Virus record (IMG/VR): IMGVR_UViG_3300019360_000007
Coordinates: 1 to 64,000 of that record
Length of the DNA stretch: 64,000 bases
Direction: 5' to 3' (one strand)
Source of the DNA: a virus
Shown here: in pieces, positions 1 to 64,000 of the stretch
Layout of the letters: every line of letters starts with the position of its first letter
Numbering within the stretch: position 1 is the stretch's first letter
Program-made: the position numbers and the translations under genes
Notes under the pieces: generated by a model
Databases searched by the model: none
Told to the model about the DNA's origin: nothing
What the model saw: only the letters and a program-made list of their open reading frames with translations

Positions 1-552
1 CTCGTGCTGCTCTCCGAATCCCCACGCGGAGATGGGCCTGTCGCTGAAGTCGACCTTGGCGATGACCTCGACGACGGCCTCGGTGAGCAGGGTGAGTCCC
101 TCCTGCACGGTCTCCTCCGTGGCGCCCTGGAGAAGCAGGACGATCATGCGCCGAAGGAACTCGCGGTAGGTGAGATCGCCATCTACTTCGGGAGGACCGA
201 CAGGGGCCTTGCGCAGGTTCGGGAAAACCAGCGTCCCGATCATCTGCCAGATAAATTCTGGCCTGGCGAAGTCCACGTCCGACTCGAGGCTGATGTCCTC
301 CAGGGTGAGTTGTAGATTCGCGATCTGTTCTGCCGCCGCCTGGAACTGCAAGACATAGAATGGTCCCGGCACAGTCGAGACGTAGTTGGAGGGCAGCACC
401 TGCTGGAAAGTCCGAAGGACAGCGTCGACGACATCCCGACGTGTCCTGATCCCCTGCTGACCGGACACGGGAACGGGAGCAGGATTCTGCTCACGGGTGA
501 AAGGCAGATACGGCCGCTTGGGAATGATCGGAGGTTTCTTCTCGTCAACCAA
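1..552 (-). CDS. Baseplate wedge protein, P2 gpI / T4 gp7-like (3' truncated by window edge)
   Basis: Hand translation from TTG at 552: MVDEKKPPIIPKRPYLPF...VLPSNY...DGDLTYREFLRRMIVLLLQGATEETVQEGL, open to base 1. The D..YR..LR...G.T motif and position directly after the baseplate J-like gene fit gpI-type wedge proteins. Confidence 0.6.
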   Translation of the reverse strand, partial: MVDEKKPPIIPKRPYLPFTREQNPAPVPVSGQQGIRTRRDVVDAVLRTFQQVLPSNYVSTVPGPFYVLQFQAAAEQIANLQLTLEDISLESDVDFARPEFIWQMIGTLVFPNLRKAPVGPPEVDGDLTYREFLRRMIVLLLQGATEETVQEGLTLLTEAVVEVIAKVDFSDRPISAWGFGEQHE

Positions 553-3500
553 GGCGCCTGTCCTCCGCGTAGGTGAACAGAAAATTCCCCGCCTTGAAGA
601 ACTCCAGCTCGCTGGCCTCGATATCCTGCACGCGGTCTTCGACCGAGGCCACGGTATATGTCACGGTGTAGGCATGGAGCTGTGGCCTGTCCTCAGCGTC
701 CAGCGAGACGAGGACTCTGTTCGCCGTCATCTGCTGTCGGATCGCCTGGATCTCAGCCGCGGTGTTGGCGGCCGGGAACTCGGACTGGATCGTCGCGTCA
801 TCGCTGAAGCTGGGGATGACGAGACCATCGTTGCCGATGAGGAAGGCGCGACCCGCCTGCTGGCTCAGGCTCTGCGGGTTCGACAATTGGAGTGTCATGG
901 AGAGATCGTCCTGGAAGACGCCCCGGAACAGGGAACCGTCACCGCCTCCGTTCGTCGTGGGGTTGTTGAGAGGGTCCTTGAGCAGCCAGGTCTTGACGGT
1001 GGTGGTCGAGTACGGGACGTCCGTGTTCCCGAGCAGGACCTCGACATCTCCCGAGGTGGAGGGCACGGACTCGCGAACGACGAGGGAACCCCCGGACCTG
1101 GCCAGCTTCGTCAGGGGGGACTGGACGTAGGACACGCCCCTCGTGTTGTCGATGACCGCGATGACGTCGCTCTGACGGACAGATCTGCCCATCGATAGCG
1201 CGCGGAGGAACGATGTCAGGTTCGTCCTCACGTTGGTGTCGACCGCGCTCACTCGGACTCCTTGCCGGACCACGACGGTTGCCGTGACGTCCGTCGGGAC
1301 AGGGACCGCGGCCTTGACGAGGACGTCCGCGGTGAGGTGCTTGCGCTCATCGACGGCTTCCTGGACGGTGGGGATGACGAAGTTGGTGTCGTACGCGACC
1401 GTGAAGTTCTCGACGTGCTGGTAGTCGACCAGGACGCTCTGACCGCTGGCGATCTGGCTGTTCGGCGTGCGTCTAATCGCCAGGGCGGACGTCTGCGTAC
1501 CCGGGACGATCAGGTAGTCGGAGATACCACTAGGATTTTCTGGGCCTCGGAACACCACGGTCCTGTCCAGGTTGAACACGGCGACCGTGAGCGGGTTGGC
1601 TCCTAGATTCAGGAGAAGCTCATTGAATTCGCCGATGAGGATGTGCTGCTCGCCGGACACTGCGATGAGACTGCCACTGGGGACTCCGTTGACCTGCACG
1701 ATGTCGATGTAGGACCGCGCGCGCACGGACCGGCCGTCGAGAAGCGGATCATCCGGCTGCACGAAGGTCCAGTTCTCCTGCGGAAGATTTCCAGAGATCT
1801 GGCCCGTGACGCTGACGACATCGATGACGGGTTGCCTGGGGAGTACGAAACGCGTCGAGGTGACGTATCTGTAGTCCCCCAGGAGGATGTTGCCGAGCGT
1901 CACGGTCGGCTGGCCCACGCCGTTGGACAGCTGGATCGTGTTGAAGTCGAGGATCTGGACGTCCGTGAGGTCGAAGAAGCTGCCCGTGGTGGCGTTGCGC
2001 AAACCAAGGCCGAGAGCAGGGTCGTCCAGCATCTCGGCTATGGGGTTGGACCCGGACAAGTTTGAATCGAGCGCCCTGAACACCAAGTCGAGCGGATTCC
2101 CGATGACCACGAACTGCACGTCCTCGGCAATCTCGAAGGTGAAGGCGAATGAGTCGGTGACCCGACCCCCAGACTCTCCCCTGACCCACACGTCGACCTT
2201 GCCTCCAACGTGCTTGTCGAAGTCTGTGTCAAAGTCTCTCTGCATGACGGCGTCCCCGGCAGACACGACGCGCGCGTCCTCGACCCCGGCGACGTCGGCG
2301 GCCACCTGGAGCGTCCCCAGCTCGGTACCGCTGTCGACCGCGGCCAAGGCTCGTCGGGCCCTGACGGACAGTTGGAGGTTGTTCTCTCGCGGCTGTCCGC
2401 CGAACGTGGGACTCCGGTTGGTGACGGACAGGCCGCTCAGGCCGCTGACAATGGTGCGGATCTGTCCGGCCCCGAGATTCCCGCTCGAGCCGGGCTGGAC
2501 CGCCTCGACAGGCACGTCGACCTGGAAGAATCCAGTGGCAGGATTGAAGAACGATGCGACGTTGTTGATCGGGATCGATGCGTCCGACGTGGTCGTGAAC
2601 TGGATCGACCCACTGGCGACGATGCTCCCGAGAGGGATGAAGAGGGTCGCCGTGGGAGTCCGCCTCGTGAAGAACGTGACGAACCCGCGCGCCCGAACTC
2701 CGGCCTTGCGGAACACGTTGTTGCGGCTGGCCAGCTGATCGAACGCCGCGTCGACGATCGCCTGGATCTCGTCCGGGTTGACGATCCCGAAGACCCTGCC
2801 GAGAGCCTGCTTGTAGACGGACCTGACGACGGGCGTGGACGACCCGTCTGGCTCGACGCCATCGATCTGCAGCAGAGTGTCGAACGACTGGACGCGGTAC
2901 GTGAAGTCGACGAGGAGTCTGAGGCGTGCCACCTCGTTGGAGATCGGATCCACGAACACGTCCCGGATGACAGCTCCGGGCTGGACCGCCAGCTGGGGCG
3001 TCGTTCGCGTGAGCGACGCGATGGTGTCCTGAACGATCTGAAGACGCGCGGGGGCAGGGAACGTGCCGACAGTGGCGTCGATCAAGACGGGCAATCCCAC
3101 AACCTCGGCCGAGAACGAGGACTCGATCTCCGTCTGCATGCCCTCGTCGAAGAAGATGGCCGTGGCGACATAGAACAGGGGTTCCGTGATGGGTGTACTG
3201 GCGAATTCGCCGATGGGCACCGTCGGAGGAGTACTGTTGGGCCCGAACTGGCGATTGTGCAGGAACGAGAAGAACCTGCGCGAGACGACAGAGGCGACCG
3301 ACAGAGTCGTCCTGATGGTGAAGGTCGTCTCCGGGACCTCGTAGACGACCGTGAAGTCCGTCTTGAGCAGGTTGGCCTGCTCCTGTTCCGTGATTGCCGC
3401 GGCCAGCTCGGGCGTGAGGACGATGTTCTCCAGGTTCTCGATCACGTCCGACGTACGCGTCTGGGTCTCTTGTACCTGGACGAACAGTGGATCGGCGGCC

Positions 3501-4090
3501 GGAGTCCCGTCAGGATTGGTCGCCACGGAGCTGTCCACCTGTGTGGACCCGATGTTCGTCGTCTCCTCGACGTTCTCGGCGTCGCTCACGGCATCGATGT
3601 TGACTCGCTGGTAACCGACTGCTCCTCCTCCCTGGAATCTCGACGCGTAGAAGTTGACGCCGCGGAAGCGCGAGTCAGCGACGCCCTCAACCCGTACGAG
3701 GACCGAGTCGGCTCGACGCTCGACGCTGACATTGGTCGGACGCGTGCCGATCAGTCCAATGTCGGAGTCCTGGACGAGCGTGACCTCCAGCCGGGCTGGG
3801 GCAGAGACGGCTCCCGCGAACGAGATGGAGCGTACCTCGATCACGTTGAGGCCAGCGGCGAGATCGAGGCCGTCCGGGAACGCGGCTGGGTTGGGGAACG
3901 AGAACGTGTTTCCCTCGAAGACGATCAGGTCTGGATCGGACGTGAACGGGTTACCGCGGATGCTGATCTGCATGTCCACGGTGTCGGCGTCCATGCTCCC
4001 CGCGAAGAAGCGGCTGACCATGGTCGTCGAGAAAATCGTCGTTTCTCGCGAGATGCCGTCTGGTCCTGCGATCTTCGGAGTGGAGACCAT
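545..4090 (-). CDS. Baseplate J / gp6-like wedge protein, 1181 aa, with N-terminal beta-rich extension
   Basis: Motifs PGAVIRDVFVDP, RKAGVRARGFVTF, IPLGSIV, VPVEAVQPGSSGNLGAGQI, VTN..PTFGG..RE, VAGVEDARV, GGKVDVWV, MGRSVRQSDVIAVI...GVSYV are typical of baseplate J; follows a gp25-like gene. Confidence 0.85.
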   Translation of the reverse strand: MVSTPKIAGPDGISRETTIFSTTMVSRFFAGSMDADTVDMQISIRGNPFTSDPDLIVFEGNTFSFPNPAAFPDGLDLAAGLNVIEVRSISFAGAVSAPARLEVTLVQDSDIGLIGTRPTNVSVERRADSVLVRVEGVADSRFRGVNFYASRFQGGGAVGYQRVNIDAVSDAENVEETTNIGSTQVDSSVATNPDGTPAADPLFVQVQETQTRTSDVIENLENIVLTPELAAAITEQEQANLLKTDFTVVYEVPETTFTIRTTLSVASVVSRRFFSFLHNRQFGPNSTPPTVPIGEFASTPITEPLFYVATAIFFDEGMQTEIESSFSAEVVGLPVLIDATVGTFPAPARLQIVQDTIASLTRTTPQLAVQPGAVIRDVFVDPISNEVARLRLLVDFTYRVQSFDTLLQIDGVEPDGSSTPVVRSVYKQALGRVFGIVNPDEIQAIVDAAFDQLASRNNVFRKAGVRARGFVTFFTRRTPTATLFIPLGSIVASGSIQFTTTSDASIPINNVASFFNPATGFFQVDVPVEAVQPGSSGNLGAGQIRTIVSGLSGLSVTNRSPTFGGQPRENNLQLSVRARRALAAVDSGTELGTLQVAADVAGVEDARVVSAGDAVMQRDFDTDFDKHVGGKVDVWVRGESGGRVTDSFAFTFEIAEDVQFVVIGNPLDLVFRALDSNLSGSNPIAEMLDDPALGLGLRNATTGSFFDLTDVQILDFNTIQLSNGVGQPTVTLGNILLGDYRYVTSTRFVLPRQPVIDVVSVTGQISGNLPQENWTFVQPDDPLLDGRSVRARSYIDIVQVNGVPSGSLIAVSGEQHILIGEFNELLLNLGANPLTVAVFNLDRTVVFRGPENPSGISDYLIVPGTQTSALAIRRTPNSQIASGQSVLVDYQHVENFTVAYDTNFVIPTVQEAVDERKHLTADVLVKAAVPVPTDVTATVVVRQGVRVSAVDTNVRTNLTSFLRALSMGRSVRQSDVIAVIDNTRGVSYVQSPLTKLARSGGSLVVRESVPSTSGDVEVLLGNTDVPYSTTTVKTWLLKDPLNNPTTNGGGDGSLFRGVFQDDLSMTLQLSNPQSLSQQAGRAFLIGNDGLVIPSFSDDATIQSEFPAANTAAEIQAIRQQMTANRVLVSLDAEDRPQLHAYTVTYTVASVEDRVQDIEASELEFFKAGNFLFTYAEDRRLG

Positions 4091-4096
4091 GGTCGA

Positions 4097-5275
4097 TCAC
4101 CTCACAGCGATACCCGGGAGCGCCCTGGTTCTCGGATCGAGACCGAAGCCTTCCAGTCCCAGAGAGAGACCGTTGCTGCCGGCCAGGGCCGCAGTCCCGG
4201 GAGCCGCGAAGACGGTCGTAATCACGACGGGGACGTTGGACGCGTTGGACGCGACAATCTCGACCGCAAACACGGTCGGATCGAACTCGGAGGGGAAGGT
4301 GTTGATGGAGATGACCGACGCCAGCTTCTCCCGTGCCGTGATCTCCTGGAAACGCCCCTGGATGTCCTGGAGCCTCTGGTAGACCGAAAGCGCGGCGATG
4401 ACGTCCTCATTGACGGTCGCCGTCGTCCCGAGGAGCGCCTTGGTCCCGATACGAGTGAGAAGGATGCTCCCGTACTCCGGGTGGAACGGGTTCGATCGCT
4501 TGATGGTGCTAAGGATCTTAAGGACTCCCTGATTGAGCAGGTCCTCGTTCTGCACCGTCAACGGCCCCCCGCTGGCGGCGATCAGGTAGTCGTTCTCTAT
4601 CCCGAACGACTGGCATCGCCTGCACTCGGACTGGTAAGTGGTGTAGGAGACCTTGAACACCGGATTCTGTCGAACTGGCTCGCGAAACTTGGGGAAGCGC
4701 GTGGGCACGGTCCTGACGCTCTCCAGGCCTGGAGTCGATCGGACGATATCCCGCTCCGCAAAGTCCCAGGGGGGATAGACCTGTCGCCCGCGAGCCTGGG
4801 TCTGGAAGGTGAAGCCGAGAGCTTCGGCCGCGGCCCCATGAACGGAGATCCGAGACAGCCTCCCGACATCGGCGAAGTCAGTCACCAGGAGATGCCCTGC
4901 CCCGTCGTCCTCGACCTGGATGCGCGTGTTCGCATCTCGCAGCGCGGCCCGAACGGCGCGCACGACTTCGCTCGTCGGCACCCTCGTCCCGACAGGCAAC
5001 GAGATGTCCTGCGTCGCCGTGGTCCTGTTGGAGATCGATATCTCGTTCTCGTTCTTGAGGATCCTGAACGGCGCGCTGACTGTTCCCGCGAGCTGCGCCC
5101 GGCTGTGGAGACCCGCGGGTGGGATCGTCACCTCGTCGTTCGCGGTGATCCTGATGTGGGCCGAGGACGCCACCGGCTGGAGCGTCCGCAGCTCCATCCT
5201 GTCGGCGGCCAGCGGAACCTCCTCCTCGACCGTGAGGTGGGGGCAGGCGTGGGCCAGCTGGAAATCGAAACTCAT
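4097..5275 (-). CDS. Sheath-initiator gp25/gpW-like protein with N-terminal extension, 392 aa
   Basis: C-terminal QNEDLLNQGVLKILSTIKRSNPFHPEYGS matches the gp25 L.T..G.R.F.P.YGS pattern; adjacent to baseplate J. Confidence 0.75.
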   Translation of the reverse strand: MSFDFQLAHACPHLTVEEEVPLAADRMELRTLQPVASSAHIRITANDEVTIPPAGLHSRAQLAGTVSAPFRILKNENEISISNRTTATQDISLPVGTRVPTSEVVRAVRAALRDANTRIQVEDDGAGHLLVTDFADVGRLSRISVHGAAAEALGFTFQTQARGRQVYPPWDFAERDIVRSTPGLESVRTVPTRFPKFREPVRQNPVFKVSYTTYQSECRRCQSFGIENDYLIAASGGPLTVQNEDLLNQGVLKILSTIKRSNPFHPEYGSILLTRIGTKALLGTTATVNEDVIAALSVYQRLQDIQGRFQEITAREKLASVISINTFPSEFDPTVFAVEIVASNASNVPVVITTVFAAPGTAALAGSNGLSLGLEGFGLDPRTRALPGIAVR

Positions 5276-5305
5276 CGGCTCGTCTCGTGCCTCGGTATAG
5301 GGTCA

Positions 5306-6250
5306 TCACCCGTGAGCGAACGGGTCCGTCCCCTCCGGATTCTGGAAAAGAGTGTCGTAGTTTGAGATGCCCGTGGGCTCCTCGGGCGTTCCAAGGTTGA
5401 TCGCGTCGAAGTCAGGTTCTCCGTCGGGTCCGATCACGTAGAAGGTGCGGTCGATCTCGGATACGATCCTGGTCAGGTGGAGATTTCTCGCGAAGCGGTC
5501 CTGATCGGGCGGGAGGGGGAAGCTCTGGACGGATCCACCTACGGCCTGCTGGATGAGAGTGTCTCTCTCCTGGGTCAGTTGCTCTCGGAGGTCCATGAGC
5601 TTCACGATACGTCGTTCCAGCGCCCCGAGTTCCGTCAAGTTCTGTGCTGCCCATCTTCTCGCGTGGTCCGCCTTGATGGCGACCTTCGCCCCGGTCTCTC
5701 CCTGCTGGAAGTACTTGCCAGCGAGGGTGTACGGATCCCGTATGAACGTGGGCAATCCTCCCGGATACCTGCCCCCCGCCCCGTAGGAGTCCGTACTTCG
5801 CGGAGCGATCACTCCGTTGTACGGTTGATCGGCGGGATTTGAGGGAGGCCCGAGATCCGTGAAGACCTCGTTGGGGTCATCGTCGGGGTCCTCTTGAGGA
5901 TCCTCTGTCGTCGTGAACTGCACCTCGTCCGGCTGCAACCACAGCGAGATGCTCATGGGGTTGCCTCCAGCTGCCACATATGCTTGGACGAGCTTCTCCA
6001 GCGAAGATCCCGGCGTGACGACGAATCCCTCGCGCTCCTCCGTGACGTTCTCGACTTCCAGCTCGGCACCATCGGGAGTCTGCATGACCTCTCTGACACG
6101 CCTGTAGAAGACGGTGATGCGTCCGATACGTCGGAGTTCCGCATCGATAACGCGCAGGCGAGGAGCCACCGAGCGTCTCTCCGTCAGTATCCAGTTTCGG
6201 AAAGCTCGCCACTGCGCCTCGCGCATCGTGCCGAGGTAGTTGAACGGCAT
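5306..6250 (-). CDS. Hypothetical virion-cluster protein, 314 aa
   Basis: ATG overlaps upstream TGA (TGATG); GC3-rich codons; acidic centre and coiled-coil segment; no family recognised. Confidence 0.65.
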   Translation of the reverse strand: MPFNYLGTMREAQWRAFRNWILTERRSVAPRLRVIDAELRRIGRITVFYRRVREVMQTPDGAELEVENVTEEREGFVVTPGSSLEKLVQAYVAAGGNPMSISLWLQPDEVQFTTTEDPQEDPDDDPNEVFTDLGPPSNPADQPYNGVIAPRSTDSYGAGGRYPGGLPTFIRDPYTLAGKYFQQGETGAKVAIKADHARRWAAQNLTELGALERRIVKLMDLREQLTQERDTLIQQAVGGSVQSFPLPPDQDRFARNLHLTRIVSEIDRTFYVIGPDGEPDFDAINLGTPEEPTGISNYDTLFQNPEGTDPFAHG

Positions 6251-8898
6251 CAGGTGTCCCCCTTGAAGAGAGCTCTAAACACGTCGAGGGCCAAATTGGG
6301 GATGCCGCCGGCGAAGAGGATGATCCCGCCCCCATAGGCGTCGGCCGCCGGGTTCGGCGGAGGGATCGGCTTGTTCTGCGACGCCAAGAGGGCCGTCGTC
6401 ACGCCGTTGGTCCCGGGAGCCACGACGACGAGGCCGGCCGCCGGGACGATGCTGAGGAAGAACCGCAGGAGCCGCTGGATGAGAGCGTTGATGCGGTTGA
6501 GGAATGCCTGGAGTTCGCGGAGCCGAGACTGGAGATACTCGATGAAGCGGCGGATGGTCTCGGCGATGGACTCGATGGCGGCCTGTATGGAGCGGAGGAG
6601 AGCGAGGATCTGGTCGAAGAATCTGTCGATGGCCGGGATGCCCTGAGGGAACAGGCGAAAGGCAATCCAACCACGTTCGCGGGGTCGCACCTGGGGGCCG
6701 GCCGCTACTTGGAGGACGAACTGTGCTCCGACGTAGACGGAGTCTGGCACGAGGTTCCTGAAGAACGCCATCTGATTGAGTCGGGCGTTTTGCCTTGAAT
6801 AGACGACCGGCGCCATGTCGAATGATCCGCGTCCGCGGCTGCTATCCCCCTGCGCCGCGAAGAAGAAGTGCGGAGCGCGAGCCAGGACCGTGCGATCCGC
6901 TGTCTCCACAGCCACTCGGTCACTCCCTCGAGGATTGACGATGCCCAGAGCGAGAGGATTCGGAGCCACCCCGTTCAGGATGTCATCTCCACGCAGAAGC
7001 TCCATGGTCGAACCCCCCTCGAGCGTCGTGTCGGCGAAGGCGGGATCGACCGTGGCGAAGAAATCGCCGTCGTCGAACAGGATCTGGAAGTTGAGCAGGT
7101 CCTCCGCGATCTCGACCGCGAGCTGCCTGGCCGGTAGCGGCGGGAGATTCTGCGTGAGGAACCTGTTGGTCAGGTTGATGCAGTTGACGAAGAGACGACG
7201 ACGGAATTTGGGCACGGATGCACCGGCGTCTCCGAAGAACTTCTTGACGTAGCGTCGGCCCACGACCTGGATCATCAGGAACTTCGCGACCTCCTCGAGT
7301 CCCGTGGCGAGGCGCGCGTGGTCCTCGTACGCCTGCCAGAACGGCTCGATGAGCCCGCTGGCGAGCACGTCACCGCCTCCGGGCGGGTAGTTCACGGGAC
7401 CTCCCTTGCCGAGCAAGACGGGGATGTCGCTCCTGCTCAGGGCCATGATCGCTAGAGCCTCGGCCACGGCCCGCAGGTAGAGCTGCGTGCTGGCGTCCGG
7501 GAACAGGATCCGGGTCACGGACGAGGGCGGGCCGGCGTCGTTGAGGTCCACGTCCGGCGCTCGGGCCATGGGGAGCACGGGACCGTCCCTGTCGCGGAGC
7601 GACGTCTGGTCGACGAGAAACGAGTAGTCAGTCGCATTCTTGACCGACTTGTTGACTGCCCGGACTCGTACGAAGTACGCCTCGGGTTGCCTGTTGTCGT
7701 TCTTCCTCTGCAGGCGGTTGAGGAACCCGAGATCCCACTCGGCAGCAAACGGCATCGAGTCGAAGTTGAAGGTCGCTCCGAACCCCTTGCCGGGGAAGAA
7801 GAGGTTCTGCCCGAACGGCACGAAGAACGTCCGCTGGAGATAGAACTTACCTCCCTCCTGCATGTCGGACAGCTGAATCGGGGCCTGGTCGGAGAGGTTC
7901 TTGATCCCGTAGACGCGCACGGCATCGGGCTTGCGCTCGCCCTGGAAGTTGACGGCGTCGTTCCAGTTGATGGCCCCGCGGAGATCGAGTTGCTGGATTC
8001 CGCCGCGGAGGAGGATCGGGTTCCCGTCGTCGTCCCTGCAGTCGACCACCTCGATCTTCGCGGGCTGGTTCGTAAGTTCCATCTCCTCCAGCGTCCCCTC
8101 GATGGGACGCTCGCACACGATCTTGATCGGCTGCTCCAGGGTACTGATCTCGACCAGGAACCCGGCGGGCGGAAGAATCGGCGTGTCGGGCCACGGCGCG
8201 CCCGGGATCGGCGACATCTCCCACGTCAGGTTCACGGCGTTGTACGGCGAGTTGATGTTGTCATCGACCGTTCGGTTGAGATCGAAGCCCTTGAAGAACC
8301 CCTTGTTGAAGGAGAAGATCGTAGCGCCGTCGTACCCGTAGGTCGCCTGCACGTTGCTGACCTGGTTCAGCATCCGGGGCAGTGGGTAGCGCCTGTTGAA
8401 GAGCCCCAGGATGCTCCTGATCAGCTGGACGATGCGGTTGATGCCGCGGATGTCCGCCTGGACAAACAGGAAGACTGCGATGCACGAGGACAGCTCGCTG
8501 ATGTCGGGCCGGTTCGGGTCGCCGGTGTCGGTCAGGCGCGCGACCATCCGTCCCTCGTAGCCGAGGTAGCCGCCGCGGAGGGCCTGGAAATCTGGTCCCT
8601 GCAAGGCATAGAAGTCGCCGTGGATGTAGATGCCCAGCTGGCGCAGGTCGTTGAGAATGGTCTCGATGAGGTCTCTCAGAGCTTCGATGATCGCGATGAT
8701 AGGGTCGAGCAGCCCCGTGGCGAACACCTTGAGGATCTCAAGGACGGCGATGAGGATGTTGAGGATCTGGATGAGGAAGCTGAAGAACGCGTCGATGGCC
8801 TGCCGGACCGGTTCAAGGAAGTCCGGGATCTCCAGCGAGACGGTCTGCCAAGTACCAAGTACGCCCTGTTCCTGTGGGCCTTGTTCCGGGTTGGCCAC
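6250..8898 (-). CDS. Hypothetical protein, 882 aa, with long amphipathic/hydrophobic helices at both ends
   Basis: GTG start with GGAGGAGG upstream; N-term AIDAFFSFLIQILNILIAVLEILKVF and C-term AIDRFFDQILALLRSIQ...LIQRLLRFFL. Confidence 0.7.
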   Translation of the reverse strand: MANPEQGPQEQGVLGTWQTVSLEIPDFLEPVRQAIDAFFSFLIQILNILIAVLEILKVFATGLLDPIIAIIEALRDLIETILNDLRQLGIYIHGDFYALQGPDFQALRGGYLGYEGRMVARLTDTGDPNRPDISELSSCIAVFLFVQADIRGINRIVQLIRSILGLFNRRYPLPRMLNQVSNVQATYGYDGATIFSFNKGFFKGFDLNRTVDDNINSPYNAVNLTWEMSPIPGAPWPDTPILPPAGFLVEISTLEQPIKIVCERPIEGTLEEMELTNQPAKIEVVDCRDDDGNPILLRGGIQQLDLRGAINWNDAVNFQGERKPDAVRVYGIKNLSDQAPIQLSDMQEGGKFYLQRTFFVPFGQNLFFPGKGFGATFNFDSMPFAAEWDLGFLNRLQRKNDNRQPEAYFVRVRAVNKSVKNATDYSFLVDQTSLRDRDGPVLPMARAPDVDLNDAGPPSSVTRILFPDASTQLYLRAVAEALAIMALSRSDIPVLLGKGGPVNYPPGGGDVLASGLIEPFWQAYEDHARLATGLEEVAKFLMIQVVGRRYVKKFFGDAGASVPKFRRRLFVNCINLTNRFLTQNLPPLPARQLAVEIAEDLLNFQILFDDGDFFATVDPAFADTTLEGGSTMELLRGDDILNGVAPNPLALGIVNPRGSDRVAVETADRTVLARAPHFFFAAQGDSSRGRGSFDMAPVVYSRQNARLNQMAFFRNLVPDSVYVGAQFVLQVAAGPQVRPRERGWIAFRLFPQGIPAIDRFFDQILALLRSIQAAIESIAETIRRFIEYLQSRLRELQAFLNRINALIQRLLRFFLSIVPAAGLVVVAPGTNGVTTALLASQNKPIPPPNPAADAYGGGIILFAGGIPNLALDVFRALFKGDT

Positions 8899-9177
8899 CT
8901 AGCGTCCTCCTCCGTGCTTCAGCCGTCGAAGCTGGTAGCTGAGGTCGTCGATCTGCTTCACGTCGCGGTCGGCCTGCTGCTGCAGGATGTCGCGCAGCTG
9001 TCCCAACAGCTCGGCGTACCGCTTGAAGGTGGGGATCTGTGCCTTGTCTCCGTCCTTGACGTGATCCTCGTTGCTGACCCACTCTCCGACAGGGAAACCC
9101 TCCGCGCGGAGGCGCTCCTTCACCTCCTCCACCGTCATCTTGGAGACGTCGAAGTCAAGCGGGCTGCGGTACTTCAT
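8899..9177 (-). CDS. Small coiled-coil hypothetical protein, 92 aa
   Basis: ATGA overlap with the giant upstream gene; stop abuts next start. Confidence 0.65.
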   Translation of the reverse strand: MKYRSPLDFDVSKMTVEEVKERLRAEGFPVGEWVSNEDHVKDGDKAQIPTFKRYAELLGQLRDILQQQADRDVKQIDDLSYQLRRLKHGGGR

Positions 9178-12100
9178 GACGACCCCGCATCCTTCACGGA
9201 CTGTGCGAGCCTGAGCTGTCTCAGCTCGTCGCGTCTCTTCTTCGGCAGCTCGTCCTCAAACCGGGAGATCCTCACGAGAGTCCCGTCCTCGCGGTTGACC
9301 CTGAAGTCGAGCCACGCCAAGCGCAGCTCCCGGAACTGGTCGTTGTTGTCGAGCACGTCCTCGATCCTGTCTGTCAGGACCGGGCGCCCGTCCCCCTCCT
9401 CGGCTGCCGGGTTGTCGGCGTTGCTCTCCAGGGTCGAGTAGCTCGGTGTGCCGGGCGGAGAGCCAGGCGGGAACTCGTGATCGAGGCGCGAGTCGTTGAC
9501 CCAGAACCGCCGGTCCAGGACCGACAGAGCATCCGTCGTGTTCGCGAACGGGCTGATGCCGACGAGGCCCCTGACACCGTCGATCAGTTCGTTGCTCATG
9601 ACGCCCTTCCCCTCGTCGGGGATCAGAGGGTTACCGAGATCGGCCACGTGCTGGTCTCGCTGGAACACGAAGTAGGTCCCGAACTTGTCCTCGCGGAAGA
9701 ACACGTCGAACTCCTCAAGGAAGCTCAGCGTGCGCTCGCGCATCAGAAGGACAAGGTCGACGGCCTCCTCGCTGAACAGCGAGGAGGGTCTGATCACACG
9801 ATACGAGAACGGGGCGACCGAGAACAGGTTGCCCAGGAAGCTGTTGGTAGGAGACCCGTTCTCCCCGGCGAAGGACGTGGGCCGGAGGTCCATCTGTCCC
9901 TCGACGCCTGGGCCGCCGGGCGGGTCGGCGAAGGGAGCCGTCGACGCGCTTACCGTCGGGAGCACGGCGTACTCCGCCGCGGTCCCGAAGGTCACGAACC
10001 CGCCGCCCGGGTCGGCCGAGTAGTCGGTGTCCGAGCTGACCGCGAGGGAGTCCTCCTCGACGGTCGTGACCCTGTACCACCCGCGGTTGTCGTCGAGCTG
10101 GGCCGGTGCTCCCGCGACGAACGGGACCTCCTGTCCGGCCGTAGCCACCGTACGGTCAGGGACACTGCGGTCGCCGAACGGGCGAGTCCCTCGCTCTGGA
10201 CCCGTCGCGGGGATGGCTCCGAGCGGGCCAGACAGGTCGCCTGCCGGATCAATGACCACGATGTCTCCCTCCTGGATCCCGAGCGCGTCGTAGTTGATGG
10301 ACTTGTCGGTGTCCTGGACGCGTCGCGGATCCGTGGGGTTCGCCTCCGGCTCCACGAACCCTCCGACCTGGGACGACAAGTCCGCGTGGCGGTCTAGGAG
10401 CACCTGGTCGGTGATCATGGTGAAGAGCTGTTCGTTGCTCTGCTCGTGAGGCACGGGCGCCTGCCGCAGGTAGATCTCGAAAGGCTTCCCCGGGACGTCC
10501 GCGGCCGAGACGGCCAGGATCCCCGGCGGCTTGAGCCAGATGTCGTCGGGACCCTCGATGCCGCCGATCTCCGCCTCGTCGAGCACCGTGACGCCGTCGT
10601 CGTCGAGCAGTCTGAACGTGTCGCCGGGATTCACGTTGACGAGATCGTCGTCGAAGCCCCCGAGCTGTGTTCCTCCGGTTGCCGTGACGACGAACGGATA
10701 CGGCGTGGCGCTCGGGCCCACCACCTTGGTCCCGAAGGTGGTCACCGTGCCACGACGGATCTGGTAGACGTAGCGCAGCGGGCCGAGAAGCTCGCCCACG
10801 TCGGAGAGGACGTCGTGGAATCTCCTGATGCGCCGCACCTCCCAGGTCACGGGCTCGTCGGCGACCTCTCCGAACGCGGTCCCGTCCCGGAACCCGATGG
10901 CCGCCACGGGCACGGAGTTCCCCGCATCCACCACGCGCTCGTCGGCGCCAGCCAGGTCGAGGGTGGGGCGAGGCCAGGACGGTTCCAGGAAGATGCCCGC
11001 CTGCGCCGAGAATCCCGCGGTGATTCCGTCAGTCGTGATGAATCTGTCTCCGGGTAACACGGCCGGGATGCCCGCCGCCGCAAGCGCGTGGACGTTGTCC
11101 CACTGGGCAAGGGTCAGATTCAGCTCCATGAACTGGGGGACATCGTCGTAGACGTAGGCGTTCGCGTCGTCGACGAAGCTGGTGTTCACGATGGGCGTAG
11201 CAGCCGTCGTTCCCACCTCTCCGGCCGCAGGAGCACCGATCACGAGGTCGCCGCCACCGAACGTGAAGAACTCGTTGCCCGCGCCCACCCCAGACCCGGC
11301 GACGCGGAGAGCTCGGAACCCCACCGCGGTCGTTCCTGCGCTGTCGAAACCGACGAGGTTTCGAGGGAGCACCGGAGCGTCGGGGGGATCGCTTGCCGCG
11401 TCCATCGTGATGTCAAACTTGACGAAGCCCGTGACGATCGTCGTCGCCAGCAGAGCATCGATGACAGCTACCGCGGCAGCTCCGACGATGGAGCCATCAA
11501 GATTGGTCGCGGTGAGCGAGTTGACCGAGAACGTGTTGGTGGCGTTGTTGACCGCGGTGTAATCGATGCGGAAGTTCCCGGGGAGGAAGTTCGGGGCGTC
11601 GGGATCAAATTCGCTAAGAAGCCACAGTGTTCCCGTGGCAGCCCATGCCGATGATCCGTCTGACGGCACAGTCGTGTCGGAAACCTGGATGGTGGATGCG
11701 GCGTCGACTCTGGCCTGTACGATGTTCGGGAACACGATGCGCGCCCATCCGTTCTGCGTGTTGAAGGGCAGCGTCGTTGTCGTCAATGTCATCTCCCGAC
11801 TCTCCGTGCTGAGCACGTTCGGCTCGACTACGTGCTTGACGAGGTACGTCCCCGCGGTCGTCGCGGCGCGCGGCGTCGCGGCGTCGCTTCCCAGGATCAG
11901 GCACACGTCGCCGGCCTCGATGCTCTCCAGGCTCCCGACCGCCGCGCTCAGGAACGTGACTCCGTCGCTGGATATCCTGAAGTTCCTGTTCGTGGCGACG
12001 CCTGTGACTCCGCTGCCTCTCGCGATCTCGGTCGCCGATCCGACCGGGAAGGCGGACGACGGGATCGCCGAGAACGTGATGGGAGACGTGGTGACGATGG

Positions 12101-15100
12101 GAGCGTTGCCGTGGCCCTCAAAACCCATCACCCGGAGCGTTCCTCGTCCCGTTCCGGCGGGCGCCGGGTCGAAGGCCCCGATACGCGGGAACAGGCTGCT
12201 GCGGTCCAGGAAGGTGAAGGGGAGGCCGCCGTTGACCTCCGCGGCAGCATTGACCGTACAGGCATCCGTGCTGCCGCTGGCCACGAACGGCACCTCCAGC
12301 TCGCTGGCCACCGCGATGCCAGCCACGAGAGGCTCCGTCCGCGGCAACACGGTTCGCAGGTCGAGGGACTCGTCCAGCGTGAGTCTGTCCGCCTGGATGA
12401 ACCCGGTGGTGCTGGCTCCGCCCGCGCCGACGGCCGAGGTCAGGTCCAGATCGACGGTGAACCACAGCGGGATCGTGTCCCCCGGGTTCAGCGGGTCCTC
12501 CGGCAACGTGGGGGGCACGAGTCCCGGGTTGAGCGCGATGGTCACGAACGGGCCGGGAGTGTCTACGTAGATCTTCTCGTCGTCGGCGGAGATCGACGTG
12601 ATCGCCTGCGCGCCCGCATCGCCCGTCGCCGTGGGTGCGCCGTTGTTGAACGCGATGACGACCGACTGGAAGAACACGGGCGCCGGGTTGACGAGGTCAG
12701 GTGCAGACCAGAGGTTGATGGTCACAACATTGTCCTGCGCGGCGCCGAAGAACGGGGGGCTGAAGATGTCATTGAGACCCCCGGTCAGGGCAGCCGGGGT
12801 CCCATCATTGAAGACCAGGATGGCGTTGGAGATCTGCGTGATGTCGAACTCGGTGACGGTACCGACGCGCCGTACGGCCATGCCGGGCGGGAACGCAAGG
12901 ACGCCCTGGTTCACGAACGACATCGCGGTCTTGAGCCGGTACCTGATCCGCTCGGCTGCGGCGGCGGGAAGCGCAGTCGGAGTCACGAAGCGCGGGGGCT
13001 CGATCAAGCTGCTGCCACCCTGCACGAAACCGACGGACAGGATGCCCTGCGATCCCGGAGGCAGCCCTGCCCCGGCCTGTCCCGTCTCGACGAGGAGGAC
13101 GTCGAACGGCACGACGTCGCCGATCCCGCTGTTGGCCACGTAACCTCCCGCCGTGGTCACCGGGGTCGCGTCCAGGGCAGTCACGAGAGCCGCCGGAGGA
13201 TCCGTGCCCGTGAGCACCCCGAAGATCTGGCCGTCGGTCCCCTGGATCTCGTCCGGGTAGACAGCGTTGGGGACGAGGGAGTCCCCGAAGATGCTCTGGA
13301 ACGACTCCTGGACGATGCCGAGGATCTCGATCTCGGTGTTCGGCGTGTAGAGGTAGGGCAGCGTGTAGTCGCCGCTGTCGTTGAGGAACCCGCCGGTCAG
13401 AGCCGGGATGGGAGCAGGCTCCGTGCGGCCGTTCCTGAATGACACGTCTGCCTCGATGGTGCTCAGCGGCAGAGGGGGACGCTGGTGCAGGATCTCCTTG
13501 AGGCCGAAGATGCTGGGGTCCTCGTAGCTGGGGAACGAGATGTCCCGGTACTCGCCGTCGGGTCGGTCCACGCGGAGATCGAAGTTGAGCCGGAACTCCG
13601 GCAGACCCTGGATCTGCGCCGCCGTCTCGGTCTGCGTGGGCGGGTCGTCCACGTCCCCCATCGTCACGTCGGCGTCCGGCGGCGTGACGAAGACCGTGTC
13701 TCCGCGCGACAGATCGATGGGAGGATTCGTGGCCGCCGGGTCCTCCGACACCTCCAGAAGCCCGTCGGGCAGGATGGTGGCCCCGTCCTGGTCGACGAAC
13801 GTGATGACACAGCCGAGGATGATCTCCCCCACGAAGATGGACTTCGTGACGGTGAAGTCCTGGCCGAGGAACGTGAACGTGAACGTCTCGCCCGCGGCCG
13901 CGTCGATGATGCGCCCGTCGGGCCTCCCGAACGCCGCCTTCGGGAGCACCCTGGGCTCGTCCTGCCAAGCAAAGAACGCGGGGGTGAAGAGATCGGGATC
14001 GCCCGTGGTCAGATCGATGACCTCTCCCCCCTGCGCAGCGAGCTGCCCGGTGTCCGGCAGACCTCCCTCGCCGATGGGGAACTCGTGGAGCGGGAGCGGA
14101 GTGGCGATGACCGCGGGTCTCGGGAACGCGGCGAATCCGGGGAATCCGATGATGAACGGATCGAGTTCGGGGAACCCCACGTTGCTGTAGGCGTAGATGC
14201 GGGCCCGAGGCAGGCGCAGCCGGACGCTGATCGAGCCGATGTTCTCGATCTGCCCGAGGACCGGGTTCTCGACTTGGCCGATGGACTTGAGGAACGTACT
14301 GGCGCGCTTGGGCAGCTGGATCTTGAAGTTCCCCCCGTCGCCCTTGATGGAGAGCCGCCGGATCCGTTTGCGGAAGGAGTACACGCCGGGATCGACGGGA
14401 ACGGCCTCCAGGTCGGCCCCGATGCCGGGATCCGTGAGGGTGAACGCCTCGGCGCGCTCGGGGAAGATCCTGGAGAACGCGCTCGGAGAACCCAGACGCC
14501 GGTACCGACCGAACGCCTCAAGACGCAGCGGGAAGAGCCTCAGCCTCTTGCGCGTGCGGGAGACGAGAACGACATCGTCGACGTCGTTCATCACCAGCTC
14601 CTTCTGCTGCTGCTGGAGGTCGTCCAGGAAGTCCGGGTCGATGTACGGGCCCTCGATGTCGTCTCCCGACACCGTGAGTGCCGTCGGGTCCACGAGCGGG
14701 TCCCGCTCCAGGAACACGGTGGCAGGGTTGTACGCGAAGAACAGCTCGCTGAAGATGTTGCGACGGTTCAGCTCGCCCGTGATCTCGTCCTCGTAGCCTG
14801 GAGGAGGGATTTCCTTCCCCCGACCGATGAAGAACTTGAACTTGCCGTCCCTGTCGCCGACCACGTTCCCGGTGATCGTCTCCTGCACCTGCTCAAAGGG
14901 GACGATGGTCTCGTTGTAGAACTCGAGGAAGACGCGGGCGGCACGGTCCGTGTCCTCCAGGTCCCGGAGCTGCGACTTGAGGCCCAACCGTCCCTGGGTA
15001 GCATTCTCCGCCGGAGGGATCACGGCCGGCGCTGCGCCGAAGGACGGCAGCTGTGCCGCGATGTCCCGGGCAACCTGGTCCGACACCTCTCCGAGGTAGG

Positions 15101-18100
15101 AGAGCAGGGGAAGTGACCGATAGAACCAGGTGTCCGGGCTGGAGAACGTGTAGGTGCCTCGGAGAATCTTCCCCAGGCGACCGTTCTCCTCCGAGGGGGC
15201 CTCGACGTGGACGAACCGGGCATCGAAGCGCGGGTTGAGCACGAACTCGCTGAACAGGATGGGGGTGACCGAGCGCTGCCTCGTGTGGCGCAGATACAGG
15301 ATCTGCGTAGGGAGGAGCGGCCCCTGTGGAGGGGGCAGGAACTCGATCCCGCCGTCGTCTGCGTTGATCGAGTAGTCGATGGTGGGCCTGAGCGTGCGTC
15401 CTGGAAGCTCCACGCCGCCAGAAGTCTCTCCGAAGAGAATCAGCTCAAACGGTCTCTCGTTCGCGACCCCGCCACGTCCGAGGAACTGTGACGGGCTGGG
15501 CTGGTACACGGGGCGGACGCTGATTTTCGCTACGTCCTGGCCGAACGCGAACCCCCTGGGAAAGAAGCTGGTGACGTCGACCCTGGTCCGCGTGCCGTCA
15601 TCGGACCGCTCGGAGCCCGAGATGATGAAGGGGAGACCTCCGAGTTCCAGGAGATGCCCCGGCACCGCGATTGCCGTCAGGTCGGCCTGGAACGTGATGT
15701 CCTGGAAACCGCGGTTGATCGGTTCGTACGCGGCGAAGATCTGCATCCAGAACCCGTCGGGCGCCGCGGGGACGATGTCGGTGGCGAGCGGGATGTCGGA
15801 GATGAGCGAGAGGGAGTCGGATCCCGGATCCCGGGATCCGGCTTCAAGCTCCGTCTCCGGGATGAAGTCGACCCTGGTCTGGTTCGTCGCGGGATCGAAG
15901 GTCGAGGCCGTTATGTAGAACGGGAACGCGGCGACCCGGAGCAGCTTGCCGGGCGTGACGTCGCCCGTCCGGTCGGTCTCCAGCGTGAAGCTCGACCTGT
16001 TGGCCTCGATGCGGAACGGAGGACGATACACGGGCGGCTGGCTGACGGTGTAGGTCTGCTCGCCGCCGAACGCCTCCAGCACGGCGTACGTGATTCGCAC
16101 GACGCTGATGTGAGGGACGGGCAGCTCCAGGATGGCGACGCTGTTCTCGAAGTCGAAAGTGGCCACCGGGCTGCTGCCGACGTTGTAGATCGTCGACCCG
16201 ACGTAGAAGACGGGCTCGATGTCGTCGCGGAGCGTTCGATCGGTGGGATTGAACCGCCACCGCGCCACGTCTCCCGTCCCCTCGGGAGTGGCCGGATCGA
16301 GCTGCACGAAGAGCGGGAGCTGCTCGATCACCTCGACGGGGTGCGTGCCCTTCGTCGGATCGCCTGGATCGTTTGGCTCAAGGAAGAGGCTCCCGGTACC
16401 GCTCTCGGCCCGGAAGTACTGCGCCTCGACGACCTGGAACTCGCGCAGCGGCGTCGTGAAGAGGAACGACCCCTGGATGGGATTCACCGTGTAGTCTCGC
16501 CCGCCAGTGGCGACCATCTGCTCGACCAGGAACGCCTCCGATCCGCCGTGGGCGGCCATGTCCGGTGCCGAGAAGTTAAGTGCCCCGTCCGACAGCCGGT
16601 ACTCGACCTTCCCCACCGGGAGCTCGACCGGGCTGAGGTTCGGCGTCAGGAAATCCTCCACGTAGATGACGTCCTGCCCGTCGAACTGCGCGAAGACCTG
16701 ATCTCCGAAGTTGAGCAGACCGTCTCCGATCTGCACCTCGATGATGTCCCCCACGAGCGGGAAGGTGACGGGTCCCGGCACCTTGACGAGGTTGCCGTCC
16801 GCGAAGGTGTAGGTCTTCGCCCCGACGCGGACGGAGAAATTGTCGTTGGCGAAGCGCTCCGACGCCGGACTCGGGACGAACAGGGCCGAGTTCACGATCT
16901 GCCCGAGATTCACCTGCTGGAGCTGCACCATGGCCGCGTCGGCGCTGCCGGGGTCCTGTCCGAACCGCACGTTGATCTGACGTCCGCTGGCGATGGCATC
17001 GCCCAGGACCGCGACCAGCCGCGTCTGGTCCTGCGCGGCCTGGTTGGCCGGCACGTCACCCAGCGGGGAGAGGACCCGCACCTTGAACGGATCCTCAGGG
17101 AGATGATTGAACTGCACGTACTGCGTGTCGGCGACGATGCCGGGATCGAACTGCTCCGCGGTGACGCCGTCGTAGAGTTCCCACGGGACGGGGCCTCCGC
17201 TGACGGGGAACGGCTGGCGCACGACGAGCTGGTTGGACAACGTCGCGTCCTGAGCGACGACGTAGGTCCCCTGCGCGTCGCCCTGCGTGATCTTGAGCTG
17301 GTAGCCAGCCTTGACGCCCAGCGCGACGAAGTCGATGTCGGGCGAGGAGTCCGAGAACGTCGTCCCGCCCTGCGCGAAGGTTCCACGCCCTCCGAGCTGG
17401 ACGAGCGCACCTACCGTGTCGATCAGGAGAGCGATGCCGGGAGCCCCGTCGTCCGGCAGGATGAAGTCCTCCTCAAGCGTCTGTGGCTCGAGCGGCTGGC
17501 CGGCGACGGAGATGCTTAGTCCCTTGCCGGGGAGACGGAACGAGGACGGGATAACCCCCGTCTGCCCGAGGAACAGGTTGTTCGTGGGCTGCAGGAGAGT
17601 CTGGTTCTCCGTGTGCTCGTCGGCCCACGAGAACTTCTCCTCCCCGAACTGGTAGAAGACCTCGTCGTAGTTCTCCAGCAGCAGCGACACGAGACCGTCC
17701 TGTAGACGGAAGAAGATCCCCTCGTCGTAGCCCGCCACATCTTCAAGCGGAGGCCTGTCCAACAACACGACGGGCGACTGCGAGATGGACGGCGTCAGGA
17801 CCACGTCCTCGAACCTGTCGACGTGGCCAACGTCGGCCACGTCGTCCTTGCTGCCGTCGAGGTTGAACGGGCTGCGGAAGACGCCGAGCGTGGTCCCGTT
17901 GTCGGGGAGCCACACGATGTCCGGCGGCGGATCGACGGCCACTGCGGACGCGATCCTGATCTTCCAGCCCGGGAGGAAGCCGAGGGCCGAGGGCCCGGAG
18001 AGGTCCCTGATACCGGGTCCGAGCCCGATCTCGATCTCGCCGTAGAATGCTTGGTCGGCCATCGAGGCCGTCTGGATCGCCACCCTCCCGTTCACCGCGA

Positions 18101-20111
18101 CGGCCGTCCCTCCGGCGAGTACGGCGGCGAGGCTCTGTGCGATCTGCTCCGCCGTGAAAGTTCCGCCGACGGACGTGCTCACTCCTCCAGGGTCGAGAGA
18201 CGCGTCCCACGTGGACGTCGCCCCGTTGATGTTCACCACGAACACCTCGTCGCCGACCAGGACGAACTGGTCGCGGACGCGGGACCACATGCGAGCCTCG
18301 CGAGCCCAGACGGACGGCTGCGCGCCAGACTGCAGGAAGAACAGCGGGTGGCCGTCGAAGCGCTGCAGGTCCTCGCGTCCCAGGATCACCTCGCTGCCCC
18401 CCGCGCCCTCCCGACGGTCGAGATACGCGGTTCCGCGTGGGATCCTGAAGCGGAATCGCGGGCGCTCGTCGTCGTCGTCGAAGACGATGATCGTCTTGAT
18501 CTGCCCGTTGTCCGTGAACAGGACCAGGTCCCACGGCCCCGTCACCTGCCGCACGAGACCCGATCCGTTCCCCGGACGGACGCCGGGGTCCGTGGAGGTG
18601 TTCGGGACCGCGCCCGTGCCGTCGGCGAGGAACAGCACGCCGGACGTCCCTGGAGACGGGGTGGGAACCGCGTCTGGGACGAAGATCTGGTGGTCCTTGC
18701 CGGACACCACCGTGGGCATCCCTCCGCTGTCGACGAGCTGGACGGGGCGGCGGAGGGGCACGGGTCTCTGCGTGAGGCTGACGCCGTCGTAGAAGACGAG
18801 GGCGCCCAGGAAGCTCACGTCGAAGTCGGGGCTGTCCGGGTCAGCACGGGCCAAGTCGACGTCGGAGAACTTGAGCCGGCCCGTGCTGGCCGCGACCCCG
18901 ACCTGGTGTTCCTGGACGACGAGGGCCGCGAGGGCCGTCTCCGTCTCCACGAGCAAGGCGTCCAGAGGCTGGCGAGAACCGATCCTGACGAACGGGTACT
19001 CCGTCGGGCCCGGGATGGGCGACAGGAACAGCAGCCGGAGGTTGGCGTCCTCGAGCGGACCCAGCGGCTCGATCTCGTCCTGGTCGACGAAACCCCGGTA
19101 CGAGTAGAAGATCCTCTGCCCGGCGAAGGTGTCCACGAAGGCCGGGTTCCACACGAGCTGTCCGCTGGCCTGGCCCACGATGCCGGCGAGCGTGGGGTCG
19201 GTCGAGAAGTCGAACTCCTCTGCCTCGTCGTCCGTGACGACCTTGATGCCGCCGAACCCGGACACGCCGACAGGCTGTGCCACGGGAATCGAGGAAGCGT
19301 CCGGTCGCGTGCCGATCCTGACCATCGAGTAGGAATCGGGCGCGGAGCTGTCTCCCGGCAGGAAGTCGCCGAGGATCACGTGCGACGGAGCCGGTGCCAG
19401 AACGTAACTCCCGTCGACGAGGAGCACGCCGAGATCTCGCGGAGGAGTGCCTCGCAGGGGGCGCCATCGCTGGACCCTCCCGTCCCACTTGAAGCGGTTC
19501 TCGTAGCGGTCGTTCCGAGACCACCAGAATGCCGGGGGCGAGATGGTGTAGTCCGTGTCCGTCGCTCGATCTCCGCGCTGGCTGGACACTCCTCCCCCGA
19601 GCGTCGCGAGCGTCACCGGATCCGTGATCGTGAACACCCCGCTGACGGGATCGAAGTCGCCGTGCCCGACGAGCTGGACCTCCTCTCCGGTGTCGCCTCG
19701 GCGCACCACGAGACTGACGACGCTCACGATGGTCCGGTTGGCGTCGTCGATGATGATGGAGGAGTTAGAACCTGACGCGCCGAACGGATTGTCCGCGACC
19801 AGGACCACCAGATCTCCCTGCGGGAAGGAGACCGTCGCGTCGCTCACGACGAACTCGCCCGCGTCGCGCAGGTCGGCCGTGTTGGCGGCCCAGACCAGGT
19901 ACTCCGTCTGCCCGTCGTCCGGGCGCAGGAGCACGGCCGCGCGGTACTGGTCGGCGGACAGCTCGACGAGGTCGGGGGACGGCAGGACGTAGTCCCCCGA
20001 GAGGGGTTTGAAGTCGCGGTCGACACCGTTCGACGCCTCGTCGGTCGTCGTGGCGTTCGCCGGCGCCGTGCGAGGCGCCCTGAGCACGAATCCTGTGAAG
20101 TCGAATCCCAT
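9174..20111 (-). CDS. Giant baseplate-region structural protein, 3645 aa, function unknown
   Basis: 10.9 kb uninterrupted ORF with strong GC3 bias; acidic, G/P/V/T-rich beta-type composition; recurring G(V/I)..GD.(L/V).I units; lies between spike and wedge genes. Confidence 0.8.
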   Translation of the reverse strand: MGFDFTGFVLRAPRTAPANATTTDEASNGVDRDFKPLSGDYVLPSPDLVELSADQYRAAVLLRPDDGQTEYLVWAANTADLRDAGEFVVSDATVSFPQGDLVVLVADNPFGASGSNSSIIIDDANRTIVSVVSLVVRRGDTGEEVQLVGHGDFDPVSGVFTITDPVTLATLGGGVSSQRGDRATDTDYTISPPAFWWSRNDRYENRFKWDGRVQRWRPLRGTPPRDLGVLLVDGSYVLAPAPSHVILGDFLPGDSSAPDSYSMVRIGTRPDASSIPVAQPVGVSGFGGIKVVTDDEAEEFDFSTDPTLAGIVGQASGQLVWNPAFVDTFAGQRIFYSYRGFVDQDEIEPLGPLEDANLRLLFLSPIPGPTEYPFVRIGSRQPLDALLVETETALAALVVQEHQVGVAASTGRLKFSDVDLARADPDSPDFDVSFLGALVFYDGVSLTQRPVPLRRPVQLVDSGGMPTVVSGKDHQIFVPDAVPTPSPGTSGVLFLADGTGAVPNTSTDPGVRPGNGSGLVRQVTGPWDLVLFTDNGQIKTIIVFDDDDERPRFRFRIPRGTAYLDRREGAGGSEVILGREDLQRFDGHPLFFLQSGAQPSVWAREARMWSRVRDQFVLVGDEVFVVNINGATSTWDASLDPGGVSTSVGGTFTAEQIAQSLAAVLAGGTAVAVNGRVAIQTASMADQAFYGEIEIGLGPGIRDLSGPSALGFLPGWKIRIASAVAVDPPPDIVWLPDNGTTLGVFRSPFNLDGSKDDVADVGHVDRFEDVVLTPSISQSPVVLLDRPPLEDVAGYDEGIFFRLQDGLVSLLLENYDEVFYQFGEEKFSWADEHTENQTLLQPTNNLFLGQTGVIPSSFRLPGKGLSISVAGQPLEPQTLEEDFILPDDGAPGIALLIDTVGALVQLGGRGTFAQGGTTFSDSSPDIDFVALGVKAGYQLKITQGDAQGTYVVAQDATLSNQLVVRQPFPVSGGPVPWELYDGVTAEQFDPGIVADTQYVQFNHLPEDPFKVRVLSPLGDVPANQAAQDQTRLVAVLGDAIASGRQINVRFGQDPGSADAAMVQLQQVNLGQIVNSALFVPSPASERFANDNFSVRVGAKTYTFADGNLVKVPGPVTFPLVGDIIEVQIGDGLLNFGDQVFAQFDGQDVIYVEDFLTPNLSPVELPVGKVEYRLSDGALNFSAPDMAAHGGSEAFLVEQMVATGGRDYTVNPIQGSFLFTTPLREFQVVEAQYFRAESGTGSLFLEPNDPGDPTKGTHPVEVIEQLPLFVQLDPATPEGTGDVARWRFNPTDRTLRDDIEPVFYVGSTIYNVGSSPVATFDFENSVAILELPVPHISVVRITYAVLEAFGGEQTYTVSQPPVYRPPFRIEANRSSFTLETDRTGDVTPGKLLRVAAFPFYITASTFDPATNQTRVDFIPETELEAGSRDPGSDSLSLISDIPLATDIVPAAPDGFWMQIFAAYEPINRGFQDITFQADLTAIAVPGHLLELGGLPFIISGSERSDDGTRTRVDVTSFFPRGFAFGQDVAKISVRPVYQPSPSQFLGRGGVANERPFELILFGETSGGVELPGRTLRPTIDYSINADDGGIEFLPPPQGPLLPTQILYLRHTRQRSVTPILFSEFVLNPRFDARFVHVEAPSEENGRLGKILRGTYTFSSPDTWFYRSLPLLSYLGEVSDQVARDIAAQLPSFGAAPAVIPPAENATQGRLGLKSQLRDLEDTDRAARVFLEFYNETIVPFEQVQETITGNVVGDRDGKFKFFIGRGKEIPPPGYEDEITGELNRRNIFSELFFAYNPATVFLERDPLVDPTALTVSGDDIEGPYIDPDFLDDLQQQQKELVMNDVDDVVLVSRTRKRLRLFPLRLEAFGRYRRLGSPSAFSRIFPERAEAFTLTDPGIGADLEAVPVDPGVYSFRKRIRRLSIKGDGGNFKIQLPKRASTFLKSIGQVENPVLGQIENIGSISVRLRLPRARIYAYSNVGFPELDPFIIGFPGFAAFPRPAVIATPLPLHEFPIGEGGLPDTGQLAAQGGEVIDLTTGDPDLFTPAFFAWQDEPRVLPKAAFGRPDGRIIDAAAGETFTFTFLGQDFTVTKSIFVGEIILGCVITFVDQDGATILPDGLLEVSEDPAATNPPIDLSRGDTVFVTPPDADVTMGDVDDPPTQTETAAQIQGLPEFRLNFDLRVDRPDGEYRDISFPSYEDPSIFGLKEILHQRPPLPLSTIEADVSFRNGRTEPAPIPALTGGFLNDSGDYTLPYLYTPNTEIEILGIVQESFQSIFGDSLVPNAVYPDEIQGTDGQIFGVLTGTDPPAALVTALDATPVTTAGGYVANSGIGDVVPFDVLLVETGQAGAGLPPGSQGILSVGFVQGGSSLIEPPRFVTPTALPAAAAERIRYRLKTAMSFVNQGVLAFPPGMAVRRVGTVTEFDITQISNAILVFNDGTPAALTGGLNDIFSPPFFGAAQDNVVTINLWSAPDLVNPAPVFFQSVVIAFNNGAPTATGDAGAQAITSISADDEKIYVDTPGPFVTIALNPGLVPPTLPEDPLNPGDTIPLWFTVDLDLTSAVGAGGASTTGFIQADRLTLDESLDLRTVLPRTEPLVAGIAVASELEVPFVASGSTDACTVNAAAEVNGGLPFTFLDRSSLFPRIGAFDPAPAGTGRGTLRVMGFEGHGNAPIVTTSPITFSAIPSSAFPVGSATEIARGSGVTGVATNRNFRISSDGVTFLSAAVGSLESIEAGDVCLILGSDAATPRAATTAGTYLVKHVVEPNVLSTESREMTLTTTTLPFNTQNGWARIVFPNIVQARVDAASTIQVSDTTVPSDGSSAWAATGTLWLLSEFDPDAPNFLPGNFRIDYTAVNNATNTFSVNSLTATNLDGSIVGAAAVAVIDALLATTIVTGFVKFDITMDAASDPPDAPVLPRNLVGFDSAGTTAVGFRALRVAGSGVGAGNEFFTFGGGDLVIGAPAAGEVGTTAATPIVNTSFVDDANAYVYDDVPQFMELNLTLAQWDNVHALAAAGIPAVLPGDRFITTDGITAGFSAQAGIFLEPSWPRPTLDLAGADERVVDAGNSVPVAAIGFRDGTAFGEVADEPVTWEVRRIRRFHDVLSDVGELLGPLRYVYQIRRGTVTTFGTKVVGPSATPYPFVVTATGGTQLGGFDDDLVNVNPGDTFRLLDDDGVTVLDEAEIGGIEGPDDIWLKPPGILAVSAADVPGKPFEIYLRQAPVPHEQSNEQLFTMITDQVLLDRHADLSSQVGGFVEPEANPTDPRRVQDTDKSINYDALGIQEGDIVVIDPAGDLSGPLGAIPATGPERGTRPFGDRSVPDRTVATAGQEVPFVAGAPAQLDDNRGWYRVTTVEEDSLAVSSDTDYSADPGGGFVTFGTAAEYAVLPTVSASTAPFADPPGGPGVEGQMDLRPTSFAGENGSPTNSFLGNLFSVAPFSYRVIRPSSLFSEEAVDLVLLMRERTLSFLEEFDVFFREDKFGTYFVFQRDQHVADLGNPLIPDEGKGVMSNELIDGVRGLVGISPFANTTDALSVLDRRFWVNDSRLDHEFPPGSPPGTPSYSTLESNADNPAAEEGDGRPVLTDRIEDVLDNNDQFRELRLAWLDFRVNREDGTLVRISRFEDELPKKRRDELRQLRLAQSVKDAGSS

Positions 20112-20136
20112 CGGTGCAGCTCAAAGTGGGGGCGGC

Positions 20137-20721
20137 TCAAAATACCAAGCTGATGCTCGTCCCCGTCGCGGGGACGGGCGACGGCGACCCGGTCACTCCC
20201 CCGAACCCGAAACCCGTCTGGACCATGTCGGCGATGCCGATCCCGAGACCCTGAGCGACCCTGGGAGCCATCTGCCCATTGACGCCGGATGCCTGGAGAT
20301 TCGCGAGGAGGATCCCGATGAGCGTCGCCGAGTTGGACAGGCTGATCTTCGACACGTCTCCGCCCACGCCCACGCCCGCCGAGATGCCGCTGTACTGCGC
20401 GGCGGAGTTGAGGACCGTGGCCAGCCCGGACCCTACCGCCGTGCCGAGCCCGGCCGCGGACTGTCCGTTGATTCCCGCCTGCTGGAGGCCGGCGATCACG
20501 AGCGCAGTCCCCCCCGCGAAGAACAGCTTGCCGTTCACGGAGCCGGCCCCGGCCACGCCGACCGTCGATCCCTTCACGAGCACGTTGGTGGGGAGAGGGA
20601 TCCAGCTCGGGACGGACTTGCCCACCGCGGACGCGATGCGCGGGAGGTCCTGAGACCCCGGGAACACGGCCTGTCCGGCAGTGATGATGGCCGACGTGAT
20701 GGCCGCGCTCACGAGGGCCAT
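20137..20721 (-). CDS. Gly/Ala-rich protein, 194 aa, directly after the spike gene (spike-tip position)
   Basis: Start reassigned to ATG 20721 (MALVSAAITSAII), overlapping the spike stop; the upstream part of the listed 301-aa ORF is an off-frame shadow of the spike gene. Confidence 0.6.
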   Translation of the reverse strand: MALVSAAITSAIITAGQAVFPGSQDLPRIASAVGKSVPSWIPLPTNVLVKGSTVGVAGAGSVNGKLFFAGGTALVIAGLQQAGINGQSAAGLGTAVGSGLATVLNSAAQYSGISAGVGVGGDVSKISLSNSATLIGILLANLQASGVNGQMAPRVAQGLGIGIADMVQTGFGFGGVTGSPSPVPATGTSISLVF

Positions 20722-23147
20722 CAGATCGGCACCCCCAGCCGGTGACCCTGGCTGCCCATGCCGAAGAAGGACAGGGGAAGGTTGGTGAGGGGATCCCGGT
20801 CGGCGCTGCTCACGATGGCTCCGACGTTGCCGTTGCCTCCGAGCGTCGTCACGGTGCCCGACAGCTTGGTGAACCCGTTCGACTTGAGGGTGAGGGACGC
20901 CAGCGCCTGGACCGTCGTGGCGAGGGTCGTCTGGACCAGTAGCGTGCCTGTGGGGACGGTCACCCGGACCCCGGAGCTGGTGTCGACGGTGATCTGGTTG
21001 ACCCCCGCTCGCGCGGTGAACGTCCCCACGCCGGTGCGCCACGTGATGTTGCCGACGAGGACCGTCGTGGTGTGGTCGCCGAGGTCGATCCTCTCGACAC
21101 GGTCCCCGAAGAGCATCGTGTACTCGTCGGTCTTGCCTCCCGCATGGCCCGTCAGAGGCGTCCCGATGAACTTGGTCTCGCGCAGCGGAGCGTTGCTCGG
21201 GAGGAAGCTCTTGGGACCTGAGTAGAGGTTGGTCTCGCGGCCGAGGACAGACTTGTCCACAGTGTTCGACTGGAGGAGGAGCTTGTCCGTGAGTACATTA
21301 GTGCTCTGCTTCGATGTGATGAGCACCTCGTTCGTGTCCGTGATCTGGACCGCGTTGGCGCCTGAGATCTTGGCGATGCGGGCGGCCGTCACGTGGACGT
21401 TTCCGTTCGGGCTCTCGACCGCGACGGCGGGGAGCGTGCTCTCCTGGAGAGCGTCGGTCCCCGTCCTCGCGGAGAAGCTGCCCCGCGTGGTCGGGGCGTT
21501 CCCGCGGATCAGGACTGCCCCCGTCTCCGTGCCCACCGTCAGCGCGAAGTTGTCCGTGGGATCTCCGTTGCGGAGGTTGAAGACCAGGTTGGGCGCGTTG
21601 ATGACGACGGGACCGTTCGCGTCGAGCCTCATGCCGCCGTTAAGGGCCATCTCCAGGGAGTCTCGGTCCTGGGGTCCGCTGAGGAACGCCTTGAAGCGTC
21701 CATCCTTCGTGGCGCTGACGAATGCCGGGGGAACGCGCGACGGATCGTCGACGGGAGGGGTGATCTGGAACAGCGAGGCGGCGTGGTCTCCGATGGGAGA
21801 CCCGATGCCCGATTCCAGGCGAGGATCGATGCGCGTGCCGTCGAAGATCCTCGGGGCGAGCGGAAGACCGTAGAGCAGCCGACCACGTGTCGTGTACGGA
21901 TCGTTGCCCACAACGGATCCGAGGACCCAGAGGAGAAATGGGCCTCCAGCGGCCACGGACGTGTCCTGGACAGCGTCGGCGGGCAGACGGTCGGCATCGA
22001 GTCCGTCCATCTGCTCCGTGACCGGCAATCTCCCATCCCACGTGTGGTCCATCTCGATCCTGTACTCGGTCAGCGTCTCCGACTCTCCCTGTTCCTCGGC
22101 GATGGCTGCATTGGCAGGGATGGACGTGTTCTCAGGATTCGGGTCGAGGGAGACGCGATACAGCGGCTTGCCGCCATACTCGGCATCTGACGTGACTCGA
22201 CTCGGGTCCAGGGCGTATCCGTCGGTACCGATGTAGAAACCGCGAGAGAGGAACGAGTACGGGTCGATGTTGTCCTGCAGGAAGACCCCGCTGTCCGGGA
22301 ACGGCAGGCTTGAGTCAGAGCGGAAGAAGACAGCGTGTGGGGTCAAGACGTTCTGTGCCGTCGAGCTCGCGCCCAGGGTGGCGGGAGGGAGAGGATTGCC
22401 GGACTCGTCCTGTTGGACACCCGCCGTCCAGTCGACCCCGTCGCTGAACATGCGCGCGGGGAGGAACGTGGCGTCTCGCTGGACCATGCCGGCGTAGATC
22501 CGGGCGCCTCCGATGGCGTGGAACTGTTGGAGAGACCTGAACAGGATCGCCTGATCCTGGTCTCGGAGCCGCACCTCGTTCGCCCTGCGGCTGGCGATGA
22601 GGACGCCCTCGTCGAGGACCACGTCCGAGCCCTGACTCGACGACAGCACGACATTGCCTGGCAGCATGGGGACGGTCTTGAAGCGTCGACGACCGTAGAT
22701 GCCCTCGAAGTGGGCCTGCTTCTTCGGATTCAGGTCGGTCTCGGATGGCAGGAAGCTCTGTACGGGAAGCCATTCGATGCCGGCCTCCACGCCGATGGGC
22801 AGCCATGCCAAGATGACCGGGAACTTGCTCTCCGCCGCAAGCCACCCGACGACGCAGACGTCACCTGGCTCCGGCAAGGCCCCCATGAAGTGGCGTGCTC
22901 CCGCGGCCGCGGCCGTCACCGGAATCGGGACCCACTCGAAGATGTCCGACTCGCCAGTCATAACTTGGAGAACGGCCTCCTGACGGGCATAGTCGACCCG
23001 CACCACCCGAGCGATCGAGAGGCCGTACGCGGCCGGCCCTGTGCTGAGGTCCTTCGACTTGACTCTATGCTCAGGAGAGACGTCGAAGGAGATCTGCGCG
23101 GACGGGACGGGACGGTCGACGTCCATCGTTGAAGGAGGTCTCGGCAT
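20721..23147 (-). CDS. Baseplate central spike, gpV/gp5-like, 808 aa
   Basis: N-terminal OB-fold pattern IARVVRVDY...GARHFMGALPEPGDVCVVGW; C-terminal T/V/G-rich beta-helix-like strands; follows hub gene. Confidence 0.75.
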   Translation of the reverse strand: MPRPPSTMDVDRPVPSAQISFDVSPEHRVKSKDLSTGPAAYGLSIARVVRVDYARQEAVLQVMTGESDIFEWVPIPVTAAAAGARHFMGALPEPGDVCVVGWLAAESKFPVILAWLPIGVEAGIEWLPVQSFLPSETDLNPKKQAHFEGIYGRRRFKTVPMLPGNVVLSSSQGSDVVLDEGVLIASRRANEVRLRDQDQAILFRSLQQFHAIGGARIYAGMVQRDATFLPARMFSDGVDWTAGVQQDESGNPLPPATLGASSTAQNVLTPHAVFFRSDSSLPFPDSGVFLQDNIDPYSFLSRGFYIGTDGYALDPSRVTSDAEYGGKPLYRVSLDPNPENTSIPANAAIAEEQGESETLTEYRIEMDHTWDGRLPVTEQMDGLDADRLPADAVQDTSVAAGGPFLLWVLGSVVGNDPYTTRGRLLYGLPLAPRIFDGTRIDPRLESGIGSPIGDHAASLFQITPPVDDPSRVPPAFVSATKDGRFKAFLSGPQDRDSLEMALNGGMRLDANGPVVINAPNLVFNLRNGDPTDNFALTVGTETGAVLIRGNAPTTRGSFSARTGTDALQESTLPAVAVESPNGNVHVTAARIAKISGANAVQITDTNEVLITSKQSTNVLTDKLLLQSNTVDKSVLGRETNLYSGPKSFLPSNAPLRETKFIGTPLTGHAGGKTDEYTMLFGDRVERIDLGDHTTTVLVGNITWRTGVGTFTARAGVNQITVDTSSGVRVTVPTGTLLVQTTLATTVQALASLTLKSNGFTKLSGTVTTLGGNGNVGAIVSSADRDPLTNLPLSFFGMGSQGHRLGVPI

Positions 23148-23150
23148 CGG

Positions 23151-26100
23151 TCAGCTTCCCTCCGGCGGAGTCGCCGCCGGACCGGCATTGTTGTTGTTGA
23201 ACGCCTTTGCGTCCGGCGACGCGCCGTCGAGCACCTCGCCGCGATATCGTCGCTGCTGCAGGGCATGCTGCGAGGTCCTCTTGATGATCTCCTCGCTGTG
23301 GAATGCCTCCGCCTTCTGCCCGCCCTGGTCGATGTCCTCGACGGCCACGAAATGCTCGCGCCCGTACGCGGCGAGGACCACATCGGCGAGTGACCCGCGA
23401 CAGACGCAGGAGTCTCCGGCCCTCGCCGCGAGGTGGGCCGTGAGGTCGGCCAGCTTGTAGGCGGCGTTGGAAATCGTTGTCTGGAAGACCGGGCTCTTGC
23501 CGTAGTTGGCGGCGAATCCGATGAAGTTGCGCACGAACTGCGTGTCCGAGATGTCGAAGGACTCCTGGTCGACGAGGTTGGGATCGTCTCCGTTCGCTGC
23601 GAGCATTTCCCTCAGAACATCCCGTCCAGTTGGAGTCGTCCCGAGAGCCGAGACAGTCAGGGCGAGGTTCTCTGCCGACTCCTCCAGATCGGCCCGTTCC
23701 CGATCATCGGCGACGGCTCGATCCACGACTCTGGACGCGTCTATCGTCGCTTCCCCTCCTTCCTGGCCGAGATTCTGGGACAACGGGGTCTCCCGCTCCC
23801 CCAGAAACTTGGCGAGGAAATCAGACACCGCATTCCTGACCCCCGACAGGAGGTTGGCTCCTGGGCTGGTGCGGCCCTCCGTCGCCAGGGTGAACTCGCG
23901 GAGGAACTCCTCGGCGGTCTGCGCCGTCACGTTCCGGAACGGATCCTGGCCGCTGTGAATATACGCAAAGGTTCCTCCGGGCTCCACAGACAGGCCGCGT
24001 CCGTAACGGAACGCGCCATAGTGCTGGTAGCCCTTCTCGTCCGAGACAGGGAACACAGGGCTGTGTAGAGGGAGATCCTTCTTGCCCTCCTTGACAGCCT
24101 TGTCCTCGGTGAAGAAGGACACCACCGCAGCGATGGCGTCGTCCAGACCAAAGGTCTTGGAGAGTATTTCGTTGAAGTCTCCGCGGATCTCTGACAGGCG
24201 CATGTCCTTGCCCGTGGCCGGATCCAGTGCCGCGGCCACCACCTCGTCGAACTTCTGCTCGATTACCCTGGCAATGCCGACGGCGAAGTTGGCGGCGAGC
24301 GCTTCCACGGCCCGCGTCCACGCACGTCCGTCGTCTTTCTGCGCCCCGAAAGGCTTGTAGCCAGGGAGCATGGCGACGTCGGAGATCCTGAGATCCGGGA
24401 TCTCGATAAGATCGGGAGCATCCCCCAGCTGCTGCGAGATCACCTGGACCGCGCTTGCCGGTACCTGATCGGGCGAGAGAGGGGCAATGATGTCCTCGAG
24501 AGGAGGGAGTTCCACGAGCGTCAAGCCCACGAGATCGCCGTTGTCGTAGATGGGCAGGTCCACAGTCCCCACGTCCAGCCCGATCTGCTCGTACACGGGC
24601 CCGAAGACCTCCTGGACCGTCTTCGACGGATCGTCGAGGTCCTGCGCGGCATCGAGGAACATCTGGGTGATCTGCTTGGATACTCCCTGTCCGTTGAACG
24701 TGATGGATCCCGCGGTCTGCGAGGTCCCTACCACCTCCGTGAACTTGCTCCCCTCGTGGCGCATGAACGATATCGTATGAATCTGGTCAGTCGTGAGGAC
24801 CCGCGGTGTACGCTGGGGCCCCTGGGCGATGTTGAGCCCTACACGGCACTTCCCCACGCCGATCTCCGCCTCCGGGTATCTTAGGTTCTGGTTCGGACGC
24901 GTCACCTCCGACTTGAACTGGACTACGAGACGATCCGTCGGCGTGAAGGCGGGTCGCGTGGTCACACTGGGCGGGTTCTCCAGCTCGGGGGCTTCCTGCG
25001 CAGGCTGCTCGGGAGAATTGGCGTTCGATGCGACCGTGGTAGGAGGAGGACTGTCGGAAAGCGTGATCCTCCCGGGAGAAGGGATCAGGGGGATGTCCTC
25101 CCTCTCGCCCTTCTTTCCGCGCTTCGTTCGGGCTCCGAATCTGGTCACCCAATTGTTGGCCTCCGCCGAGGGTTCCGCCCAGAAGCTCCTCGTATCAGGA
25201 AACGGTGCTTTCGGCTCGTCCACGGCTCCTGTGTCCGGGTCGAGCCCCAGGCGCTTGAAGAACTTCTTGCGCTCCTTGGGATTTTTCGGCGGGTTGAGCT
25301 GACCGTTCAGATACTGCTCTCGCTTGTCCTGGTTTCGCTGCTGGATCTCGGCCGCAGTAGCATCGTCTCGCCGATCCATGTGCATGAATGTGGAGGGAGG
25401 TCCCTTCCCCCCCTTAGGACGTATGGAATAGAATCCCATCCCGGAGATCAAGCCCTCGTTGAAGCCCCTCGCCACTTCCTCTCGAATGGCATTGACGGCC
25501 ACGTCGTATGGACCAGGGGAGATTCCGTTGTCCTTGGCCGTGGCGAACGTCTGGTTGGCGAACAGGACGTCGATGGCCACGCCCGCCGAGTGGTACGCCT
25601 CGGAATCCGAGGGCTCAAACTCGGGGCGGAATCCAGAGAACAGCTGTGGATTCGCGAAGATCAGGCCGTTAGAACTCGCCACTGCTTCCTGGTAGTCGCT
25701 TCGAGCCAATATCCTGTTCACGACTTCATTAACAGCGGCGGTGATGTCCAGGAGACGCTGCGCGTGCGTGGCATCCATGTTCCTCGACGCCGCTTCCCCC
25801 CTAGTCTTCGTCTGTCCCAGCAGTTTGTCGAACTCGGCCGGCATGTCTAGCCACCCATCGATCCCGGGCAGAGTAGGGACGAGTTCTCGCAGCTGGGTAA
25901 ACAGGTCTGCTCCGATGCCCACGATGTTGCCCGTCAGCACATTGGAGAGAGCGCTGGCCGCCCTCCGTACCGTCGACCTGGTCCTGGCCTTAGCCCGATC
26001 TCCGTCGTCGAACACGATGATGGGTGCGCCCTGCATATCCGGGTCGGGGTGCGAGCACGAGTAGTACCTGTACTGCCCGTTGACGGACCCGCACAGATAC

Positions 26101-28631
26101 TGGCCTTTGAGATGGCTGAGAGTCTCGAAGTAAGCGAGAGTGACTTCCCCGCCGTGGATACCGTCGACCTTTCTCTTGATGGGGTCGTTGCGATTGGGCT
26201 GGAGAGCCTCGAAGACGAGAGCGAGTTTCTGGATGCTGCCGTTCTCTCCCAGAATGCTGTTGAACTTCTGTCTCTCGCTCTCCAGCTCTCCCTCAAGCAC
26301 ACCGAGCTGGTCGCGGAGCGGATCTCGCTGGGATGCTCCCGCGGCGACCGCCCTCGTCTTCGACGTCTCCTGCAGTCCTAGTCTTCTCGCCAAATCGGCA
26401 GCGTTGGCGAATCCGCTGGCGATGGCCGCTTGCCGCTCGACCTTGTCGATCTCGGCCTCCGTCCCCCTGAGCGGCCCGAGAGCTTCACCCAGCTCCCGGA
26501 AACTCCGCTTCAGGTCCTCGATGTCGAACACGAAGGACTGCTGTGGATTCTGGCTGTAAGTGAGCCGAAACTTCGTGATGTCCCTGGGGTCCGTCGTGAC
26601 GGCTCCTTCCTCGTTGAGCGGCTCGAAGGCCCTGACATTGTCGAAGTCTCTCTTGAGGAGTCCCCAGAGGACGTCGGCGTCTCCCTCGACGGCATTGAAG
26701 TAATCGAGGCCGACTCCGACCACGGTGTAGTTGGGGTTGAGCTGTTGGGGATCAATAGCCATCACGACGTTGGGAAAGCCCACGATCCTGGGGACGAAGA
26801 TCGGCTTGTCCGTGTTGCCGGGCATCACGCTCTGGAACACCTCCAGGGGGCGTGGCGGCAGATCGGGCCGGTTCAGCTTGATCTGCCAGATGGCACTCTT
26901 GCCCTCGGCCGGTGCCTCCAGCACGCCGGGGGCGTGGAACTTGGCCCTGCGGCAGGTCAAAACCAGATTCGTCGTGCATTGGCCGCCGAACGCGAACTGA
27001 TGGCTGATCTGCGAGATGTAGTAGTAGCAGTCGATGAACGGGATGTAGACAGGGTAGCCTGGTCGAAGTTCGGGACGGATCGGAATCGTGGCGCTCGCGC
27101 TGTACGTGTCCACGTTCGCGAGATCGAGTCGCGAGACGGCCATCCAGAAGAGAACCTTGGGATCCGTCTGATACGTGACGTCGAGGGAGGCCGCAGGGCG
27201 CCAGCCGAATTGCGCGACCAGCTTGTAGTCGACATACATGCCCCTCTTGAGCAGCTCTGCTCCCTCCGCGAGGCCGGTAAATCCGCCAATCCACACGCCC
27301 TTGACGATGGCGTAGGTTGCCTCAGGTTCCTTCTCGACGACCGAGATGTTGATGATGTCCTCGTCCTGGAGTCGGTAGTACCTGTTCGTCGACGTGTCCA
27401 GGTTGTAGAACGGAGGCTTGAACACGAGGTCGCCGTCGACGTCCTGGTAGAACTCGTAACCGGTCACGTCACACACGGCAGTGGCGAGGTCCATCTTGGT
27501 CTGGTACGTCGATTGCCATTCGTTCACTGCTCCAACCTCGGAGATCGCCTGTGAGAAGGCGAACATGTCCAGGACAGACAAGTCGACCAGCTCTCCATCC
27601 TGCCGAATCACCGGCGAGTAAACGAGGTCAGAGCCGAGGTTGGCGAGACCCAGGGACTTGGCCACGGACCATCGCGCAGAGAACGGATCTTTCTCTCGAC
27701 GCTGGGCAGACGGATCGCTGAACGTGGAGCTGGTCAGGAGACCCTGGATGTCACTCACGTCATGCTTCGCCAACCAAGCCTGCTGCGTGGCGTTGAACAA
27801 TCGACCGTTGACCCCGAACATGCGCAGGTTCTGGATACGTGTCTTGAACCTCTGTTCCCAGTAGAGGACAGCCATGTCGTAGATCTGGCGTCCCGCGGGA
27901 CCCGTCGATTCCGCGACGCTTGTCAGGTTCGATTCCTGATCTAGGGCGAATTCCACGCCCGCCGCAGCCCCGGCCACGTCCCTGTAGAGGGTATAGATGA
28001 TGGCGAACGGGTGCATGGAGTTGAAGACGTTCCCGACCAGGGTCGTCCGCGCCGGGTCGTTCGTCGGTCTCTCGCCGAGCTGCGCGGCCGAGGTGGCTAC
28101 GTTCTGGAAACGCCAGAAGTGCAAGAGAGACGCACACTGCAGGGAACCGTGGTAGAATCCGTCCGAGTACTCGTAGGTAACCTGCGTCACTACTCCGTGG
28201 AAAACTGGGTAATACGGGTAGGAGGCATACTTGGAGAGGTCAAGACGGTCATTGGCCGTCGGGTTGGGGAATGAGATGTCGGGGCTGGCGAGGTGGGAAA
28301 ACATCCCGCGCACGGGAAAGTAACCACGCATGAAGATGTGGACTTCAAGACCTGGGCGCAGGATGTTGTAGCCGTCGACGAAGACCTGCTGACCCTGCAC
28401 GCGGGGCAGAGTCAGGTTAATGTTCGCCGAGTGCGACCCGGGCTGTGTGCCCGTCTCGACGTTGAGAGAGGTCACGAAATGCTGGATGTCGACGCGTCCT
28501 CGACATCGGGGACAACCGGGGATGGACGTGTCGCCGTTGATGAACACCAGGGCGTCGGGTGTGTACTTGACGACCGCGCGGTTGTTGAGGCGCCACGTGC
28601 CCGCGTAGGGTCTGTTCTCGATGCCGGCCAT
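23151..28631 (-). CDS. Baseplate hub (gp27/gpD-like), 1826 aa, with internal peptidase M15-like domain
   Basis: YPVFHGVVTQV, YEFYQDVDGDLVFKPPFY, ATIPIRPELRPG...YYISQISHQF...TTNLVLT are hub-like; internal SGFR...YHSAGVAID...MGFY...FMHMDRR. Confidence 0.75.
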   Translation of the reverse strand: MAGIENRPYAGTWRLNNRAVVKYTPDALVFINGDTSIPGCPRCRGRVDIQHFVTSLNVETGTQPGSHSANINLTLPRVQGQQVFVDGYNILRPGLEVHIFMRGYFPVRGMFSHLASPDISFPNPTANDRLDLSKYASYPYYPVFHGVVTQVTYEYSDGFYHGSLQCASLLHFWRFQNVATSAAQLGERPTNDPARTTLVGNVFNSMHPFAIIYTLYRDVAGAAAGVEFALDQESNLTSVAESTGPAGRQIYDMAVLYWEQRFKTRIQNLRMFGVNGRLFNATQQAWLAKHDVSDIQGLLTSSTFSDPSAQRREKDPFSARWSVAKSLGLANLGSDLVYSPVIRQDGELVDLSVLDMFAFSQAISEVGAVNEWQSTYQTKMDLATAVCDVTGYEFYQDVDGDLVFKPPFYNLDTSTNRYYRLQDEDIINISVVEKEPEATYAIVKGVWIGGFTGLAEGAELLKRGMYVDYKLVAQFGWRPAASLDVTYQTDPKVLFWMAVSRLDLANVDTYSASATIPIRPELRPGYPVYIPFIDCYYYISQISHQFAFGGQCTTNLVLTCRRAKFHAPGVLEAPAEGKSAIWQIKLNRPDLPPRPLEVFQSVMPGNTDKPIFVPRIVGFPNVVMAIDPQQLNPNYTVVGVGLDYFNAVEGDADVLWGLLKRDFDNVRAFEPLNEEGAVTTDPRDITKFRLTYSQNPQQSFVFDIEDLKRSFRELGEALGPLRGTEAEIDKVERQAAIASGFANAADLARRLGLQETSKTRAVAAGASQRDPLRDQLGVLEGELESERQKFNSILGENGSIQKLALVFEALQPNRNDPIKRKVDGIHGGEVTLAYFETLSHLKGQYLCGSVNGQYRYYSCSHPDPDMQGAPIIVFDDGDRAKARTRSTVRRAASALSNVLTGNIVGIGADLFTQLRELVPTLPGIDGWLDMPAEFDKLLGQTKTRGEAASRNMDATHAQRLLDITAAVNEVVNRILARSDYQEAVASSNGLIFANPQLFSGFRPEFEPSDSEAYHSAGVAIDVLFANQTFATAKDNGISPGPYDVAVNAIREEVARGFNEGLISGMGFYSIRPKGGKGPPSTFMHMDRRDDATAAEIQQRNQDKREQYLNGQLNPPKNPKERKKFFKRLGLDPDTGAVDEPKAPFPDTRSFWAEPSAEANNWVTRFGARTKRGKKGEREDIPLIPSPGRITLSDSPPPTTVASNANSPEQPAQEAPELENPPSVTTRPAFTPTDRLVVQFKSEVTRPNQNLRYPEAEIGVGKCRVGLNIAQGPQRTPRVLTTDQIHTISFMRHEGSKFTEVVGTSQTAGSITFNGQGVSKQITQMFLDAAQDLDDPSKTVQEVFGPVYEQIGLDVGTVDLPIYDNGDLVGLTLVELPPLEDIIAPLSPDQVPASAVQVISQQLGDAPDLIEIPDLRISDVAMLPGYKPFGAQKDDGRAWTRAVEALAANFAVGIARVIEQKFDEVVAAALDPATGKDMRLSEIRGDFNEILSKTFGLDDAIAAVVSFFTEDKAVKEGKKDLPLHSPVFPVSDEKGYQHYGAFRYGRGLSVEPGGTFAYIHSGQDPFRNVTAQTAEEFLREFTLATEGRTSPGANLLSGVRNAVSDFLAKFLGERETPLSQNLGQEGGEATIDASRVVDRAVADDRERADLEESAENLALTVSALGTTPTGRDVLREMLAANGDDPNLVDQESFDISDTQFVRNFIGFAANYGKSPVFQTTISNAAYKLADLTAHLAARAGDSCVCRGSLADVVLAAYGREHFVAVEDIDQGGQKAEAFHSEEIIKRTSQHALQQRRYRGEVLDGASPDAKAFNNNNAGPAATPPEGS

Positions 28632-28635
28632 CGTC

Positions 28636-30075
28636 CTAGAATGGGTTGAGAGTCGTCGGCGCGAAGGGATTGACGGCCTGCGACCCCGGAGACGGTACCG
28701 CGGTGGGACCGTTGAACGTCCGTGGATCGACGAGCGGGTCGAGGACGGCGGTGGAGGGAGCCGCGGAAGGGGCGAACGGGTCGACAGCGCTGGAGACGAA
28801 CGGATTGATGGTGCGCATCGCGTTCGCCTCCTGGTTCGGAACGAAGGGAACTTGGCCGCGCTGGACCGAGCTGGGGCTGGGCATAGGAGGGGAAACGTAC
28901 GGCCGGACGGCGCCGGACTGCGATCTGTCGAACATGAAGGACACCGTGAACTCGAAGCTGAAGTCCACGGCCCCGTGCTGCCTGCCCTCGTCGTAGCTGT
29001 ACTGGAAGTTCTCGAACTGCCCCAGGTAGACGAACTGGTCGTAGGTGATCTCGACGTGGCCGATGAACAGGTGGGCCTCGGAGCGAGGCCTACCCGCGGT
29101 GTCGTAGATGTACCCGTTGTTCCTGTAGAACGTGAACAGCCCCATCAGATTCTGCCAAGCGGCCGAACTCCACTTGGACGCGTACTGATACCCGCTGACT
29201 CCCACGGTCTCGAACGGGACGACCCCATGCGCCGTCGAGGCTTGACGAGCCGTCCCACGACTCCCGGCGACGAATCCGGCGGACCTACCGGACACGCTCA
29301 TCCTCACCTGCTCCTCGCCCCACGACTGGAAGACGTAATTGTACCTATTGCGGTCCTGGTAGACCTGCTTCTTCGCGTACGTGATGGTGAGGTTCTGGGG
29401 GTTGACGAGCAGGGTGAGCGCGGGCGTGACCGCGATGCGGTTGACCTGCACGATCACGTCCAGGGCTTGGATGAGGTCCGAGACCGCCGCCTGGTTCGCC
29501 TGTGACTGCTCGACCGCCAGTGGATCGAACTGGATCCCGTTGGCCGCGATCATCTTGTCGAGACGAGACAGAGTCGCCCCCCTGGTCGGTCCCGATGCGA
29601 AGAAATTGGACTGCCTGAACTGCCTGCGACGTTCCGTCACCTTGGAGAAGTTGTTCGACGCTCTGAGCGCCGTGTCGATGATCTCGATGTTCTGGTCTCC
29701 CGTGATGGGCGGACGAGTACCCAGGAGAGCTTGACGAGCCTCCTCGATCTCGGCCGGCGACGATGTCGGGTCGGCAAGCACGGTGTCCAGGTTGCGCTGA
29801 GCATCCTCGAAGGCGAGCCGGAGAGGCCCGTCGAAAGCGCCGCTCGTCTGCGCCTGTCCTCGTCCGAGCAACGCGTCGAGGAGGATGTCGGGCGGCACGA
29901 TCCTGAACGTGAATGGCGATCCGAGACGCGAGGACCGCAGACGCTGGAGAGTCCCGTCGACCGCGCTGGACTCGGCGGAGAGGGTGTTCGCGATCCAGTT
30001 GGGGCCCGTGTCCAGTCCAGCGTAGCTGCCGAGAGGTTGGAACTTCGTGAGAGATGTCTGGCTGGCGTCTGCCAC
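28636..30075 (-). CDS. Tube-initiator / tail-tube-like baseplate protein (gp48/gp54-type), ~479 aa
   Basis: Start reassigned to GTG 30075 (GAGGAG upstream); LLVNPQNLTITYAKK...WGEE...YLGQFENFQY...FSFEFTV; paralog of the neighbour. Confidence 0.6.
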   Translation of the reverse strand: MADASQTSLTKFQPLGSYAGLDTGPNWIANTLSAESSAVDGTLQRLRSSRLGSPFTFRIVPPDILLDALLGRGQAQTSGAFDGPLRLAFEDAQRNLDTVLADPTSSPAEIEEARQALLGTRPPITGDQNIEIIDTALRASNNFSKVTERRRQFRQSNFFASGPTRGATLSRLDKMIAANGIQFDPLAVEQSQANQAAVSDLIQALDVIVQVNRIAVTPALTLLVNPQNLTITYAKKQVYQDRNRYNYVFQSWGEEQVRMSVSGRSAGFVAGSRGTARQASTAHGVVPFETVGVSGYQYASKWSSAAWQNLMGLFTFYRNNGYIYDTAGRPRSEAHLFIGHVEITYDQFVYLGQFENFQYSYDEGRQHGAVDFSFEFTVSFMFDRSQSGAVRPYVSPPMPSPSSVQRGQVPFVPNQEANAMRTINPFVSSAVDPFAPSAAPSTAVLDPLVDPRTFNGPTAVPSPGSQAVNPFAPTTLNPF

Positions 30076-30076
30076 G

Positions 30077-30850
30077 TCAGGACTCCTCGAACGGGTTGAT
30101 GGTCGTGGGAAAGGACACGGCCGTGGGGCCCGAGAATGCGCGTGGATCTCCCACGAATGGGTCAAGGAGCGCAGTGGAGGGAGAACCCGCCGCCTCGCTT
30201 TCGCCCGTCGAGAGCGTGGAGGCTGGACCCAGGGATACGGGCCTGGCCGACTGGAACCTCATGATCTCGCGGTCGATGAGGAACCGGGCGCTGAGGTTGA
30301 ACTGGTACGGGGTCTCGGCCGCCTCGGCCACGGTGAACTGGCCATCGAACCACCCGATGTGCGACGCGCCGTCGAACGTGATCTTGATGTACCCCTGCGC
30401 GGCGATGTTCCCGAAGACATCGTAGATGGCCCCGTTGTTGTGAAACAGCGCCAGGAGGTCGAGGTACTTGTCGTAGGCTATGGTCTCCCGGCGTCCCTGA
30501 TCTCCCGAGGATGATCCGCCGATGTTGGACAGGCCCGTGTAGAGCCGCATGAATCCCCCAGTCGCCGCCTCGAAGGAAATCTCCTCGGTGGCGTCCCCCC
30601 AGTGGAACTCGACGAACCCGGCCCTGGTCTGCACGCGCTCGATCTGCTTCGCGTAGCTGAGTTGCATCGTTCTCGGGTTCACGTGGAGGACGAGGCGAAG
30701 GCCTCCAGCGACCTGATCGAGCAGACTGGTCTCCCTGTCCGGGAGGAGGATGTCGAAGATGACAGGGCGGCGACCTCGCCTGGGCCCTCCCTCCTCGCCC
30801 TTGAGAGGACCTGAGAACGCTCCTCGGAAGACTGGAAGCTGGCTAGGCAT
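30077..30850 (-). CDS. Tube-initiator / tail-tube-like baseplate protein, 257 aa
   Basis: LHVNPRTMQLSYAKQIERVQTRAGFVEFHWGD...GWFDGQFTVAE...PYQFNLSARF; directly after tape measure. Confidence 0.65.
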   Translation of the reverse strand: MPSQLPVFRGAFSGPLKGEEGGPRRGRRPVIFDILLPDRETSLLDQVAGGLRLVLHVNPRTMQLSYAKQIERVQTRAGFVEFHWGDATEEISFEAATGGFMRLYTGLSNIGGSSSGDQGRRETIAYDKYLDLLALFHNNGAIYDVFGNIAAQGYIKITFDGASHIGWFDGQFTVAEAAETPYQFNLSARFLIDREIMRFQSARPVSLGPASTLSTGESEAAGSPSTALLDPFVGDPRAFSGPTAVSFPTTINPFEES

Positions 30851-33800
30851 TGCCGGTCGCCCTCAACGCGCGCATGACGGTGCTGTAGATTCGTCGCTGG
30901 TCCCCGCCGTGGATGTTGACGTTGACCGTCCCGCGCGTCCGTGGGCCGCCCGCCATGCCCGTCGCGATGGGTCCTCCAGGACGCATGGCCATCACCGTGT
31001 CGCGCTCGTCGGTGATGATGGGCCGTCCACCTCCAGCCGGCAGGATGAGGTCCTTGGCCGCTTGGGCCGTCTCAAACACTTGGAGATTCTTGAGATCGTT
31101 TGCTTTGCGCGCCGTGTCCAGCGTGGCGACGGCGATCTCCGCTAGATTGACGTTCGCCTCCTGCTGAAGCTGCTTCGTCGGATCCGAGGCCTCCTGCATC
31201 GCCTGTCCAACCGCATCTCGGACACGCTCAAAGAACTGTTCTTGCGTCTCCCCTACATAGGTCTGGCCGGCTGCCTCTGCCGCTCGTTCCTGCACTCGCA
31301 GACCCTGGGTGGTCGTCATGCCCGACGCCATGGTCACCCGCCGCGCGAAATCCTTCGCGGCCTCGGTCCACTGCGTCTCGAACTTGTTCTCGATGGTATC
31401 CGGCATGTCCTCCATCATCGCCATCATCTCCTCGTACCCGGCACTGAGGTTGGGCGAGATGGCCTCCAAGGCCATTCCCTGTTCTCGCATCTTCTCCTCG
31501 ATCGCAAGGAGGATCTGGCTGGTGTACATCCCCTCGGTGTCCATGTGCGACAGGATCTCCGACCCTCTCTCAGCAGTCTCGCCCATGTGTCTCATGTCCT
31601 CGTTAGCCTGTGCCAGAACCTCGATCTGGTCGTCGAAGCCTTTCTTGAGAATGGGATCCTGCGTCCCCTCCCTGGACTTCTGCAGACCCTGGATGAGCTT
31701 GTTGTTGGCCTCGATCGCATTGGTCACGTCGGTCTGCGTCTTGGCCAAGTTTCGCTCGACCGTGGCACGTCCCTTGACCCCCGGATCTTCCGGGCTGAAG
31801 ACGTGCCACCAGTCGAGGAAGCTCATCCAGAAGTCGTGGACCTCTTTCCATATCTTATTGAGGATCTTGGCGATGTTCGCCTCCAGCACGTTGGACAGCT
31901 TCTCCGTGTTCTGCGATATTTGCCGCGCGAGTTCGATGTCCTCGGACACCGCTTGTCCTGCGGCCTTCTGGTATCGGTCGTTCTGCGCGAGCATCAGGCC
32001 CTGCTCGTCCGTGACCTGCTTGCCAAGAATGACTGTGTTCGACTTGGAGTCGAAAGTCGCACCGACGATCTCGCCTGTCTGGGTGACAACGGCCCCGTAC
32101 AGCTCGGCCATCGCTCGCATATCCTCGTTGGCGATCTTTTGCTGTCCGCTCTGTATTCGACCCTGAATCGCCCGAAGCGACTTCAAATCGGCGGCTGTGG
32201 CCCTGGAGGCGTCGATCAACGCATCGAGCTGCTTCCCGGAAAATCCCGTGACCTGCTCGGCGGCAGCCCGTCCTGGGGCTCCCTCCTCCGCGATGAAGCG
32301 GTGGAGCATCCGACCCGAGAAGACCTGGCTCTGCGTGAGCATCGCCAGCGTCGCGGCCGGTCCGACCCGACCCATCGCCTCGACTTGCTGTCCCAGGTCA
32401 CCCTGGCCTGCCTGGATCGTCTCAATCAGGTTGTCCATCCGCTGGACCATCTCCGGCTCGTACCCGATCCGCTTGAGCTTGGCCATCAGCTTCTCCCGCT
32501 CCTCCTCTCCCATCTTCCCGAGACTCTTGACCAGAGAAGCTCCGCTCGTGATGCCCGCCTTCTCCCAGAGATTCTTGTCGGAGAGATTCTTGGTGAGGTC
32601 TGCGTAGATCCCCTCGGCCTCGGCCTCGGCCACGTCGGCGAATATGCGGGCCGTCTCGGCCTGACCCGTAAGCAAGATCTGCTTGAGGCGAGCCTCCGTG
32701 GTCGCGTCCGTCCACGTATTGGTGAGGGACTTGAACAGCTCGACTCCGGCCGTCTCCCCCATGATGTTGCTCAGGTACTTGAGCATCTTGCCCGCCTCCT
32801 CAAGGCGCACGGCGTAGAAGCCCATGCCCGACGTGGCCTCGAGGATCGTCGAGTAGAATCGTTTCGTGGAGAATCCGGACAGCGCCGCCTCTCGGTGGAC
32901 GGTCGAGAGTCCCTCGGCGATCTGGCCGAGACCTACGCCGAAGTCGTTGGCGAGATCCCCCATATTGGTGCCCACCATCTGCAGGTCGATACCGAACAGC
33001 TTCGAGTACGTGATGGCCAGCTCGGCCGCGTCCGCGTAGTCGTGCATGTTCGCCGCGCCCCGGTCTATCTCCTCTCGCATCTTCCTGAACTGGTAGTTCG
33101 CCTCGTTCATCGCCCCGAGCACGCGGAACATGTCCTGTGCATTGACGCGGAACCCATTGATCTTGCTGGCGGCGTCCGTGATCTGCGTGCGAATCGTCTC
33201 CAGTTCCTGACCGAAGCGCTGCCCGGCCTCCACGGGTCGTCCTCCGATGCCGAAGTCTGCAATGCCCGCCGTGTCTGCGATGGCCTTGTTCATCTCAACG
33301 ATGCGGTCGTTGAGGTCCATGAACAGCTTGACCAGGGCCATGACGGCCCCGGCCACGGCAGCTATCGCCACGAGGGCACCCCCGAAACCGGCCACGGCCC
33401 TTCCGGCAACGGCCATCCCTCTGGCCTGGGTGGGGTCGACCTCCCTGATCCTCCGTGCTCTATCCTGTTCCGCTCGTCCTCGCTGCTGAATTCTCCCAGC
33501 GATCCCTCGACCGAGACCCAATATTCCCTCGGGCGAAGATATCCCCGCCTGGATCTCCTGGACAGAGTCCTTGAAAGCGTCGGCGCTCTCGCTGAATGTC
33601 CTGACCTGACGTCTGCTCATCGCCTCAAATGCTTCGGCCTGAGCCTCGACCTCACGGGCAAATCGCTTGGACCTTTGATCGAGCGTGCGCTCGATCTTCT
33701 CGGCCTCGGCGACCTTCCCCTCAAGCATGAGCTTGTGCCACTTCTCTGCGGCACCGATGATGTTCGTGTCGAGAAACTTCCTGATGGCCTCCCCTGATCG

Positions 33801-33974
33801 CCCTGAGGCAAGCGCGAGCTTCATACCGTCGGACATCCCCGACGCGACCTTGCGTTTCACGTCGGCGGCGAAGTCCTTGGCCGCTTCACTCAGGCCTCGC
33901 CCGAGATTGTTGACGACGTCGTCGATCGATTTCTTGTCGAAAAGGAATTCGGCTACAATGCGGGGATTCGCCAC
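30843..33974 (-). CDS. Tape measure protein, 1043 aa
   Basis: Ala/Gly/Glu/Met-rich helical sequence, hydrophobic FGGALVAIAAVAGAVMALV segment, C-terminal VNVNIHGGD; canonical position after tube and chaperones. Confidence 0.8.
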   Translation of the reverse strand: MANPRIVAEFLFDKKSIDDVVNNLGRGLSEAAKDFAADVKRKVASGMSDGMKLALASGRSGEAIRKFLDTNIIGAAEKWHKLMLEGKVAEAEKIERTLDQRSKRFAREVEAQAEAFEAMSRRQVRTFSESADAFKDSVQEIQAGISSPEGILGLGRGIAGRIQQRGRAEQDRARRIREVDPTQARGMAVAGRAVAGFGGALVAIAAVAGAVMALVKLFMDLNDRIVEMNKAIADTAGIADFGIGGRPVEAGQRFGQELETIRTQITDAASKINGFRVNAQDMFRVLGAMNEANYQFRKMREEIDRGAANMHDYADAAELAITYSKLFGIDLQMVGTNMGDLANDFGVGLGQIAEGLSTVHREAALSGFSTKRFYSTILEATSGMGFYAVRLEEAGKMLKYLSNIMGETAGVELFKSLTNTWTDATTEARLKQILLTGQAETARIFADVAEAEAEGIYADLTKNLSDKNLWEKAGITSGASLVKSLGKMGEEEREKLMAKLKRIGYEPEMVQRMDNLIETIQAGQGDLGQQVEAMGRVGPAATLAMLTQSQVFSGRMLHRFIAEEGAPGRAAAEQVTGFSGKQLDALIDASRATAADLKSLRAIQGRIQSGQQKIANEDMRAMAELYGAVVTQTGEIVGATFDSKSNTVILGKQVTDEQGLMLAQNDRYQKAAGQAVSEDIELARQISQNTEKLSNVLEANIAKILNKIWKEVHDFWMSFLDWWHVFSPEDPGVKGRATVERNLAKTQTDVTNAIEANNKLIQGLQKSREGTQDPILKKGFDDQIEVLAQANEDMRHMGETAERGSEILSHMDTEGMYTSQILLAIEEKMREQGMALEAISPNLSAGYEEMMAMMEDMPDTIENKFETQWTEAAKDFARRVTMASGMTTTQGLRVQERAAEAAGQTYVGETQEQFFERVRDAVGQAMQEASDPTKQLQQEANVNLAEIAVATLDTARKANDLKNLQVFETAQAAKDLILPAGGGRPIITDERDTVMAMRPGGPIATGMAGGPRTRGTVNVNIHGGDQRRIYSTVMRALRATGNA

Positions 33975-33977
33975 GGC

Positions 33978-35216
33978 CTATTCCTCCCCACCATCGCCAT
34001 CGAAGGATGCTGTAGGCCGTCTGCGCTCTATGTTCTCCTGAAGCGTTCTCCGATCCTCGTCAGGGCGGACGAGCATGCGTAACATCTCAGGATCCGCAGA
34101 TACGTCGGGCGAAATGTGCCCCGCGTCATCGACCTTGAGGGTTCCCGACGAGGGTCTCGACTTGATGTACTTGTCGTATGCCCTGTTGTGAGTGTTGTCG
34201 AGGAGAACGCGTGAGCCCGGGAGTCGGTCTCTCAATCTCGCGATCAGCTCCCGACCAGCGTCGCCCGACAGCGGGACCATCTGCGACCTGGGAACGCCTT
34301 CCTCGTCGAGCGCTCTCTGCAGAGCGCGCTGGCTATCGATCGCCTCCGCGCGGCGGCGCTCGACGTCGTTCCGGATCTTGTCCTTGACAGACTCCACGAC
34401 AAGGTCGTGGTCGTCTTTAATCCCGAGGACCCAGCGACGCATTTCCTCGCGCATCTCCTCGGGACTCTCGGCTTGACGGAACTCCTGGAACGCACGTTTC
34501 TTCGCCCGCGGAGCACCGTCCCGCTTCGGTTTGAGCACGCCCGTGGCCTCGTAATAGACGCGATCCATCGTAGCCTGACGTTGGCGGCGGCGATCGGCGT
34601 CCCGCTTCGAGTCCTGCGCCGCGATCTTCTTGACTCCTTTGGGGGCGTGGGGTCCGACAAGGAACTTGGCGATGGCCCACTCGTAATCGTTGGCCTCTCT
34701 TTCGTCCTCCAGGTTATTGAAGTACGTCCACACGCGTCTCACTGGATTGGTCCCGAGGCAGACCCCGTGCAGACTTCTTCCCTCGGCGACTCGGTTACGT
34801 TCGGCCGTCCAGAGCAGTCTGGACTCCGCCTCGTAAATGAACGCCTCCACCCTCTCCGTCGCCTCGTGTACCTGATTCATCAGGGCAGTCACAATCGCGT
34901 TGAGATCATCGAGCACCGTCACGGGGATCTGACGACACATCTCGTACAGGCGGTAGATAGCCTCGTCGTCACCGAGAACGACCTGACCATCGACCATCCA
35001 TGTGGCCGATGCAACGAGCCACGCGCTCCAATCTCGAGGCGTCGTACCCCATGTTCTCGTCCTCAGGATGAACCAGTCGTCATCGCTCAGGGAGCGCAAC
35101 ACGAGGCGTGTCCCGCTTACCGCCACGTGATGGAGCAGGAACCCAGGGTAGACCAGGGCCCGAACTCCCTCGTAGATCCGGTGGCGCTGCTCGGGGCCGG
35201 TGACGGCAAGCTGCAT
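33978..35216 (-). CDS. Putative tail assembly chaperone 2, 412 aa
   Basis: Between tube and tape measure; N-terminal VAVSGTRLVLRSL resembles the neighbour's EAQGLQITLRAL. Confidence 0.5.
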   Translation of the reverse strand: MQLAVTGPEQRHRIYEGVRALVYPGFLLHHVAVSGTRLVLRSLSDDDWFILRTRTWGTTPRDWSAWLVASATWMVDGQVVLGDDEAIYRLYEMCRQIPVTVLDDLNAIVTALMNQVHEATERVEAFIYEAESRLLWTAERNRVAEGRSLHGVCLGTNPVRRVWTYFNNLEDEREANDYEWAIAKFLVGPHAPKGVKKIAAQDSKRDADRRRQRQATMDRVYYEATGVLKPKRDGAPRAKKRAFQEFRQAESPEEMREEMRRWVLGIKDDHDLVVESVKDKIRNDVERRRAEAIDSQRALQRALDEEGVPRSQMVPLSGDAGRELIARLRDRLPGSRVLLDNTHNRAYDKYIKSRPSSGTLKVDDAGHISPDVSADPEMLRMLVRPDEDRRTLQENIERRRPTASFDGDGGEE

Positions 35217-35219
35217 GGC

Positions 35220-36497
35220 CTACGGCTCGCCCGGACCCCTGAACCGCTCGTTCCTTGCGCCAGGGGTGGGATTCACAGTCGGAGGATCGTTGCCACGTCC
35301 GTGCGCGTTGGGTCTGTCTAGCGTCTGCGCGGGCATTTTGAAGACCGGCTTGCCGTGAAGCTGGACGGGCGGGTCCTGTCCCGACCGGGGGGGCTGCGGC
35401 TTCCCGGTCCTGACTGCTCCCGCCCGACCATCGACGAGAGCATCGTTGATGTTGCTCGCAGCCCGCATCCCCTCCGTTCGCGTGTCGAGCGACGTCGCTT
35501 GTGGGCGTCCTCCGCGACGCTGGGCCTCTCGGGCCTGCGCCGCGCGGTCGGCCGTCGTGGGGAGCCCTGCTTCAGCCCGCGCGTTCTCGTGCTCCTGACG
35601 AGCACGTTGGCGCTCTTGGTGCTGCTGTCGGAGCAGCGCCTGTCGTCTCGTTTCGCTCCGCAATGCCTCGTCGGGATCCGTGGGATCGAAAAACGAATCC
35701 CCATCGTGAGGCAGCGGGATCCCAGTCTCCTCGGGAACTTGCGTCGTGGACGGGACCTGTGGTCCTGCCGCCGGAGATGACGGCTCCTGGGATCGCGCCG
35801 GAGCCGTCGCCGCCGCGGGCACAGCGGAACGACGTCCAGGCGCCCGCTCTGGGGGAGGTTCGGACTCGGGAGCGGGCTCAAGCAGATCGTCCACGGCCTT
35901 CTGGACCGCCTCCACGGCCGATGTGTCCGGGGAGGTCGGCCTCGGACCGCCGGGAGTTCTTCCGTCCTGCTTGGCCTTGGTGTCGCGGAGTTCCTTGATG
36001 CGCTTCTCCAGCCTGGTGATCTCCTCCTCGACATCAATCGGCTCAAACTTGATGCTGCGCGACGCATTGATCTCAATGCGCCCGACGAGTTCACCGTACT
36101 TGGCGAACACCTCCGTCAGCATGGTCCTCGACCACTCGCGCGCGATCATGTCTCTGATCGCCTCCCACTTCGGGACGGACACGCTCTTGCCACCGTCGAG
36201 TTCCCCCGTCTCGATGTACTCGACACCTCGAAGGTCGAGATCACCGATCTGGACCAGCGAGAACCCCAGAGCCGCATGACGCATGCGGTCCATGAAGTCT
36301 GTGAATGCGGCTTGGTCCGGTTTCTTCTCGGACCCCGTCTCCATCGCGGCCTGAGCGTACCGCTGGACCTCTGTCTCCTGGTCGGGACGAAGGGCTCTCA
36401 GGGTGATCTGAAGACCTTGTGCCTCAAACGTGAATTCAAGGTCGCGGATGCTCTCGACTCTGGTGATCGCGGCCTCTAGGGCCTTCAGGTTGACCAT
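35220..36497 (-). CDS. Putative tail assembly chaperone 1, ~425 aa, with disordered Pro-rich C-half
   Basis: ATG 36497 with GGAG upstream; first gene after tail tube. Confidence 0.55.
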   Translation of the reverse strand: MVNLKALEAAITRVESIRDLEFTFEAQGLQITLRALRPDQETEVQRYAQAAMETGSEKKPDQAAFTDFMDRMRHAALGFSLVQIGDLDLRGVEYIETGELDGGKSVSVPKWEAIRDMIAREWSRTMLTEVFAKYGELVGRIEINASRSIKFEPIDVEEEITRLEKRIKELRDTKAKQDGRTPGGPRPTSPDTSAVEAVQKAVDDLLEPAPESEPPPERAPGRRSAVPAAATAPARSQEPSSPAAGPQVPSTTQVPEETGIPLPHDGDSFFDPTDPDEALRSETRRQALLRQQHQERQRARQEHENARAEAGLPTTADRAAQAREAQRRGGRPQATSLDTRTEGMRAASNINDALVDGRAGAVRTGKPQPPRSGQDPPVQLHGKPVFKMPAQTLDRPNAHGRGNDPPTVNPTPGARNERFRGPGEP

Positions 36498-36524
36498 GAC
36501 TCTCTCCACATCGTGGTGGAGCAG

Positions 36525-36722
36525 GTCGGTGGATCGTGCTCACAGCGCAAACGATTCACATGTGTGAGTGCCCGTGTACATGTACGTCTGACCGTCCCAC
36601 GTTGGGGAGGATGCGGACAGCTCGAAGTGGGATTCTTGCATTCCCATCTGATTCACGTTCACGTCTGCGTCTGTGACGCTTCCACCGATTGCTCGGGTTG
36701 AAAAACCCCCTGGCGGGAGGCG
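36525..36722 (-). ncRNA. Structured non-coding element, copy A (candidate cis-regulatory RNA)
   Basis: Colinear similarity to 50885-51065, including hairpin CCTCCC-CAACGT-GGGACGG (36592-36610) and AGACG(T)/GTGAA repeats. Confidence 0.5.
36700..36721 (-). terminator. Weak intrinsic terminator-like hairpin after the tail tube gene
   Basis: Minus strand GCCTCC-CGCCA-GGGGGT followed by TTTT, about 40 nt after the tube stop; stem has two G-U pairs. Confidence 0.35.
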
Positions 36723-36763
36723 CTGGCTTGGGCAGGATCACGAGACCGTACCCGAGAACTGGA

Positions 36764-37555
36764 CTAGACCGTCACGAAGTCGGAGGCGGCTCTCTGATCG
36801 CCCACGTTGTAGCGCACCGAGCCGACCTGGCCGATGGTCGGGTCGTTGCCGGTGGCGAGGAACTCGCCGTACTCGGACGAGAAGTCGTGCACGTCGGAGA
36901 TCGTGATGTCCCCGGTCTCCATGAGCATGCCAGTGTCGCGGCCCAGGTTCGTCAGAGACCACGAGTTGAACCAGCACGTCTCGTAGAGCGTGATGATGGC
37001 CGTGTGGCCGCGCAGGTCGCCGGGGAAGTTGTTCGGGTCGTTCGTGACCTGCGGGTAGGTGATCTCCTTGACGCCGCCGTCGAAGGTCCCGCCCCCGCCG
37101 TTGAACCCGACTCCGGCCTGTCCGGTGAGGTCGAAGTCCGCCAGCGTGGAGAAGACGAGCTGCTGCTCCACGTCGAACGGCCAGCGATGGTGACGCAGGG
37201 AGCGCACCGGTCCGCTGATCCCGCCCGCGTAGCCAGTCGCCTGCCAGAGGTTCGAGAGGTAGAGGAGAGCCCGCTCGAAGCCGGCAGTCATCGCCTCGGT
37301 CACGCTCGGGACGAGCTCGGCGATCATGTCGCCGAAGCCGATGCCGCGGAGAGTGTCGATGGTGCGCGTCTCGTTCGGGGTGAAGCTCGACAGCACGCCC
37401 ATCTGGAACAGGAGGTTCGCGTCGCTGCCGTAGGCCGGCGTCAAGACGCGGACCTTCTGGCTGACTGCCGTCCTCGTCTGCGGCGACGTGCCGTAGTCGT
37501 AGATGTAGCTGGAGCCCTGAACTCCCTGCGCCGGGTTGAGGTCTTTGTTGGCCAT
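36764..37555 (-). CDS. Tail tube protein, 263 aa
   Basis: GVLSSFTPNETRTIDTLRGIGFGDMIAELVP...RWPFDVEQ...TLYETCWFNSWS...METGDIT typical of large-myophage tube proteins; GAGGAAGG RBS; position between sheath and chaperones. Confidence 0.8.
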   Translation of the reverse strand: MANKDLNPAQGVQGSSYIYDYGTSPQTRTAVSQKVRVLTPAYGSDANLLFQMGVLSSFTPNETRTIDTLRGIGFGDMIAELVPSVTEAMTAGFERALLYLSNLWQATGYAGGISGPVRSLRHHRWPFDVEQQLVFSTLADFDLTGQAGVGFNGGGGTFDGGVKEITYPQVTNDPNNFPGDLRGHTAIITLYETCWFNSWSLTNLGRDTGMLMETGDITISDVHDFSSEYGEFLATGNDPTIGQVGSVRYNVGDQRAASDFVTV

Positions 37556-37645
37556 GATCGCCTTCCTCTCGTCAGGCGGCCGACCCCGGGGGGCCGTTCA
37601 CCGCGCAAAGTGGGGACGAGGGAGTCCCCTCCGAGAGAGAGGCGC

Positions 37646-38290
37646 CTATAGCCTGGCAAGCGAGACCAGCCAGCGGCGGGCAATGCGCGCGGCCACGCCC
37701 TCCGCGGCTCGCGGAGAGTCCCCAGGACCGGCACCTTCGCCCCTCGCCGCCCTCGCCAGCGGGTTGCCTTCCACGAGCCTCCAAGCCTCCAGGGCTCGCC
37801 TCATGGCCTTCCGCTTCTCGGGGTCCTTCTCGGACCGCAGACGACGTGCCAGCTCGGTCGGCGGCACGTTAATGAAGGTGGCCAGCGAATCAGAAGATCC
37901 ACCTCTCGCGAGCGACGCCTCTCGCGCCGCGATCTGCCGCCGCAGGCCGGGATGCAGGATGTTCCAGTGGGCGCGGATCCAGGCGGCGTCCGCCCAGACA
38001 CAGGCGTCGTGCTCGCCGCACAGCGTCGGGGTCCATCCCACGTTCTCGCTCGTGGCCATGACCAGACAGTACGCTCCGTCGCGCGCCATCTCCAGGACAT
38101 CGTGCGGAGGCAGGTGTCCCGTCTCCTCCGCGAACTCCCTCTCCGCCGCCGCGAGCGGGGACTCGCCGTTCTCCAGGTGTCCTCCTGGAACGGACCAGAG
38201 CCCGACATCGTCGGCATCAGGCCCCGGTGCCCGTCGAACGAGGAGAACGACCTTCCCGTCAGTGAGCCAGAGCCCTGCGCGCTCGATCAT
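37646..38290 (-). CDS. Nudix hydrolase, 214 aa
   Basis: Nudix box WSVPGGHLENGESPLAAAEREFAEETG; VLLVRR and EHDACVW flanking motifs. Confidence 0.88.
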   Translation of the reverse strand: MIERAGLWLTDGKVVLLVRRAPGPDADDVGLWSVPGGHLENGESPLAAAEREFAEETGHLPPHDVLEMARDGAYCLVMATSENVGWTPTLCGEHDACVWADAAWIRAHWNILHPGLRRQIAAREASLARGGSSDSLATFINVPPTELARRLRSEKDPEKRKAMRRALEAWRLVEGNPLARAARGEGAGPGDSPRAAEGVAARIARRWLVSLARL

Positions 38291-38312
38291 GCGGCGCCCG
38301 TACGCCGTCGGC

Positions 38313-38639
38313 TCACCGGCGGCCGGCTGCCCTCGGCGGAGTGAAGCGGTACTTCTCGGGGTCGACCAGGCCGGACTCGTCGGGCTCCATGCCGACGCGC
38401 TCGTCCTCGATCCTGTCGGCGATGCGCACCAGGTCCGTGTAGACCTGTGGCCGGAGATTCAGCGCCCGGGCCACCAGCGCGAGCTGCTTGATCAGGGCGG
38501 CGAGGGCGACGTCCTCGAAGTGCTCCTCGGCGAGGAGGTCGCGGACGAGACCCGGCAGGGGACGCAGCGTCGAACGATAGTCGAGCGCGCGCTTGACCCT
38601 GCGCAGGAAAGTCCAGTCGTCGAGAATCTGCATGGCCAC
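38313..38639 (-). CDS. Hypothetical protein, 108 aa
   Basis: Tiles with neighbours, plausible helical composition. Confidence 0.55.
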   Translation of the reverse strand: MAMQILDDWTFLRRVKRALDYRSTLRPLPGLVRDLLAEEHFEDVALAALIKQLALVARALNLRPQVYTDLVRIADRIEDERVGMEPDESGLVDPEKYRFTPPRAAGRR

Positions 38640-38644
38640 CTGAA

Positions 38645-38917
38645 TCAGATTCGATGCTTGGCGATGGCGGCGACCATCGCCTCTTCCATGGCCTTCTCCG
38701 CCTCTTCTGCCGTTGCAGCACCGTTGTAGGCGGCCTCGGCAGCACGGTAGATCTTGGGAATGTCCATGATGTTGACCTGAACGCGCTGCCCGTGCTTGTA
38801 GTAGGTCTTCGAGATCAGCGCCTCGAGCTTCTTGCCCTTGAGCTTGGCCGTCGACTTGGCCCAGTGCTCGGACGCCTCGCGCAGCAGACGACGTGCTTCT
38901 TGGATGTTCGGCTTCAT
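38645..38917 (-). CDS. Hypothetical protein, 90 aa
   Basis: ATGA overlap with upstream gene; shares AR.LLREAS with it. Confidence 0.65.
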   Translation of the reverse strand: MKPNIQEARRLLREASEHWAKSTAKLKGKKLEALISKTYYKHGQRVQVNIMDIPKIYRAAEAAYNGAATAEEAEKAMEEAMVAAIAKHRI

Positions 38918-40461
38918 GGCGTCACCTTCACGATGTCTCCGTCGAGATAGCGCTGCATGCGGGCCGAGTAGAGTCGGTCACCCTTGCCGCGGAACACGAC
39001 GAGGGACCGCGTGACCTTGGTGACCACGACCTCGTCTCCAGGGGCGTATGTGATCCCGGATCCGTAGTCGGCCAACCGCGTGAAGCGCATCCTGTCACCG
39101 ACCTTCGGAGGGTCCGGGAGCCTGAAGCCCTCCTCCCGCATCTGGAAGTAGCGGGGGAAGTACTGCCGGATGGTCCTCTCGTGCTCCTCGGGACGCCCAA
39201 CACGCGAACCCATCTTCCTCGCGGCGATATGGTCCCATTCCGGGTTCTCAAGGAACGGGATGCTGTAGGCGACGTCCTCCTCGTACCAGAAGGCACCGCC
39301 CCACACCTCGCCGTGCTTGATGGCGGCGGGGCTGAGCATCTTCCTCGCCACCGACGGAGCCACCCGCATCCCGCCGTGACCTGCCGTCGAGAACCAGGAC
39401 ACTCCGGGGACGATCTTGTACTCGGTCTGGGCCTGTCCCCACGGGGTCCTCGGCGCGGAACGGTCTCCGTCAGCCCAGTCTCGGTCGGCACGAGCGGTTC
39501 TCTCGTGCGCCTCCTTTCCATGGCGGAGGGCCCTGTCGATCAGCCCGGTGATCGCCGCTCTCTGACGCGGCGTGACGTCCTTGCCTTCCTCCTTCAGCCA
39601 CGCCCTCAGGTACTGCGCCACTCCGACGGCCTTCGGAGATCCAGGCGCCATCCGTTCCAGACGGATCTCCGTCGCCCGGATCGCCTTGTCGAGGCCGTCT
39701 CTCTCGATGGCGTCTAGCCACCTCCGGCCGGCCCGCAGGTAGACATCCTTCGGGACGTTCACCGCCTTGGCCACCACGTCCTCGGCCGCCCTGAGATAGA
39801 CCGCGCCATGCTGCGTCACTCCCCGCATCCCGAAGTCTGGATCGCGGACGTTCCCGCGTGGGTTCGTCCTCTCCGGCCCCTTCCAGCCCTTGGCCTTGAG
39901 GATGTCCCCGTTCTCCATGTCCACGAACGTGTGGACGCTCCGGCTGGAGCCCTCGTTCTTGACGATGCGCCAGTACTTCGGCCCGCGGTCGAGGGTGATC
40001 GTCGGCGGAGTCAGCTTCGGGTGGTGGGCGGCGAAGTACTTGTTGAGGGTCTCCTGGACCAGCTCGGCGTACTTCTCGGTCCGCCGGACGATCTCCTGAT
40101 CAAACGCCGCGCGCTTGACGAGACTGTACACGTCCCCCTCGTGCGGATCGGTCGATATCGTGATGACCTTGCGCTTGGCAAGAGCCCTGGCCGCCGACAT
40201 GATCTTCCCGAGGTTGAGTCGCGTGCTGCGAGCAAGGTCCGTGAGGCTCGCTCGACCAGAGTCCGCTCGTCGTAGCGCATCGAGGATGACATCCTGTCCG
40301 GCGGCAGCTTCCCGCGCTCTCGTGTCAGCATCGACCGACAGGAGGTCGGACGCCTCTCGTAGGAGGATCCGGGCCGTCATGACCCTCTCCGGGGACATCT
40401 TGCTCAGGAGATGCTTCTTGATCACTTGGCGAGCCTCCGTCACTTCTCTTCCGGCGGCCAT
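38914..40461 (-). CDS. Mosaic multi-domain protein (winged HTH plus small phage DUF-like modules), ~515 aa
   Basis: wHTH-like VILDALRR...SLTDLARSTRL...AARALAKRKVI; module KYWRIV...RSVHTFVDMENGDILKAKGWKGP; module TPWGQAQ...PGVSWFSTAGHGG...WYEED; SH3-like tail. Start may be GTG near 40443. Confidence 0.65.
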   Translation of the reverse strand: MAAGREVTEARQVIKKHLLSKMSPERVMTARILLREASDLLSVDADTRAREAAAGQDVILDALRRADSGRASLTDLARSTRLNLGKIMSAARALAKRKVITISTDPHEGDVYSLVKRAAFDQEIVRRTEKYAELVQETLNKYFAAHHPKLTPPTITLDRGPKYWRIVKNEGSSRSVHTFVDMENGDILKAKGWKGPERTNPRGNVRDPDFGMRGVTQHGAVYLRAAEDVVAKAVNVPKDVYLRAGRRWLDAIERDGLDKAIRATEIRLERMAPGSPKAVGVAQYLRAWLKEEGKDVTPRQRAAITGLIDRALRHGKEAHERTARADRDWADGDRSAPRTPWGQAQTEYKIVPGVSWFSTAGHGGMRVAPSVARKMLSPAAIKHGEVWGGAFWYEEDVAYSIPFLENPEWDHIAARKMGSRVGRPEEHERTIRQYFPRYFQMREEGFRLPDPPKVGDRMRFTRLADYGSGITYAPGDEVVVTKVTRSLVVFRGKGDRLYSARMQRYLDGDIVKVTP

Positions 40462-40703
40462 TCGCCGCGCCCGAAGACCTCCAGGTATCCCTCAAACTTC
40501 GCGAGCATCCGCTCGTCGTCCGTGCATCTCGTGGGAGCCTCCTGGAACGGGATACCCACGAGGGGGATATAGGCTCCTCACCGAGGGCTGGCCGGACTCA
40601 GGTGCCCTCGTCGTCGGCGCGTGTCCTGCCGGACCGCAGACGACGGACCGGCATGTAGACGATAGGCTTGATGCCGAACCCGAGGCGGGCGGCCTCTTAG
40701 TTT

Positions 40704-42404
40704 CTAACCGGAGATCTGGGCCCCGATGCGGGGCGGCTCAATGCCCAAGTCCAGGAGACGTCGCCTGAGAAAACCCTCGTCGAGCCCCTTCGGATCTGAC
40801 TGACGCACCACGAGTGTGGCGTATCCCTCCTCCCGAGCTCGCCGCAGTTTGAGAAGATCGAGCCGAACGCGACGCTCAAAGTTCTCAGGGACCTTGTGCC
40901 AGTACGGGATGAACTCCTCGTGCTGACGCCCGTGCGCCTCGACCAGGAGCTTCACGAGAGGAAAATAGCCGTCGTAGCGCAGAGGATAGTTGGTCTCCGG
41001 GTTCCTGATCCTCGTGTCCGTGTACTCCCACTCGTACGCCAGACCGCCGAGGACTTCGGCCACCCGGTCGAGCACCCGCTTCTGAAAAGCGAGACGGTTG
41101 CGGGTGGGGAGACCAAGCTGGCGGCAGTACCGACGGACGGCAAGTTGAGAACAGTCGCGCGCCTCGGAGGCTTCCGCCACGAGGACCCTGCCTGCGGAGT
41201 CCATGAAAGGGCGAAGTTGCTCCTCCGTAAGGTCCAACCGAAGCGCAGTCTTGTCCCTGATGACGGACCCTGTCGCCACGAGAAGGGACTGGGGAAACAG
41301 AGACTTGTAGGCCACATGTGCGTGGGCATTCTGGACGTGACTGTTCAAAGCCTCAGCCCTGTGGCCACACAGGCGGCATGTGACGTAGTCTTCGGGTTCG
41401 CACTTGCCTTCCCACTGGGCTTCGATTTCCTCAAGTTGGCGGGCGGCCCGGCAGTCATCACAGCGCGTCTCGTGCGTCTCGGGAGCAAGAAACGCCGACA
41501 CCTCGTGTAGGACGCGACAGTCGGGACACTCGATCTGCTTCGTAGCCCCCGCATGCGAGGACCTTTCCCATGACTCGGATTGCGCTTGAGACCTCCGCTC
41601 AGTCAAGGAATGCGCCCGGATCGGGACGTCGCCATGCTTGTTACGGTACTCGTCGGCCGTCAGCCCGTGCGCCTTGAGGTGCGTCGCCAGGGTCTCCCCA
41701 CGAAACTCGCACTCTCGGCATCGCACGTAGTCGTCGTTCTCGATCTTGTCGACCCACCGGAGGTCCTCCTGGCCGTCCCTCCAGACGCGGTGAGCCTCAT
41801 CCCCAGCAGCACAGCGATGACGCACGTGGGAGGCGAGTCCGCGTACCCCCTCGCACCGGAATCCACAAATCGGGCACTCCCGATCAGGATGACGCTCGGC
41901 ACCCCTGCACTCCGAGCACAGAAGCCGGAGAGAGCGCGCAATCGAAACTCGATTTGCCCGGTAGATCTCGCCGCACCCCGAACACAAGACGTCAATCTCT
42001 TCAAGATCCCGAGGGCCCGAACGCGCCTGATTGTGCGCTACCGCCTTACGACGTTGGAGGTCCCGCGCACGCCCCTGCATGAGGGTTTCGCCGAATTCCT
42101 CCCCCCACCACCGCCTGACGACCGAGAAGTGAACCCCCGTGTGCTCAGCCACGCTCTTGAGAGAAAGCTCCCCATGGAACATAGCCACCGCCGTGATTCG
42201 TGCCCGGTCGAGTTCGACGCCCTTGAGACGGCTCCTCTGGCCACTCTGGGCCGCTCTTTTACGGGCCTGCAAGCCCTCCTCGCCGTGCACCTCAACCCAC
42301 CACCCCCGGACTTGATCCCGAGGAATGCTGAGGGACTGAGCTGCGTCGACGAGCTTAACGCCCTCATCGAACATTTGGAGGGCGCGCTGACGGATGCCGT
42401 CCAT
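40704..42404 (-). CDS. Free-standing putative homing endonuclease: 2x HTH, multiple Zn fingers, C-terminal PD-(D/E)XK-like nuclease, 566 aa
   Basis: Two HTH repeats ending V(R)GWW/VRRWW; CxxC pairs; DYVRCREC...LATHLKAHGLTADEYR (Ros/MucR-like finger); NPETNYPLRYDGYF...LLVEAHGRQH nuclease motif; codon usage visibly less GC3-biased. Confidence 0.7.
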   Translation of the reverse strand: MDGIRQRALQMFDEGVKLVDAAQSLSIPRDQVRGWWVEVHGEEGLQARKRAAQSGQRSRLKGVELDRARITAVAMFHGELSLKSVAEHTGVHFSVVRRWWGEEFGETLMQGRARDLQRRKAVAHNQARSGPRDLEEIDVLCSGCGEIYRANRVSIARSLRLLCSECRGAERHPDRECPICGFRCEGVRGLASHVRHRCAAGDEAHRVWRDGQEDLRWVDKIENDDYVRCRECEFRGETLATHLKAHGLTADEYRNKHGDVPIRAHSLTERRSQAQSESWERSSHAGATKQIECPDCRVLHEVSAFLAPETHETRCDDCRAARQLEEIEAQWEGKCEPEDYVTCRLCGHRAEALNSHVQNAHAHVAYKSLFPQSLLVATGSVIRDKTALRLDLTEEQLRPFMDSAGRVLVAEASEARDCSQLAVRRYCRQLGLPTRNRLAFQKRVLDRVAEVLGGLAYEWEYTDTRIRNPETNYPLRYDGYFPLVKLLVEAHGRQHEEFIPYWHKVPENFERRVRLDLLKLRRAREEGYATLVVRQSDPKGLDEGFLRRRLLDLGIEPPRIGAQISG

Positions 42405-42440
42405 GACGAGTCACCCTACTAGAAGTAGGATGACTCGTCA
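42404..42440 (-). promoter_or_regulatory. 17-bp hairpin sequestering RBS and first base of the endonuclease start codon
   Basis: Minus strand TGACGAGTCATCCTACT-TCT-AGTAGGGTGACTCGTCA-(TG); 16 Watson-Crick pairs plus one G-U. Confidence 0.75.
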
Positions 42441-42482
42441 ATAGGACAGAATTTTTGCTCGTGAAGGCCCAATCGACACACC

Positions 42483-42526
42483 TCATTCACGACAAACGAC
42501 CCACCAAGGACCGAAATCGTGAATGA
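42483..42526 (-). promoter_or_regulatory. Stem-loop immediately 3' of the sheath stop codon (mRNA stabiliser or processing site candidate)
   Basis: Perfect 10-bp inverted repeat TCATTCACGA...TCGTGAATGA; no U-tract. Confidence 0.4.
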
Positions 42527-42531
42527 TTACG

Positions 42532-45500
42532 CTAACCTCCGAGATTCGAGCGCAGGTTGAACGTGATCACAATATAGAGCAAAGGAAAAATCGGTTGGTA
42601 GAATGCTTCCACCTCCACAACGGTGGGGTCGTTCGTTGTGCGCGCCTGGATGCCGGTGAACGCCGCGATGATCTCGGCGTTCTTGAGCGCCTTCATGGTG
42701 GTCGCGAGCTGGCCCTCGATCTCGGACAGGACGCCCGGCAGGAACTTGATGCCGATGAACCTGTCGAGGTCGCGCCGCGCTGCCCTCTGGACCTCGTCGG
42801 CGATGGTGATGACCGTCGGGAGCTTCGTGAGGATGTTCGTCGGATCGGTCGTGAGTCCCTGCCGGACCCGGATGACCGTCCCCCGCTGCTCCATGACGGT
42901 GACGCCCTGCACGGCGACCTGGTTCTGCTCGACCGCGTCGAGTTTGCGGGCCAGCTCGTCGAACCCGACGATCCGAGCCCTCGTCCACGGGGTCGCCACG
43001 TCGATGTTCGGCGACGCCCTGTTGCCCGCCATGGCGGCCGCGAGGTAGGTACCGTCCACCAGGAACTGCTTGAAGTTCCCGAGCGCGTCCTGGATCGTCA
43101 GGGTGACGATGTCCGGGTACACGAGGCGGATGCGCGTGTTCTCGATCTGCTGCGCGATCCCGCCGACTTCCGTGGGCTGCGTGCCCGAGGCCACGCCGAT
43201 GATGCCGGTCCGCTCGGCGCGGAACCGGATGCTGGACTGGATGTCGCAGTGGTTGCTGAGCTGGAGGAACAGGTCGATGTCGTCGCCCCGCATCGGGGTG
43301 ATCGTGTCGAGCACCGCGCCTCCAGGCAGAGAACCGCGCAGGTCGTTGAGCGCGTCGCTGTAGCTCTGCGTGCTCGCCTGGTTGCTTCCCGGGATCTTCG
43401 GCACCTGCTTGATGCCGAGGACCACGGCTCCGTTGAGGAACGCCAGGAACGCCGCGAGGGAGACCTGGTTGTCCGGCGTCGTGTCCCCGTAGTTCCGCTC
43501 CACGGCCCTCTGGCTCGTGAAGAGCATCGTCTCGAAGTCCGCCGCCGTCTTCGCGTAGTTGTAGGTGATGAAGTAGGAGTCCCCGACGGCGGGCTCCTGG
43601 CCCCCGCGGTCGAAGGTCTCGACGATGGCCGTGTCGCCCTGCGGGATCGACGATCCCTCGGTGTTCGCCACGATCAGCTCGAGCCCGGAGATCGAGTTGA
43701 CCGGGATGTTCGCGTCGGTCGTGACGAGCTTGCGCACCTGGAACGTGAACGAGGCCCCGGCCCCCGTCGGGTAATCGGCCCCGCCCGTGCGCGGGAGAAT
43801 CGTGAACACGAGACCCGTCACCGTGTCGCGGTAGCTCTGGCTGATCATCCCGTCCTGGCCCACGCCGCTGTTGAAGCACGACGTGTTGGCCGAGCCCGAC
43901 CCGTCGACGGGGTCGCTGCTCGTGACGAAGAAGCCCTGGAACCCCGACTCTCCCGCGGCGCCCTGGCCTGACGTGACGCCGAGGCCCGTCCCGGTGAGCA
44001 GCCAGTCAGCCGTGGTCGCGGTCTCGAACAGGATGTTCGACGAGGACCCGAGCCCGACGATGTTGTTGGCCTGGCTCTCGATGAACAGGAACTCGTTGTT
44101 CGCCGAGTCGCGCTCGACTCCCGCGAGTGCCTGGGCCGCGAACCACGTCAGGTCAGGCATCTGGTAGTCGAGGATGGCCCCGTTGATCGTCGAGCTGTGG
44201 TGCATCATCAGCGCGGAGGCCACGAGCTCGGGATCGACCGTCGAGCGCGCCGCGGTCGCGCCCTCGGAGAACCCGAGCACGTTGTTGGCATTGCCGTTGC
44301 CGAGGGTGATGGCCGAGTTCGTGGTCACGATCCCGCTGACGAGGCGGATGCCGGCACCCTCCTGGGCCACCACGGAGGCCGGGAGACCGGCCCCGACCGC
44401 GGCGTCCTGGATCTGCTTGAGCACCGTGTTCGGGAACGTGATCGGTCCGAGCGGCACGTCGGCCTGTCCGGCCGCCGGGATCGCCGCGCCCACCGAGTCC
44501 TTGAAGACGACGGTGAACGCGGTCCCGTCGATGTTCACCTTCCAGACGTTGTTCTGCGGGTTCACGCCGCCCGACCCGTAGAAGCGCACGCGAGGCTGGC
44601 CATCGCGAGCGTCAGCGAAGGTACCGGCCGGGACTTGGCCGTCCTTGAAGCCGACCTCTCCGAACAGGGACGCGGGACGCAGCGTGGCCTCGATCCCGGC
44701 GAGGCCGACAGCCTTGGGCTGCAGGCCCGTCTCCGTGACCGCGTTCGTGCCCTGCGTGATCAGGCTCGTCTGCGCGACCTGGCTCTGCGGCTCCAGCGAG
44801 CCGGAGCCGGGGAGGACGCGGTTGCGCATGATGATCCGGTCGTAGATGAGCCGTCCCGACGTTCCCGACACCGTGAAGCGGCGCGCGATGTCGCCGTCCA
44901 CGATCTTGGTCTGCTCCTGGCTCGGCAACGCGTCCGTGGACAGGCCGCAGATGATGGCGAAGTCCTCCGCGACGGTGGCGCCGTCGAGGAATTCCCAGAC
45001 GCCTCCGCCGAGACCGGAGCCTCCCGTGAGTGTCGCGCCCGATACCGGCAGGCGGATGGCGGTCGAGCTCGCCAGGGTGATGAAGTTGCCCGTCGGACCG
45101 GGCACCGCCGCCGTGATGTCGACGACGGCCGAGGTGCCGCTCGAGTTGTCCGCGGTCACGATACCCACGAGCCCGTTCAGCGCGTCGGAGATGGCTGCCA
45201 CGAGGGACGACGCCACCTGCACCGTCGTCGCGCCGCCCACGAACGTCGCTCCCGAGACGGGCAGGCGCACACCGGTCGACGAGGCAATCGTGTAGGTGTT
45301 GCCGATCACGCCGGGCGTGTCGGACCAGACGGTCACCGTGGTGCTGGTGCCTCCCGCGTTGTCGGCCGACACCGCGGCCGCCAAGCCGTTGCCGAGGTCG
45401 TTGATGGCGGCCACGATGCTGCTCGCGACCGTGAGGTTCGTGCCCACGCCGCCCGCCAGCGTCGGACCGCTCCGGATGAGCCTCGTCGCGCTGCTGCTCG

Positions 45501-48500
45501 CGAGGACGATGGTGTTGCCGGCGTTCCCCGGCGTGACGGCCGTGATCGTCACGACCGCCGCGACGACACCGGTGAACACGAGGGCGGGGAGAGACGCCGT
45601 GATCGACGCCCCGAGCGAGGTGGCGACGGTGGTGTTGTCGCCCACGCCACCGAGCAGCGTGCCCGCCGAGAGCGTGATCCTCGTGGCACCAGTCGACTCC
45701 ATCAGCAGGATGCCGTTTCCGACGGTCCCCGGCGTGAAGGACATGATCGTGACGACGTTGCTGGTGCCGCCCGCGTTGGTCGCGACGACTCCTCCCACCA
45801 GACCGTTGCCCGCGTCGGCGATGGCTGCCACGAGACTCGTGGCGGCCGAGATGTCGTCGCCCACGCCTCCCGTGAGCGTCGCGCCGGAGAGCACGAACCT
45901 GCCCGCGGCGGTCGTGCTGAGCGTAATCGTGTTCCCCACGGCTCCCGGCGTGACGGCCGTGAGGACCATGGTCGTGGCCCCCGAAGACGTCGCGGTGACG
46001 TCCACGGCGAACGAGTTGGCGACGTCGTTGACGGCCGCAATCGCGTCGTCGCGCGCGGACGTGTTCGTGCCCAGGCCGCCCGCGAGCGTCGCGCCGGCGA
46101 AGGTGAGGCGCGCCGGCGCGGTCGACACCGTGGAGATGGAGTTGCCGCCGGTCCCGGGCGTGATCGCCCGGAGGTCCACCGTGGCCGACGTGCCGCCCGT
46201 GTTGTGCGCCTGCACCGTGCTGGTCAGGCCATTGAGAGGATCGAGGATGGCCGCAACGATGGCGGTGGCCGTCGTGATCTCGTCGCCGACGCCGCCGGCA
46301 AACGTCGCGGAGATCGTGACGGTGCCGTCGGAGGACAGGTTGGCCACGGCGTTCGCCGCCATGCCCGGCACCGTCCACGTCACCGTGACGTCGTTCGGAC
46401 CGGGGCCGACCGCCGCGCTCGAGAACGCGGCGAACGAGTTGAGCGGGTCGTTGAGGGCGGCCGCGATGTCGGCGGCGATGGCCGCCGTCGTGCCCAGCGT
46501 GTTGTCGTAGTCGTTCGCGCCCGGAGTACGAGGACCGCCGGCCGGGACGAGGACGTACGGACCACCCGCGATGGCGCCGGTGTCGATGGTGATCGTCGCC
46601 GACGAGGGGGAGGCCGTCACCGTGATCGTCGCCGTCGCCTGGGTGCCAGCATCGAAGTTCAGTCCGCCCGGCGTCGTAACGTTGTCCGCCGTGAGCGGGA
46701 TGCCGGCGATGGTGATCGTGTCCCCGTAGAGCACGCCCGTGCTCGGGAGCGCCGTGGTGACGACGGTCAACGTGCTGAGAGCACGCACGCCCGCGAAGAA
46801 GTCGTCCGCGCCCGAGGTGCGGGCGACGTCGACGGGAGTCAGCACGTTGCCGTTGAGCGTGAGCGTGTCCGCGGCGACGACCGGGTACGGGGCCGCCGAG
46901 GCCACCCGGACGCCGCTGAACCCGACGGTTCCGGTCGCGGCCGTGCCGACGTTGAAGTCGAGGCCACCCGGCGTCAGGGTGTTGCTCGCCGTGAGGGTCA
47001 CGGGGCCGCCACCGACGACGGACGTGTCGATGGTGATCGTGTCCCCGTACTGGACGCCCATTAGAGTGGCCGTGCCCGACGCACGGGTGCCGACGTCGAA
47101 CTCGTTCGCCGCCGGTGCCCCCGAGACGCCGAGGAACACTTGGCCGTCCACGGTGACCGTGTCGCCTGGGATCGGCCCGGCGACGGTGATGGTGCCCGTC
47201 GCGCGCGTGCCCTCGTTGAAGTTCAGGCCGCCCGGCGTCTGGGCGCCGGCCGCCGTGATCAGGACAGGTCCGCCGCCGGCATCGATGGTGAAGGTGTCGC
47301 CCGGCTGGACGCCCATCGGCATGAGCGTCGCGCGTGCTTGGCCCGTGTCGAAGTTCTGCGCGCCCGAGATCTGCGCGAGATCCCCCGTCAGGGTCACGCC
47401 GTCGATGGTGACGGTGTCTCCGAGAACCGCGAGGGCCGAGGTCACGGTCCCGGTGGCGAAGGTGCCGAGGTCGGTCGGGGTCGCCGAGAACGTGAACCGC
47501 ATGCCTCCGTCGGCGTTCGCCGTGCACGTGATGTCCATGCCGGAGAAGCTGGCGGGGAGCGCCCCGATGGCCGTCTGGAGCGCGGAGTCGACCGCCGCCG
47601 CCATGGTCGTCGGCGACGTGTAGGTTCCCGGGGCGATGGTCGCCGTGACGGGACCCGTGGGTCCGTTGGTCACGCCGGTGTAGTTGAAGACGAGCTTGTC
47701 GTAGCGCCCGGCCGTGATCACCGTCGACCCGAGGAACCTCGTCGTCCCGTCGAGGAAGGGGTTGTTGGCGACGAGCTTCGCCTCGGCGTTGATCGCCTCG
47801 ACGTACGCGTCGGCGTTCACCGCCGTCTGCGAGGGCACCGTGACGGTGACGACGACGCCGTCCACGGTGAACGACACGTTGTCGTTGATCCCGCTGAGGA
47901 TGTCGTAGGTCGTCTTGCCGGAGTCGTCGGTGTACTGGATCTCCTCGCCGAGCAGGCTCGCGTAGAACCCGAGCCCCTGGATCCCGTGCGGGGCGGAGAG
48001 GTCGATGCCCGCCGCTCCGCCCGCCAGCGCGCTGCTGTCGATGGTGAAGCGGGCCCGGTCGGACGCACCCGAGACGAAGAAGTACGGGCCGGCGCCCGGC
48101 ACCGTGAACTTGGCGATGGTCGCGTCCTTGTCCGCGAACTGGACCGTGACTGTCTCCTCGACCGGCCCCTGCGTGCCGCCCTCGAAGTGAACGTCGGGCG
48201 TGAGCTCGCTGCCGGAGGGGAATTCGATGGTCACGCCCGTGAGCGCGGGACCCTTGCTCCCGAACTTCGGCGTGTAGATCGGGTTGCCGTTCTTGTCGAA
48301 CAGGAAGTACGTGCCGATGCCCGACGGTCCGCTGGTCTCGACCTGGACCGTGTACTCCTCGTCGACCATGATGTTGTACCAGAAGGTCGCGAAGACGTCG
48401 GCACCCACGGGAACCGGGTTCTCGAGCGTGATGATCGTCCCCTCGACCTTGGTCACCGACACGGCGCCCCGGTTGAGCGCGTCCTCGATGCCGAACCCCC

Positions 48501-49974
48501 AGAACGCCTGGACCAAGTTCGGGTTGTTGGTCGGCAGGTCGATGCGGGTGTTCGAGACCGAGAGGAACACGTCCTGCCCGAGCGGCGTGTCGCGCCCGTT
48601 GCCCGTCGTCGGCTGCGCGGGGAGACGGAACTGCGTGCGGCTCTCCACGGCGGGAATCACCGTGTCGACGACGACGACCTCCGTCGGCGCCATGAACCAG
48701 CGGTTGTCGATCAGGAGGGCCGAGATCTGCGTGGGCCCGAAGGGCGGAGCCCCCGGAGTCGTGATCCCGGGCGAGATCAGGAAGGCGGCTCCCCAGACGA
48801 TCAGGTCGTCCTTGAGAACGAAGTCCGCGCCCTCGATGAAGTCGTTGTTGCCGGGCACGATGCCGCAGCGGATGACCTCCGTGACGTTGATGTTCGCGAG
48901 GTAGTCGAACGTGTCCTGCCAGGTGTTGAAGAAGTATTGGATCGTGACGGTGTCGCCGACCGCCGGGGCGAAGGGCAGCGTCACGGCCCTGTTCTGGCCG
49001 TCGACCTCCGTCGGGATGACCTGGACCGAGTTGACGCGCACGGTCACCTTCGACGTGTCGGTCGTGGTGATGCCGCCGTTCGAGCCGTCGACGATAGGCC
49101 CGTTGAAGGTGAAGAACGTGCGGTTCCGACGCGTGTTCTGGTTCTGCGTGAAGCCGAGAACCGAGTTGGCCGTGCCGTTCCCGATCAGGAGACCGTTGTC
49201 GGCGACGAGGCGCACCGCCGTGAGGCCGAAGTTGTTGGTGTAGGTCGACGCCACCAGCGACGTGCCGGCCGCGGCCCCGTTGATCAGGGAGACCACCGTG
49301 GCGGCCGTGACGCTGCCGGTGGGGAACGTGGCGGTCACGACCTGCTGCGTAGTTGCCGACTGGTCGAAGTCCACCGTCACGAGGAACTGGTTGTTGGAGG
49401 AGGTGAACTCGTAGGCGTTGCCGATGGCCCCGTCGAGGATCGCTCCTTGCGTGGACACCTGGTCGGACAGGTTGTCCGTGATCTGCGTGTCGGTCCGCTT
49501 GAAGAAGTAGGTGACCCGGACGTCGTCGCCGAAGTCGGGCGCCGTGCTGATCTCGATCACGCCGATGTCGGCGCGGGCCACGCTCAGGACCACGTCGGGG
49601 CGACCGTTGATCGTGACCAGGATCGAGCTGGGGTCCGTGGCCGTCTTGCCGGAGCCTGACCCGTCCGTGATCGGGTAGTTGCGGACCCGGATACGGCGGC
49701 GCTCACCGTTGAAGTCGCCGAGGATGACCTCGCCGGTCATCGTGATCTCGACGACCGCGCGACCGGTCTCGTCCTCCTGGGGGACCTGCTGGTCGACCGA
49801 GCTGCTCGATCCGCGGATGACCTCCAAGTCTCGCTGCTGGAGCAGCTCGTTGCCCGTCCCGATGAGCACCGGAATGCGGACGCCCGCGAGGACGCCGGAG
49901 ACCGGCGAGTCGAACAGGGTTCGGGTATAGACGCCAGGTGGCGCGTAAATGGTCCCAGGAAAATCCGCGGGCAT
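42532..49974 (-). CDS. Giant tail sheath protein, 2480 aa
   Basis: N-term YAPPGVYTRT...IPVLIGTG and C-term sheath core (AFLNGA, ERTGIIG, RIRLVYP, YLAAAMAG, GVTVMEQ...RVRQGLTT, RFIG.K, DPTVVEVEAFYQPIFPLLYIVITF); AAAGGA RBS. Confidence 0.92.
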   Translation of the reverse strand: MPADFPGTIYAPPGVYTRTLFDSPVSGVLAGVRIPVLIGTGNELLQQRDLEVIRGSSSSVDQQVPQEDETGRAVVEITMTGEVILGDFNGERRRIRVRNYPITDGSGSGKTATDPSSILVTINGRPDVVLSVARADIGVIEISTAPDFGDDVRVTYFFKRTDTQITDNLSDQVSTQGAILDGAIGNAYEFTSSNNQFLVTVDFDQSATTQQVVTATFPTGSVTAATVVSLINGAAAGTSLVASTYTNNFGLTAVRLVADNGLLIGNGTANSVLGFTQNQNTRRNRTFFTFNGPIVDGSNGGITTTDTSKVTVRVNSVQVIPTEVDGQNRAVTLPFAPAVGDTVTIQYFFNTWQDTFDYLANINVTEVIRCGIVPGNNDFIEGADFVLKDDLIVWGAAFLISPGITTPGAPPFGPTQISALLIDNRWFMAPTEVVVVDTVIPAVESRTQFRLPAQPTTGNGRDTPLGQDVFLSVSNTRIDLPTNNPNLVQAFWGFGIEDALNRGAVSVTKVEGTIITLENPVPVGADVFATFWYNIMVDEEYTVQVETSGPSGIGTYFLFDKNGNPIYTPKFGSKGPALTGVTIEFPSGSELTPDVHFEGGTQGPVEETVTVQFADKDATIAKFTVPGAGPYFFVSGASDRARFTIDSSALAGGAAGIDLSAPHGIQGLGFYASLLGEEIQYTDDSGKTTYDILSGINDNVSFTVDGVVVTVTVPSQTAVNADAYVEAINAEAKLVANNPFLDGTTRFLGSTVITAGRYDKLVFNYTGVTNGPTGPVTATIAPGTYTSPTTMAAAVDSALQTAIGALPASFSGMDITCTANADGGMRFTFSATPTDLGTFATGTVTSALAVLGDTVTIDGVTLTGDLAQISGAQNFDTGQARATLMPMGVQPGDTFTIDAGGGPVLITAAGAQTPGGLNFNEGTRATGTITVAGPIPGDTVTVDGQVFLGVSGAPAANEFDVGTRASGTATLMGVQYGDTITIDTSVVGGGPVTLTASNTLTPGGLDFNVGTAATGTVGFSGVRVASAAPYPVVAADTLTLNGNVLTPVDVARTSGADDFFAGVRALSTLTVVTTALPSTGVLYGDTITIAGIPLTADNVTTPGGLNFDAGTQATATITVTASPSSATITIDTGAIAGGPYVLVPAGGPRTPGANDYDNTLGTTAAIAADIAAALNDPLNSFAAFSSAAVGPGPNDVTVTWTVPGMAANAVANLSSDGTVTISATFAGGVGDEITTATAIVAAILDPLNGLTSTVQAHNTGGTSATVDLRAITPGTGGNSISTVSTAPARLTFAGATLAGGLGTNTSARDDAIAAVNDVANSFAVDVTATSSGATTMVLTAVTPGAVGNTITLSTTAAGRFVLSGATLTGGVGDDISAATSLVAAIADAGNGLVGGVVATNAGGTSNVVTIMSFTPGTVGNGILLMESTGATRITLSAGTLLGGVGDNTTVATSLGASITASLPALVFTGVVAAVVTITAVTPGNAGNTIVLASSSATRLIRSGPTLAGGVGTNLTVASSIVAAINDLGNGLAAAVSADNAGGTSTTVTVWSDTPGVIGNTYTIASSTGVRLPVSGATFVGGATTVQVASSLVAAISDALNGLVGIVTADNSSGTSAVVDITAAVPGPTGNFITLASSTAIRLPVSGATLTGGSGLGGGVWEFLDGATVAEDFAIICGLSTDALPSQEQTKIVDGDIARRFTVSGTSGRLIYDRIIMRNRVLPGSGSLEPQSQVAQTSLITQGTNAVTETGLQPKAVGLAGIEATLRPASLFGEVGFKDGQVPAGTFADARDGQPRVRFYGSGGVNPQNNVWKVNIDGTAFTVVFKDSVGAAIPAAGQADVPLGPITFPNTVLKQIQDAAVGAGLPASVVAQEGAGIRLVSGIVTTNSAITLGNGNANNVLGFSEGATAARSTVDPELVASALMMHHSSTINGAILDYQMPDLTWFAAQALAGVERDSANNEFLFIESQANNIVGLGSSSNILFETATTADWLLTGTGLGVTSGQGAAGESGFQGFFVTSSDPVDGSGSANTSCFNSGVGQDGMISQSYRDTVTGLVFTILPRTGGADYPTGAGASFTFQVRKLVTTDANIPVNSISGLELIVANTEGSSIPQGDTAIVETFDRGGQEPAVGDSYFITYNYAKTAADFETMLFTSQRAVERNYGDTTPDNQVSLAAFLAFLNGAVVLGIKQVPKIPGSNQASTQSYSDALNDLRGSLPGGAVLDTITPMRGDDIDLFLQLSNHCDIQSSIRFRAERTGIIGVASGTQPTEVGGIAQQIENTRIRLVYPDIVTLTIQDALGNFKQFLVDGTYLAAAMAGNRASPNIDVATPWTRARIVGFDELARKLDAVEQNQVAVQGVTVMEQRGTVIRVRQGLTTDPTNILTKLPTVITIADEVQRAARRDLDRFIGIKFLPGVLSEIEGQLATTMKALKNAEIIAAFTGIQARTTNDPTVVEVEAFYQPIFPLLYIVITFNLRSNLGG
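45001..47466 (-). repeat. Nested repeat block inside the sheath: 7 N-half repeats then 7 C-half repeats
   Basis: aa ~837-1159: 7x AT.T.T....GDT.TI.G...(N/D)F..G; aa ~1160-1658: 7x A....AAI.D..N.....V...A.TPG..GN.I.L.S......GATL.GG. Confidence 0.85.
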
Positions 49975-49975
49975 G

Positions 49976-50704
49976 TCAGCTTCCTTTCAGTGCGGCTCGG
50001 AAGGCGTCGAGGGAGATCCGCGTGAAGTGGAATCCGCGACACGGAGTTCCACGACGAATCGACTTGGCGACGGCATCGAAGGACAGGCCAAGGGCCTTGG
50101 CTGCTTCGGTCGCCGACGAAAAAACGGAACCGTCGGAGCGTCGGACGGGATTCGCGTTGCCTTCACGAATGCGACGCTTGTGTTCCTCGGTGAAGGCCTG
50201 TCCCGTATGGGCGGCAGACATCTTGGCGCGCGTCTCTTCCGATGGCACACGACCCGAATGGCTCGTGGACATTCGCGCCCTGCTCTCCGCGGAATGCCTT
50301 CGTCCCTTCCAGAAATCACCGCGCCCATTCTCCAAGTTGGCGAGCTGTCTCGCGGAGACCCCGCGAGCCTTGGCCGAGGTCGACATCCTCTTGCGCGTCT
50401 CCTCGCTCGCGACAACTCCGTCTCCGCCCTTGGTCAGGTTGTAACCATGCGCGCGCTCGGCCGAACGGTAGAGGGCGATATAGTGCCGCTCCCGTTCGTT
50501 GGCCTCGGCGAGGGTCGCGATTCCCTTCTCAAGCACTTCCCAGGCCATGGCGGGTCCGTACTTGCGAAGAGCCGCGGAGAAATGGCGACTCCTCGTGCGA
50601 GCCAGGTAGAGGTGCTCGATCTTGCGCTGGTCGAGACTGCGCCGCGTGATCCCGACGTAGACCTTCCCGCTGGGCGACGTGACCCTATAGACCACGTACG
50701 TCAC
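49976..50704 (-). CDS. GIY-YIG homing endonuclease with NUMOD3-like repeats and C-terminal HTH (NUMOD1-like), ~242 aa
   Basis: VVYRVTSPSGKVYVGIT, R..EH, EANERE, GYNLTKGG, repeats SEETRKRMS/HSAESRARMS/SEETRAKMS/TEEHKRRI, FSSATEAAKALG. Start reassigned to GTG 50704. Confidence 0.88.
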   Translation of the reverse strand: MTYVVYRVTSPSGKVYVGITRRSLDQRKIEHLYLARTRSRHFSAALRKYGPAMAWEVLEKGIATLAEANERERHYIALYRSAERAHGYNLTKGGDGVVASEETRKRMSTSAKARGVSARQLANLENGRGDFWKGRRHSAESRARMSTSHSGRVPSEETRAKMSAAHTGQAFTEEHKRRIREGNANPVRRSDGSVFSSATEAAKALGLSFDAVAKSIRRGTPCRGFHFTRISLDAFRAALKGS

Positions 50705-50884
50705 GTCCGCAGGACGCTCCTTCCCGCTCGCGCTCGACTCGGAGGAGGAGCACGTCGCGTCGGGCCACGGGGTCGCCGTGGCGAGTTCGGTGGAGGTCTG
50801 GAGCATCGAGGTCGGCTGTTCGCTCGGGATCACTCCCGTCTGTCGGGCGCACTTCTCCTGCGAGCGCGTGACGCCCTGGGTGCA

Positions 50885-51065
50885 GTCGCGGATCGCGCTC
50901 GGTAGAGCGCCTTGGTTCACGTCTCCGTGCCCGTCTCCGTCGGTCTGTCGGTTCACGTCTAGCCGTCCCCTCGCGGGGAGGAAGCGTTCTGCGGGCCTGC
51001 TAGGCAGGCTGCGTTCACATCTCGTCTGTCGGTCTGGTCACGTCTGGGTCCTCCCTGCGGGAGGC
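50885..51065 (-). ncRNA. Structured non-coding element, copy B (candidate cis-regulatory RNA)
   Basis: Four hairpins including CCTCCCC-GCGA-GGGGACGG (50963-50981, GNRA loop) separated by AGAC(G/C) repeats; colinear with 36525-36722. Confidence 0.5.
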
Positions 51066-51084
51066 CGGGGTTGCGACTGTCGCC

Positions 51085-51552
51085 TCAGCGAGCAGCCTCC
51101 TCGGGAGCGGAGCCGGAGCGCCCCTCCCGCCAAGCCTTGAAACGGTGCATGACCTCCTGGTTGACCAGTCGGGCCTTCTTGGCGGCGCGGCGCTCGGTCT
51201 CGGTCATGACGAAGTACTCGCCGCTGTCGAGCCGACTGAGGTGGTCCCCGGTCGTATCGTTCGCGGAGATCACGCGACGCTTGTAGTCCTGGCGTCGCTG
51301 GAACTCCCTGAGGTTCGCCTCCGCGCTGCGGCCGATGACCACGTCGACGTCGTGATCCACCGAGCTGGCTCCCGTGTTCTGGGGACGGGGCGCATCGGGC
51401 ACGTGGGCGAACTTGAAGCTCGGCGTGGGGATGCGCCTGTCGGCACCCTCGCCGCAACGCTTGCACGGGATCGTGTCCCTGACCTTCCCGGCCGGCTGCA
51501 TTGACCCGAACCGCAGACCGCAGCTCGGGCACTGGTAATCGAACATCGGCAA
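51085..51552 (-). CDS. FmdB-family zinc-ribbon protein, ~155 aa
   Basis: (M)PMFDYQCPSCGLRF...IPCKRCG...RRIP; TTG start with GGAG upstream. Confidence 0.75.
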   Translation of the reverse strand: MPMFDYQCPSCGLRFGSMQPAGKVRDTIPCKRCGEGADRRIPTPSFKFAHVPDAPRPQNTGASSVDHDVDVVIGRSAEANLREFQRRQDYKRRVISANDTTGDHLSRLDSGEYFVMTETERRAAKKARLVNQEVMHRFKAWREGRSGSAPEEAAR

Positions 51553-51599
51553 GGTCGCTCCGTCTACTAGGTCGCCCCTATAGACACGAAAACGAGCGC

Positions 51600-52859
51600 C
51601 TAGCGCAGCATCTCGCCCGTCCCGTAGACCCCCGAGCGGCCCAGCTTGCCGACGAAGAACGGGTCCCACGGAGCCCGGAGACCGAGGGACGCCAGGGTGC
51701 GGAAGTTCGTCTGGATCTTCGCGATCTCCTCGTCGGAGAGCCCGGCGATCTGCTCGATGAACGGGGCGATGAGGGGGGCCTGGCCCTGCGGCACGGGCTC
51801 GCCCCCGGCCTGCTCCACCCCGCGGATCGTGATGCCGAGGGGGACGTGGATGCTCCAGTCGGTCTGGAGCTGCAGGCTGAAGCTGGCGTTGTAGAACCAG
51901 TCGTCAGCGACCTCGTCGTACTGCTCCTCCGTCTCGCCGCCCATGTTGACCGAGGCGATCTCGATCCCCATGCTGGAGAGCCGTGGTCGCGCGGTCGCCC
52001 AGAGGTACAGAGCGGTCTGGTCGAGGATCTCGCGCTGAGACAGAGGGTCGCGGGCGATGACGTCGAAGTCCAGGGTCAGGTCCCAGCGACCCCCGAACTC
52101 AAGTGCCGAGATGGTGCGCTTGTCCTGGACCACGACGGCCAAGCGGTCCCCGGCCGTGATGCGCCTCCCGAACGCAAGGACCGTCCCGGGAACGGGTTCC
52201 CGTAGAGCTCGGTCCTCGCGAACCTTCCACGGGCCCGTCGTCTCGCCCGGGCAACGGTAGTCGGCGGACAGGAACTCCTCGTCGGCCAGCTCGTCGATCA
52301 GGTCGATCTCGCCCGTGTCCGGGTCGGCCGTGTAGTTGGGGCCCTCGTAGAGCCGGAGGTTCCCGGGCATCCGGTAGAGGCGCAGCGTGCCGGAGAGGAA
52401 CTTCCCCTTCTGGAGCTGGTACTGGGTGTCGTTGATCTTGAGGACCGTCTCGTCGATCACGTCGAGGAGCGGGTCCACGAAGAACTCCTGGTCGGTCGGC
52501 GAGCCATTCGCGTCGCAGAAGTCGAGGAAGTAGATGCCGGCCGCCGAGGGGAAGAACCCGCCGTTGTTCTGGATGGCGACGAAGTCCTCGCGCACCCACT
52601 CGACGGAGAGGTTCGGGTACCCCTCGACGTGGGCGAGGTACACGTAGCTCATCACGTGGCCCTGGAAGTTGTCGGCGGCGAGCGCGACCTGGTTGCCGGC
52701 AGAGTTCTTGATCACGATGCCGAACTGCGGGCGCTCGCGGAAGCTGTACTTCCCCTGGATGTGCTGGACGATGTCCTTGTACTTCGGGTGGTACGACCAG
52801 TATCGGCGAAGCTCCTCGATGAACTTCCGATGCACCTGAGTTGTGAGGAAATAGTACAT
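51600..52859 (-). CDS. Putative neck / tail-terminator protein, 419 aa
   Basis: AGGAG upstream; position between neck genes and sheath; RERPQFGIVI and WDLTLDFDVIARD...REILD fit terminator-like folds. Function inferred from order. Confidence 0.5.
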   Translation of the reverse strand: MYYFLTTQVHRKFIEELRRYWSYHPKYKDIVQHIQGKYSFRERPQFGIVIKNSAGNQVALAADNFQGHVMSYVYLAHVEGYPNLSVEWVREDFVAIQNNGGFFPSAAGIYFLDFCDANGSPTDQEFFVDPLLDVIDETVLKINDTQYQLQKGKFLSGTLRLYRMPGNLRLYEGPNYTADPDTGEIDLIDELADEEFLSADYRCPGETTGPWKVREDRALREPVPGTVLAFGRRITAGDRLAVVVQDKRTISALEFGGRWDLTLDFDVIARDPLSQREILDQTALYLWATARPRLSSMGIEIASVNMGGETEEQYDEVADDWFYNASFSLQLQTDWSIHVPLGITIRGVEQAGGEPVPQGQAPLIAPFIEQIAGLSDEEIAKIQTNFRTLASLGLRAPWDPFFVGKLGRSGVYGTGEMLR

Positions 52860-52951
52860 CTCCTACCCCTCGATCTCCGAGACCAGGACGTGGTCGCTCA
52901 CAGCGCGAGGGCTCCGGGAGTGCTCACCTGGAGGCCTTCCGCATAGGACGA

Positions 52952-53971
52952 CTAGGGCTCGTCGTCCTCGTACTCCTGGAGAGCCTGGACGAGGAGACCG
53001 CGCGCGACAGCCTCCAGCGGATCGCGGGCCGCCCTGATCTCGCTGACCTCGATGGGAAAACGCCTGCGCTTCTCCTCGAACACCTTCTTGAAGAACTCCA
53101 GGAACCCGCCAGCCTTGCTCGTGCCCCCCGAGACCACGATGGGGATGGCCTTCGGCAGGGCGAACCGGCTGCGCACCTTCTCGAACTCGCTCGCGATGGT
53201 GTCGAGCGTGTACTCGATCAGGTTCTTGTAGTAGACGACCAGGGCCTCCTGGTCGCGGTCGGTCGGGTGCAGGAGATCGAGACCCTTCTCCTTGAGCGCG
53301 CACGTGCGGGCCTGGGTGGAGCCGACGCTCCTCGCGGCCCCGGCATCGATCCAGTCTCCTCCGCGACCGACGCTCGCGGTGAATCCCTCGACCGTGTTGA
53401 TCGCCAGCGCGATGTTCGTCATCCCGGCGCCGTAGCTCAGCGCGACCCCGCTGAATCCTTCCTTGGCGCACTCGCTGTAGACGATGGCCATTGCCTCGTT
53501 GCCGGGGACCGCACGGTAGCCGCACTCCTCCACGATCCTCTGGAGAACGCCTCGGTGGTAGATGACGTCACGCGACGGGTCATCCACCGGCGCGGCGGGC
53601 ACGCTGAAGCAGCAGACCTCGCGCTCCTCTGCGGGATCGCCCAGGACGTGGCGCACGAGGACACCGAGGATCTCGAGCGCGTCGACCTCGCCCGCCGAGA
53701 CGAGGCCAGACTGGAGCGGTCGCCTGACCTCGGCCCCGAGCATGTTGGCCATGTCGTAGGCCGCGTCGCCGACGATCACGAGCCTGTCGTTCTTCTCCAC
53801 GTAGTTCACGTTGGAGAGCCGCAGCATCTTCCGGTGCTCGCGAGGGAAGTCGATGAAGGCGTCGCGCATCCTGTTGGTCACGACGCCGTCGCCCGTACGA
53901 CGGGCGGAGACCACGTTCATCGTCCCCAGGTCTAGCCCCCTTCCGGGGATCGGTCCTTCACGCTCTGCCAT
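52952..53971 (-). CDS. Actin-fold ATPase (MreB/ParM/FtsA superfamily), 339 aa
   Basis: Phosphate-1 GLDLGTMNVV, RRPLQSG, FSVPA, connect-1 NEAMA, phosphate-2 ALSYGAGMTNI, GGDWID, adenosine VVSGGTS, DPLEAVARG. Confidence 0.85.
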   Translation of the reverse strand: MAEREGPIPGRGLDLGTMNVVSARRTGDGVVTNRMRDAFIDFPREHRKMLRLSNVNYVEKNDRLVIVGDAAYDMANMLGAEVRRPLQSGLVSAGEVDALEILGVLVRHVLGDPAEEREVCCFSVPAAPVDDPSRDVIYHRGVLQRIVEECGYRAVPGNEAMAIVYSECAKEGFSGVALSYGAGMTNIALAINTVEGFTASVGRGGDWIDAGAARSVGSTQARTCALKEKGLDLLHPTDRDQEALVVYYKNLIEYTLDTIASEFEKVRSRFALPKAIPIVVSGGTSKAGGFLEFFKKVFEEKRRRFPIEVSEIRAARDPLEAVARGLLVQALQEYEDDEP

Positions 53972-54028
53972 GGATCGGTGCCTCGTTCATGTCCGACCGC
54001 CGCGATGTATCGCGGGGACTGGCCTATC

Positions 54029-54673
54029 CTACCCGCCTCGCTTCCTGATAGCCCTCAGCGCCTCCGCAGCGTCGTCCACGTCGCCGCCCCCGTCCGACGA
54101 CCGGCGCTCCACGGCGATCCTGGCCTTCGCGTCGGGATCGACGATGCGCTGGGGCATGTAGAGCGGCTCCTCGGGAGCCTTCCGGGCCGCGACGGGAGCG
54201 CCCACGGGCGCGGGCGTTCCGGCGGGCAGCAAGCGACGGAGAACGTGTTCCAGGGCCGTCTCGAGCTGGCCCTGGTCGACCGTGCCGCCCTGCGCCTGAA
54301 CGGTCGCGAGGGCTCGGCCCACCTCCTCCGCGATGGCCGGCCTCAGGTCTCCCATGAGCTCGGCCTTGACCTTCCTCGCGATGGCGTCGGCGTCGACGTC
54401 CACGCGCTCGGGAGCTGGGGCCTCCGGCCGCGGACGCGGTACCGGCCTGCCCAACGAGACGAACGGGGGCTGCGGAAGCCGGGGCGCCTTGTCGAGTCCT
54501 CGTCTGGGCTTGCGGTACACGCGTACGTTTCCCTTCGACTGCTCCTTGCGCAGGTCAGCGGACCCTGCGGCCACGTCCAGGGACACCCACCGCTCCTCGC
54601 CCCGCAGGAGACGCAGGCCGAGATCCGGGATCTCGCACGGGTGCGAGCAGATGATCTGTGCCTCCTGCTTCAC
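54029..54673 (-). CDS. Hypothetical protein, 214 aa, Pro-rich linkers, C-terminal DAAEALRAIRK
   Basis: GTGA overlap with upstream gene; immediately precedes the actin-like gene. Confidence 0.6.
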   Translation of the reverse strand: MKQEAQIICSHPCEIPDLGLRLLRGEERWVSLDVAAGSADLRKEQSKGNVRVYRKPRRGLDKAPRLPQPPFVSLGRPVPRPRPEAPAPERVDVDADAIARKVKAELMGDLRPAIAEEVGRALATVQAQGGTVDQGQLETALEHVLRRLLPAGTPAPVGAPVAARKAPEEPLYMPQRIVDPDAKARIAVERRSSDGGGDVDDAAEALRAIRKRGG

Positions 54674-55209
54674 GTGATCGGGAGCTTGTTGAGCACGGCG
54701 ATGGTCTCGTCCTCAAGCATGGCCTCCATCTTGCGGCGCGCTCGCTCGTAGCCTCTGCGGACGAAGTTGTGCTTGCGGAACCCAGGATGGATCCACGCCT
54801 CGGCCTTGGTCGCGGGCGTGCTCTTGATGAGCACCGTACCCGCCGGTCCCTTCATGGGCACGCGCGAGACACCCTCCTGTCGCGTGAGCCAGTCCATGGG
54901 GTAGGGACGCCTTCCCTCGGTGATCTGCTCGATCCACGGCCAGTCCGAGTAGACCTCGACCGTGGACCCCGAGACCTCGAAGCGGAACGAGGCGAAGAAT
55001 CTCTCTGAATCCGGGATCCCCTCAGGGAACCCTCTGGGCGTGGGACGACCGCCCTGCTTCGCGAAGTCCTTGCGGGCCTCGGCCACGATACTGTCGACGA
55101 GCACCTTGCCCACGCGCTTCAGGAAGGCGGGAGTGACGATGTCCTTCTGCTCCAGAGTGGCCCAGGTCTTCCCGTAGGACTTCCTGATCCTGATGCCTGT
55201 CTCCGCCAT
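54670..55209 (-). CDS. Putative neck / virion morphogenesis protein (HK97 gp10-like), 179 aa
   Basis: Start reassigned to ATG 55209; ITEGRRPY...WIHPGFRKHNFVRRGYE resembles the HPG...F tail of gp10-like proteins. Confidence 0.5.
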   Translation of the reverse strand: MAETGIRIRKSYGKTWATLEQKDIVTPAFLKRVGKVLVDSIVAEARKDFAKQGGRPTPRGFPEGIPDSERFFASFRFEVSGSTVEVYSDWPWIEQITEGRRPYPMDWLTRQEGVSRVPMKGPAGTVLIKSTPATKAEAWIHPGFRKHNFVRRGYERARRKMEAMLEDETIAVLNKLPIT

Positions 55210-55211
55210 CG

Positions 55212-56183
55212 TCAGATCGCCACTTCCTCGACTGGGCACCAGTTGCGGTAAATCCTCTGCGACGACCCGAGGCGGCTCATCAACCCTTTGAAGTGCGTGA
55301 GCGCGCTGCCGTCGTGGATCTCGGTCTCCGAGTAGCGCGCGACGCTGTACCCGAGATCGAAGAATGCCAAGGCCGTCTCCCGGTCCCCGTCGATACGCGC
55401 TTGGGGGTCGCCACGGATGACCTTCGGGCCGTGGAACGCCTCCCCATCGCAGAGCACCACGATCTTGCGCCCGTCGCCGACGGCCACCTTGATGTCGGCC
55501 TCGCGCTTGACCTTCCGGTTGCCGATGCGCAATGTCGTCCACGAGTTTCTACCCGCGATCTCATAGCCCGTCCCCTCTAGTTGTGAGGCGAAAGTGTGTT
55601 CTAACTGGCTGTCCGTGCGTGCCGATTCAATGTTGTTCATTATGGTCTCGACCTTGCGTCCCAACATCCGTTCGTCGAAATCTGGAAAAGCGTGCTCTCC
55701 GATGGATCGGATGATCTGGTACGTCACGCCAAGGCGACGTGCGATGTCGTTGAGACGCTCCCCTCCCTCAACTGCCGCAACCACTTGGCAGTAGAGTGGG
55801 TCCCCGCGAAGCCATCGCACACTGCGTGAAGCGAGACCGTCCCACTGTGCCTTGCTCCCTTGGGCTGTCATGAACTGACGAGGATCGGGGGGTTTGTCGA
55901 ACGACAACGCCTCGTAAGCGCGTTTGCTCATCGTCGCGCGAAGTACCTCGCACTGAGCACACCGTTTCCGGTCGTTCTCGGTCTTGTCGGTGATCTTGAA
56001 CAGGCCGCCACACTTGCGGCACCGCAGCGTGGCCCGATATTCGGTCCTCCACGCGTACCACCGTTGCTTCAGTTCTTGGTGTTCTGCGTCAATGTTGTGT
56101 CGAAGATGCCCCGCAAGCCCGCGGTAATTCCTGAGGATCTTGCCGCAGATCTCACAAGATCCTAAGAACGGAAGCAAGCCCAT
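55212..56183 (-). CDS. Free-standing Zn-finger/HTH endonuclease (Vsr/DUF559-like C-terminus), ~323 aa
   Basis: CEICGK...RGLAGHLRH, CRKC...CAQC, HTH LNDIARRLGVT, SQLE..F, EADI...IVVLCDGEAFHG...D...LGYSVARY; the 686-aa listed ORF is over-extended; more AT-rich codons. Confidence 0.72.
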   Translation of the reverse strand: MGLLPFLGSCEICGKILRNYRGLAGHLRHNIDAEHQELKQRWYAWRTEYRATLRCRKCGGLFKITDKTENDRKRCAQCEVLRATMSKRAYEALSFDKPPDPRQFMTAQGSKAQWDGLASRSVRWLRGDPLYCQVVAAVEGGERLNDIARRLGVTYQIIRSIGEHAFPDFDERMLGRKVETIMNNIESARTDSQLEHTFASQLEGTGYEIAGRNSWTTLRIGNRKVKREADIKVAVGDGRKIVVLCDGEAFHGPKVIRGDPQARIDGDRETALAFFDLGYSVARYSETEIHDGSALTHFKGLMSRLGSSQRIYRNWCPVEEVAI

Positions 56184-56209
56184 CTCCAACCAATACCACG
56201 AACGCCCGC

Positions 56210-57736
56210 TCAGGTGGAAATATTTTCCCATACCGGCGTGCGGCCGCGCTGCTCTCTCTCGTCCGGGATGTTGTCCTTCTCGGTCTGCATCGGCGTCTGC
56301 TGGTAGTTCGCTCCCACGGGATACGGCCCGAGCGGTGGGTACTCGGTCTGCCAGCCTCCGCCCTGCATGATGGCCGGGCGCCCCCTGCACTCGGGCCAGC
56401 ACAGCTCCGTCGTGTCGAACAGGGGGATCTTGTAGCGGATGTCGTTCTCCTCCAGGTAGGCGATCTGGAAGTGCTGCTGCATGATGTTCCCGCGCGCGGA
56501 CGGCTTGCGCACGGGGCCGATGCTGTAGCGCTCGTTCGTCTGCTTGACGATGAAGTCGCGCTGCGTGAGCAGGGGCGACGGCCCTGTCCACACGTCCTGA
56601 ACGTGTTCGAGCCGCCTTCCCGTCGGGGTCTGCCGCACGGCCCGGTCGTTGTCGTCGGGCGAGAGGATCATGTCGTACGGTCCCTCGTACCCGCCGACGA
56701 AGGACGTCCCGAAGCATACCTCGCATCTGGAGTCGGGCTGCTGGTTGAACTCTATCGTGCGCGGGTCCCTGCCGCAGAAGCACTGCTCGCCGCTCTGCTT
56801 GCGGATGAACACCTTGACGCGCTCGCCGCCCTGCTCGAGGATCCAGTTGTTGCGCCGGATGGCCTCGCGCCAGATGTAGTCCATCCGCTCGACCGCCCTG
56901 TAGGTGACCGGCTCGGCGAAGTCTAGCGGCGTTTCCCTGAACCCCGTGGGCGACGATCCGTCCCTCGACACCGTCGTGACCCTGTACCATGCCTTGTGGT
57001 CGAGCTCGGTCTTCACGGCGTTGCGGTTGTAGTAGTAGGTGATCGAGACGGCCGTCTGCGGACCCTGCGGGATCGTGGGCTCGATCCAGCGCTCGGTCGC
57101 GAAGTCGTAGCCTCTCGTGTTGATGAGCGTGACCTCGCCCGTGGGGCCGAACACCGCGTGGACGGGGACGATCTTGTTGTCGATGATCAGCTGGACGTCC
57201 ATGGGAACGTCCGCCGCGATGGCCTGGCCCGACTTCTTCACGATGGGCCAGCTCTTCGTGCGGAAGACCCACGGCCTCTCGTTCGCCGACTCACCCCGGT
57301 TGATCCACGCGGTGTCCCAGTCGACGACCTCGTTCTGGACCAGTACGTTGTCGGTGTAGTCCCGGTAGAAGGTGCCTCCAACCGGCGTGGCGTTGAGGCG
57401 ATGGTACGGACCTCGCTCGCTCGTGTCGCTGCGGTAGACGTTGACGCCGACGACGGCGAACTTGCTGTTCTTCGCCAGGATGGAAGGCTCGTCCCATCGC
57501 AGATCGAGGGTCCCCGTGAACAGGGGGCTCACGACCTCGACGTTGGTGGGCGCAACGGGACACTCGTTCGGGCCGACCTCCCACCCGATGCAGCTGGGGC
57601 CGAAGGGGCCGGGACTGGGGCCGGGATCAGGGCACGGCGGCGTCGGACCGGGCGGCGTGGGCGTGGGGCACGAGACCGGCTCGAGCGGGTTCGGCTTCTG
57701 GATCCACGGTTCCTGGCCCTGGTTGACGCACGTCAT
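56210..57736 (-). CDS. Putative head-closure / neck protein with Pro-rich and FN3-like N-terminal part, 508 aa
   Basis: GERVKVFIRK..GEQCFC...CEVCFGTSFVGGY and LLTQRDFIV...ERY as in large-myophage neck proteins; APTNVEV...LRWD...GVNVYRS FN3-like. Confidence 0.6.
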   Translation of the reverse strand: MTCVNQGQEPWIQKPNPLEPVSCPTPTPPGPTPPCPDPGPSPGPFGPSCIGWEVGPNECPVAPTNVEVVSPLFTGTLDLRWDEPSILAKNSKFAVVGVNVYRSDTSERGPYHRLNATPVGGTFYRDYTDNVLVQNEVVDWDTAWINRGESANERPWVFRTKSWPIVKKSGQAIAADVPMDVQLIIDNKIVPVHAVFGPTGEVTLINTRGYDFATERWIEPTIPQGPQTAVSITYYYNRNAVKTELDHKAWYRVTTVSRDGSSPTGFRETPLDFAEPVTYRAVERMDYIWREAIRRNNWILEQGGERVKVFIRKQSGEQCFCGRDPRTIEFNQQPDSRCEVCFGTSFVGGYEGPYDMILSPDDNDRAVRQTPTGRRLEHVQDVWTGPSPLLTQRDFIVKQTNERYSIGPVRKPSARGNIMQQHFQIAYLEENDIRYKIPLFDTTELCWPECRGRPAIMQGGGWQTEYPPLGPYPVGANYQQTPMQTEKDNIPDEREQRGRTPVWENIST

Positions 57737-57742
57737 GACGGC

Positions 57743-58084
57743 CTAGCTGGGAGGGGAGGCTCCTCCCGTCGTCTCATTCTGGCGCGTCTGAGGCGGCGAG
57801 ACCAGCCGGATCGTCCCGTCGGCGAGAGCGACCCACTGCTGGCCGTCCTGGACGCCCAGGCGGCGGCTGATGCCGTTGATGATCTCCTGCAGCTTCCTCT
57901 CGATCTCGTCGAGTTGTCCGAGGACCCTCACCTTGCGCACCTCGTGCTCGCCCACCTGCTGGAGCAGCCGCGCGGACTCCTGGCGGAGACTCGTGATGGC
58001 CCCCTGCTCCTCGGGGGACATGCGACCGATGTTCCCCGGGATCTCGGGCTGCGGCGACGGTGTGTTCGGGCTGTCGGTTTCCAT
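57743..58084 (-). CDS. Small coiled-coil hypothetical protein, 113 aa
   Basis: Tiles in operon; heptad-like core. Confidence 0.6.
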   Translation of the reverse strand: METDSPNTPSPQPEIPGNIGRMSPEEQGAITSLRQESARLLQQVGEHEVRKVRVLGQLDEIERKLQEIINGISRRLGVQDGQQWVALADGTIRLVSPPQTRQNETTGGASPPS

Positions 58085-58093
58085 CTTCCGACT

Positions 58094-58327
58094 CTACCCG
58101 CCGTTGAGAGCCTTCTCCTGCTCCTCGTCGAGGAGATAGCGCCGGACGGCGCGAAGCTCGGCGACGTAGTTGTCGAAGTGCGTCCCTACCCGGTCACCCA
58201 GGGTCATCGTGTGCGAGTGCGTCACGACGGAGGGGAGCTTCTCGAAAGACCAGAACGTGACGCCGTCCTGGTTCGTGTACTCGTACACCCGGTTCCCGCG
58301 CCCGATGGTGGCGTCCTTCTCGGTCAC
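58094..58327 (-). CDS. Hypothetical protein, 77 aa
   Basis: GTG 58327 overlapping upstream TGA with GGAGG RBS (MTEKDATIGRGNRVYEY). Confidence 0.55.
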   Translation of the reverse strand: MTEKDATIGRGNRVYEYTNQDGVTFWSFEKLPSVVTHSHTMTLGDRVGTHFDNYVAELRAVRRYLLDEEQEKALNGG

Positions 58328-58851
58328 GGACCCTCCGGCCTCGGCGCCTCGGCGCCCTTGTCCTGGCGCTGCTCGAGGATGCGGATGATCTCGTCCAGGT
58401 CGTCCTCGCTCTTGCGCGCCTGGACGATCTGCTGCTCGATGAGGGCCGTGCTCGCGTCCGAAGAGTCGCGAACGTCGCCGGGGTTCTTGACCTTCGCGAG
58501 CACCTCGTCGTCCTTCTTTTCCAGGGCCTTCTTCATGGTCTTCTTCGGCGTGCACCTGCCGTCGAACCACAGGTGGCCCTCGGGACACGCGGCGTCAAGC
58601 ACGGCGTCGACGACGTCCGCGGGGTTCGCGCGGGGCTGTGGGTCCTCTGCGATTTCCGGCGTCGAGGTCGATGCCTCGACGTCGACCTCCTCCGTCCCCT
58701 CGTCCGCGACACTGTCCGCTTTCTCTTCCACGCGTGTTGTGGGGGACATGATGTCCGACTCGGGACGCGGATCGGCACGCGTCTCGCACGCGAGACACAG
58801 GAGGGCCGCCACGCTACTGGCGCGGAGCGTTGAGGAGCTTCTTGACCTCAT
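58324..58851 (-). CDS. Putative lipoprotein (o-spanin-like candidate), 175 aa
   Basis: N-terminal MRSR...VAALLCLAC lipobox-like signal, acidic linker, CPEGHLWFDGRC, helical C-terminus; 5' end overlaps the upstream membrane gene. Confidence 0.45.
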   Translation of the reverse strand: MRSRSSSTLRASSVAALLCLACETRADPRPESDIMSPTTRVEEKADSVADEGTEEVDVEASTSTPEIAEDPQPRANPADVVDAVLDAACPEGHLWFDGRCTPKKTMKKALEKKDDEVLAKVKNPGDVRDSSDASTALIEQQIVQARKSEDDLDEIIRILEQRQDKGAEAPRPEGP

Positions 58852-59113
58852 CGATCTTCTCGTCCAGGCTGTCGAGCTTGCCCTCGAGCCTGACCATGGC
58901 GAGGGCGTTCTTCTGAACCGCGTCGGTCACGTAGGAGAGCTTGTCGAGATCCTCCTGGAGCTCGCTGATCCTCTCGTCCTGGATGGCGTTCTTCACCTCG
59001 AGCTTGACGCCCCAGACGATGAGAGGGACCACGAGGACCGACAGCACCTTGAGGGCGATGTCGAGCAGCTTGCCGCCCCCGTCCTTGCCTGACTGACTCG
59101 ATCCAGTTCCCAC
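58814..59113 (-). CDS. Single-TM coiled-coil membrane protein (i-spanin- or holin-like), 99 aa
   Basis: GTG 59113 with GGAGG; TM LLDIALKVLSVLVVPLIVWGV followed by coiled coil. Confidence 0.55.
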   Translation of the reverse strand: MGTGSSQSGKDGGGKLLDIALKVLSVLVVPLIVWGVKLEVKNAIQDERISELQEDLDKLSYVTDAVQKNALAMVRLEGKLDSLDEKIDEVKKLLNAPRQ

Positions 59114-59114
59114 G

Positions 59115-59480
59115 TCATCCTCCCCCGACCCTGCGGAGACAGCTCGCCAGGAACCGTCTCGTGACCCTGGCGACCTTGTCGAGGGAGACGCGACCGGCCT
59201 CGACACGGATCCACCCGTCCTTGCTGAGCGTGTCCACGGCCTGCCGGAAGAAGTTCTCGCCCTCTCCGTGGAACGGGTAACGCTGCGAGATGTTCTCTGC
59301 CATGGTCTCGAGATCCATGAGTTCCTCCGCGGGGAGGGACTCCAGGTAACGCAGGATAATACTCTGAGCCTGCTGCAGCGTGTTCCCGGCGAAGTCGTTG
59401 CGGAGGTCCGTGTCGTCCGTCATGCGCGGCGCGAGGTCCCCCTGGAGCAGAGGCGTCGTCTGGTTCTCACGCTTGGGCAT
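59115..59480 (-). CDS. Hypothetical winged-helix-like protein, 121 aa
   Basis: GAGG RBS; IILRYL...MDLETMA...FRQAVDTLSKDGWI pattern. Confidence 0.55.
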   Translation of the reverse strand: MPKRENQTTPLLQGDLAPRMTDDTDLRNDFAGNTLQQAQSIILRYLESLPAEELMDLETMAENISQRYPFHGEGENFFRQAVDTLSKDGWIRVEAGRVSLDKVARVTRRFLASCLRRVGGG

Positions 59481-59561
59481 CGCGATCCTCGGATTCTTTC
59501 ACGTCACGGAGCTGCGGCCACCCTAGGTGGCCGATAGGGAGTCCACCGAGGGCCGCACCGG

Positions 59562-60455
59562 TCAGATGAGGGCGTCGAAGACCGAAGCCACGGCGTCTGC
59601 GATCTCCTGCCAGTGGTCCTGTCGTGCTTGGTAGGACTGATCGATCTGCACCCCTCCAGTCCCGCCAGATGTGATCCAGTTGGTCAGGTTGTCGGGGTTG
59701 TCACCGCCGAACTCGTCCTCGGCGGTGGCCACGCGGACAGGGATCGACGGGACGACGACGGCCGCAATGGCATCGCGAACCCGCTCCTTGAGCGACTGCG
59801 ACGCACCGCCGCCGATCAGGATCTCGCTGTCGGTGAACCCGTGGAAGGCCACCGCATACTGGAAGCCTCGACTGCCGATGGAGTCAAGGAGCGGGAACGA
59901 GCGCCGAGAGATCTCGGTGCTCGTGATGTGCCAGCGGTCGAAGGCGCCCCCTCCCGATCTCCAGCCCTTGCAGCGCCACGACGACACCCCCTTGGCTGCG
60001 AGCTGCGACGCCACCCTCTCGGCCTGATCGTCGGTCCAGTTCTCGAGGGCACCGCCGTGTGGAGCGAGCGCCACGAGGCCCGTGTGGATCCCGTCGTCGT
60101 CGAGGCGCTCGAGGAGGATATTGGCGTTGTCGTCGAAGAGCGCCGTCGTGGTCTCTGCGGCCTTCTCCCCGCCGTGGACGGCCACGGCGGCGTCGACCTC
60201 CGCCTCGTCGGCCGGCGGGATCGATGCCTCGACGAAGTTGATCGTCAGGTTGTCGTCTCCCGTCTCGACCGAGGTGAGCGTCACGCTCAGGCCGAGTGCC
60301 ACGATGTCGTCGTGGAGCTTGCGTCCCTCGACCTTTCCGTTGGCGGTGTCGTTGGCGATGCTGTACAGGAGGATTGCCATCAGAAGATCTCCATCACGAT
60401 GAGGCGCCTTTCCGTTGGCGGTGTCGTTGGCGATGCTGTACAGGAGGATTGCCAT
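59562..60455 (-). CDS. Poly-gamma-glutamate hydrolase (PghP/DUF867)-like domain fused to an N-terminal virion-type module
   Basis: ALAPHGGALENWT, HITST, AVAFHG, ILIGG, GDNPDNLTN, GVQID motifs; ATG 60455 overlaps upstream TGA (second ATG at 60380 from the duplication). Confidence 0.78.
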   Translation of the reverse strand: MAILLYSIANDTANGKAPHRDGDLLMAILLYSIANDTANGKVEGRKLHDDIVALGLSVTLTSVETGDDNLTINFVEASIPPADEAEVDAAVAVHGGEKAAETTTALFDDNANILLERLDDDGIHTGLVALAPHGGALENWTDDQAERVASQLAAKGVSSWRCKGWRSGGGAFDRWHITSTEISRRSFPLLDSIGSRGFQYAVAFHGFTDSEILIGGGASQSLKERVRDAIAAVVVPSIPVRVATAEDEFGGDNPDNLTNWITSGGTGGVQIDQSYQARQDHWQEIADAVASVFDALI

Positions 60456-60483
60456 CAGAAGATCTCCATCACGATGAGGCGCC
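60332..60483. repeat. Perfect tandem duplication, period 75 bp (77 identical nt)
   Basis: 60332-60408 is identical to 60407-60483; duplicates the stop/start junction and MAILLYSIANDTANGK. Confidence 0.95.
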
Positions 60484-61141
60484 GTTCCGTGAGCCTCGCC
60501 CGGGCCGTTCCTCCCAGGACGCGCCACCTGATCTCGTAGGTGTGCGACGCCTGCGTGGGAGCGATGTCGAGGAACTGGACAACCCCAGGACCGTCGGCGT
60601 TGCCGAGGAGGCCTAGAATACCGGAGACACTGAACTCCAGGGCCCGGACCGTGTCTGCGATCTGCGCGCCGTCATTGTAGAGGGTGATGAGGAACTCGTC
60701 TCCGTCCTGGACGTTGAACGTCCCGTGAAATAGAATCAGGACATCTCCTCCGTTGGGAGTCACCGTGCGCGTCATCTCGGGGATCACCACGAAGCTGGCG
60801 CTGGTGGTCGTCGGAGAGCTGGTTGTCCCGACCACTTGGCTCCTCACCGGAGCGCTCCCGACCATGAACACGCGTGCCCAGCCCGTGGTCGTCCCGTTCG
60901 TGTTGACCCAGAGCTGGCCGGTACCGGCCAGCGTCCTCTGGTAGACGTCGCCCTCGTTGCCCGCGAGGAGCGCGACGTTGGGGTCGGCGGTCCCGCGCTT
61001 GATGTTGTCCGCCGTGAGGATGCCGCCGCTCTGCAAGGTCAGATCGACGGACAAGACGATGCTGTCCGCTGCCACGTCCACGGTGCGGGGGAGCCCCGTC
61101 GTGTCGTCGTCGAGCAGGAGATTGTCGATTTGGCTGGCCAT
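60455..61141 (-). CDS. Putative virion fibre/appendage protein, 228 aa
   Basis: GTADPN....GNEGDVY...LWVNT....GW fibre-type motif; C-terminal beta-sandwich TTTSASFVVIP...HTYEIRWR; N-terminus paralogous to the 537-aa protein. Confidence 0.6.
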   Translation of the reverse strand: MASQIDNLLLDDDTTGLPRTVDVAADSIVLSVDLTLQSGGILTADNIKRGTADPNVALLAGNEGDVYQRTLAGTGQLWVNTNGTTTGWARVFMVGSAPVRSQVVGTTSSPTTTSASFVVIPEMTRTVTPNGGDVLILFHGTFNVQDGDEFLITLYNDGAQIADTVRALEFSVSGILGLLGNADGPGVVQFLDIAPTQASHTYEIRWRVLGGTARARLTERRLIVMEIF

Positions 61142-61144
61142 CGG

Positions 61145-61363
61145 CTAGGTCTTCGTGACAGGCACGACCTCCACCGAGTCGACGGTCACCTCCCACCCGG
61201 TCGAGACCGGGTCGCCCCCGAGCTCGCGCCCGAGGAGGCTCTGGAGGCGATTGCGAGCGTGACGCCGGAGCATTCCCACGATGCTCTCCTTGTCCTTCCC
61301 GGACAGAGCTTCCTCAGGCTTCGTCGGAATCGCGTCGAACGTCAGCGTGTACTTGACCTTCAT
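61145..61363 (-). CDS. Hypothetical protein, 72 aa
   Basis: AGGTG RBS; tiles between neighbours. Confidence 0.55.
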   Translation of the reverse strand: MKVKYTLTFDAIPTKPEEALSGKDKESIVGMLRRHARNRLQSLLGRELGGDPVSTGWEVTVDSVEVVPVTKT

Positions 61364-61370
61364 GCTGCAC

Positions 61371-62984
61371 CTACGGCCGCTGTGCGATGAACTCCGGTTG
61401 GTAGAGGACGTCAGGAGTGGTCGTCACGCCGTTGGCGCCCTGGAGGATCCCGAGCTTGTAGACGATGCTGCCGGGAAGGATCGGGGGAGTCAGCGTTCCC
61501 TGCCCCGCCGTCCCGCTCAGGAACACCAACGATCCGTTGCTAGCGCCGGCAGGTGCCGCGGCGAACAGGATCGGGATCAGCGACCCGGCCACGGTGTAGA
61601 TCTTGGCGGGGCTCGCGGCGGCGGCTCCGGCCGAGGCGACGCCGGCGACGATCCCGTCGAGGAGAGTGCCCGTGTTGGCGTCGGCCAGGATGGCGTTCCC
61701 GCTGCTGTTGATGCGTACGACGTTGCCGGTGACGAGCACGGCTCCCGCGGTCAGCGTGACCCCTGCACCCGCTCCGACGATATCGAGGAACTGGTTGACC
61801 TCCACGGCGAGGCTGCCGGTGGTCGAGTCGAACGTGACGAAGTTGCTCGTCCCGTTGTCGATGACCATCGCCGTGGCGTTGTTCGTCTCGAAGGTCATCT
61901 GGATGTCGTCTGCCGAGGTGATGTCCACCGTGCCGCTCGTGAGCGTGGATAGCGTAAGAGACCCGCTCGTCGCGCTCACGTTCGACGCGCCCGTGCCGTC
62001 AATGGAGAATGCTCCCGTTGACAGGAAGTCCATCGTTCCCGTGACGTCCACGTCTAGGTTGGCCCCGGCGTTCACGTCCATCAGGCCGGCCGACGTGATC
62101 TCCACCGTTCCCGATCCGGTGGTGGACAGAGTCAAGTTCCCGGTGTCGACCGTGAAGTTGGAGTCCGTGTCCGCATCGAGCGAGATGCTGGCCGTCGTAT
62201 CGACGAGCACGTCGCTCAGCGTGACGACGAAGTCCTCGGTGCCGGTAAAGATGATGTTTCCCTCGGCGGCGGAGGTCGTGATCGTATTGCCCTGCTCGTA
62301 CGCCTCCTGGAGATCGACCACCCCCTGCGCCGATAGCGTGTTGAACACGATGCCCGAGGTGCTGCTGTCGAACGCGATCTCGAAGGTGCCCGACGATGTG
62401 CCGCGGAGAACGGCAACGTTGACGATCCTGATGTCACCTCCGGCAGTCGCGTCGGTCACGAACTGGTTGGAGACGAAGTCGACGGTAGCGCCCACGGTAC
62501 CAACGCCGCGGATCGTGAGCGTCGTGCCCACGTGCGACTGGACCTCAAACAGCCCGTCGTTCGCCTGGTTGTTGGCCCCCGAGATCTGGATAAGGTCCCC
62601 CGCCGCGAAGGTGGCGGATCCGGTCGTGACGACCGTCGGGTTGCTCGTTGCCGCGACGCCTGCCGTGAAGCCTCCGGCCGCGACCGTGTCGGACGTCGCG
62701 GTGGGCAGCACGTTGATGACGATGCCTCCCGTCTGCCCGACCGTCGTCGTGTAGTCGGCATTGAGGTAGAGGTGGTTGTCGGAGATGTTGACCTGCTCGG
62801 AGTGGACCGTGGTCGTCGTGCCGTTGACGACCAAGTCTCCGTCGACGAGCACGTTGGCGCCGGAGATAAGCTGGAAATCCACGGAGAGCTGGATCGTGTC
62901 CGGCGTGCCACCTGTCTCCGGCGACCTGGGGAGCCCGGTGGTCAGATCGAGGAGGAGGAGATTGTCCGTCTGGTTTCCTGCCAT
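61371..62984 (-). CDS. Putative virion appendage/decoration protein, 537 aa
   Basis: GGAG RBS; GDLVVNGTTTTVHS.....DNHLYLN fibre motif; T/G/S-rich repeats; C-terminal AG..L..G.VV.I...G....A cement-like domain. Confidence 0.65.
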   Translation of the reverse strand: MAGNQTDNLLLLDLTTGLPRSPETGGTPDTIQLSVDFQLISGANVLVDGDLVVNGTTTTVHSEQVNISDNHLYLNADYTTTVGQTGGIVINVLPTATSDTVAAGGFTAGVAATSNPTVVTTGSATFAAGDLIQISGANNQANDGLFEVQSHVGTTLTIRGVGTVGATVDFVSNQFVTDATAGGDIRIVNVAVLRGTSSGTFEIAFDSSTSGIVFNTLSAQGVVDLQEAYEQGNTITTSAAEGNIIFTGTEDFVVTLSDVLVDTTASISLDADTDSNFTVDTGNLTLSTTGSGTVEITSAGLMDVNAGANLDVDVTGTMDFLSTGAFSIDGTGASNVSATSGSLTLSTLTSGTVDITSADDIQMTFETNNATAMVIDNGTSNFVTFDSTTGSLAVEVNQFLDIVGAGAGVTLTAGAVLVTGNVVRINSSGNAILADANTGTLLDGIVAGVASAGAAAASPAKIYTVAGSLIPILFAAAPAGASNGSLVFLSGTAGQGTLTPPILPGSIVYKLGILQGANGVTTTPDVLYQPEFIAQRP

Positions 62985-62996
62985 TGGTTTTGCTCC

Positions 62997-63965
62997 CTAC
63001 GTCCTGAGAGCCATGACCTGAGGACGAAAGACGACGGTCGGCGTGAACGAGACCCCGTCCGCGCCCCGCAGGACGCCGACCGCGAAGACGGCATTGCCGG
63101 TCGCCGTCGGGGGCGTCAAGGTCGCCAACCCCGACGTGGAGTCCAGGAAGACAGTGCTTCCGTTCTGCGCCATGGCTGGCGCGGCGCCGAAGCGCGTCGC
63201 GGGGCTCGATCCAGATTTCGTGTAGACCTGCACGCTCGCACCGAGGATGACTGTCTCGCGAGAGACGCCGACGACCTCCCAGATCCCGCCCGCGATAGAA
63301 GAACTCGCGCGGACCACCTCTCCGGCGGTGTTGAGGGTGACGAGATGCCCGACAGACAGCGCCTCGCCAGCGATGAAGACCTCGATGGATCCGAGGTCCT
63401 GCGTGAGTATCTCGTCGAGGGCGTCCTGGACGTTCGTGGACGTGAGGACGGTGCTGGAGCTGTCGTAGCCGATGTCGACCACGCGTCGGCTCGCTATCAG
63501 GTTCCAGTTCGTGGTGGCGGCGTCCGAGATGATCCTGATCGCGTCACCTTGCAGGGTGAGCGACTGCGACACGGCACCGTCGACCGTGTCCGCGCCAGAG
63601 CGCATCACCGTCACGGCGTTCGTCGAGCTGTCGGTCTTCATCACGACGAGCTCGTCTCCGAACCTCGCCGTCGTGAGAGGAACGTCCACTTGGATGGGTC
63701 CTCCCGAAGCGTCGACCAGGACGACCGACTCGGTCCCCATCGTGTGGTTCATCGATGCCACGACCACGGGACCGGTCGTGTCGGGCACATACCCGAGCCG
63801 CGCCATGCACTCGTCGAGGTCCGGCTGGCGCGAGTTGTCGACGAGAGTCACCTCGGTCCAGGGAGGTCGAGCGAGCAAGTCCGCGGTCGCCCCAGAGCCC
63901 GCCTCGATGAACTTGTCGAGGTGCGACGCCGATACGCCCGCGAGCCTGTAGCGGAACGTGCTCAT
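62997..63965 (-). CDS. Putative virion appendage/decoration protein, 322 aa
   Basis: VDASGGPIQV..P...KTDSSTNAVTV..SGADTVDG fibre module, TNVQDALDE motif, C-terminal domain paralogous to that of the 537-aa protein. Confidence 0.65.
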   Translation of the reverse strand: MSTFRYRLAGVSASHLDKFIEAGSGATADLLARPPWTEVTLVDNSRQPDLDECMARLGYVPDTTGPVVVASMNHTMGTESVVLVDASGGPIQVDVPLTTARFGDELVVMKTDSSTNAVTVMRSGADTVDGAVSQSLTLQGDAIRIISDAATTNWNLIASRRVVDIGYDSSSTVLTSTNVQDALDEILTQDLGSIEVFIAGEALSVGHLVTLNTAGEVVRASSSIAGGIWEVVGVSRETVILGASVQVYTKSGSSPATRFGAAPAMAQNGSTVFLDSTSGLATLTPPTATGNAVFAVGVLRGADGVSFTPTVVFRPQVMALRT

Positions 63966-64000
63966 GCCGCGAACTCCATGCTGGCCGCGACGTCGACCCC
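63962..64000 (-). CDS. 3' end of an upstream gene (partial)
   Basis: GVDVAASMEFAA-stop with ATGA overlap onto the 322-aa gene. Confidence 0.4.
   Translation of the reverse strand, partial: GVDVAASMEFAA

Follow-up and report, generated by a model that had tools for sequence, protein, structure and literature searches.

A putative phage tail sheath protein probably carrying one small domain nested in itself to a depth of seven

Background

Contractile tail sheaths such as T4 gp18, diffocin CD1363 and their relatives have a 'Russian doll' domain organisation (PMC6088184, PMC9230969). As far as the accessible parts of these papers go, published sheaths nest two to four unrelated domains and mostly comprise a few hundred residues (PMC6088184, PMC9230969), the shortest modelled sheath having 321 aa and type 2 sheaths 426-713 aa (PMC9230969). 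Insertion of a domain into its own homolog has been described for the flagellin of G. thiophilus, in which D5 is a duplicate of D4 inserted in a D4 loop (PMC11532411). A related arrangement is found in Si3 of the cyanobacterial RNA polymerase beta', which contains eight SBHM domains, SBHM-2 to -5 being assembled from distant parts of the chain, and whose elongated body measures 150 A for seven SBHMs; the available sections of that paper do not describe Si3 as a recursion (PMC10895346).

In this work we have analyzed a 64,000-nt stretch of the virus record IMGVR_UViG_3300019360_000007 (the window), which encodes a putative tail sheath of 2480 aa (P0001; 42532..49974 on the (-) strand). To judge from the portions of the literature at hand, P0001 resembles the T4 gp18 and diffocin sheaths in that its extra domains appear to be inserted into one another, and in both cases the outer domains, which lie remote from the core that binds the tube, are put together from a stretch close to the N-terminus and another, returning one close to the C-terminus. 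Unlike those sheaths, P0001 would nest the same domain seven times, in a protein of 2480 aa. With the flagellin, as far as it is described in the part of the source we could use, it shares the duplication of a surface domain into its own loop, in the subunit of a helical polymer and with an out-and-back chain; the flagellin nest is two deep and belongs to a flagellar filament, whereas that of P0001 would be seven deep and belongs to a phage sheath. As in Si3, copies of a small domain lie in a loop of the host protein, are not in tandem and are in several cases split by others, and the inferred shape of the P0001 arm recalls the elongated Si3 body. On the same partial basis, Si3 has four discontinuous copies in mixed order and P0001 six strictly concentric split copies; fold and host also differ, Si3 being part of a cellular protein. 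An earlier note on this DNA, made from the sequence alone, knew of no described case this deep. The claim holds for depth only, because self-insertion of a homologous domain has been published at lesser depth (flagellin D4/D5; Si3), so that what is new in P0001, as far as the consulted parts of these sources extend, is the depth.

Results and discussion

The N-terminal region of P0001 (aa 10-686; 47917..49947, (-) strand as for all features below) is collinear with the tail sheath of Tunturi_5 (BLASTP, E 3e-55, 30% identity over 677 columns). The conserved C-terminal region (aa 2092-2479; 42538..43701) matched gp178 of phage G (E 1e-25) and gp73 of Phrappuccino (E 6e-22) in tblastn, both annotated as tail sheath, and the Tunturi_5 sheath was matched over aa 293-2475 (tblastn, E 1e-36). 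Judged by these alignments, both ends of P0001 resemble annotated phage tail sheaths, and the placement of the repeat block in a 2480-aa sheath, made in the earlier note, agrees with the ORF list and its translation. The Pfam family Phage_sheath_1C (PF17482) gave only a sub-threshold match to P0001 (12.4 bits against a cut-off of 26.9, E 0.16); the cut-off is likewise missed by the annotated sheath proteins of Tunturi_5 (15.2 bits) and of phage G (20.3 bits) and Phrappuccino gp73 has no PF17482 match at all, therefore this model does not cover the present sheath clade. PDB sequences, searched with a profile, returned no match. Most likely P0001 is the subunit of a contractile tail sheath, encoded by an uncultured huge phage.

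The repeat block was first delimited at nt 45001-47466, which translate to aa 837-1658 of P0001. When the block was cut into units at recurring end motifs, N1-N7, of 40-52 aa each, were found to span aa 839-1159, and C1-C7, of 66-73 aa each, aa 1160-1652, with the N7/C1 junction at nt 46497/46498, where the earlier note had put the turn at about 46500. The units are 28-61% identical and adjoin with essentially no linker; the shortest are N3 (40 aa, N1 being equally long) and C5 (66 aa), which had been picked out as a short pair. The quoted motifs were all recovered: TPGGL in N2, N4 and N6, RT.GA.D in N5 and N7, NSFA in C1 and C3 only and NGL...GGTS in C2, C4 and C6, with NGL...SGTS in C7. Upstream of the block, the host domain has a flank (aa 781-838; 47461..47634) that ends in ...MRFTFSATPTDLG and lies in 38 of 120 listed relatives 0-5 residues from the downstream flank (aa 1653-1700; 44875..45018), which reads SGLGGGVWEFLDG... 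and is collinear with ...GYLEF... of block-less relatives.

To relate the halves to a complete domain we used a 118-state HMM whose source was 80 contiguous single-copy domains, taken from non-sheath proteins only. On P0001 it gave, in order, six N-half-only matches (12.7-31.5 bits), one full match and six C-half-only matches (37.6-56.5 bits), while the top domain score over 200 shuffles of the block was 5.0 bits; the unit pattern is far beyond chance. The N-half matches correspond to N1, the N-half of the outermost copy (aa 839-878, 47341..47460; match to aa 838-880, model positions 3-48, 22.3 bits), N2 (aa 879-922, 47209..47340; 878-922, 15.6 bits), N3 (aa 923-962, 47089..47208; 922-962, 31.5 bits), N4 (aa 963-1010, 46945..47088; 962-1013, 17.1 bits), N5 (aa 1011-1062, 46789..46944; 1027-1062, 23.9 bits) and N6 (aa 1063-1110, 46645..46788; 1065-1110, 12.7 bits). 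The innermost copy, N7 plus C1 (aa 1111-1228, 46291..46644), is intact and contiguous (match to aa 1110-1230, positions 2-117 of 118, 94.6 bits). It is followed by C2, the proposed partner of N6 (aa 1229-1300, 46075..46290; match to 1225-1301, positions 43-116, 44.7 bits), C3, of N5 (aa 1301-1370, 45865..46074; 51.8 bits), C4, of N4 (aa 1371-1443, 45646..45864; 37.6 bits), C5, of N3 (aa 1444-1509, 45448..45645; 40.8 bits), C6, of N2 (aa 1510-1581, 45232..45447; 53.0 bits) and C7, of N1 (aa 1582-1652, 45019..45231; 56.5 bits).

The homology of the halves to one intact domain is observed directly: an N-half followed by a C-half forms a single contiguous domain in 38 related sheaths (among 120 listed of 907 matches) and at least 80 proteins of other kinds. 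The outer copies of P0001 are, by the order of the HMM matches, discontinuous, their N-part and C-part being parted by the inner copies. The non-tandem succession of seven N- and seven C-halves reported before was thereby retained and refined, in that aa 839-1652 comprise six split copies and one intact domain of ~118 aa and not independent halves; the proposal that one domain was repeatedly inserted in itself is supported by the way in which the single-copy HMM divides. As a separate observation, the innermost copy resembles the single-copy domain of the relative P0121.

The survey of related sheaths covered 120 listed of 907 matches, and three states of the block site were observed among them. 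The site is empty in 38 (flank spacing 0-5 aa), holds one contiguous domain in 38 (97-130 aa in the 37 measured, plus P0099) and holds the full block in 44 (786-837 aa). An LR745208.1 homolog of 1665 aa is without the domain at this site. The N/C counts in the listed sheaths are 0/0, 1/1 or 7/7, all 14 units being kept in each of the 44 long homologs at block identities down to 47%, and no intermediate with 2-6 layers occurs among the 120 listed. These flank spacings show the block to be an insertion into the sheath, and its two ends must meet because the insertion sits in a short loop of 0-5 residues. Across different relatives the single domain occupies three distinct positions within one and the same host domain, therefore its own ends must be adjacent.

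Outside the sheaths, automated detection found N- and C-halves in balanced order in 207 of 250 proteins, with a nest depth of one in 160, two in 40, three in five and four in two; equal counts in an unbalanced order did not occur in any of the 250. The prediction that N- and C-counts change together was borne out by these nests and by the sheath states. The remaining 43 proteins had unequal counts by the automated detection, 39 with an excess of C-halves and four with an excess of N-halves, and the dominance of C-excess is expected if the short N-half is harder to detect. In one protein, P0144, six C-halves and five N-halves were detected, and a sixth N-half is visible by eye; its nest is probably six deep.

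The ~118-aa domain has no Pfam family. The PHROGs profile phrog_28344 matches P0001 weakly (E 0.0049, aa 1451-1510) and its relatives more strongly (E 7e-9 to 4.6e-27, about positions 80-194 of 205 of the profile), including P0159 (E 5.2e-10) and P0260 (E 4.6e-27, in four stretches); the profile match is common to both, but phrog_28344 comes without functional annotation or a description of nesting. A Foldseek comparison of the P0001 model gave only weak matches (E about 1) to the outer domains of flagellin and FliD. The distant relative P0368 scores 25 bits with Flagellin_IN (PF07196), above the cut-off of 22.7, and P0001 has no match to this Pfam family at E up to 1, so that homology to flagellin domains has not been demonstrated.

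The mirror order of subtypes was also compared with all other pairings. In P0001 it ranked 43rd of 5040 permutations by identity and 340th of 5040 by BLOSUM, and 27th of 5040 when averaged over 44 proteins; the parallel order ranked 2377th of 5040 in P0001 and 2210th in the average. Without the trivially paired, contiguous N7/C1, the mirror order fell at 55 of 720. The correlation comes largely from a pair that is contiguous anyway, and the mirror match of subtypes put forward earlier, although its motifs are present, is statistically weak. Single-copy domains do not map cleanly onto mirror pairs: their best N- and best C-matches sum to eight in only 12 of 38 cases, which are not independent, and six of the single-copy domains map to N3 plus C7. 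An automated and noisy mapping of layer orthology over proteins two, three and four layers deep gave the mirror order in 3/4 comparisons from three to four layers in family 1, and most other comparisons fitted neither order; the 48 pairs of family 2 were divided into 28 fitting neither, 10 parallel only, eight both and two mirror only.

AlphaFold2 modelled the full block, with 44 sequences, at a mean pLDDT of 91.5, with at least 83 in every 10-residue block but the last. This confidence, and the contiguous N-plus-C domain found elsewhere, support the statement of the earlier note that the repeat block is not a tandem array. The pTM was just 0.58, which leaves it uncertain how the domains are placed with respect to each other. 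In a deliberately unbalanced construct (N3-N7 plus C1-C2) pLDDT was about 96 for N6, about 94 for N7 and 84-88 for N3-N5, the latter 5-9 points below their value of about 93 in the model of the full block. Only N6 and N7 were predicted to have the first beta strand (E144-149, E192-197); it was lost in N3, N4 and N5, which have it in the full model. N6 and N7, which alone stayed fully formed, are the mirror partners of the supplied C2 and C1. Since the orphan N-halves still reach pLDDT 84-88, the contrast is a step and not a collapse, and the mirror pairing N(i)-C(8-i) can be read from these models only indirectly, without contact map, PAE or coordinates.

We consider it likely (probability roughly 0.85) that the sheath subunit carries a ~118-aa domain self-nested through seven levels, N(i) and C(8-i) together making up domain i, a pairing inferred from chain geometry and from the behaviour of the AlphaFold2 models. 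In such a protein the loop of one outer sheath domain would carry the alpha/beta domain; the chain would run outward via the N-terminal halves of six copies (three or four beta strands each), form one complete copy at the tip of the nest and come back via six C-terminal halves (a helix plus four strands each). An out-and-back chain of this kind implies a seven-domain arm with two antiparallel chain passes, and every sheath subunit probably bears such a long arm, the use of which is unknown. Its straight-rod shape and its outward, radial orientation (a 'bristled tail') are inferred. So is its role, for which we favour, with low confidence and without direct functional evidence, reversible attachment to polymers of the host surface or of a matrix, the other possibility being that it braces a long tail; the guess rests on the presence of the same domain in one gpD-like (head-decoration-like), one pectinesterase-like and other sheath-like virion proteins.

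The nest may be real and yet not a free radial bristle, its domains lying along or around the sheath in contact with neighbours, as an outer cage lending stiffness to a very long tail. We regard this as possible but doubtful in the absence of contact data. It would be compatible with a pTM of 0.58 at a pLDDT of 91.5, which leaves the domain-to-domain geometry unfixed by the model, with the seven layers strictly conserved in the 44 long homologs (of 120 listed), as would suit a structural role of fixed length, and with the proposal, in the part of the source available, that extra sheath domains cement the tail or aid adhesion (PMC9230969). What speaks against it is that a gpD-like and a pectinesterase-like protein, neither of them a helical polymer, also bear the domain.

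Sheath subunits polymerise, and strand exchange between their cores (handshake interactions) is known, so the halves might pair between neighbouring subunits by domain swapping, or follow a parallel order in a closed ring. With units 28-61% identical any N-half may complement any C-half, and the mirror order did not stand out in the mapping of layer orthology. We find such pairing very improbable nevertheless: the innermost pair is fixed, since N7-C1 is contiguous and matches an intact domain over its whole length, and the AlphaFold2 monomer is confident and, given only C1 and C2, completes N6 and not N3-N5. Parallel pairing has in addition similarity ranks of 2377 and 2210 of 5040 and, the units having essentially no linker, could be achieved only if the chain crossed every domain at each step.

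Two independent tandem arrays, a beta-rich repeat of seven N units and an alpha/beta repeat of seven C units without one-to-one pairing, are what the block looks like by sequence alone, and can appeal to the confidence retained by the orphan N-halves and to the 43 of 250 proteins with unequal counts, but they are scarcely tenable against a contiguous N-then-C domain (38 listed sheaths, at least 80 other proteins) whose HMM splits over P0001, N and C counts that agree in sheaths with 0, 1 or 7 copies and, outside the sheaths, in 47 balanced nests two to four deep, exceptions that are nearly all C-excess and of which at least one was resolved by eye, block ends that have to meet within a 0-5-residue loop, and the first strand lost from the orphan N-halves.

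As to the gene neighbourhood, genes for a virion structural protein, a chaperone and a tape measure lie downstream of the matched sheath gene in phage G and Phrappuccino. Among the neighbours of P0001 no tube and no chaperone was recognised with Pfam and PHROGs. Homing-endonuclease-like genes are located on either side of the P0001 sheath gene.

Results and discussion

The sheath gene and its source

The putative tail sheath protein P0001 (2480 aa) is encoded at 42532-49974 on the minus strand, which carries nearly all long ORFs of the window. The record containing the window is a linear IMG/VR sequence of 83,087 bp with a CheckV completeness of 16%. Contigs carrying homologs of the gene reach 618,736 and 647,917 bp, and the source is therefore considered to be a huge uncultured phage. 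In tblastn searches P0001 matched, anywhere along its length, 222 of 50,697 phage records; the sheath of Tunturi_5 matched aa 293-2475 (1e-36). In BLASTP the first ~660 residues align to it with an E-value of 3e-55. In tblastn, annotated tail sheaths were also matched by the C-terminal 390 residues: gp178 of Bacillus phage G (E 1e-25) and gp73 of Mycobacterium phage Phrappuccino (6e-22). The Pfam profile Phage_sheath_1C scored only 12.4 bits on P0001, below its cut-off of 26.9, and the curated Pfam test was not met; the same holds for the sheaths annotated in Tunturi_5 and phage G, and Phrappuccino gp73 has no match. The assignment of P0001 as a sheath is thus accepted on BLAST similarity, with the curated test unmet. 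No cultured phage carrying the repeat block of P0001 could be named, tblastn of the block against the same 50,697 records being without a match.

Seven N-halves followed by seven C-halves

Cutting the block (aa 839-1652 of P0001) at recurring end motifs gave seven N-halves (N1-N7, 40-52 aa) and then seven C-halves (C1-C7, 66-73 aa). The earlier note had described a run of N-halves followed by an equal run of C-halves and quoted their motifs; all of these motifs were found in the sequence, and the arrangement was confirmed both by the cutting and by an HMM of the single-copy domain. This 118-state HMM was derived from 80 contiguous single-copy domains of unrelated non-sheath proteins, with no input from P0001. 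On P0001 it gave six matches limited to HMM positions ~2-49 (aa 838-1110), one end-to-end match (aa 1110-1230, 94.6 bits) and six matches limited to HMM positions ~43-117 (aa 1225-1653), with a top domain score of 5.0 bits in 200 shuffled blocks. Because of this match pattern the block is, as far as sequence can tell, a single domain present as six opened copies surrounding one intact copy. The domain has no Pfam family and matches phrog_28344, of unknown function.

The fold could not be named. Foldseek of the whole block against PDB gave as the top match the sheath of cyanophage A-1(L) (E 2.5e-4, 139 columns); other sheaths and flagellin/FliD domains came next (E ~0.1-2). These matches were judged too weak, and naming the fold from them was rejected. 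No useful match came from PDB sequence searches, whether P0001 or the family profile was the query.

Pairing of the halves

The halves may pair in mirror order, N(i) with C(8-i), which gives concentric self-inserted layers, or in parallel order, N(i) with C(i). The nested, mirror-paired topology proposed in the earlier note is supported by chain geometry, by an AlphaFold2 construct and by similarity patterns; all of this evidence is indirect, and we give the reading a probability of roughly 85%.

The innermost pair is fixed, since N7 and C1 are contiguous and equal to the intact domain. There are no linkers between units, the domain termini are adjacent and the block ends meet in a short loop, which argues for concentric pairing; provided that each domain is made of one N-half and one C-half, we infer that this pairing alone meets the constraints without long crossings.

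The AlphaFold2 model of the whole block, based on 44 aligned sequences, reached a mean pLDDT of 91.5 (pTM 0.58). Each N-half is predicted to have 3-4 strands, and each C-half a 12-residue helix and then a short one, each followed by two strands. An unbalanced native construct (N3-N7 with C1-C2, aa 923-1300), in which pairing of C2 with N6 would orphan N3-N5, was also predicted. The pLDDT values obtained were ~96 for N6, ~94 for N7 and ~95 for C1 and C2, and ~86, ~84 and ~88 for N3, N4 and N5, these three scoring ~93 when the whole block is modelled. Only N6 and N7 kept the first N-half strand (E144-149, E192-197); it was lost in N3, N4 and N5, where the full model has it at E91-96, E131-136 and E179-184. 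The prediction implies that C2, when offered, completes N6 and no earlier N-half; this is the opinion of a predictor and no measurement, and the difference amounts to a step, not to a collapse.

When the N-N identity matrix was correlated with the C-C matrix, mirror order reached r = 0.61 in P0001 alone (rank 43 of 5040 permutations) and r = 0.865 when averaged across 44 homologs (rank 27 of 5040), while parallel order ranked 2377 and 2210 of 5040, respectively. The mirror signal is due mostly to N7 and C1, which are both outliers; when they are left out the rank is 55 of 720, and with BLOSUM scores mirror order ranks 340 of 5040. Of the proposal that unit subtypes match in mirror order, the motifs quoted for it hold, but the statistical signal is weak. 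Single-copy domains mapped to the 14 unit classes were mirror-consistent in 12 of 38 cases (chance ~5), the sequences being related and six of them mapping to N3 and C7. Seven proteins with nests two to four deep (P0122-P0128), mapped to the P0001 classes, were in part mirror-consistent (P0123 maps to N4/C4) and in part not. A hand-chosen comparison of the two-, three- and four-layer paralogs P0126, P0124 and P0122 suggested that new layers arise at mirror positions; it was dropped as support, because a systematic comparison of 72 protein pairs was noisy and most pairs fitted neither order.

Related sheaths with zero, one or seven copies

Both flanks of the block were projected onto 120 related sheaths listed among 907 matches. 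The distance between them is 0-5 residues in 38 of these 120, 97-130 residues in 37, and 786-837 residues in 44, P0001 counted; in P0099 the projection is wrong, yet one domain is visibly present. The 97-130-residue inserts are single contiguous domains, N then C. A 1665-aa homolog in LR745208.1, a 485-kb uncultured phage record, is without the insert. None of the 120 listed sheaths has two to six layers, and scans of IMG/VR returned only seven-layer or contig-truncated sheaths (19 loci in one scan, 11 in another).

The single-copy domain occupies one of three positions in the same host domain, depending on the relative, which implies repeated independent insertion or relocation. Loops therefore readily accept the domain, and it is inferred that its own N- and C-termini must be adjacent. 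In the relatives P0046-P0121 (host domain at ~aa 820-960) two of the positions lie on either side of a GYLEF segment, and the third is ahead of the C.AN.DG.M.F segment that precedes it.

The 44 long homologs, down to 47% block identity, retain all 14 units at nearly constant lengths. First-pass HMMs, made solely from the units of P0001, called exactly seven N-halves and seven C-halves in 34 of the 44, missed some N-halves in nine (one of which was also short of a C-half) and gave an extra upstream C-like match in one.

The same domain nested in other proteins

A search of the block against 1.84 billion representative proteins, together with a family search using P0124, yielded 250 further proteins, which were annotated with iterated N-half and C-half HMMs, an N-half being read as an opening and a C-half as a closing bracket. 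Balanced strings were obtained for 207 of the 250, with a maximum depth of 1 in 160 proteins, 2 in 40, 3 in five and 4 in two; tandem as well as mixed forms are present (e.g. NCNC, NNCNCC, NNCCNNCC). The 43 exceptions have a surplus of C-halves (39) or of N-halves (four), and equal counts in unbalanced order did not occur; the N-half, being short, is harder to detect than the C-half. The expectation that N- and C-half counts change together is thus borne out by the sheath states (0, 1 and 7) and by the mostly balanced strings of the other proteins.

A family with a shared leader comprises proteins of 298, 406-411 and 521-522 aa, which have two, three and four layers, respectively. In P0144, an ENA metagenome protein of 816 aa, the HMMs call five N-halves and six C-halves, and a sixth N-half can be recognized by eye upstream (~aa 90-129); this unrelated protein probably contains the domain, in a diverged version, nested six deep. 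Two unit subtypes seem by eye to alternate on both its N and its C side. The domain was also found in P0368, a lambda gpD-like head decoration protein that is above the Pfam Flagellin_IN cut-off as well, in the pectinesterase-like protein P0305 and, as two tandem copies, in the DUF3383 protein P0370. In the class-I methyltransferase-like proteins P0127 and P0128 (~509 aa) a two-deep nest NNCC is inserted behind the first motif; the match to Pfam methyltransferase profiles is below the cut-off (tested for P0127 only, not for P0128).

Age and growth of the nest

A recent duplication was rejected, as DNA repeats inside the block share no more than 60-86% identity, over stretches of only 21-91 nt. 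The seven-layer state is moreover common to homologs of 47-79% identity, and we conclude that the array is old and stable. A distinct closed junction, RTPG..DYDNTLGT, marks the innermost copy, and the outer copies have a junction of the NF..G type. The closed type recurs in the innermost copies of P0123 and of the leader-family proteins P0122 and P0124-P0126, and P0121 shows it in its single-copy domain. The nest may have grown by insertions at the point where the N-half of a pre-existing copy joins its C-half; the junction pattern fits, and the order of events is not established.

Comparison with known systems

Insertion of one domain into another is a recognised but rare route of protein building, usually reaching two to four levels with unrelated domains. 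Sheath 'Russian dolls' are textbook examples, and in PMC6088184 and PMC9230969 they consist of two to four unrelated domains, whereas in P0001 one domain is inserted in itself at seven levels. Flagellin D5 within D4, two outer domains, is a self-insertion of a duplicated domain according to PMC11532411, with a depth of two as against seven in P0001. For Si3, the insertion in the beta' subunit of cyanobacterial RNA polymerase, PMC10895346 reports four discontinuous, non-tandem copies of one motif, and seven of its small repeated domains (SBHMs) forming a 150-A body. Self-insertion of one domain is as such not new, these shallower cases being published. Searches of the open-access literature, supplementary files excluded, gave no description of one domain nested seven deep and nothing deeper than flagellin or Si3, which agrees with the earlier note, whose author was aware of no described case at this depth.

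In P0001 one domain recurs in itself seven times, an arrangement kept by 44 homologs down to 47% identity, and other virion-type proteins contain nests of this domain that differ in depth. Should a structure bear this out, the block would be a natural recursive, double-tethered rod and offer a design principle for stiff stalks with their ends together; it would also explain part of the size of huge-phage sheaths, and phages that have hitherto been seen only in metagenomes would be expected to have visibly decorated tails. In practice, such genes would be misread by ordinary repeat finders and domain callers as two unrelated tandem arrays.

Possible function

Extra sheath domains are situated away from the tube and have been proposed, in PMC9230969, to aid adhesion or cement the tail. 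We favour a surface-exposed adhesion or spacing arm because the same domain occurs on head-decoration-like and tailspike-like proteins; this function is inferred, with no functional data. Its chief rival is an ordered outer brace. By analogy with Si3, in which seven SBHMs form a 150-A body, the adhesion or spacing arm is expected to be ~15-25 nm long, a rough estimate and no measurement.

A wider suggestion, tentative and rather doubtful, is that the ~118-aa domain is a mobile, self-stackable block from which phages build double-stranded virion-surface stalks of adjustable length, depth being a heritable setting of reach and the sheath arm the extreme case. The block would insert into loops of unrelated virion proteins (two kinds of sheath, the gpD-like decoration protein and the pectinesterase-like protein), and its self-insertion would yield depths of 1, 2, 3, 4, probably 6, and 7.

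Neighbouring genes

The N-half and C-half HMMs detected the nested domain in no other ORF of the window. Two ORFs, of 808 and 1043 aa, have no match in PHROGs, nor the latter in Pfam. The sheath gene is flanked on both sides by nuclease- or regulator-like genes on the minus strand: immediately upstream one for a GIY-YIG and NUMOD3 protein (49976-50956), and immediately downstream one for a 566-aa protein with HTH_23 and Ros/MucR zinc-finger matches (40704-42404). Both may be homing-endonuclease insertions. Other very large ORFs follow downstream on the same strand, at 23151-28631 (1826 aa), 9174-20111 (3645 aa) and 545-4090 (1181 aa). A 339-aa protein encoded at 52952-53971 (-) matches Volactin (PF25216) over the entire profile (E 9.1e-74), an actin-fold gene amid huge-phage virion genes. 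The virion gene block also contains genes for a poly-gamma-glutamate hydrolase-like protein (PF05908, E 2.2e-14) at 59562-60527 (-) and for a NUDIX protein (E 4.4e-16) at 37646-38290 (-).

Follow-up and report, generated by a model that had tools for sequence, protein, structure and literature searches.

Huge phages need sheath and tube subunits by the hundreds or thousands and just a few copies of the neighbouring assembly proteins, all encoded in one long transcription unit. How such unequal output might be set is the question raised by two similar stretches of DNA, copies A and B, that flank the presumed sheath-tube block of an uncultured giant phage. The window analysed here comprises 64,000 nt of an 83-kb contig of this phage, and all coordinates follow the numbering of the window. 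It is well supported that A and B are paralogues and represent a structured RNA domain of ~200 nt, hitherto undescribed, that is present in a clade of uncultured huge phages. Judging from sequence comparisons, this RNA pair probably helps to set the expression of these tail genes.

Extent and genomic setting of the two copies

A sequence-only reading of the window had described an element of ~180-200 nt in two copies, at 50885-51065 and 36525-36722. Both copies are real and every listed feature was found on the minus strand at its given place, but the extents were too short. Copy A truly spans 36495-36763 of the minus strand, between the stop codon of the upstream gene (36764) and the ATG at 36497, and copy B spans 50844-51084, its bounds running from 51084 to ~50844. 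An outer long-range helix (P1), present in both copies, was absent from that description (Table 1).

Copy B lies in the intercistronic leader of a 2480-aa gene (presumed sheath, 7.4 kb), and copy A in the leader of the gene that follows a 263-aa gene (presumed tube). The element was rightly said to bracket the presumed sheath-tube block, and the same gene block is bracketed in relatives too. Downstream of A one strand is used throughout, over more than 36 kb of densely packed genes that include giant ORFs, and the upstream genes have very high GC3 values (0.91-0.94). A and B are presumably carried on late tail-gene transcripts.

The names sheath and tube are presumptive, drawn from the order of the genes and a single weak lead in the ESM Atlas. 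For the tube protein, Pfam searches of 41 homologues revealed no tail family and no hit of a PDB profile search had an E-value under 0.26; the ESM Atlas lead had a score of 0.95, and Phi812_tail_tube was found on 11% of one cluster. Pfam, PHROGs and PDB searches with the sheath protein returned nothing. The downstream 425-aa protein gave weak tail-assembly-chaperone leads (scores 0.79-0.80).

In three genomes (G000, G001 and G002) a 0.83-kb gene for a homing endonuclease separates B from the start of the sheath gene; it is missing at this site in the other relatives examined. Copy B is conserved nonetheless, a finding that speaks against a proximity-based control of sheath translation.

Paralogy, structure and conservation of the domain

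The motifs reported as common to A and B were confirmed, namely the AGACG/GTGAA repeats, the ACGGGCAC/GTGAA tract, GCGCT..GAGC(A/G)CGATCC..CGAC and the core CC-TCCC(C)-loop-(G)GGGA-C-GG-NN-AGACGT. A 28-nt pattern for this core matched 2 places in the window and none in 100 shuffles. Global alignment of A with B gave a score of 38, against a mean of 10.9 (sd 3.0) for shuffled controls, none of which reached 38 in 500 trials (z ~9). With the core removed, the 3' flank still gave z 7.8 (0/500) and the 5' flank z 3.0 (7/500), and comparison of A with 82 real windows of the contig gave a mean of 11.2 and a maximum of 33. A strict local alignment recovered the core alone (z 3.4). A and B are collinear paralogues. 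No overrepresented 10-12-mers indicating a genome-wide repeat were detected in the contig; AGACGTGAA with one mismatch was found 17 times in the whole window, against 15.1 expected, and is not enriched, while its 3 exact matches all fall within A or B.

Each element consists of two tandem modules, in which a bulged hairpin comes before an A-rich tract of AGAY words and a UUGNGCUGU box. In the predicted architecture, P1 closes the domain around both modules. A module begins with a G+C-rich hairpin that is clamped by 2 bp and has a bulged pyrimidine on its 3' side, continues with an unpaired A-rich tract of 30-50 nt carrying 4-8 AGAY words spaced ~6 nt, and ends with a small hairpin and the UUGNGCUGU box, which in B forms the 5' arm of P6. 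Copy A has in addition a terminator-like hairpin ahead of the domain and, behind it, a covarying hairpin over the ribosome-binding site.

Table 1. Features of copies A and B and of the gene inserted next to B
Feature	Position	Strand	Observations
A, -10-like TANNNT motif GGGTACGGT	36745..36753	-	13 nt past the stop codon of the upstream gene
A, terminator-like hairpin CCTCCC-GCCA-GGGGG, then TTTTT	36701..36720	-	from terminator scan
A, P0 hairpin CCGA-GCAA-UCGG	36685..36696	-	3' arm overlaps P1 5' strand; invariant across 10 seeds
A, P1 5' strand UCGGUGG	36682..36688	-	partner 36526-36532; 96% paired; 3/7 pairs compensatory
A, P2 hairpin GCGUC-ACA-GACGC	36667..36679	-	compensatory pairs 5/5; 93% of cells paired
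A, P3 variable hairpin	36628..36646	-	weak: 65% of cells paired
A, box 1 UUCGAGCUGU	36617..36626	-	~-126 to -142 relative to the start codon among close orthologues
A, P4 core hairpin CC-UCCC-loop-GGGA-C-GG, then UCAGAC	36592..36610	-	compensatory 4/7; 93% of cells paired
A, box 2 UUUGCGCUGUGA	36540..36551	-	invariant in seed
A, P1 3' strand CCACCGA	36526..36532	-	partner of 36682-36688
A, P5 hairpin CUCCAC-loop-GUGGAG	36504..36521	-	over the ribosome-binding site; compensatory 5/6; 94% of cells paired
B, P1 5' strand	51073..51080	-	partner 50882-50889; 8/8 pairs compensatory; 94% of cells paired
B, H2 hairpin GG-CCUCCC-GCA-GGGAGG-A-CC, then CAGAC	51047..51066	-	compensatory 7/7; 79% of cells paired
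B, P3 hairpin GCCUGC-CUA-GCAGGC	50995..51009	-	compensatory 6/6; 76% of cells paired
B, P4 core hairpin CC-UCCCC-GCGA-GGGGA-C-GG, then CUAGAC	50963..50981	-	compensatory 4/6; 90% of cells paired
B, P6 hairpin GCGCUC-UACC-GAGCGC	50895..50910	-	counterpart of A box 2; compensatory 6/6; 86% of cells paired
B, P1 3' strand	50882..50889	-	helix also seen when B alone is folded (centroid)
B, 3' hairpin CAGGGCG...CGCCCG enclosing CGC..GGAG	50844..50878	-	in B orthologues by eye, and in the centroid fold
GIY-YIG homing endonuclease gene	49976..50806	-	inserted between B and the 2480-aa gene; Pfam GIY-YIG and NUMOD3, PHROG homing endonuclease

The pairing was assessed with an A-type model (R1) and a B-type model (R2), and covariation was evident in homologues of both types. 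Compensatory changes were counted at 19 of the 30 pairs of the A-type (shuffle mean 9.1, 0/500; 3-7 when the partners were slid) and at 31 of the 33 pairs of the B-type (shuffle mean 16.1; 10-17 when slid), and 91% (A-type) and 86% (B-type) of cells were paired, against 38-57% and 36-49% with slid partners, in alignments that were fitted to the models and are therefore biased towards structure. Folding of the single sequences was unremarkable (A, z -2.5, 1/200; B, z -1.2, 26/200). The stem of P3 has a wholly different sequence in A and in B. The GCGA loop and the bulged C described for P4 of B were both confirmed; across the family, the stem and bulge of the core hairpin are kept while the loop varies (GCGA, GCAC, CUCG, UUCG), which fits a partner that recognizes the shape and stem of the hairpin.

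A sense-strand RNA is indicated by the word CUUCGG, found 15 times against 0 for its complement, and each element has 5.1-5.8 AGAY words (1.7 expected), compared with 0.3-0.6 of the complement word. The numbers of G-U and A-C cells (38 vs 20 in the A-type, 34 vs 35 in the B-type) do not settle the strand. The tracts contain 35-39% A, and co-occurrence peaks at lag 6 (1.36-1.43; 0.93-1.09 at lag 4).

Neither copy behaves like a small protein-coding ORF, with a shared frame and indels in threes. As had been proposed, no reading frame is shared: 41 of the 45 indel runs in A and 56 of the 61 in B are not multiples of 3, and stops interrupt all three frames in 5/10 A-type and 9/10 B-type seeds. The further suggestion of a small RNA is unlikely, since the closing helix and P5 tie A to the downstream mRNA and the 3' end of A has no terminator. 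The ribosome site had a predicted accessibility of 0.36 in A-type loci (n=24) and 0.38 in B-type loci (n=14), with no difference between the types (p 0.21).

A third copy of the 28-nt core hairpin, without the rest of the element, was located at 72039-72066 of the same 83-kb contig, beyond the end of the window. This minimal copy C comprises a hairpin, the core hairpin, UCAGAC, ~20 nt and a start codon; it is syntenic in G003, with the stem UCCCC/GGGGA changed to UUCCC/GGGAA. All three core hairpins have a strong hairpin before them and a gene after them. The box CGCUGUGA was also found in the leaders of two further genes of the contig (37598-37608 and 52898-52908); no others were obtained with up to one mismatch, and every one is on the sense strand. 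Some B-type copies, such as that of L088, carry the box as UGCUCUUU. In leaders of other huge-phage genomes, CUUGNGCU was noted as the box word of tandem modules made of a hairpin and an unpaired tract. Box 2 starts 47-60 nt upstream of the start codon in 16 of 19 A-type loci; one more has it at -72 and two have no match to the pattern.

Of 49 distinct tube loci, 36 have G[GT]TANNNT (GGTANNNT), the motif at the 5' end of A, beside the stop codon in long gaps and 27-68 nt upstream of the start codon in short ones, and this TANNNT motif may serve as a promoter. An E. coli-type promoter scan reported nothing at this end of A; a canonical TTGACG-N17-TAGGGT precedes the gene at 42404. A CTATAG-type motif is conserved ~95 nt upstream of the tube gene; before B it was found within 1.6 kb in just 4/18 loci and is absent in most relatives. 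The first hairpin of A has the form of an intrinsic terminator, a G+C-rich stem-loop with a T run (36719-36706 plus TTTTTCAACC), in a region where the scan gave 9 sites against 6.6 expected, so that the pattern is weak by itself. Close A orthologues keep the hairpin and T run with a different stem sequence, and distant ones have other stems in place of P0 (by eye). At the first hairpin of B no intrinsic terminator was found, as no T run follows 51047 and the hairpin sits within P1.

Among relatives, R1 matched 34 of 77 tube loci at E <= 5e-4, in the same place every time, and R2 matched 22 of 38 sheath loci. R2 also matched, over its full length, A-type elements of other phages (L013, 1.5e-5; L012, 2.9e-5; L020, 3.9e-5; L009, 1.2e-4); it gave no match at E <= 1 on the copy A of G000, and R1 recovered only the core of B (E 0.86). 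In the 92%-complete G003 (618 kb), full-length model matches were obtained at these two sites and nowhere else. The last 203 nt of the element are 0.63-0.85 identical to those of 9 orthologues, against 0.25-0.63 at four-fold sites of the flanking genes. A and B change more slowly than these sites and are under purifying selection. The element is dispensable, as some relatives have a gap of 18-124 nt after the tube gene and three (L100, L105 and L109) have no element ahead of the sheath gene. When R1 was run with filters off on 14 loci with long gaps or insertions, L050 alone gave a match at the expected place (E 0.01), and the look-alikes seen by eye in L029, L031, L082 and L084 are thus unconfirmed. 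The exact two-block A-type pattern was present in 23 metagenome contigs and absent from the genome collection, and blastn of phage GenBank records with 2 kb around A gave no match. A search of sequencing runs listed no RNA run, and one DNA run that shared a small fraction of words.

A scan of Rfam had been suggested as a check, and it gave 0 matches in the whole window; with Rfam 15 and E up to 10, both regions reached chance-level scores of 11.9-12.8 bits, against thresholds of 39-80. ARAGORN found 0 tRNA or tmRNA genes in the whole window, and no tRNA-like fold was seen. Literature searches on RNA secondary structure in huge phages and on structured noncoding RNAs of phages listed nothing relevant to such an RNA. 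Of the cis-acting RNA that had been suggested, the non-coding, conserved and structured character, the transcribed strand and the place outside Rfam are thus borne out; the suggested actions (antitermination, processing, protein loading, dosage tuning) are putative.

Candidate functions of the leader domains

The reading that we favour, with a probability of roughly 0.45, is that the paralogous leader RNAs are docking platforms for a multimeric factor that controls translation or mRNA fate. The bulged hairpins and periodic AGAY tracts would be docking sites for a putative multimeric RNA-binding factor of phage or host origin, and its binding would set the use of the downstream start site or the survival of the mRNA segment. 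Output of the abundant sheath and tube proteins could in this way be uncoupled from that of their neighbours.

The arrangement might instead serve processive antitermination, in which the hairpin and linear box of the nascent RNA would load onto RNA polymerase, alone or with Nus-type factors, and the polymerase so modified could then read through the sheath gene (7.4 kb) and the packed genes downstream of A (over 36 kb). The modules do combine a hairpin with a linear box, the same box stands in two further sense-strand leaders, the genes downstream of A share one orientation and include giant ORFs, and known sites such as put (PMC9378689) occur twice per phage genome. The box CGCUGUGA shares 6/8 letters with lambda boxA, from which the host's own boxA may differ. 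As in a nut or rrn site the hairpin precedes the box, but in A a terminator-like hairpin lies upstream of the domain, which would thus be unable to suppress it; an elongation signal does not need the fixed distance between box and start codon, and no Rfam family matched. We regard this function as rather unlikely. RNA processing is an unlikely reading as well, although both are serious competitors of the docking platform. Here a site-specific endoribonuclease would cut beside the bulged hairpin, so that the upstream mRNA would end in a hairpin, the downstream one would begin with a hairpin, and the sheath-tube segment would gain a half-life of its own. The position of all three core hairpins between a strong hairpin and a gene, including the minimal and syntenic copy C, is in its favour, as are the GC3 values of the upstream genes and the conservation of B despite the inserted gene, which fits action at the transcript level over action at a single ribosome site. 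RNase III needs a longer hairpin than the core hairpin, however, no nuclease candidate was found, and the closing helix, AGAY tracts and boxes would be left unexplained.

A riboswitch sensing a metabolite or ion, with P1 closing the aptamer and P0 or P5 as expression platform, would account for the multi-stem domain and its conserved unpaired letters, for the location of P5 over the ribosome-binding site and for the overlap of P0 with the 5' strand of P1, seen by eye in close and several distant orthologues. It is very unlikely all the same, as the unpaired, repeat-rich linkers of 30-50 nt are unlike compact aptamers, B has no comparable platform and one domain would have to suit two genes of opposite dosage needs. 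The complementarity between the 5' strand of P1 and the anti-SD arm that is seen in the close group is lost in L035, L039, L025 and L045 (by eye). Release of the ribosome site by the 5' strand of P1 was considered as a general switch and rejected, by eye only. Least probable, and likewise very unlikely, is a DNA-level element, in which a late transcription factor would act on promoters or operator arrays and palindromic half-sites would mimic pairing. The inner stem TCCC-N6-GGGA is indeed palindromic around a variable centre, the AGAY words could represent iterons, the -10-like motif is conserved at the 5' end of A and a canonical promoter precedes the gene at 42404. A compensatory helix with strands ~150-185 nt apart cannot act in duplex DNA, though, the bulge is conserved on a single strand, and CUUCGG and AGAY are strongly asymmetric between the strands.

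An extension of the docking-platform reading, by analogy and quite improbable as a whole, is a phage-wide 'late-leader code' in which one dedicated multimeric RNA-binding protein that senses unassembled tail subunits would read both domains together with the minimal hairpin of copy C and the boxes found in further late leaders, giving assembly-coupled feedback on sheath, tube and chaperone synthesis. Its logic would be comparable to that of FliW-CsrA-flagellin, with unrelated RNA and protein parts.

Relation to known RNA elements and significance

Coat-protein and other operator hairpins, as in MS2 and PP7, have a short stem with a single bulged base at a fixed place, tolerate loop changes and lie near a start codon. 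The core hairpin resembles them in its short bulged stem near a start codon and its tolerance of loop changes; it differs in the pyrimidine bulge on the 3' strand, the free variation of the loop, the three occurrences per genome and the YYAGAY after the hairpin. Intercistronic control regions also exist in T4-type phages, in the gene 18-19 region and as promoter-stem-loop cassettes. Both systems have folded RNA and regulatory signals near the genes for sheath and tube, and cassettes that recur between late genes, but without any likeness in sequence or structure, the present element being a closed, covarying two-module domain of a separate clade.

Sites made of a hairpin and linear boxes are also described for lambda nut, the boxA-boxB leaders of rrn and HK022 put (PMC9378689, PMC3177189, PMC2800207), and PMC3177189 treats NusB-NusE with an 8-nt BoxA. 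As in these systems, two look-alike RNA sites per phage genome, each with a hairpin and a linear box, occupy leaders of long operons; in contrast to them, the element is three times larger, is outside Rfam and has a box with just 6/8 letters of boxA, a terminator upstream of the element in A and a box at a fixed distance from the start codon. The TRAP leaders of Bacillus trp genes (PMC4027176) have 11 (G/U)AG triplets and a ring-shaped multimeric reader that controls termination or translation. The likeness lies in an unpaired leader tract with a short word repeated every few nt. Instead of ~11 (G/U)AG triplets 2-3 nt apart, each element here has two AGAY tracts with 2-9 words of period ~6, flanked by bulged hairpins and enclosed by a long-range closing helix.

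A conserved, covarying full-length domain at both borders of the sheath-tube block gives a concrete handle on how subunit ratios are set in these phages, and the domain is amenable to probing, pull-down and reporter constructs without culture of the phage. It would extend the short list of structured regulatory RNAs of phages by a new family, and the bulged hairpin with its periodic AGAY tract may define a new RNA-protein recognition pair.

Likeness, spread and selection of the copies

All the features listed in the sequence-only reading were found on the minus strand, both in copy A (after the presumed tube gene) and in copy B (before the presumed sheath gene). The 28-nt core pattern occurred at two sites in the window and in none of 100 shuffles. 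The two copies are indeed alike, being collinear over ~190 nt; their global alignment scored 38, and shuffles averaged 10.9 (sd 3.0; 0/500 reached 38). Without the core, z was 7.8 for the 3' flank and 3.0 for the 5' flank (7/500 shuffles); strict local alignment recovered only the core. A third core (C) stands alone at 72039-72066 of the contig (G000), beyond the window. Copy C is syntenic in the related contigs G001 and G003, and its G003 counterpart carries a compensatory stem change from UCCCC/GGGGA to UUCCC/GGGAA. The core-hairpin pattern had three matches each in G000 and G003, all of them on the gene strand, and the reversed control pattern gave no match in either and one in G002.

Homologues of the 263-aa protein were found in 77 IMG/VR loci (36-97% identity, contigs up to 619 kb) and those of the N-terminus of the 2480-aa protein in 38, and A- and B-like architecture occupies the post-tube and pre-sheath gaps of many of these loci. 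Using covariance models built from ten close orthologues each, the A-type element was detected in 34 of the 77 tube loci (model R1, E <= 5e-4), in the syntenic place every time, and the B-type in 22 of the 38 sheath loci (model R2). Full-length R2 matches to A-type elements were also obtained in other phages (L013, 1.5e-5; L012, L020 and L009), which supports homology of the whole domain, beyond the core; against this, R1 recognized no more of B than its core (E 0.86), and G000's own copy A was not matched by R2. In the nearly complete G003 (618 kb), R2 matched B and A only, 11 kb apart. The element is not universal. The gap from tube to next gene is only 18-124 nt in a dozen relatives, nothing comparable to B was present upstream of the sheath gene in L100, L105 and L109, and two short-gap relatives retain a pre-sheath core-like hairpin alone.

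The absence of a shared reading frame was borne out, with no frame held in common and most indels not multiples of three (41/45 in A, 56/61 in B). Over its last 203 nt, A shares 63-85% identity with nine orthologues, compared with 30-63% at four-fold degenerate sites of the tube gene and 25-40% at those of the downstream gene. Judged by these comparisons, the element is selected and non-coding.

Folding and anatomy of the domain

Run on the close A-type sequences, RNAalifold predicted a closing long-range helix, P1, between UCGGUGG and CCACCGA; in more distant orthologues P1 was recognized by eye with other sequences (GGCGAC/GUCGCC, GGUGGUG/CACCACC and GCGAUUGC/GCAAUCGC). Covariation, anticipated in homologues, is present. 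In model-guided alignments 91% of A-type and 86% of B-type cells were paired, falling to 38-57% and 36-49% with slid partners. Compensatory pairs numbered 19/30 in A-type (shuffle mean 9.1, 0/500 reaching 19; slid 3-7) and 31/33 in B-type (shuffle mean 16.1, 0/500 reaching 31; slid 10-17), counts taken from structure-fitted alignments and inflated by related sequences. So modelled, there is support for all five B helices and for P1, P2, P4 and P5 in A, where P3 is weak (65% paired). Single-sequence folding energies were ordinary (z -2.5 for A, -1.2 for B).

Inside P1, each domain holds two tandem modules. The module begins with a G+C-rich hairpin (H2 or P2, and P4, the core hairpin) that has a 2-bp clamp and a bulged pyrimidine on its 3' side, with the word AGAY two bases on, and continues as an unpaired tract of ~38 nt (35-39% A). 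Each element contains 5-6 AGAY words, 1.7 being expected, and the tracts prefer a spacing of 6 (lag 6, 1.36-1.43), not 4 (0.93-1.09). AUGUGAA lies close to the tract end, after which come a small hairpin (P3, P6) and a UUGNGCUGU box. Of the 19 A-type loci examined, 16 have box 2 starting 47-60 nt upstream of the start codon. At <=1 mismatch, the only further boxes in the 83-kb contig are in the leaders of the tube and 419-aa genes, both on the sense strand, where they follow a hairpin and precede the start codon by 38-42 nt; the tube-leader box is retained in nine close relatives.

Genes and signals around the copies

The G000 contig (83,087 bp, 65% G+C) is 16% complete as estimated by CheckV, implying a source phage of several hundred kb. 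Third-position G+C assigns essentially all genes to the minus strand, and gp25-like and Baseplate_J proteins encoded downstream in the same strand run indicate a contractile-tail module. The names tube and sheath are presumed and neither is confirmed: no match came from sequence searches of Pfam, PHROGs and PDB, and support comes from gene order, very high GC3 (0.93 in both genes) and an ESM Atlas lead (score 0.95) to the phi812 tail-tube family, which is assigned to 11% of one cluster. For the 425-aa gene that follows A, leads to a tail-assembly chaperone are weak.

Features of the contig (window coordinates unless stated)
Feature	Position	Strand	Remark
Copy A	36495-36763	-	
Box 2 of A	36540-36551	-	
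Box 1 of A	36617-36626	-	
263-aa ORF (presumed tube)	36764-37555	-	
UUGCGC(U/G)GUGA box	37598-37608	-	tube leader, <=1 mismatch
YCTATAGSC	37644-37652	-	
TTGACG-N17-TAGGGT	42405-42445	-	canonical promoter-like, 8 nt before ATG at 42404
Terminator-like hairpin, T-rich tail	42497-42513	-	immediately 3' of 2480-aa stop codon
2480-aa ORF (presumed sheath)	42532-49974	-	
GIY-YIG/NUMOD3 homing endonuclease	49976-50806	-	free-standing, between B and 2480-aa gene
TCTATAGGG	50683-50691		within endonuclease gene
Copy B	50844-51084	-	
TCTATAGGG	51576-51584		16 nt past 419-aa stop codon
UUGCGC(U/G)GUGA box	52898-52908	-	419-aa leader, <=1 mismatch
GGGTAGAGT	58091-58099	-	4-6 nt upstream of start codon
Minimal copy C (L003)	contig 72023-72091		GC hairpin, core hairpin + UCAGAC, ~20 nt to small gene beginning MTDEKLSGYRTSDMYYAAYLKVAG
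GGGTAAGGT	contig 80977-80985	-	4-6 nt upstream of start codon

The tube gene is followed by a terminator-like hairpin with TTTTT, and the motif GGTANNNT lies between stop codon and hairpin; 36 of 49 distinct loci have this motif. Its conservation, its placement 27-68 nt upstream of the start codon in short-gap relatives and the use of TAGGGT as the -10 of the canonical site lead us to suspect that a host-type promoter lies at the 5' end of A. On that view A would be a ~240-nt 5' leader; the terminator-like hairpin downstream of GGTANNNT is left unexplained by such a promoter. The canonical site itself implies a putative leaderless mRNA for its gene, which is HTH/ROS-MucR/endonuclease-like, and hints at an actinobacterial-type host. 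GGGTAGAGT and GGGTAAGGT are possible -10 elements of the leaderless type, or may belong to ribosome-binding sites. YCTATAGSC, which most relatives (loci L009-L067) conserve ~60-95 nt ahead of the tube start codon, is a candidate phage-specific late promoter; TCTATAGGG is present at two further sites, past the 419-aa gene and within the endonuclease gene.

A conserved Zn-ribbon gene ends directly upstream of B. The endonuclease gene that separates B from the sheath start was seen here in G000, G001 and G002 only; it has lower GC3 than its neighbours, and its stop codon is 1 nt upstream of the sheath ATG. In L034 and L064 the tube gene and the next gene are separated by inserts of 854 and 1010 nt, the former with a GIY-YIG-like translation by eye.

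Proposed mode of action, and novelty

The conservation, structure and position of A and B are established. P4, in which the stem sequence is conserved, the bulge fixed and the loop variable, could together with the periodic AGAY tracts be where a multimeric RNA-binding factor docks. P5, predicted to pair with the ribosome-binding site, would tie at least copy A to translation initiation. Sense-strand RNA is favoured by the loops (15 C(UUCG)G, the complementary word 0), by the strong strand asymmetry of AGAY and by the P5 pairing; counts of G-U versus A-C cells (38 vs 20 in A-type, 34 vs 35 in B-type) did not discriminate between the strands. A DNA-level element is a less likely reading, as is a riboswitch.

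The predicted stronger masking of the ribosome site in A than in B was not borne out (0.36 vs 0.38), and B persists 0.83 kb from the sheath start, which suggests that B acts on the whole transcript. Weighed with the P5 link, these two results keep as serious rivals both endonucleolytic punctuation of the transcript and processive antitermination, the latter being in keeping with a hairpin plus boxA-like box and with long operons.

As the sequence-only reading had supposed, the element matched no family in Rfam 15, and no description of such an RNA turned up in the literature searched. TRAP-type leaders, nut/put sites and bulged operator hairpins are its nearest working analogues, membership being established for none. 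We regard it as a genuine and so far undescribed family of structured RNAs whose general kind is known; since its box recurs in the tube and 419-aa leaders, it belongs, as an elaborate form, to a broader set of late-gene leaders.
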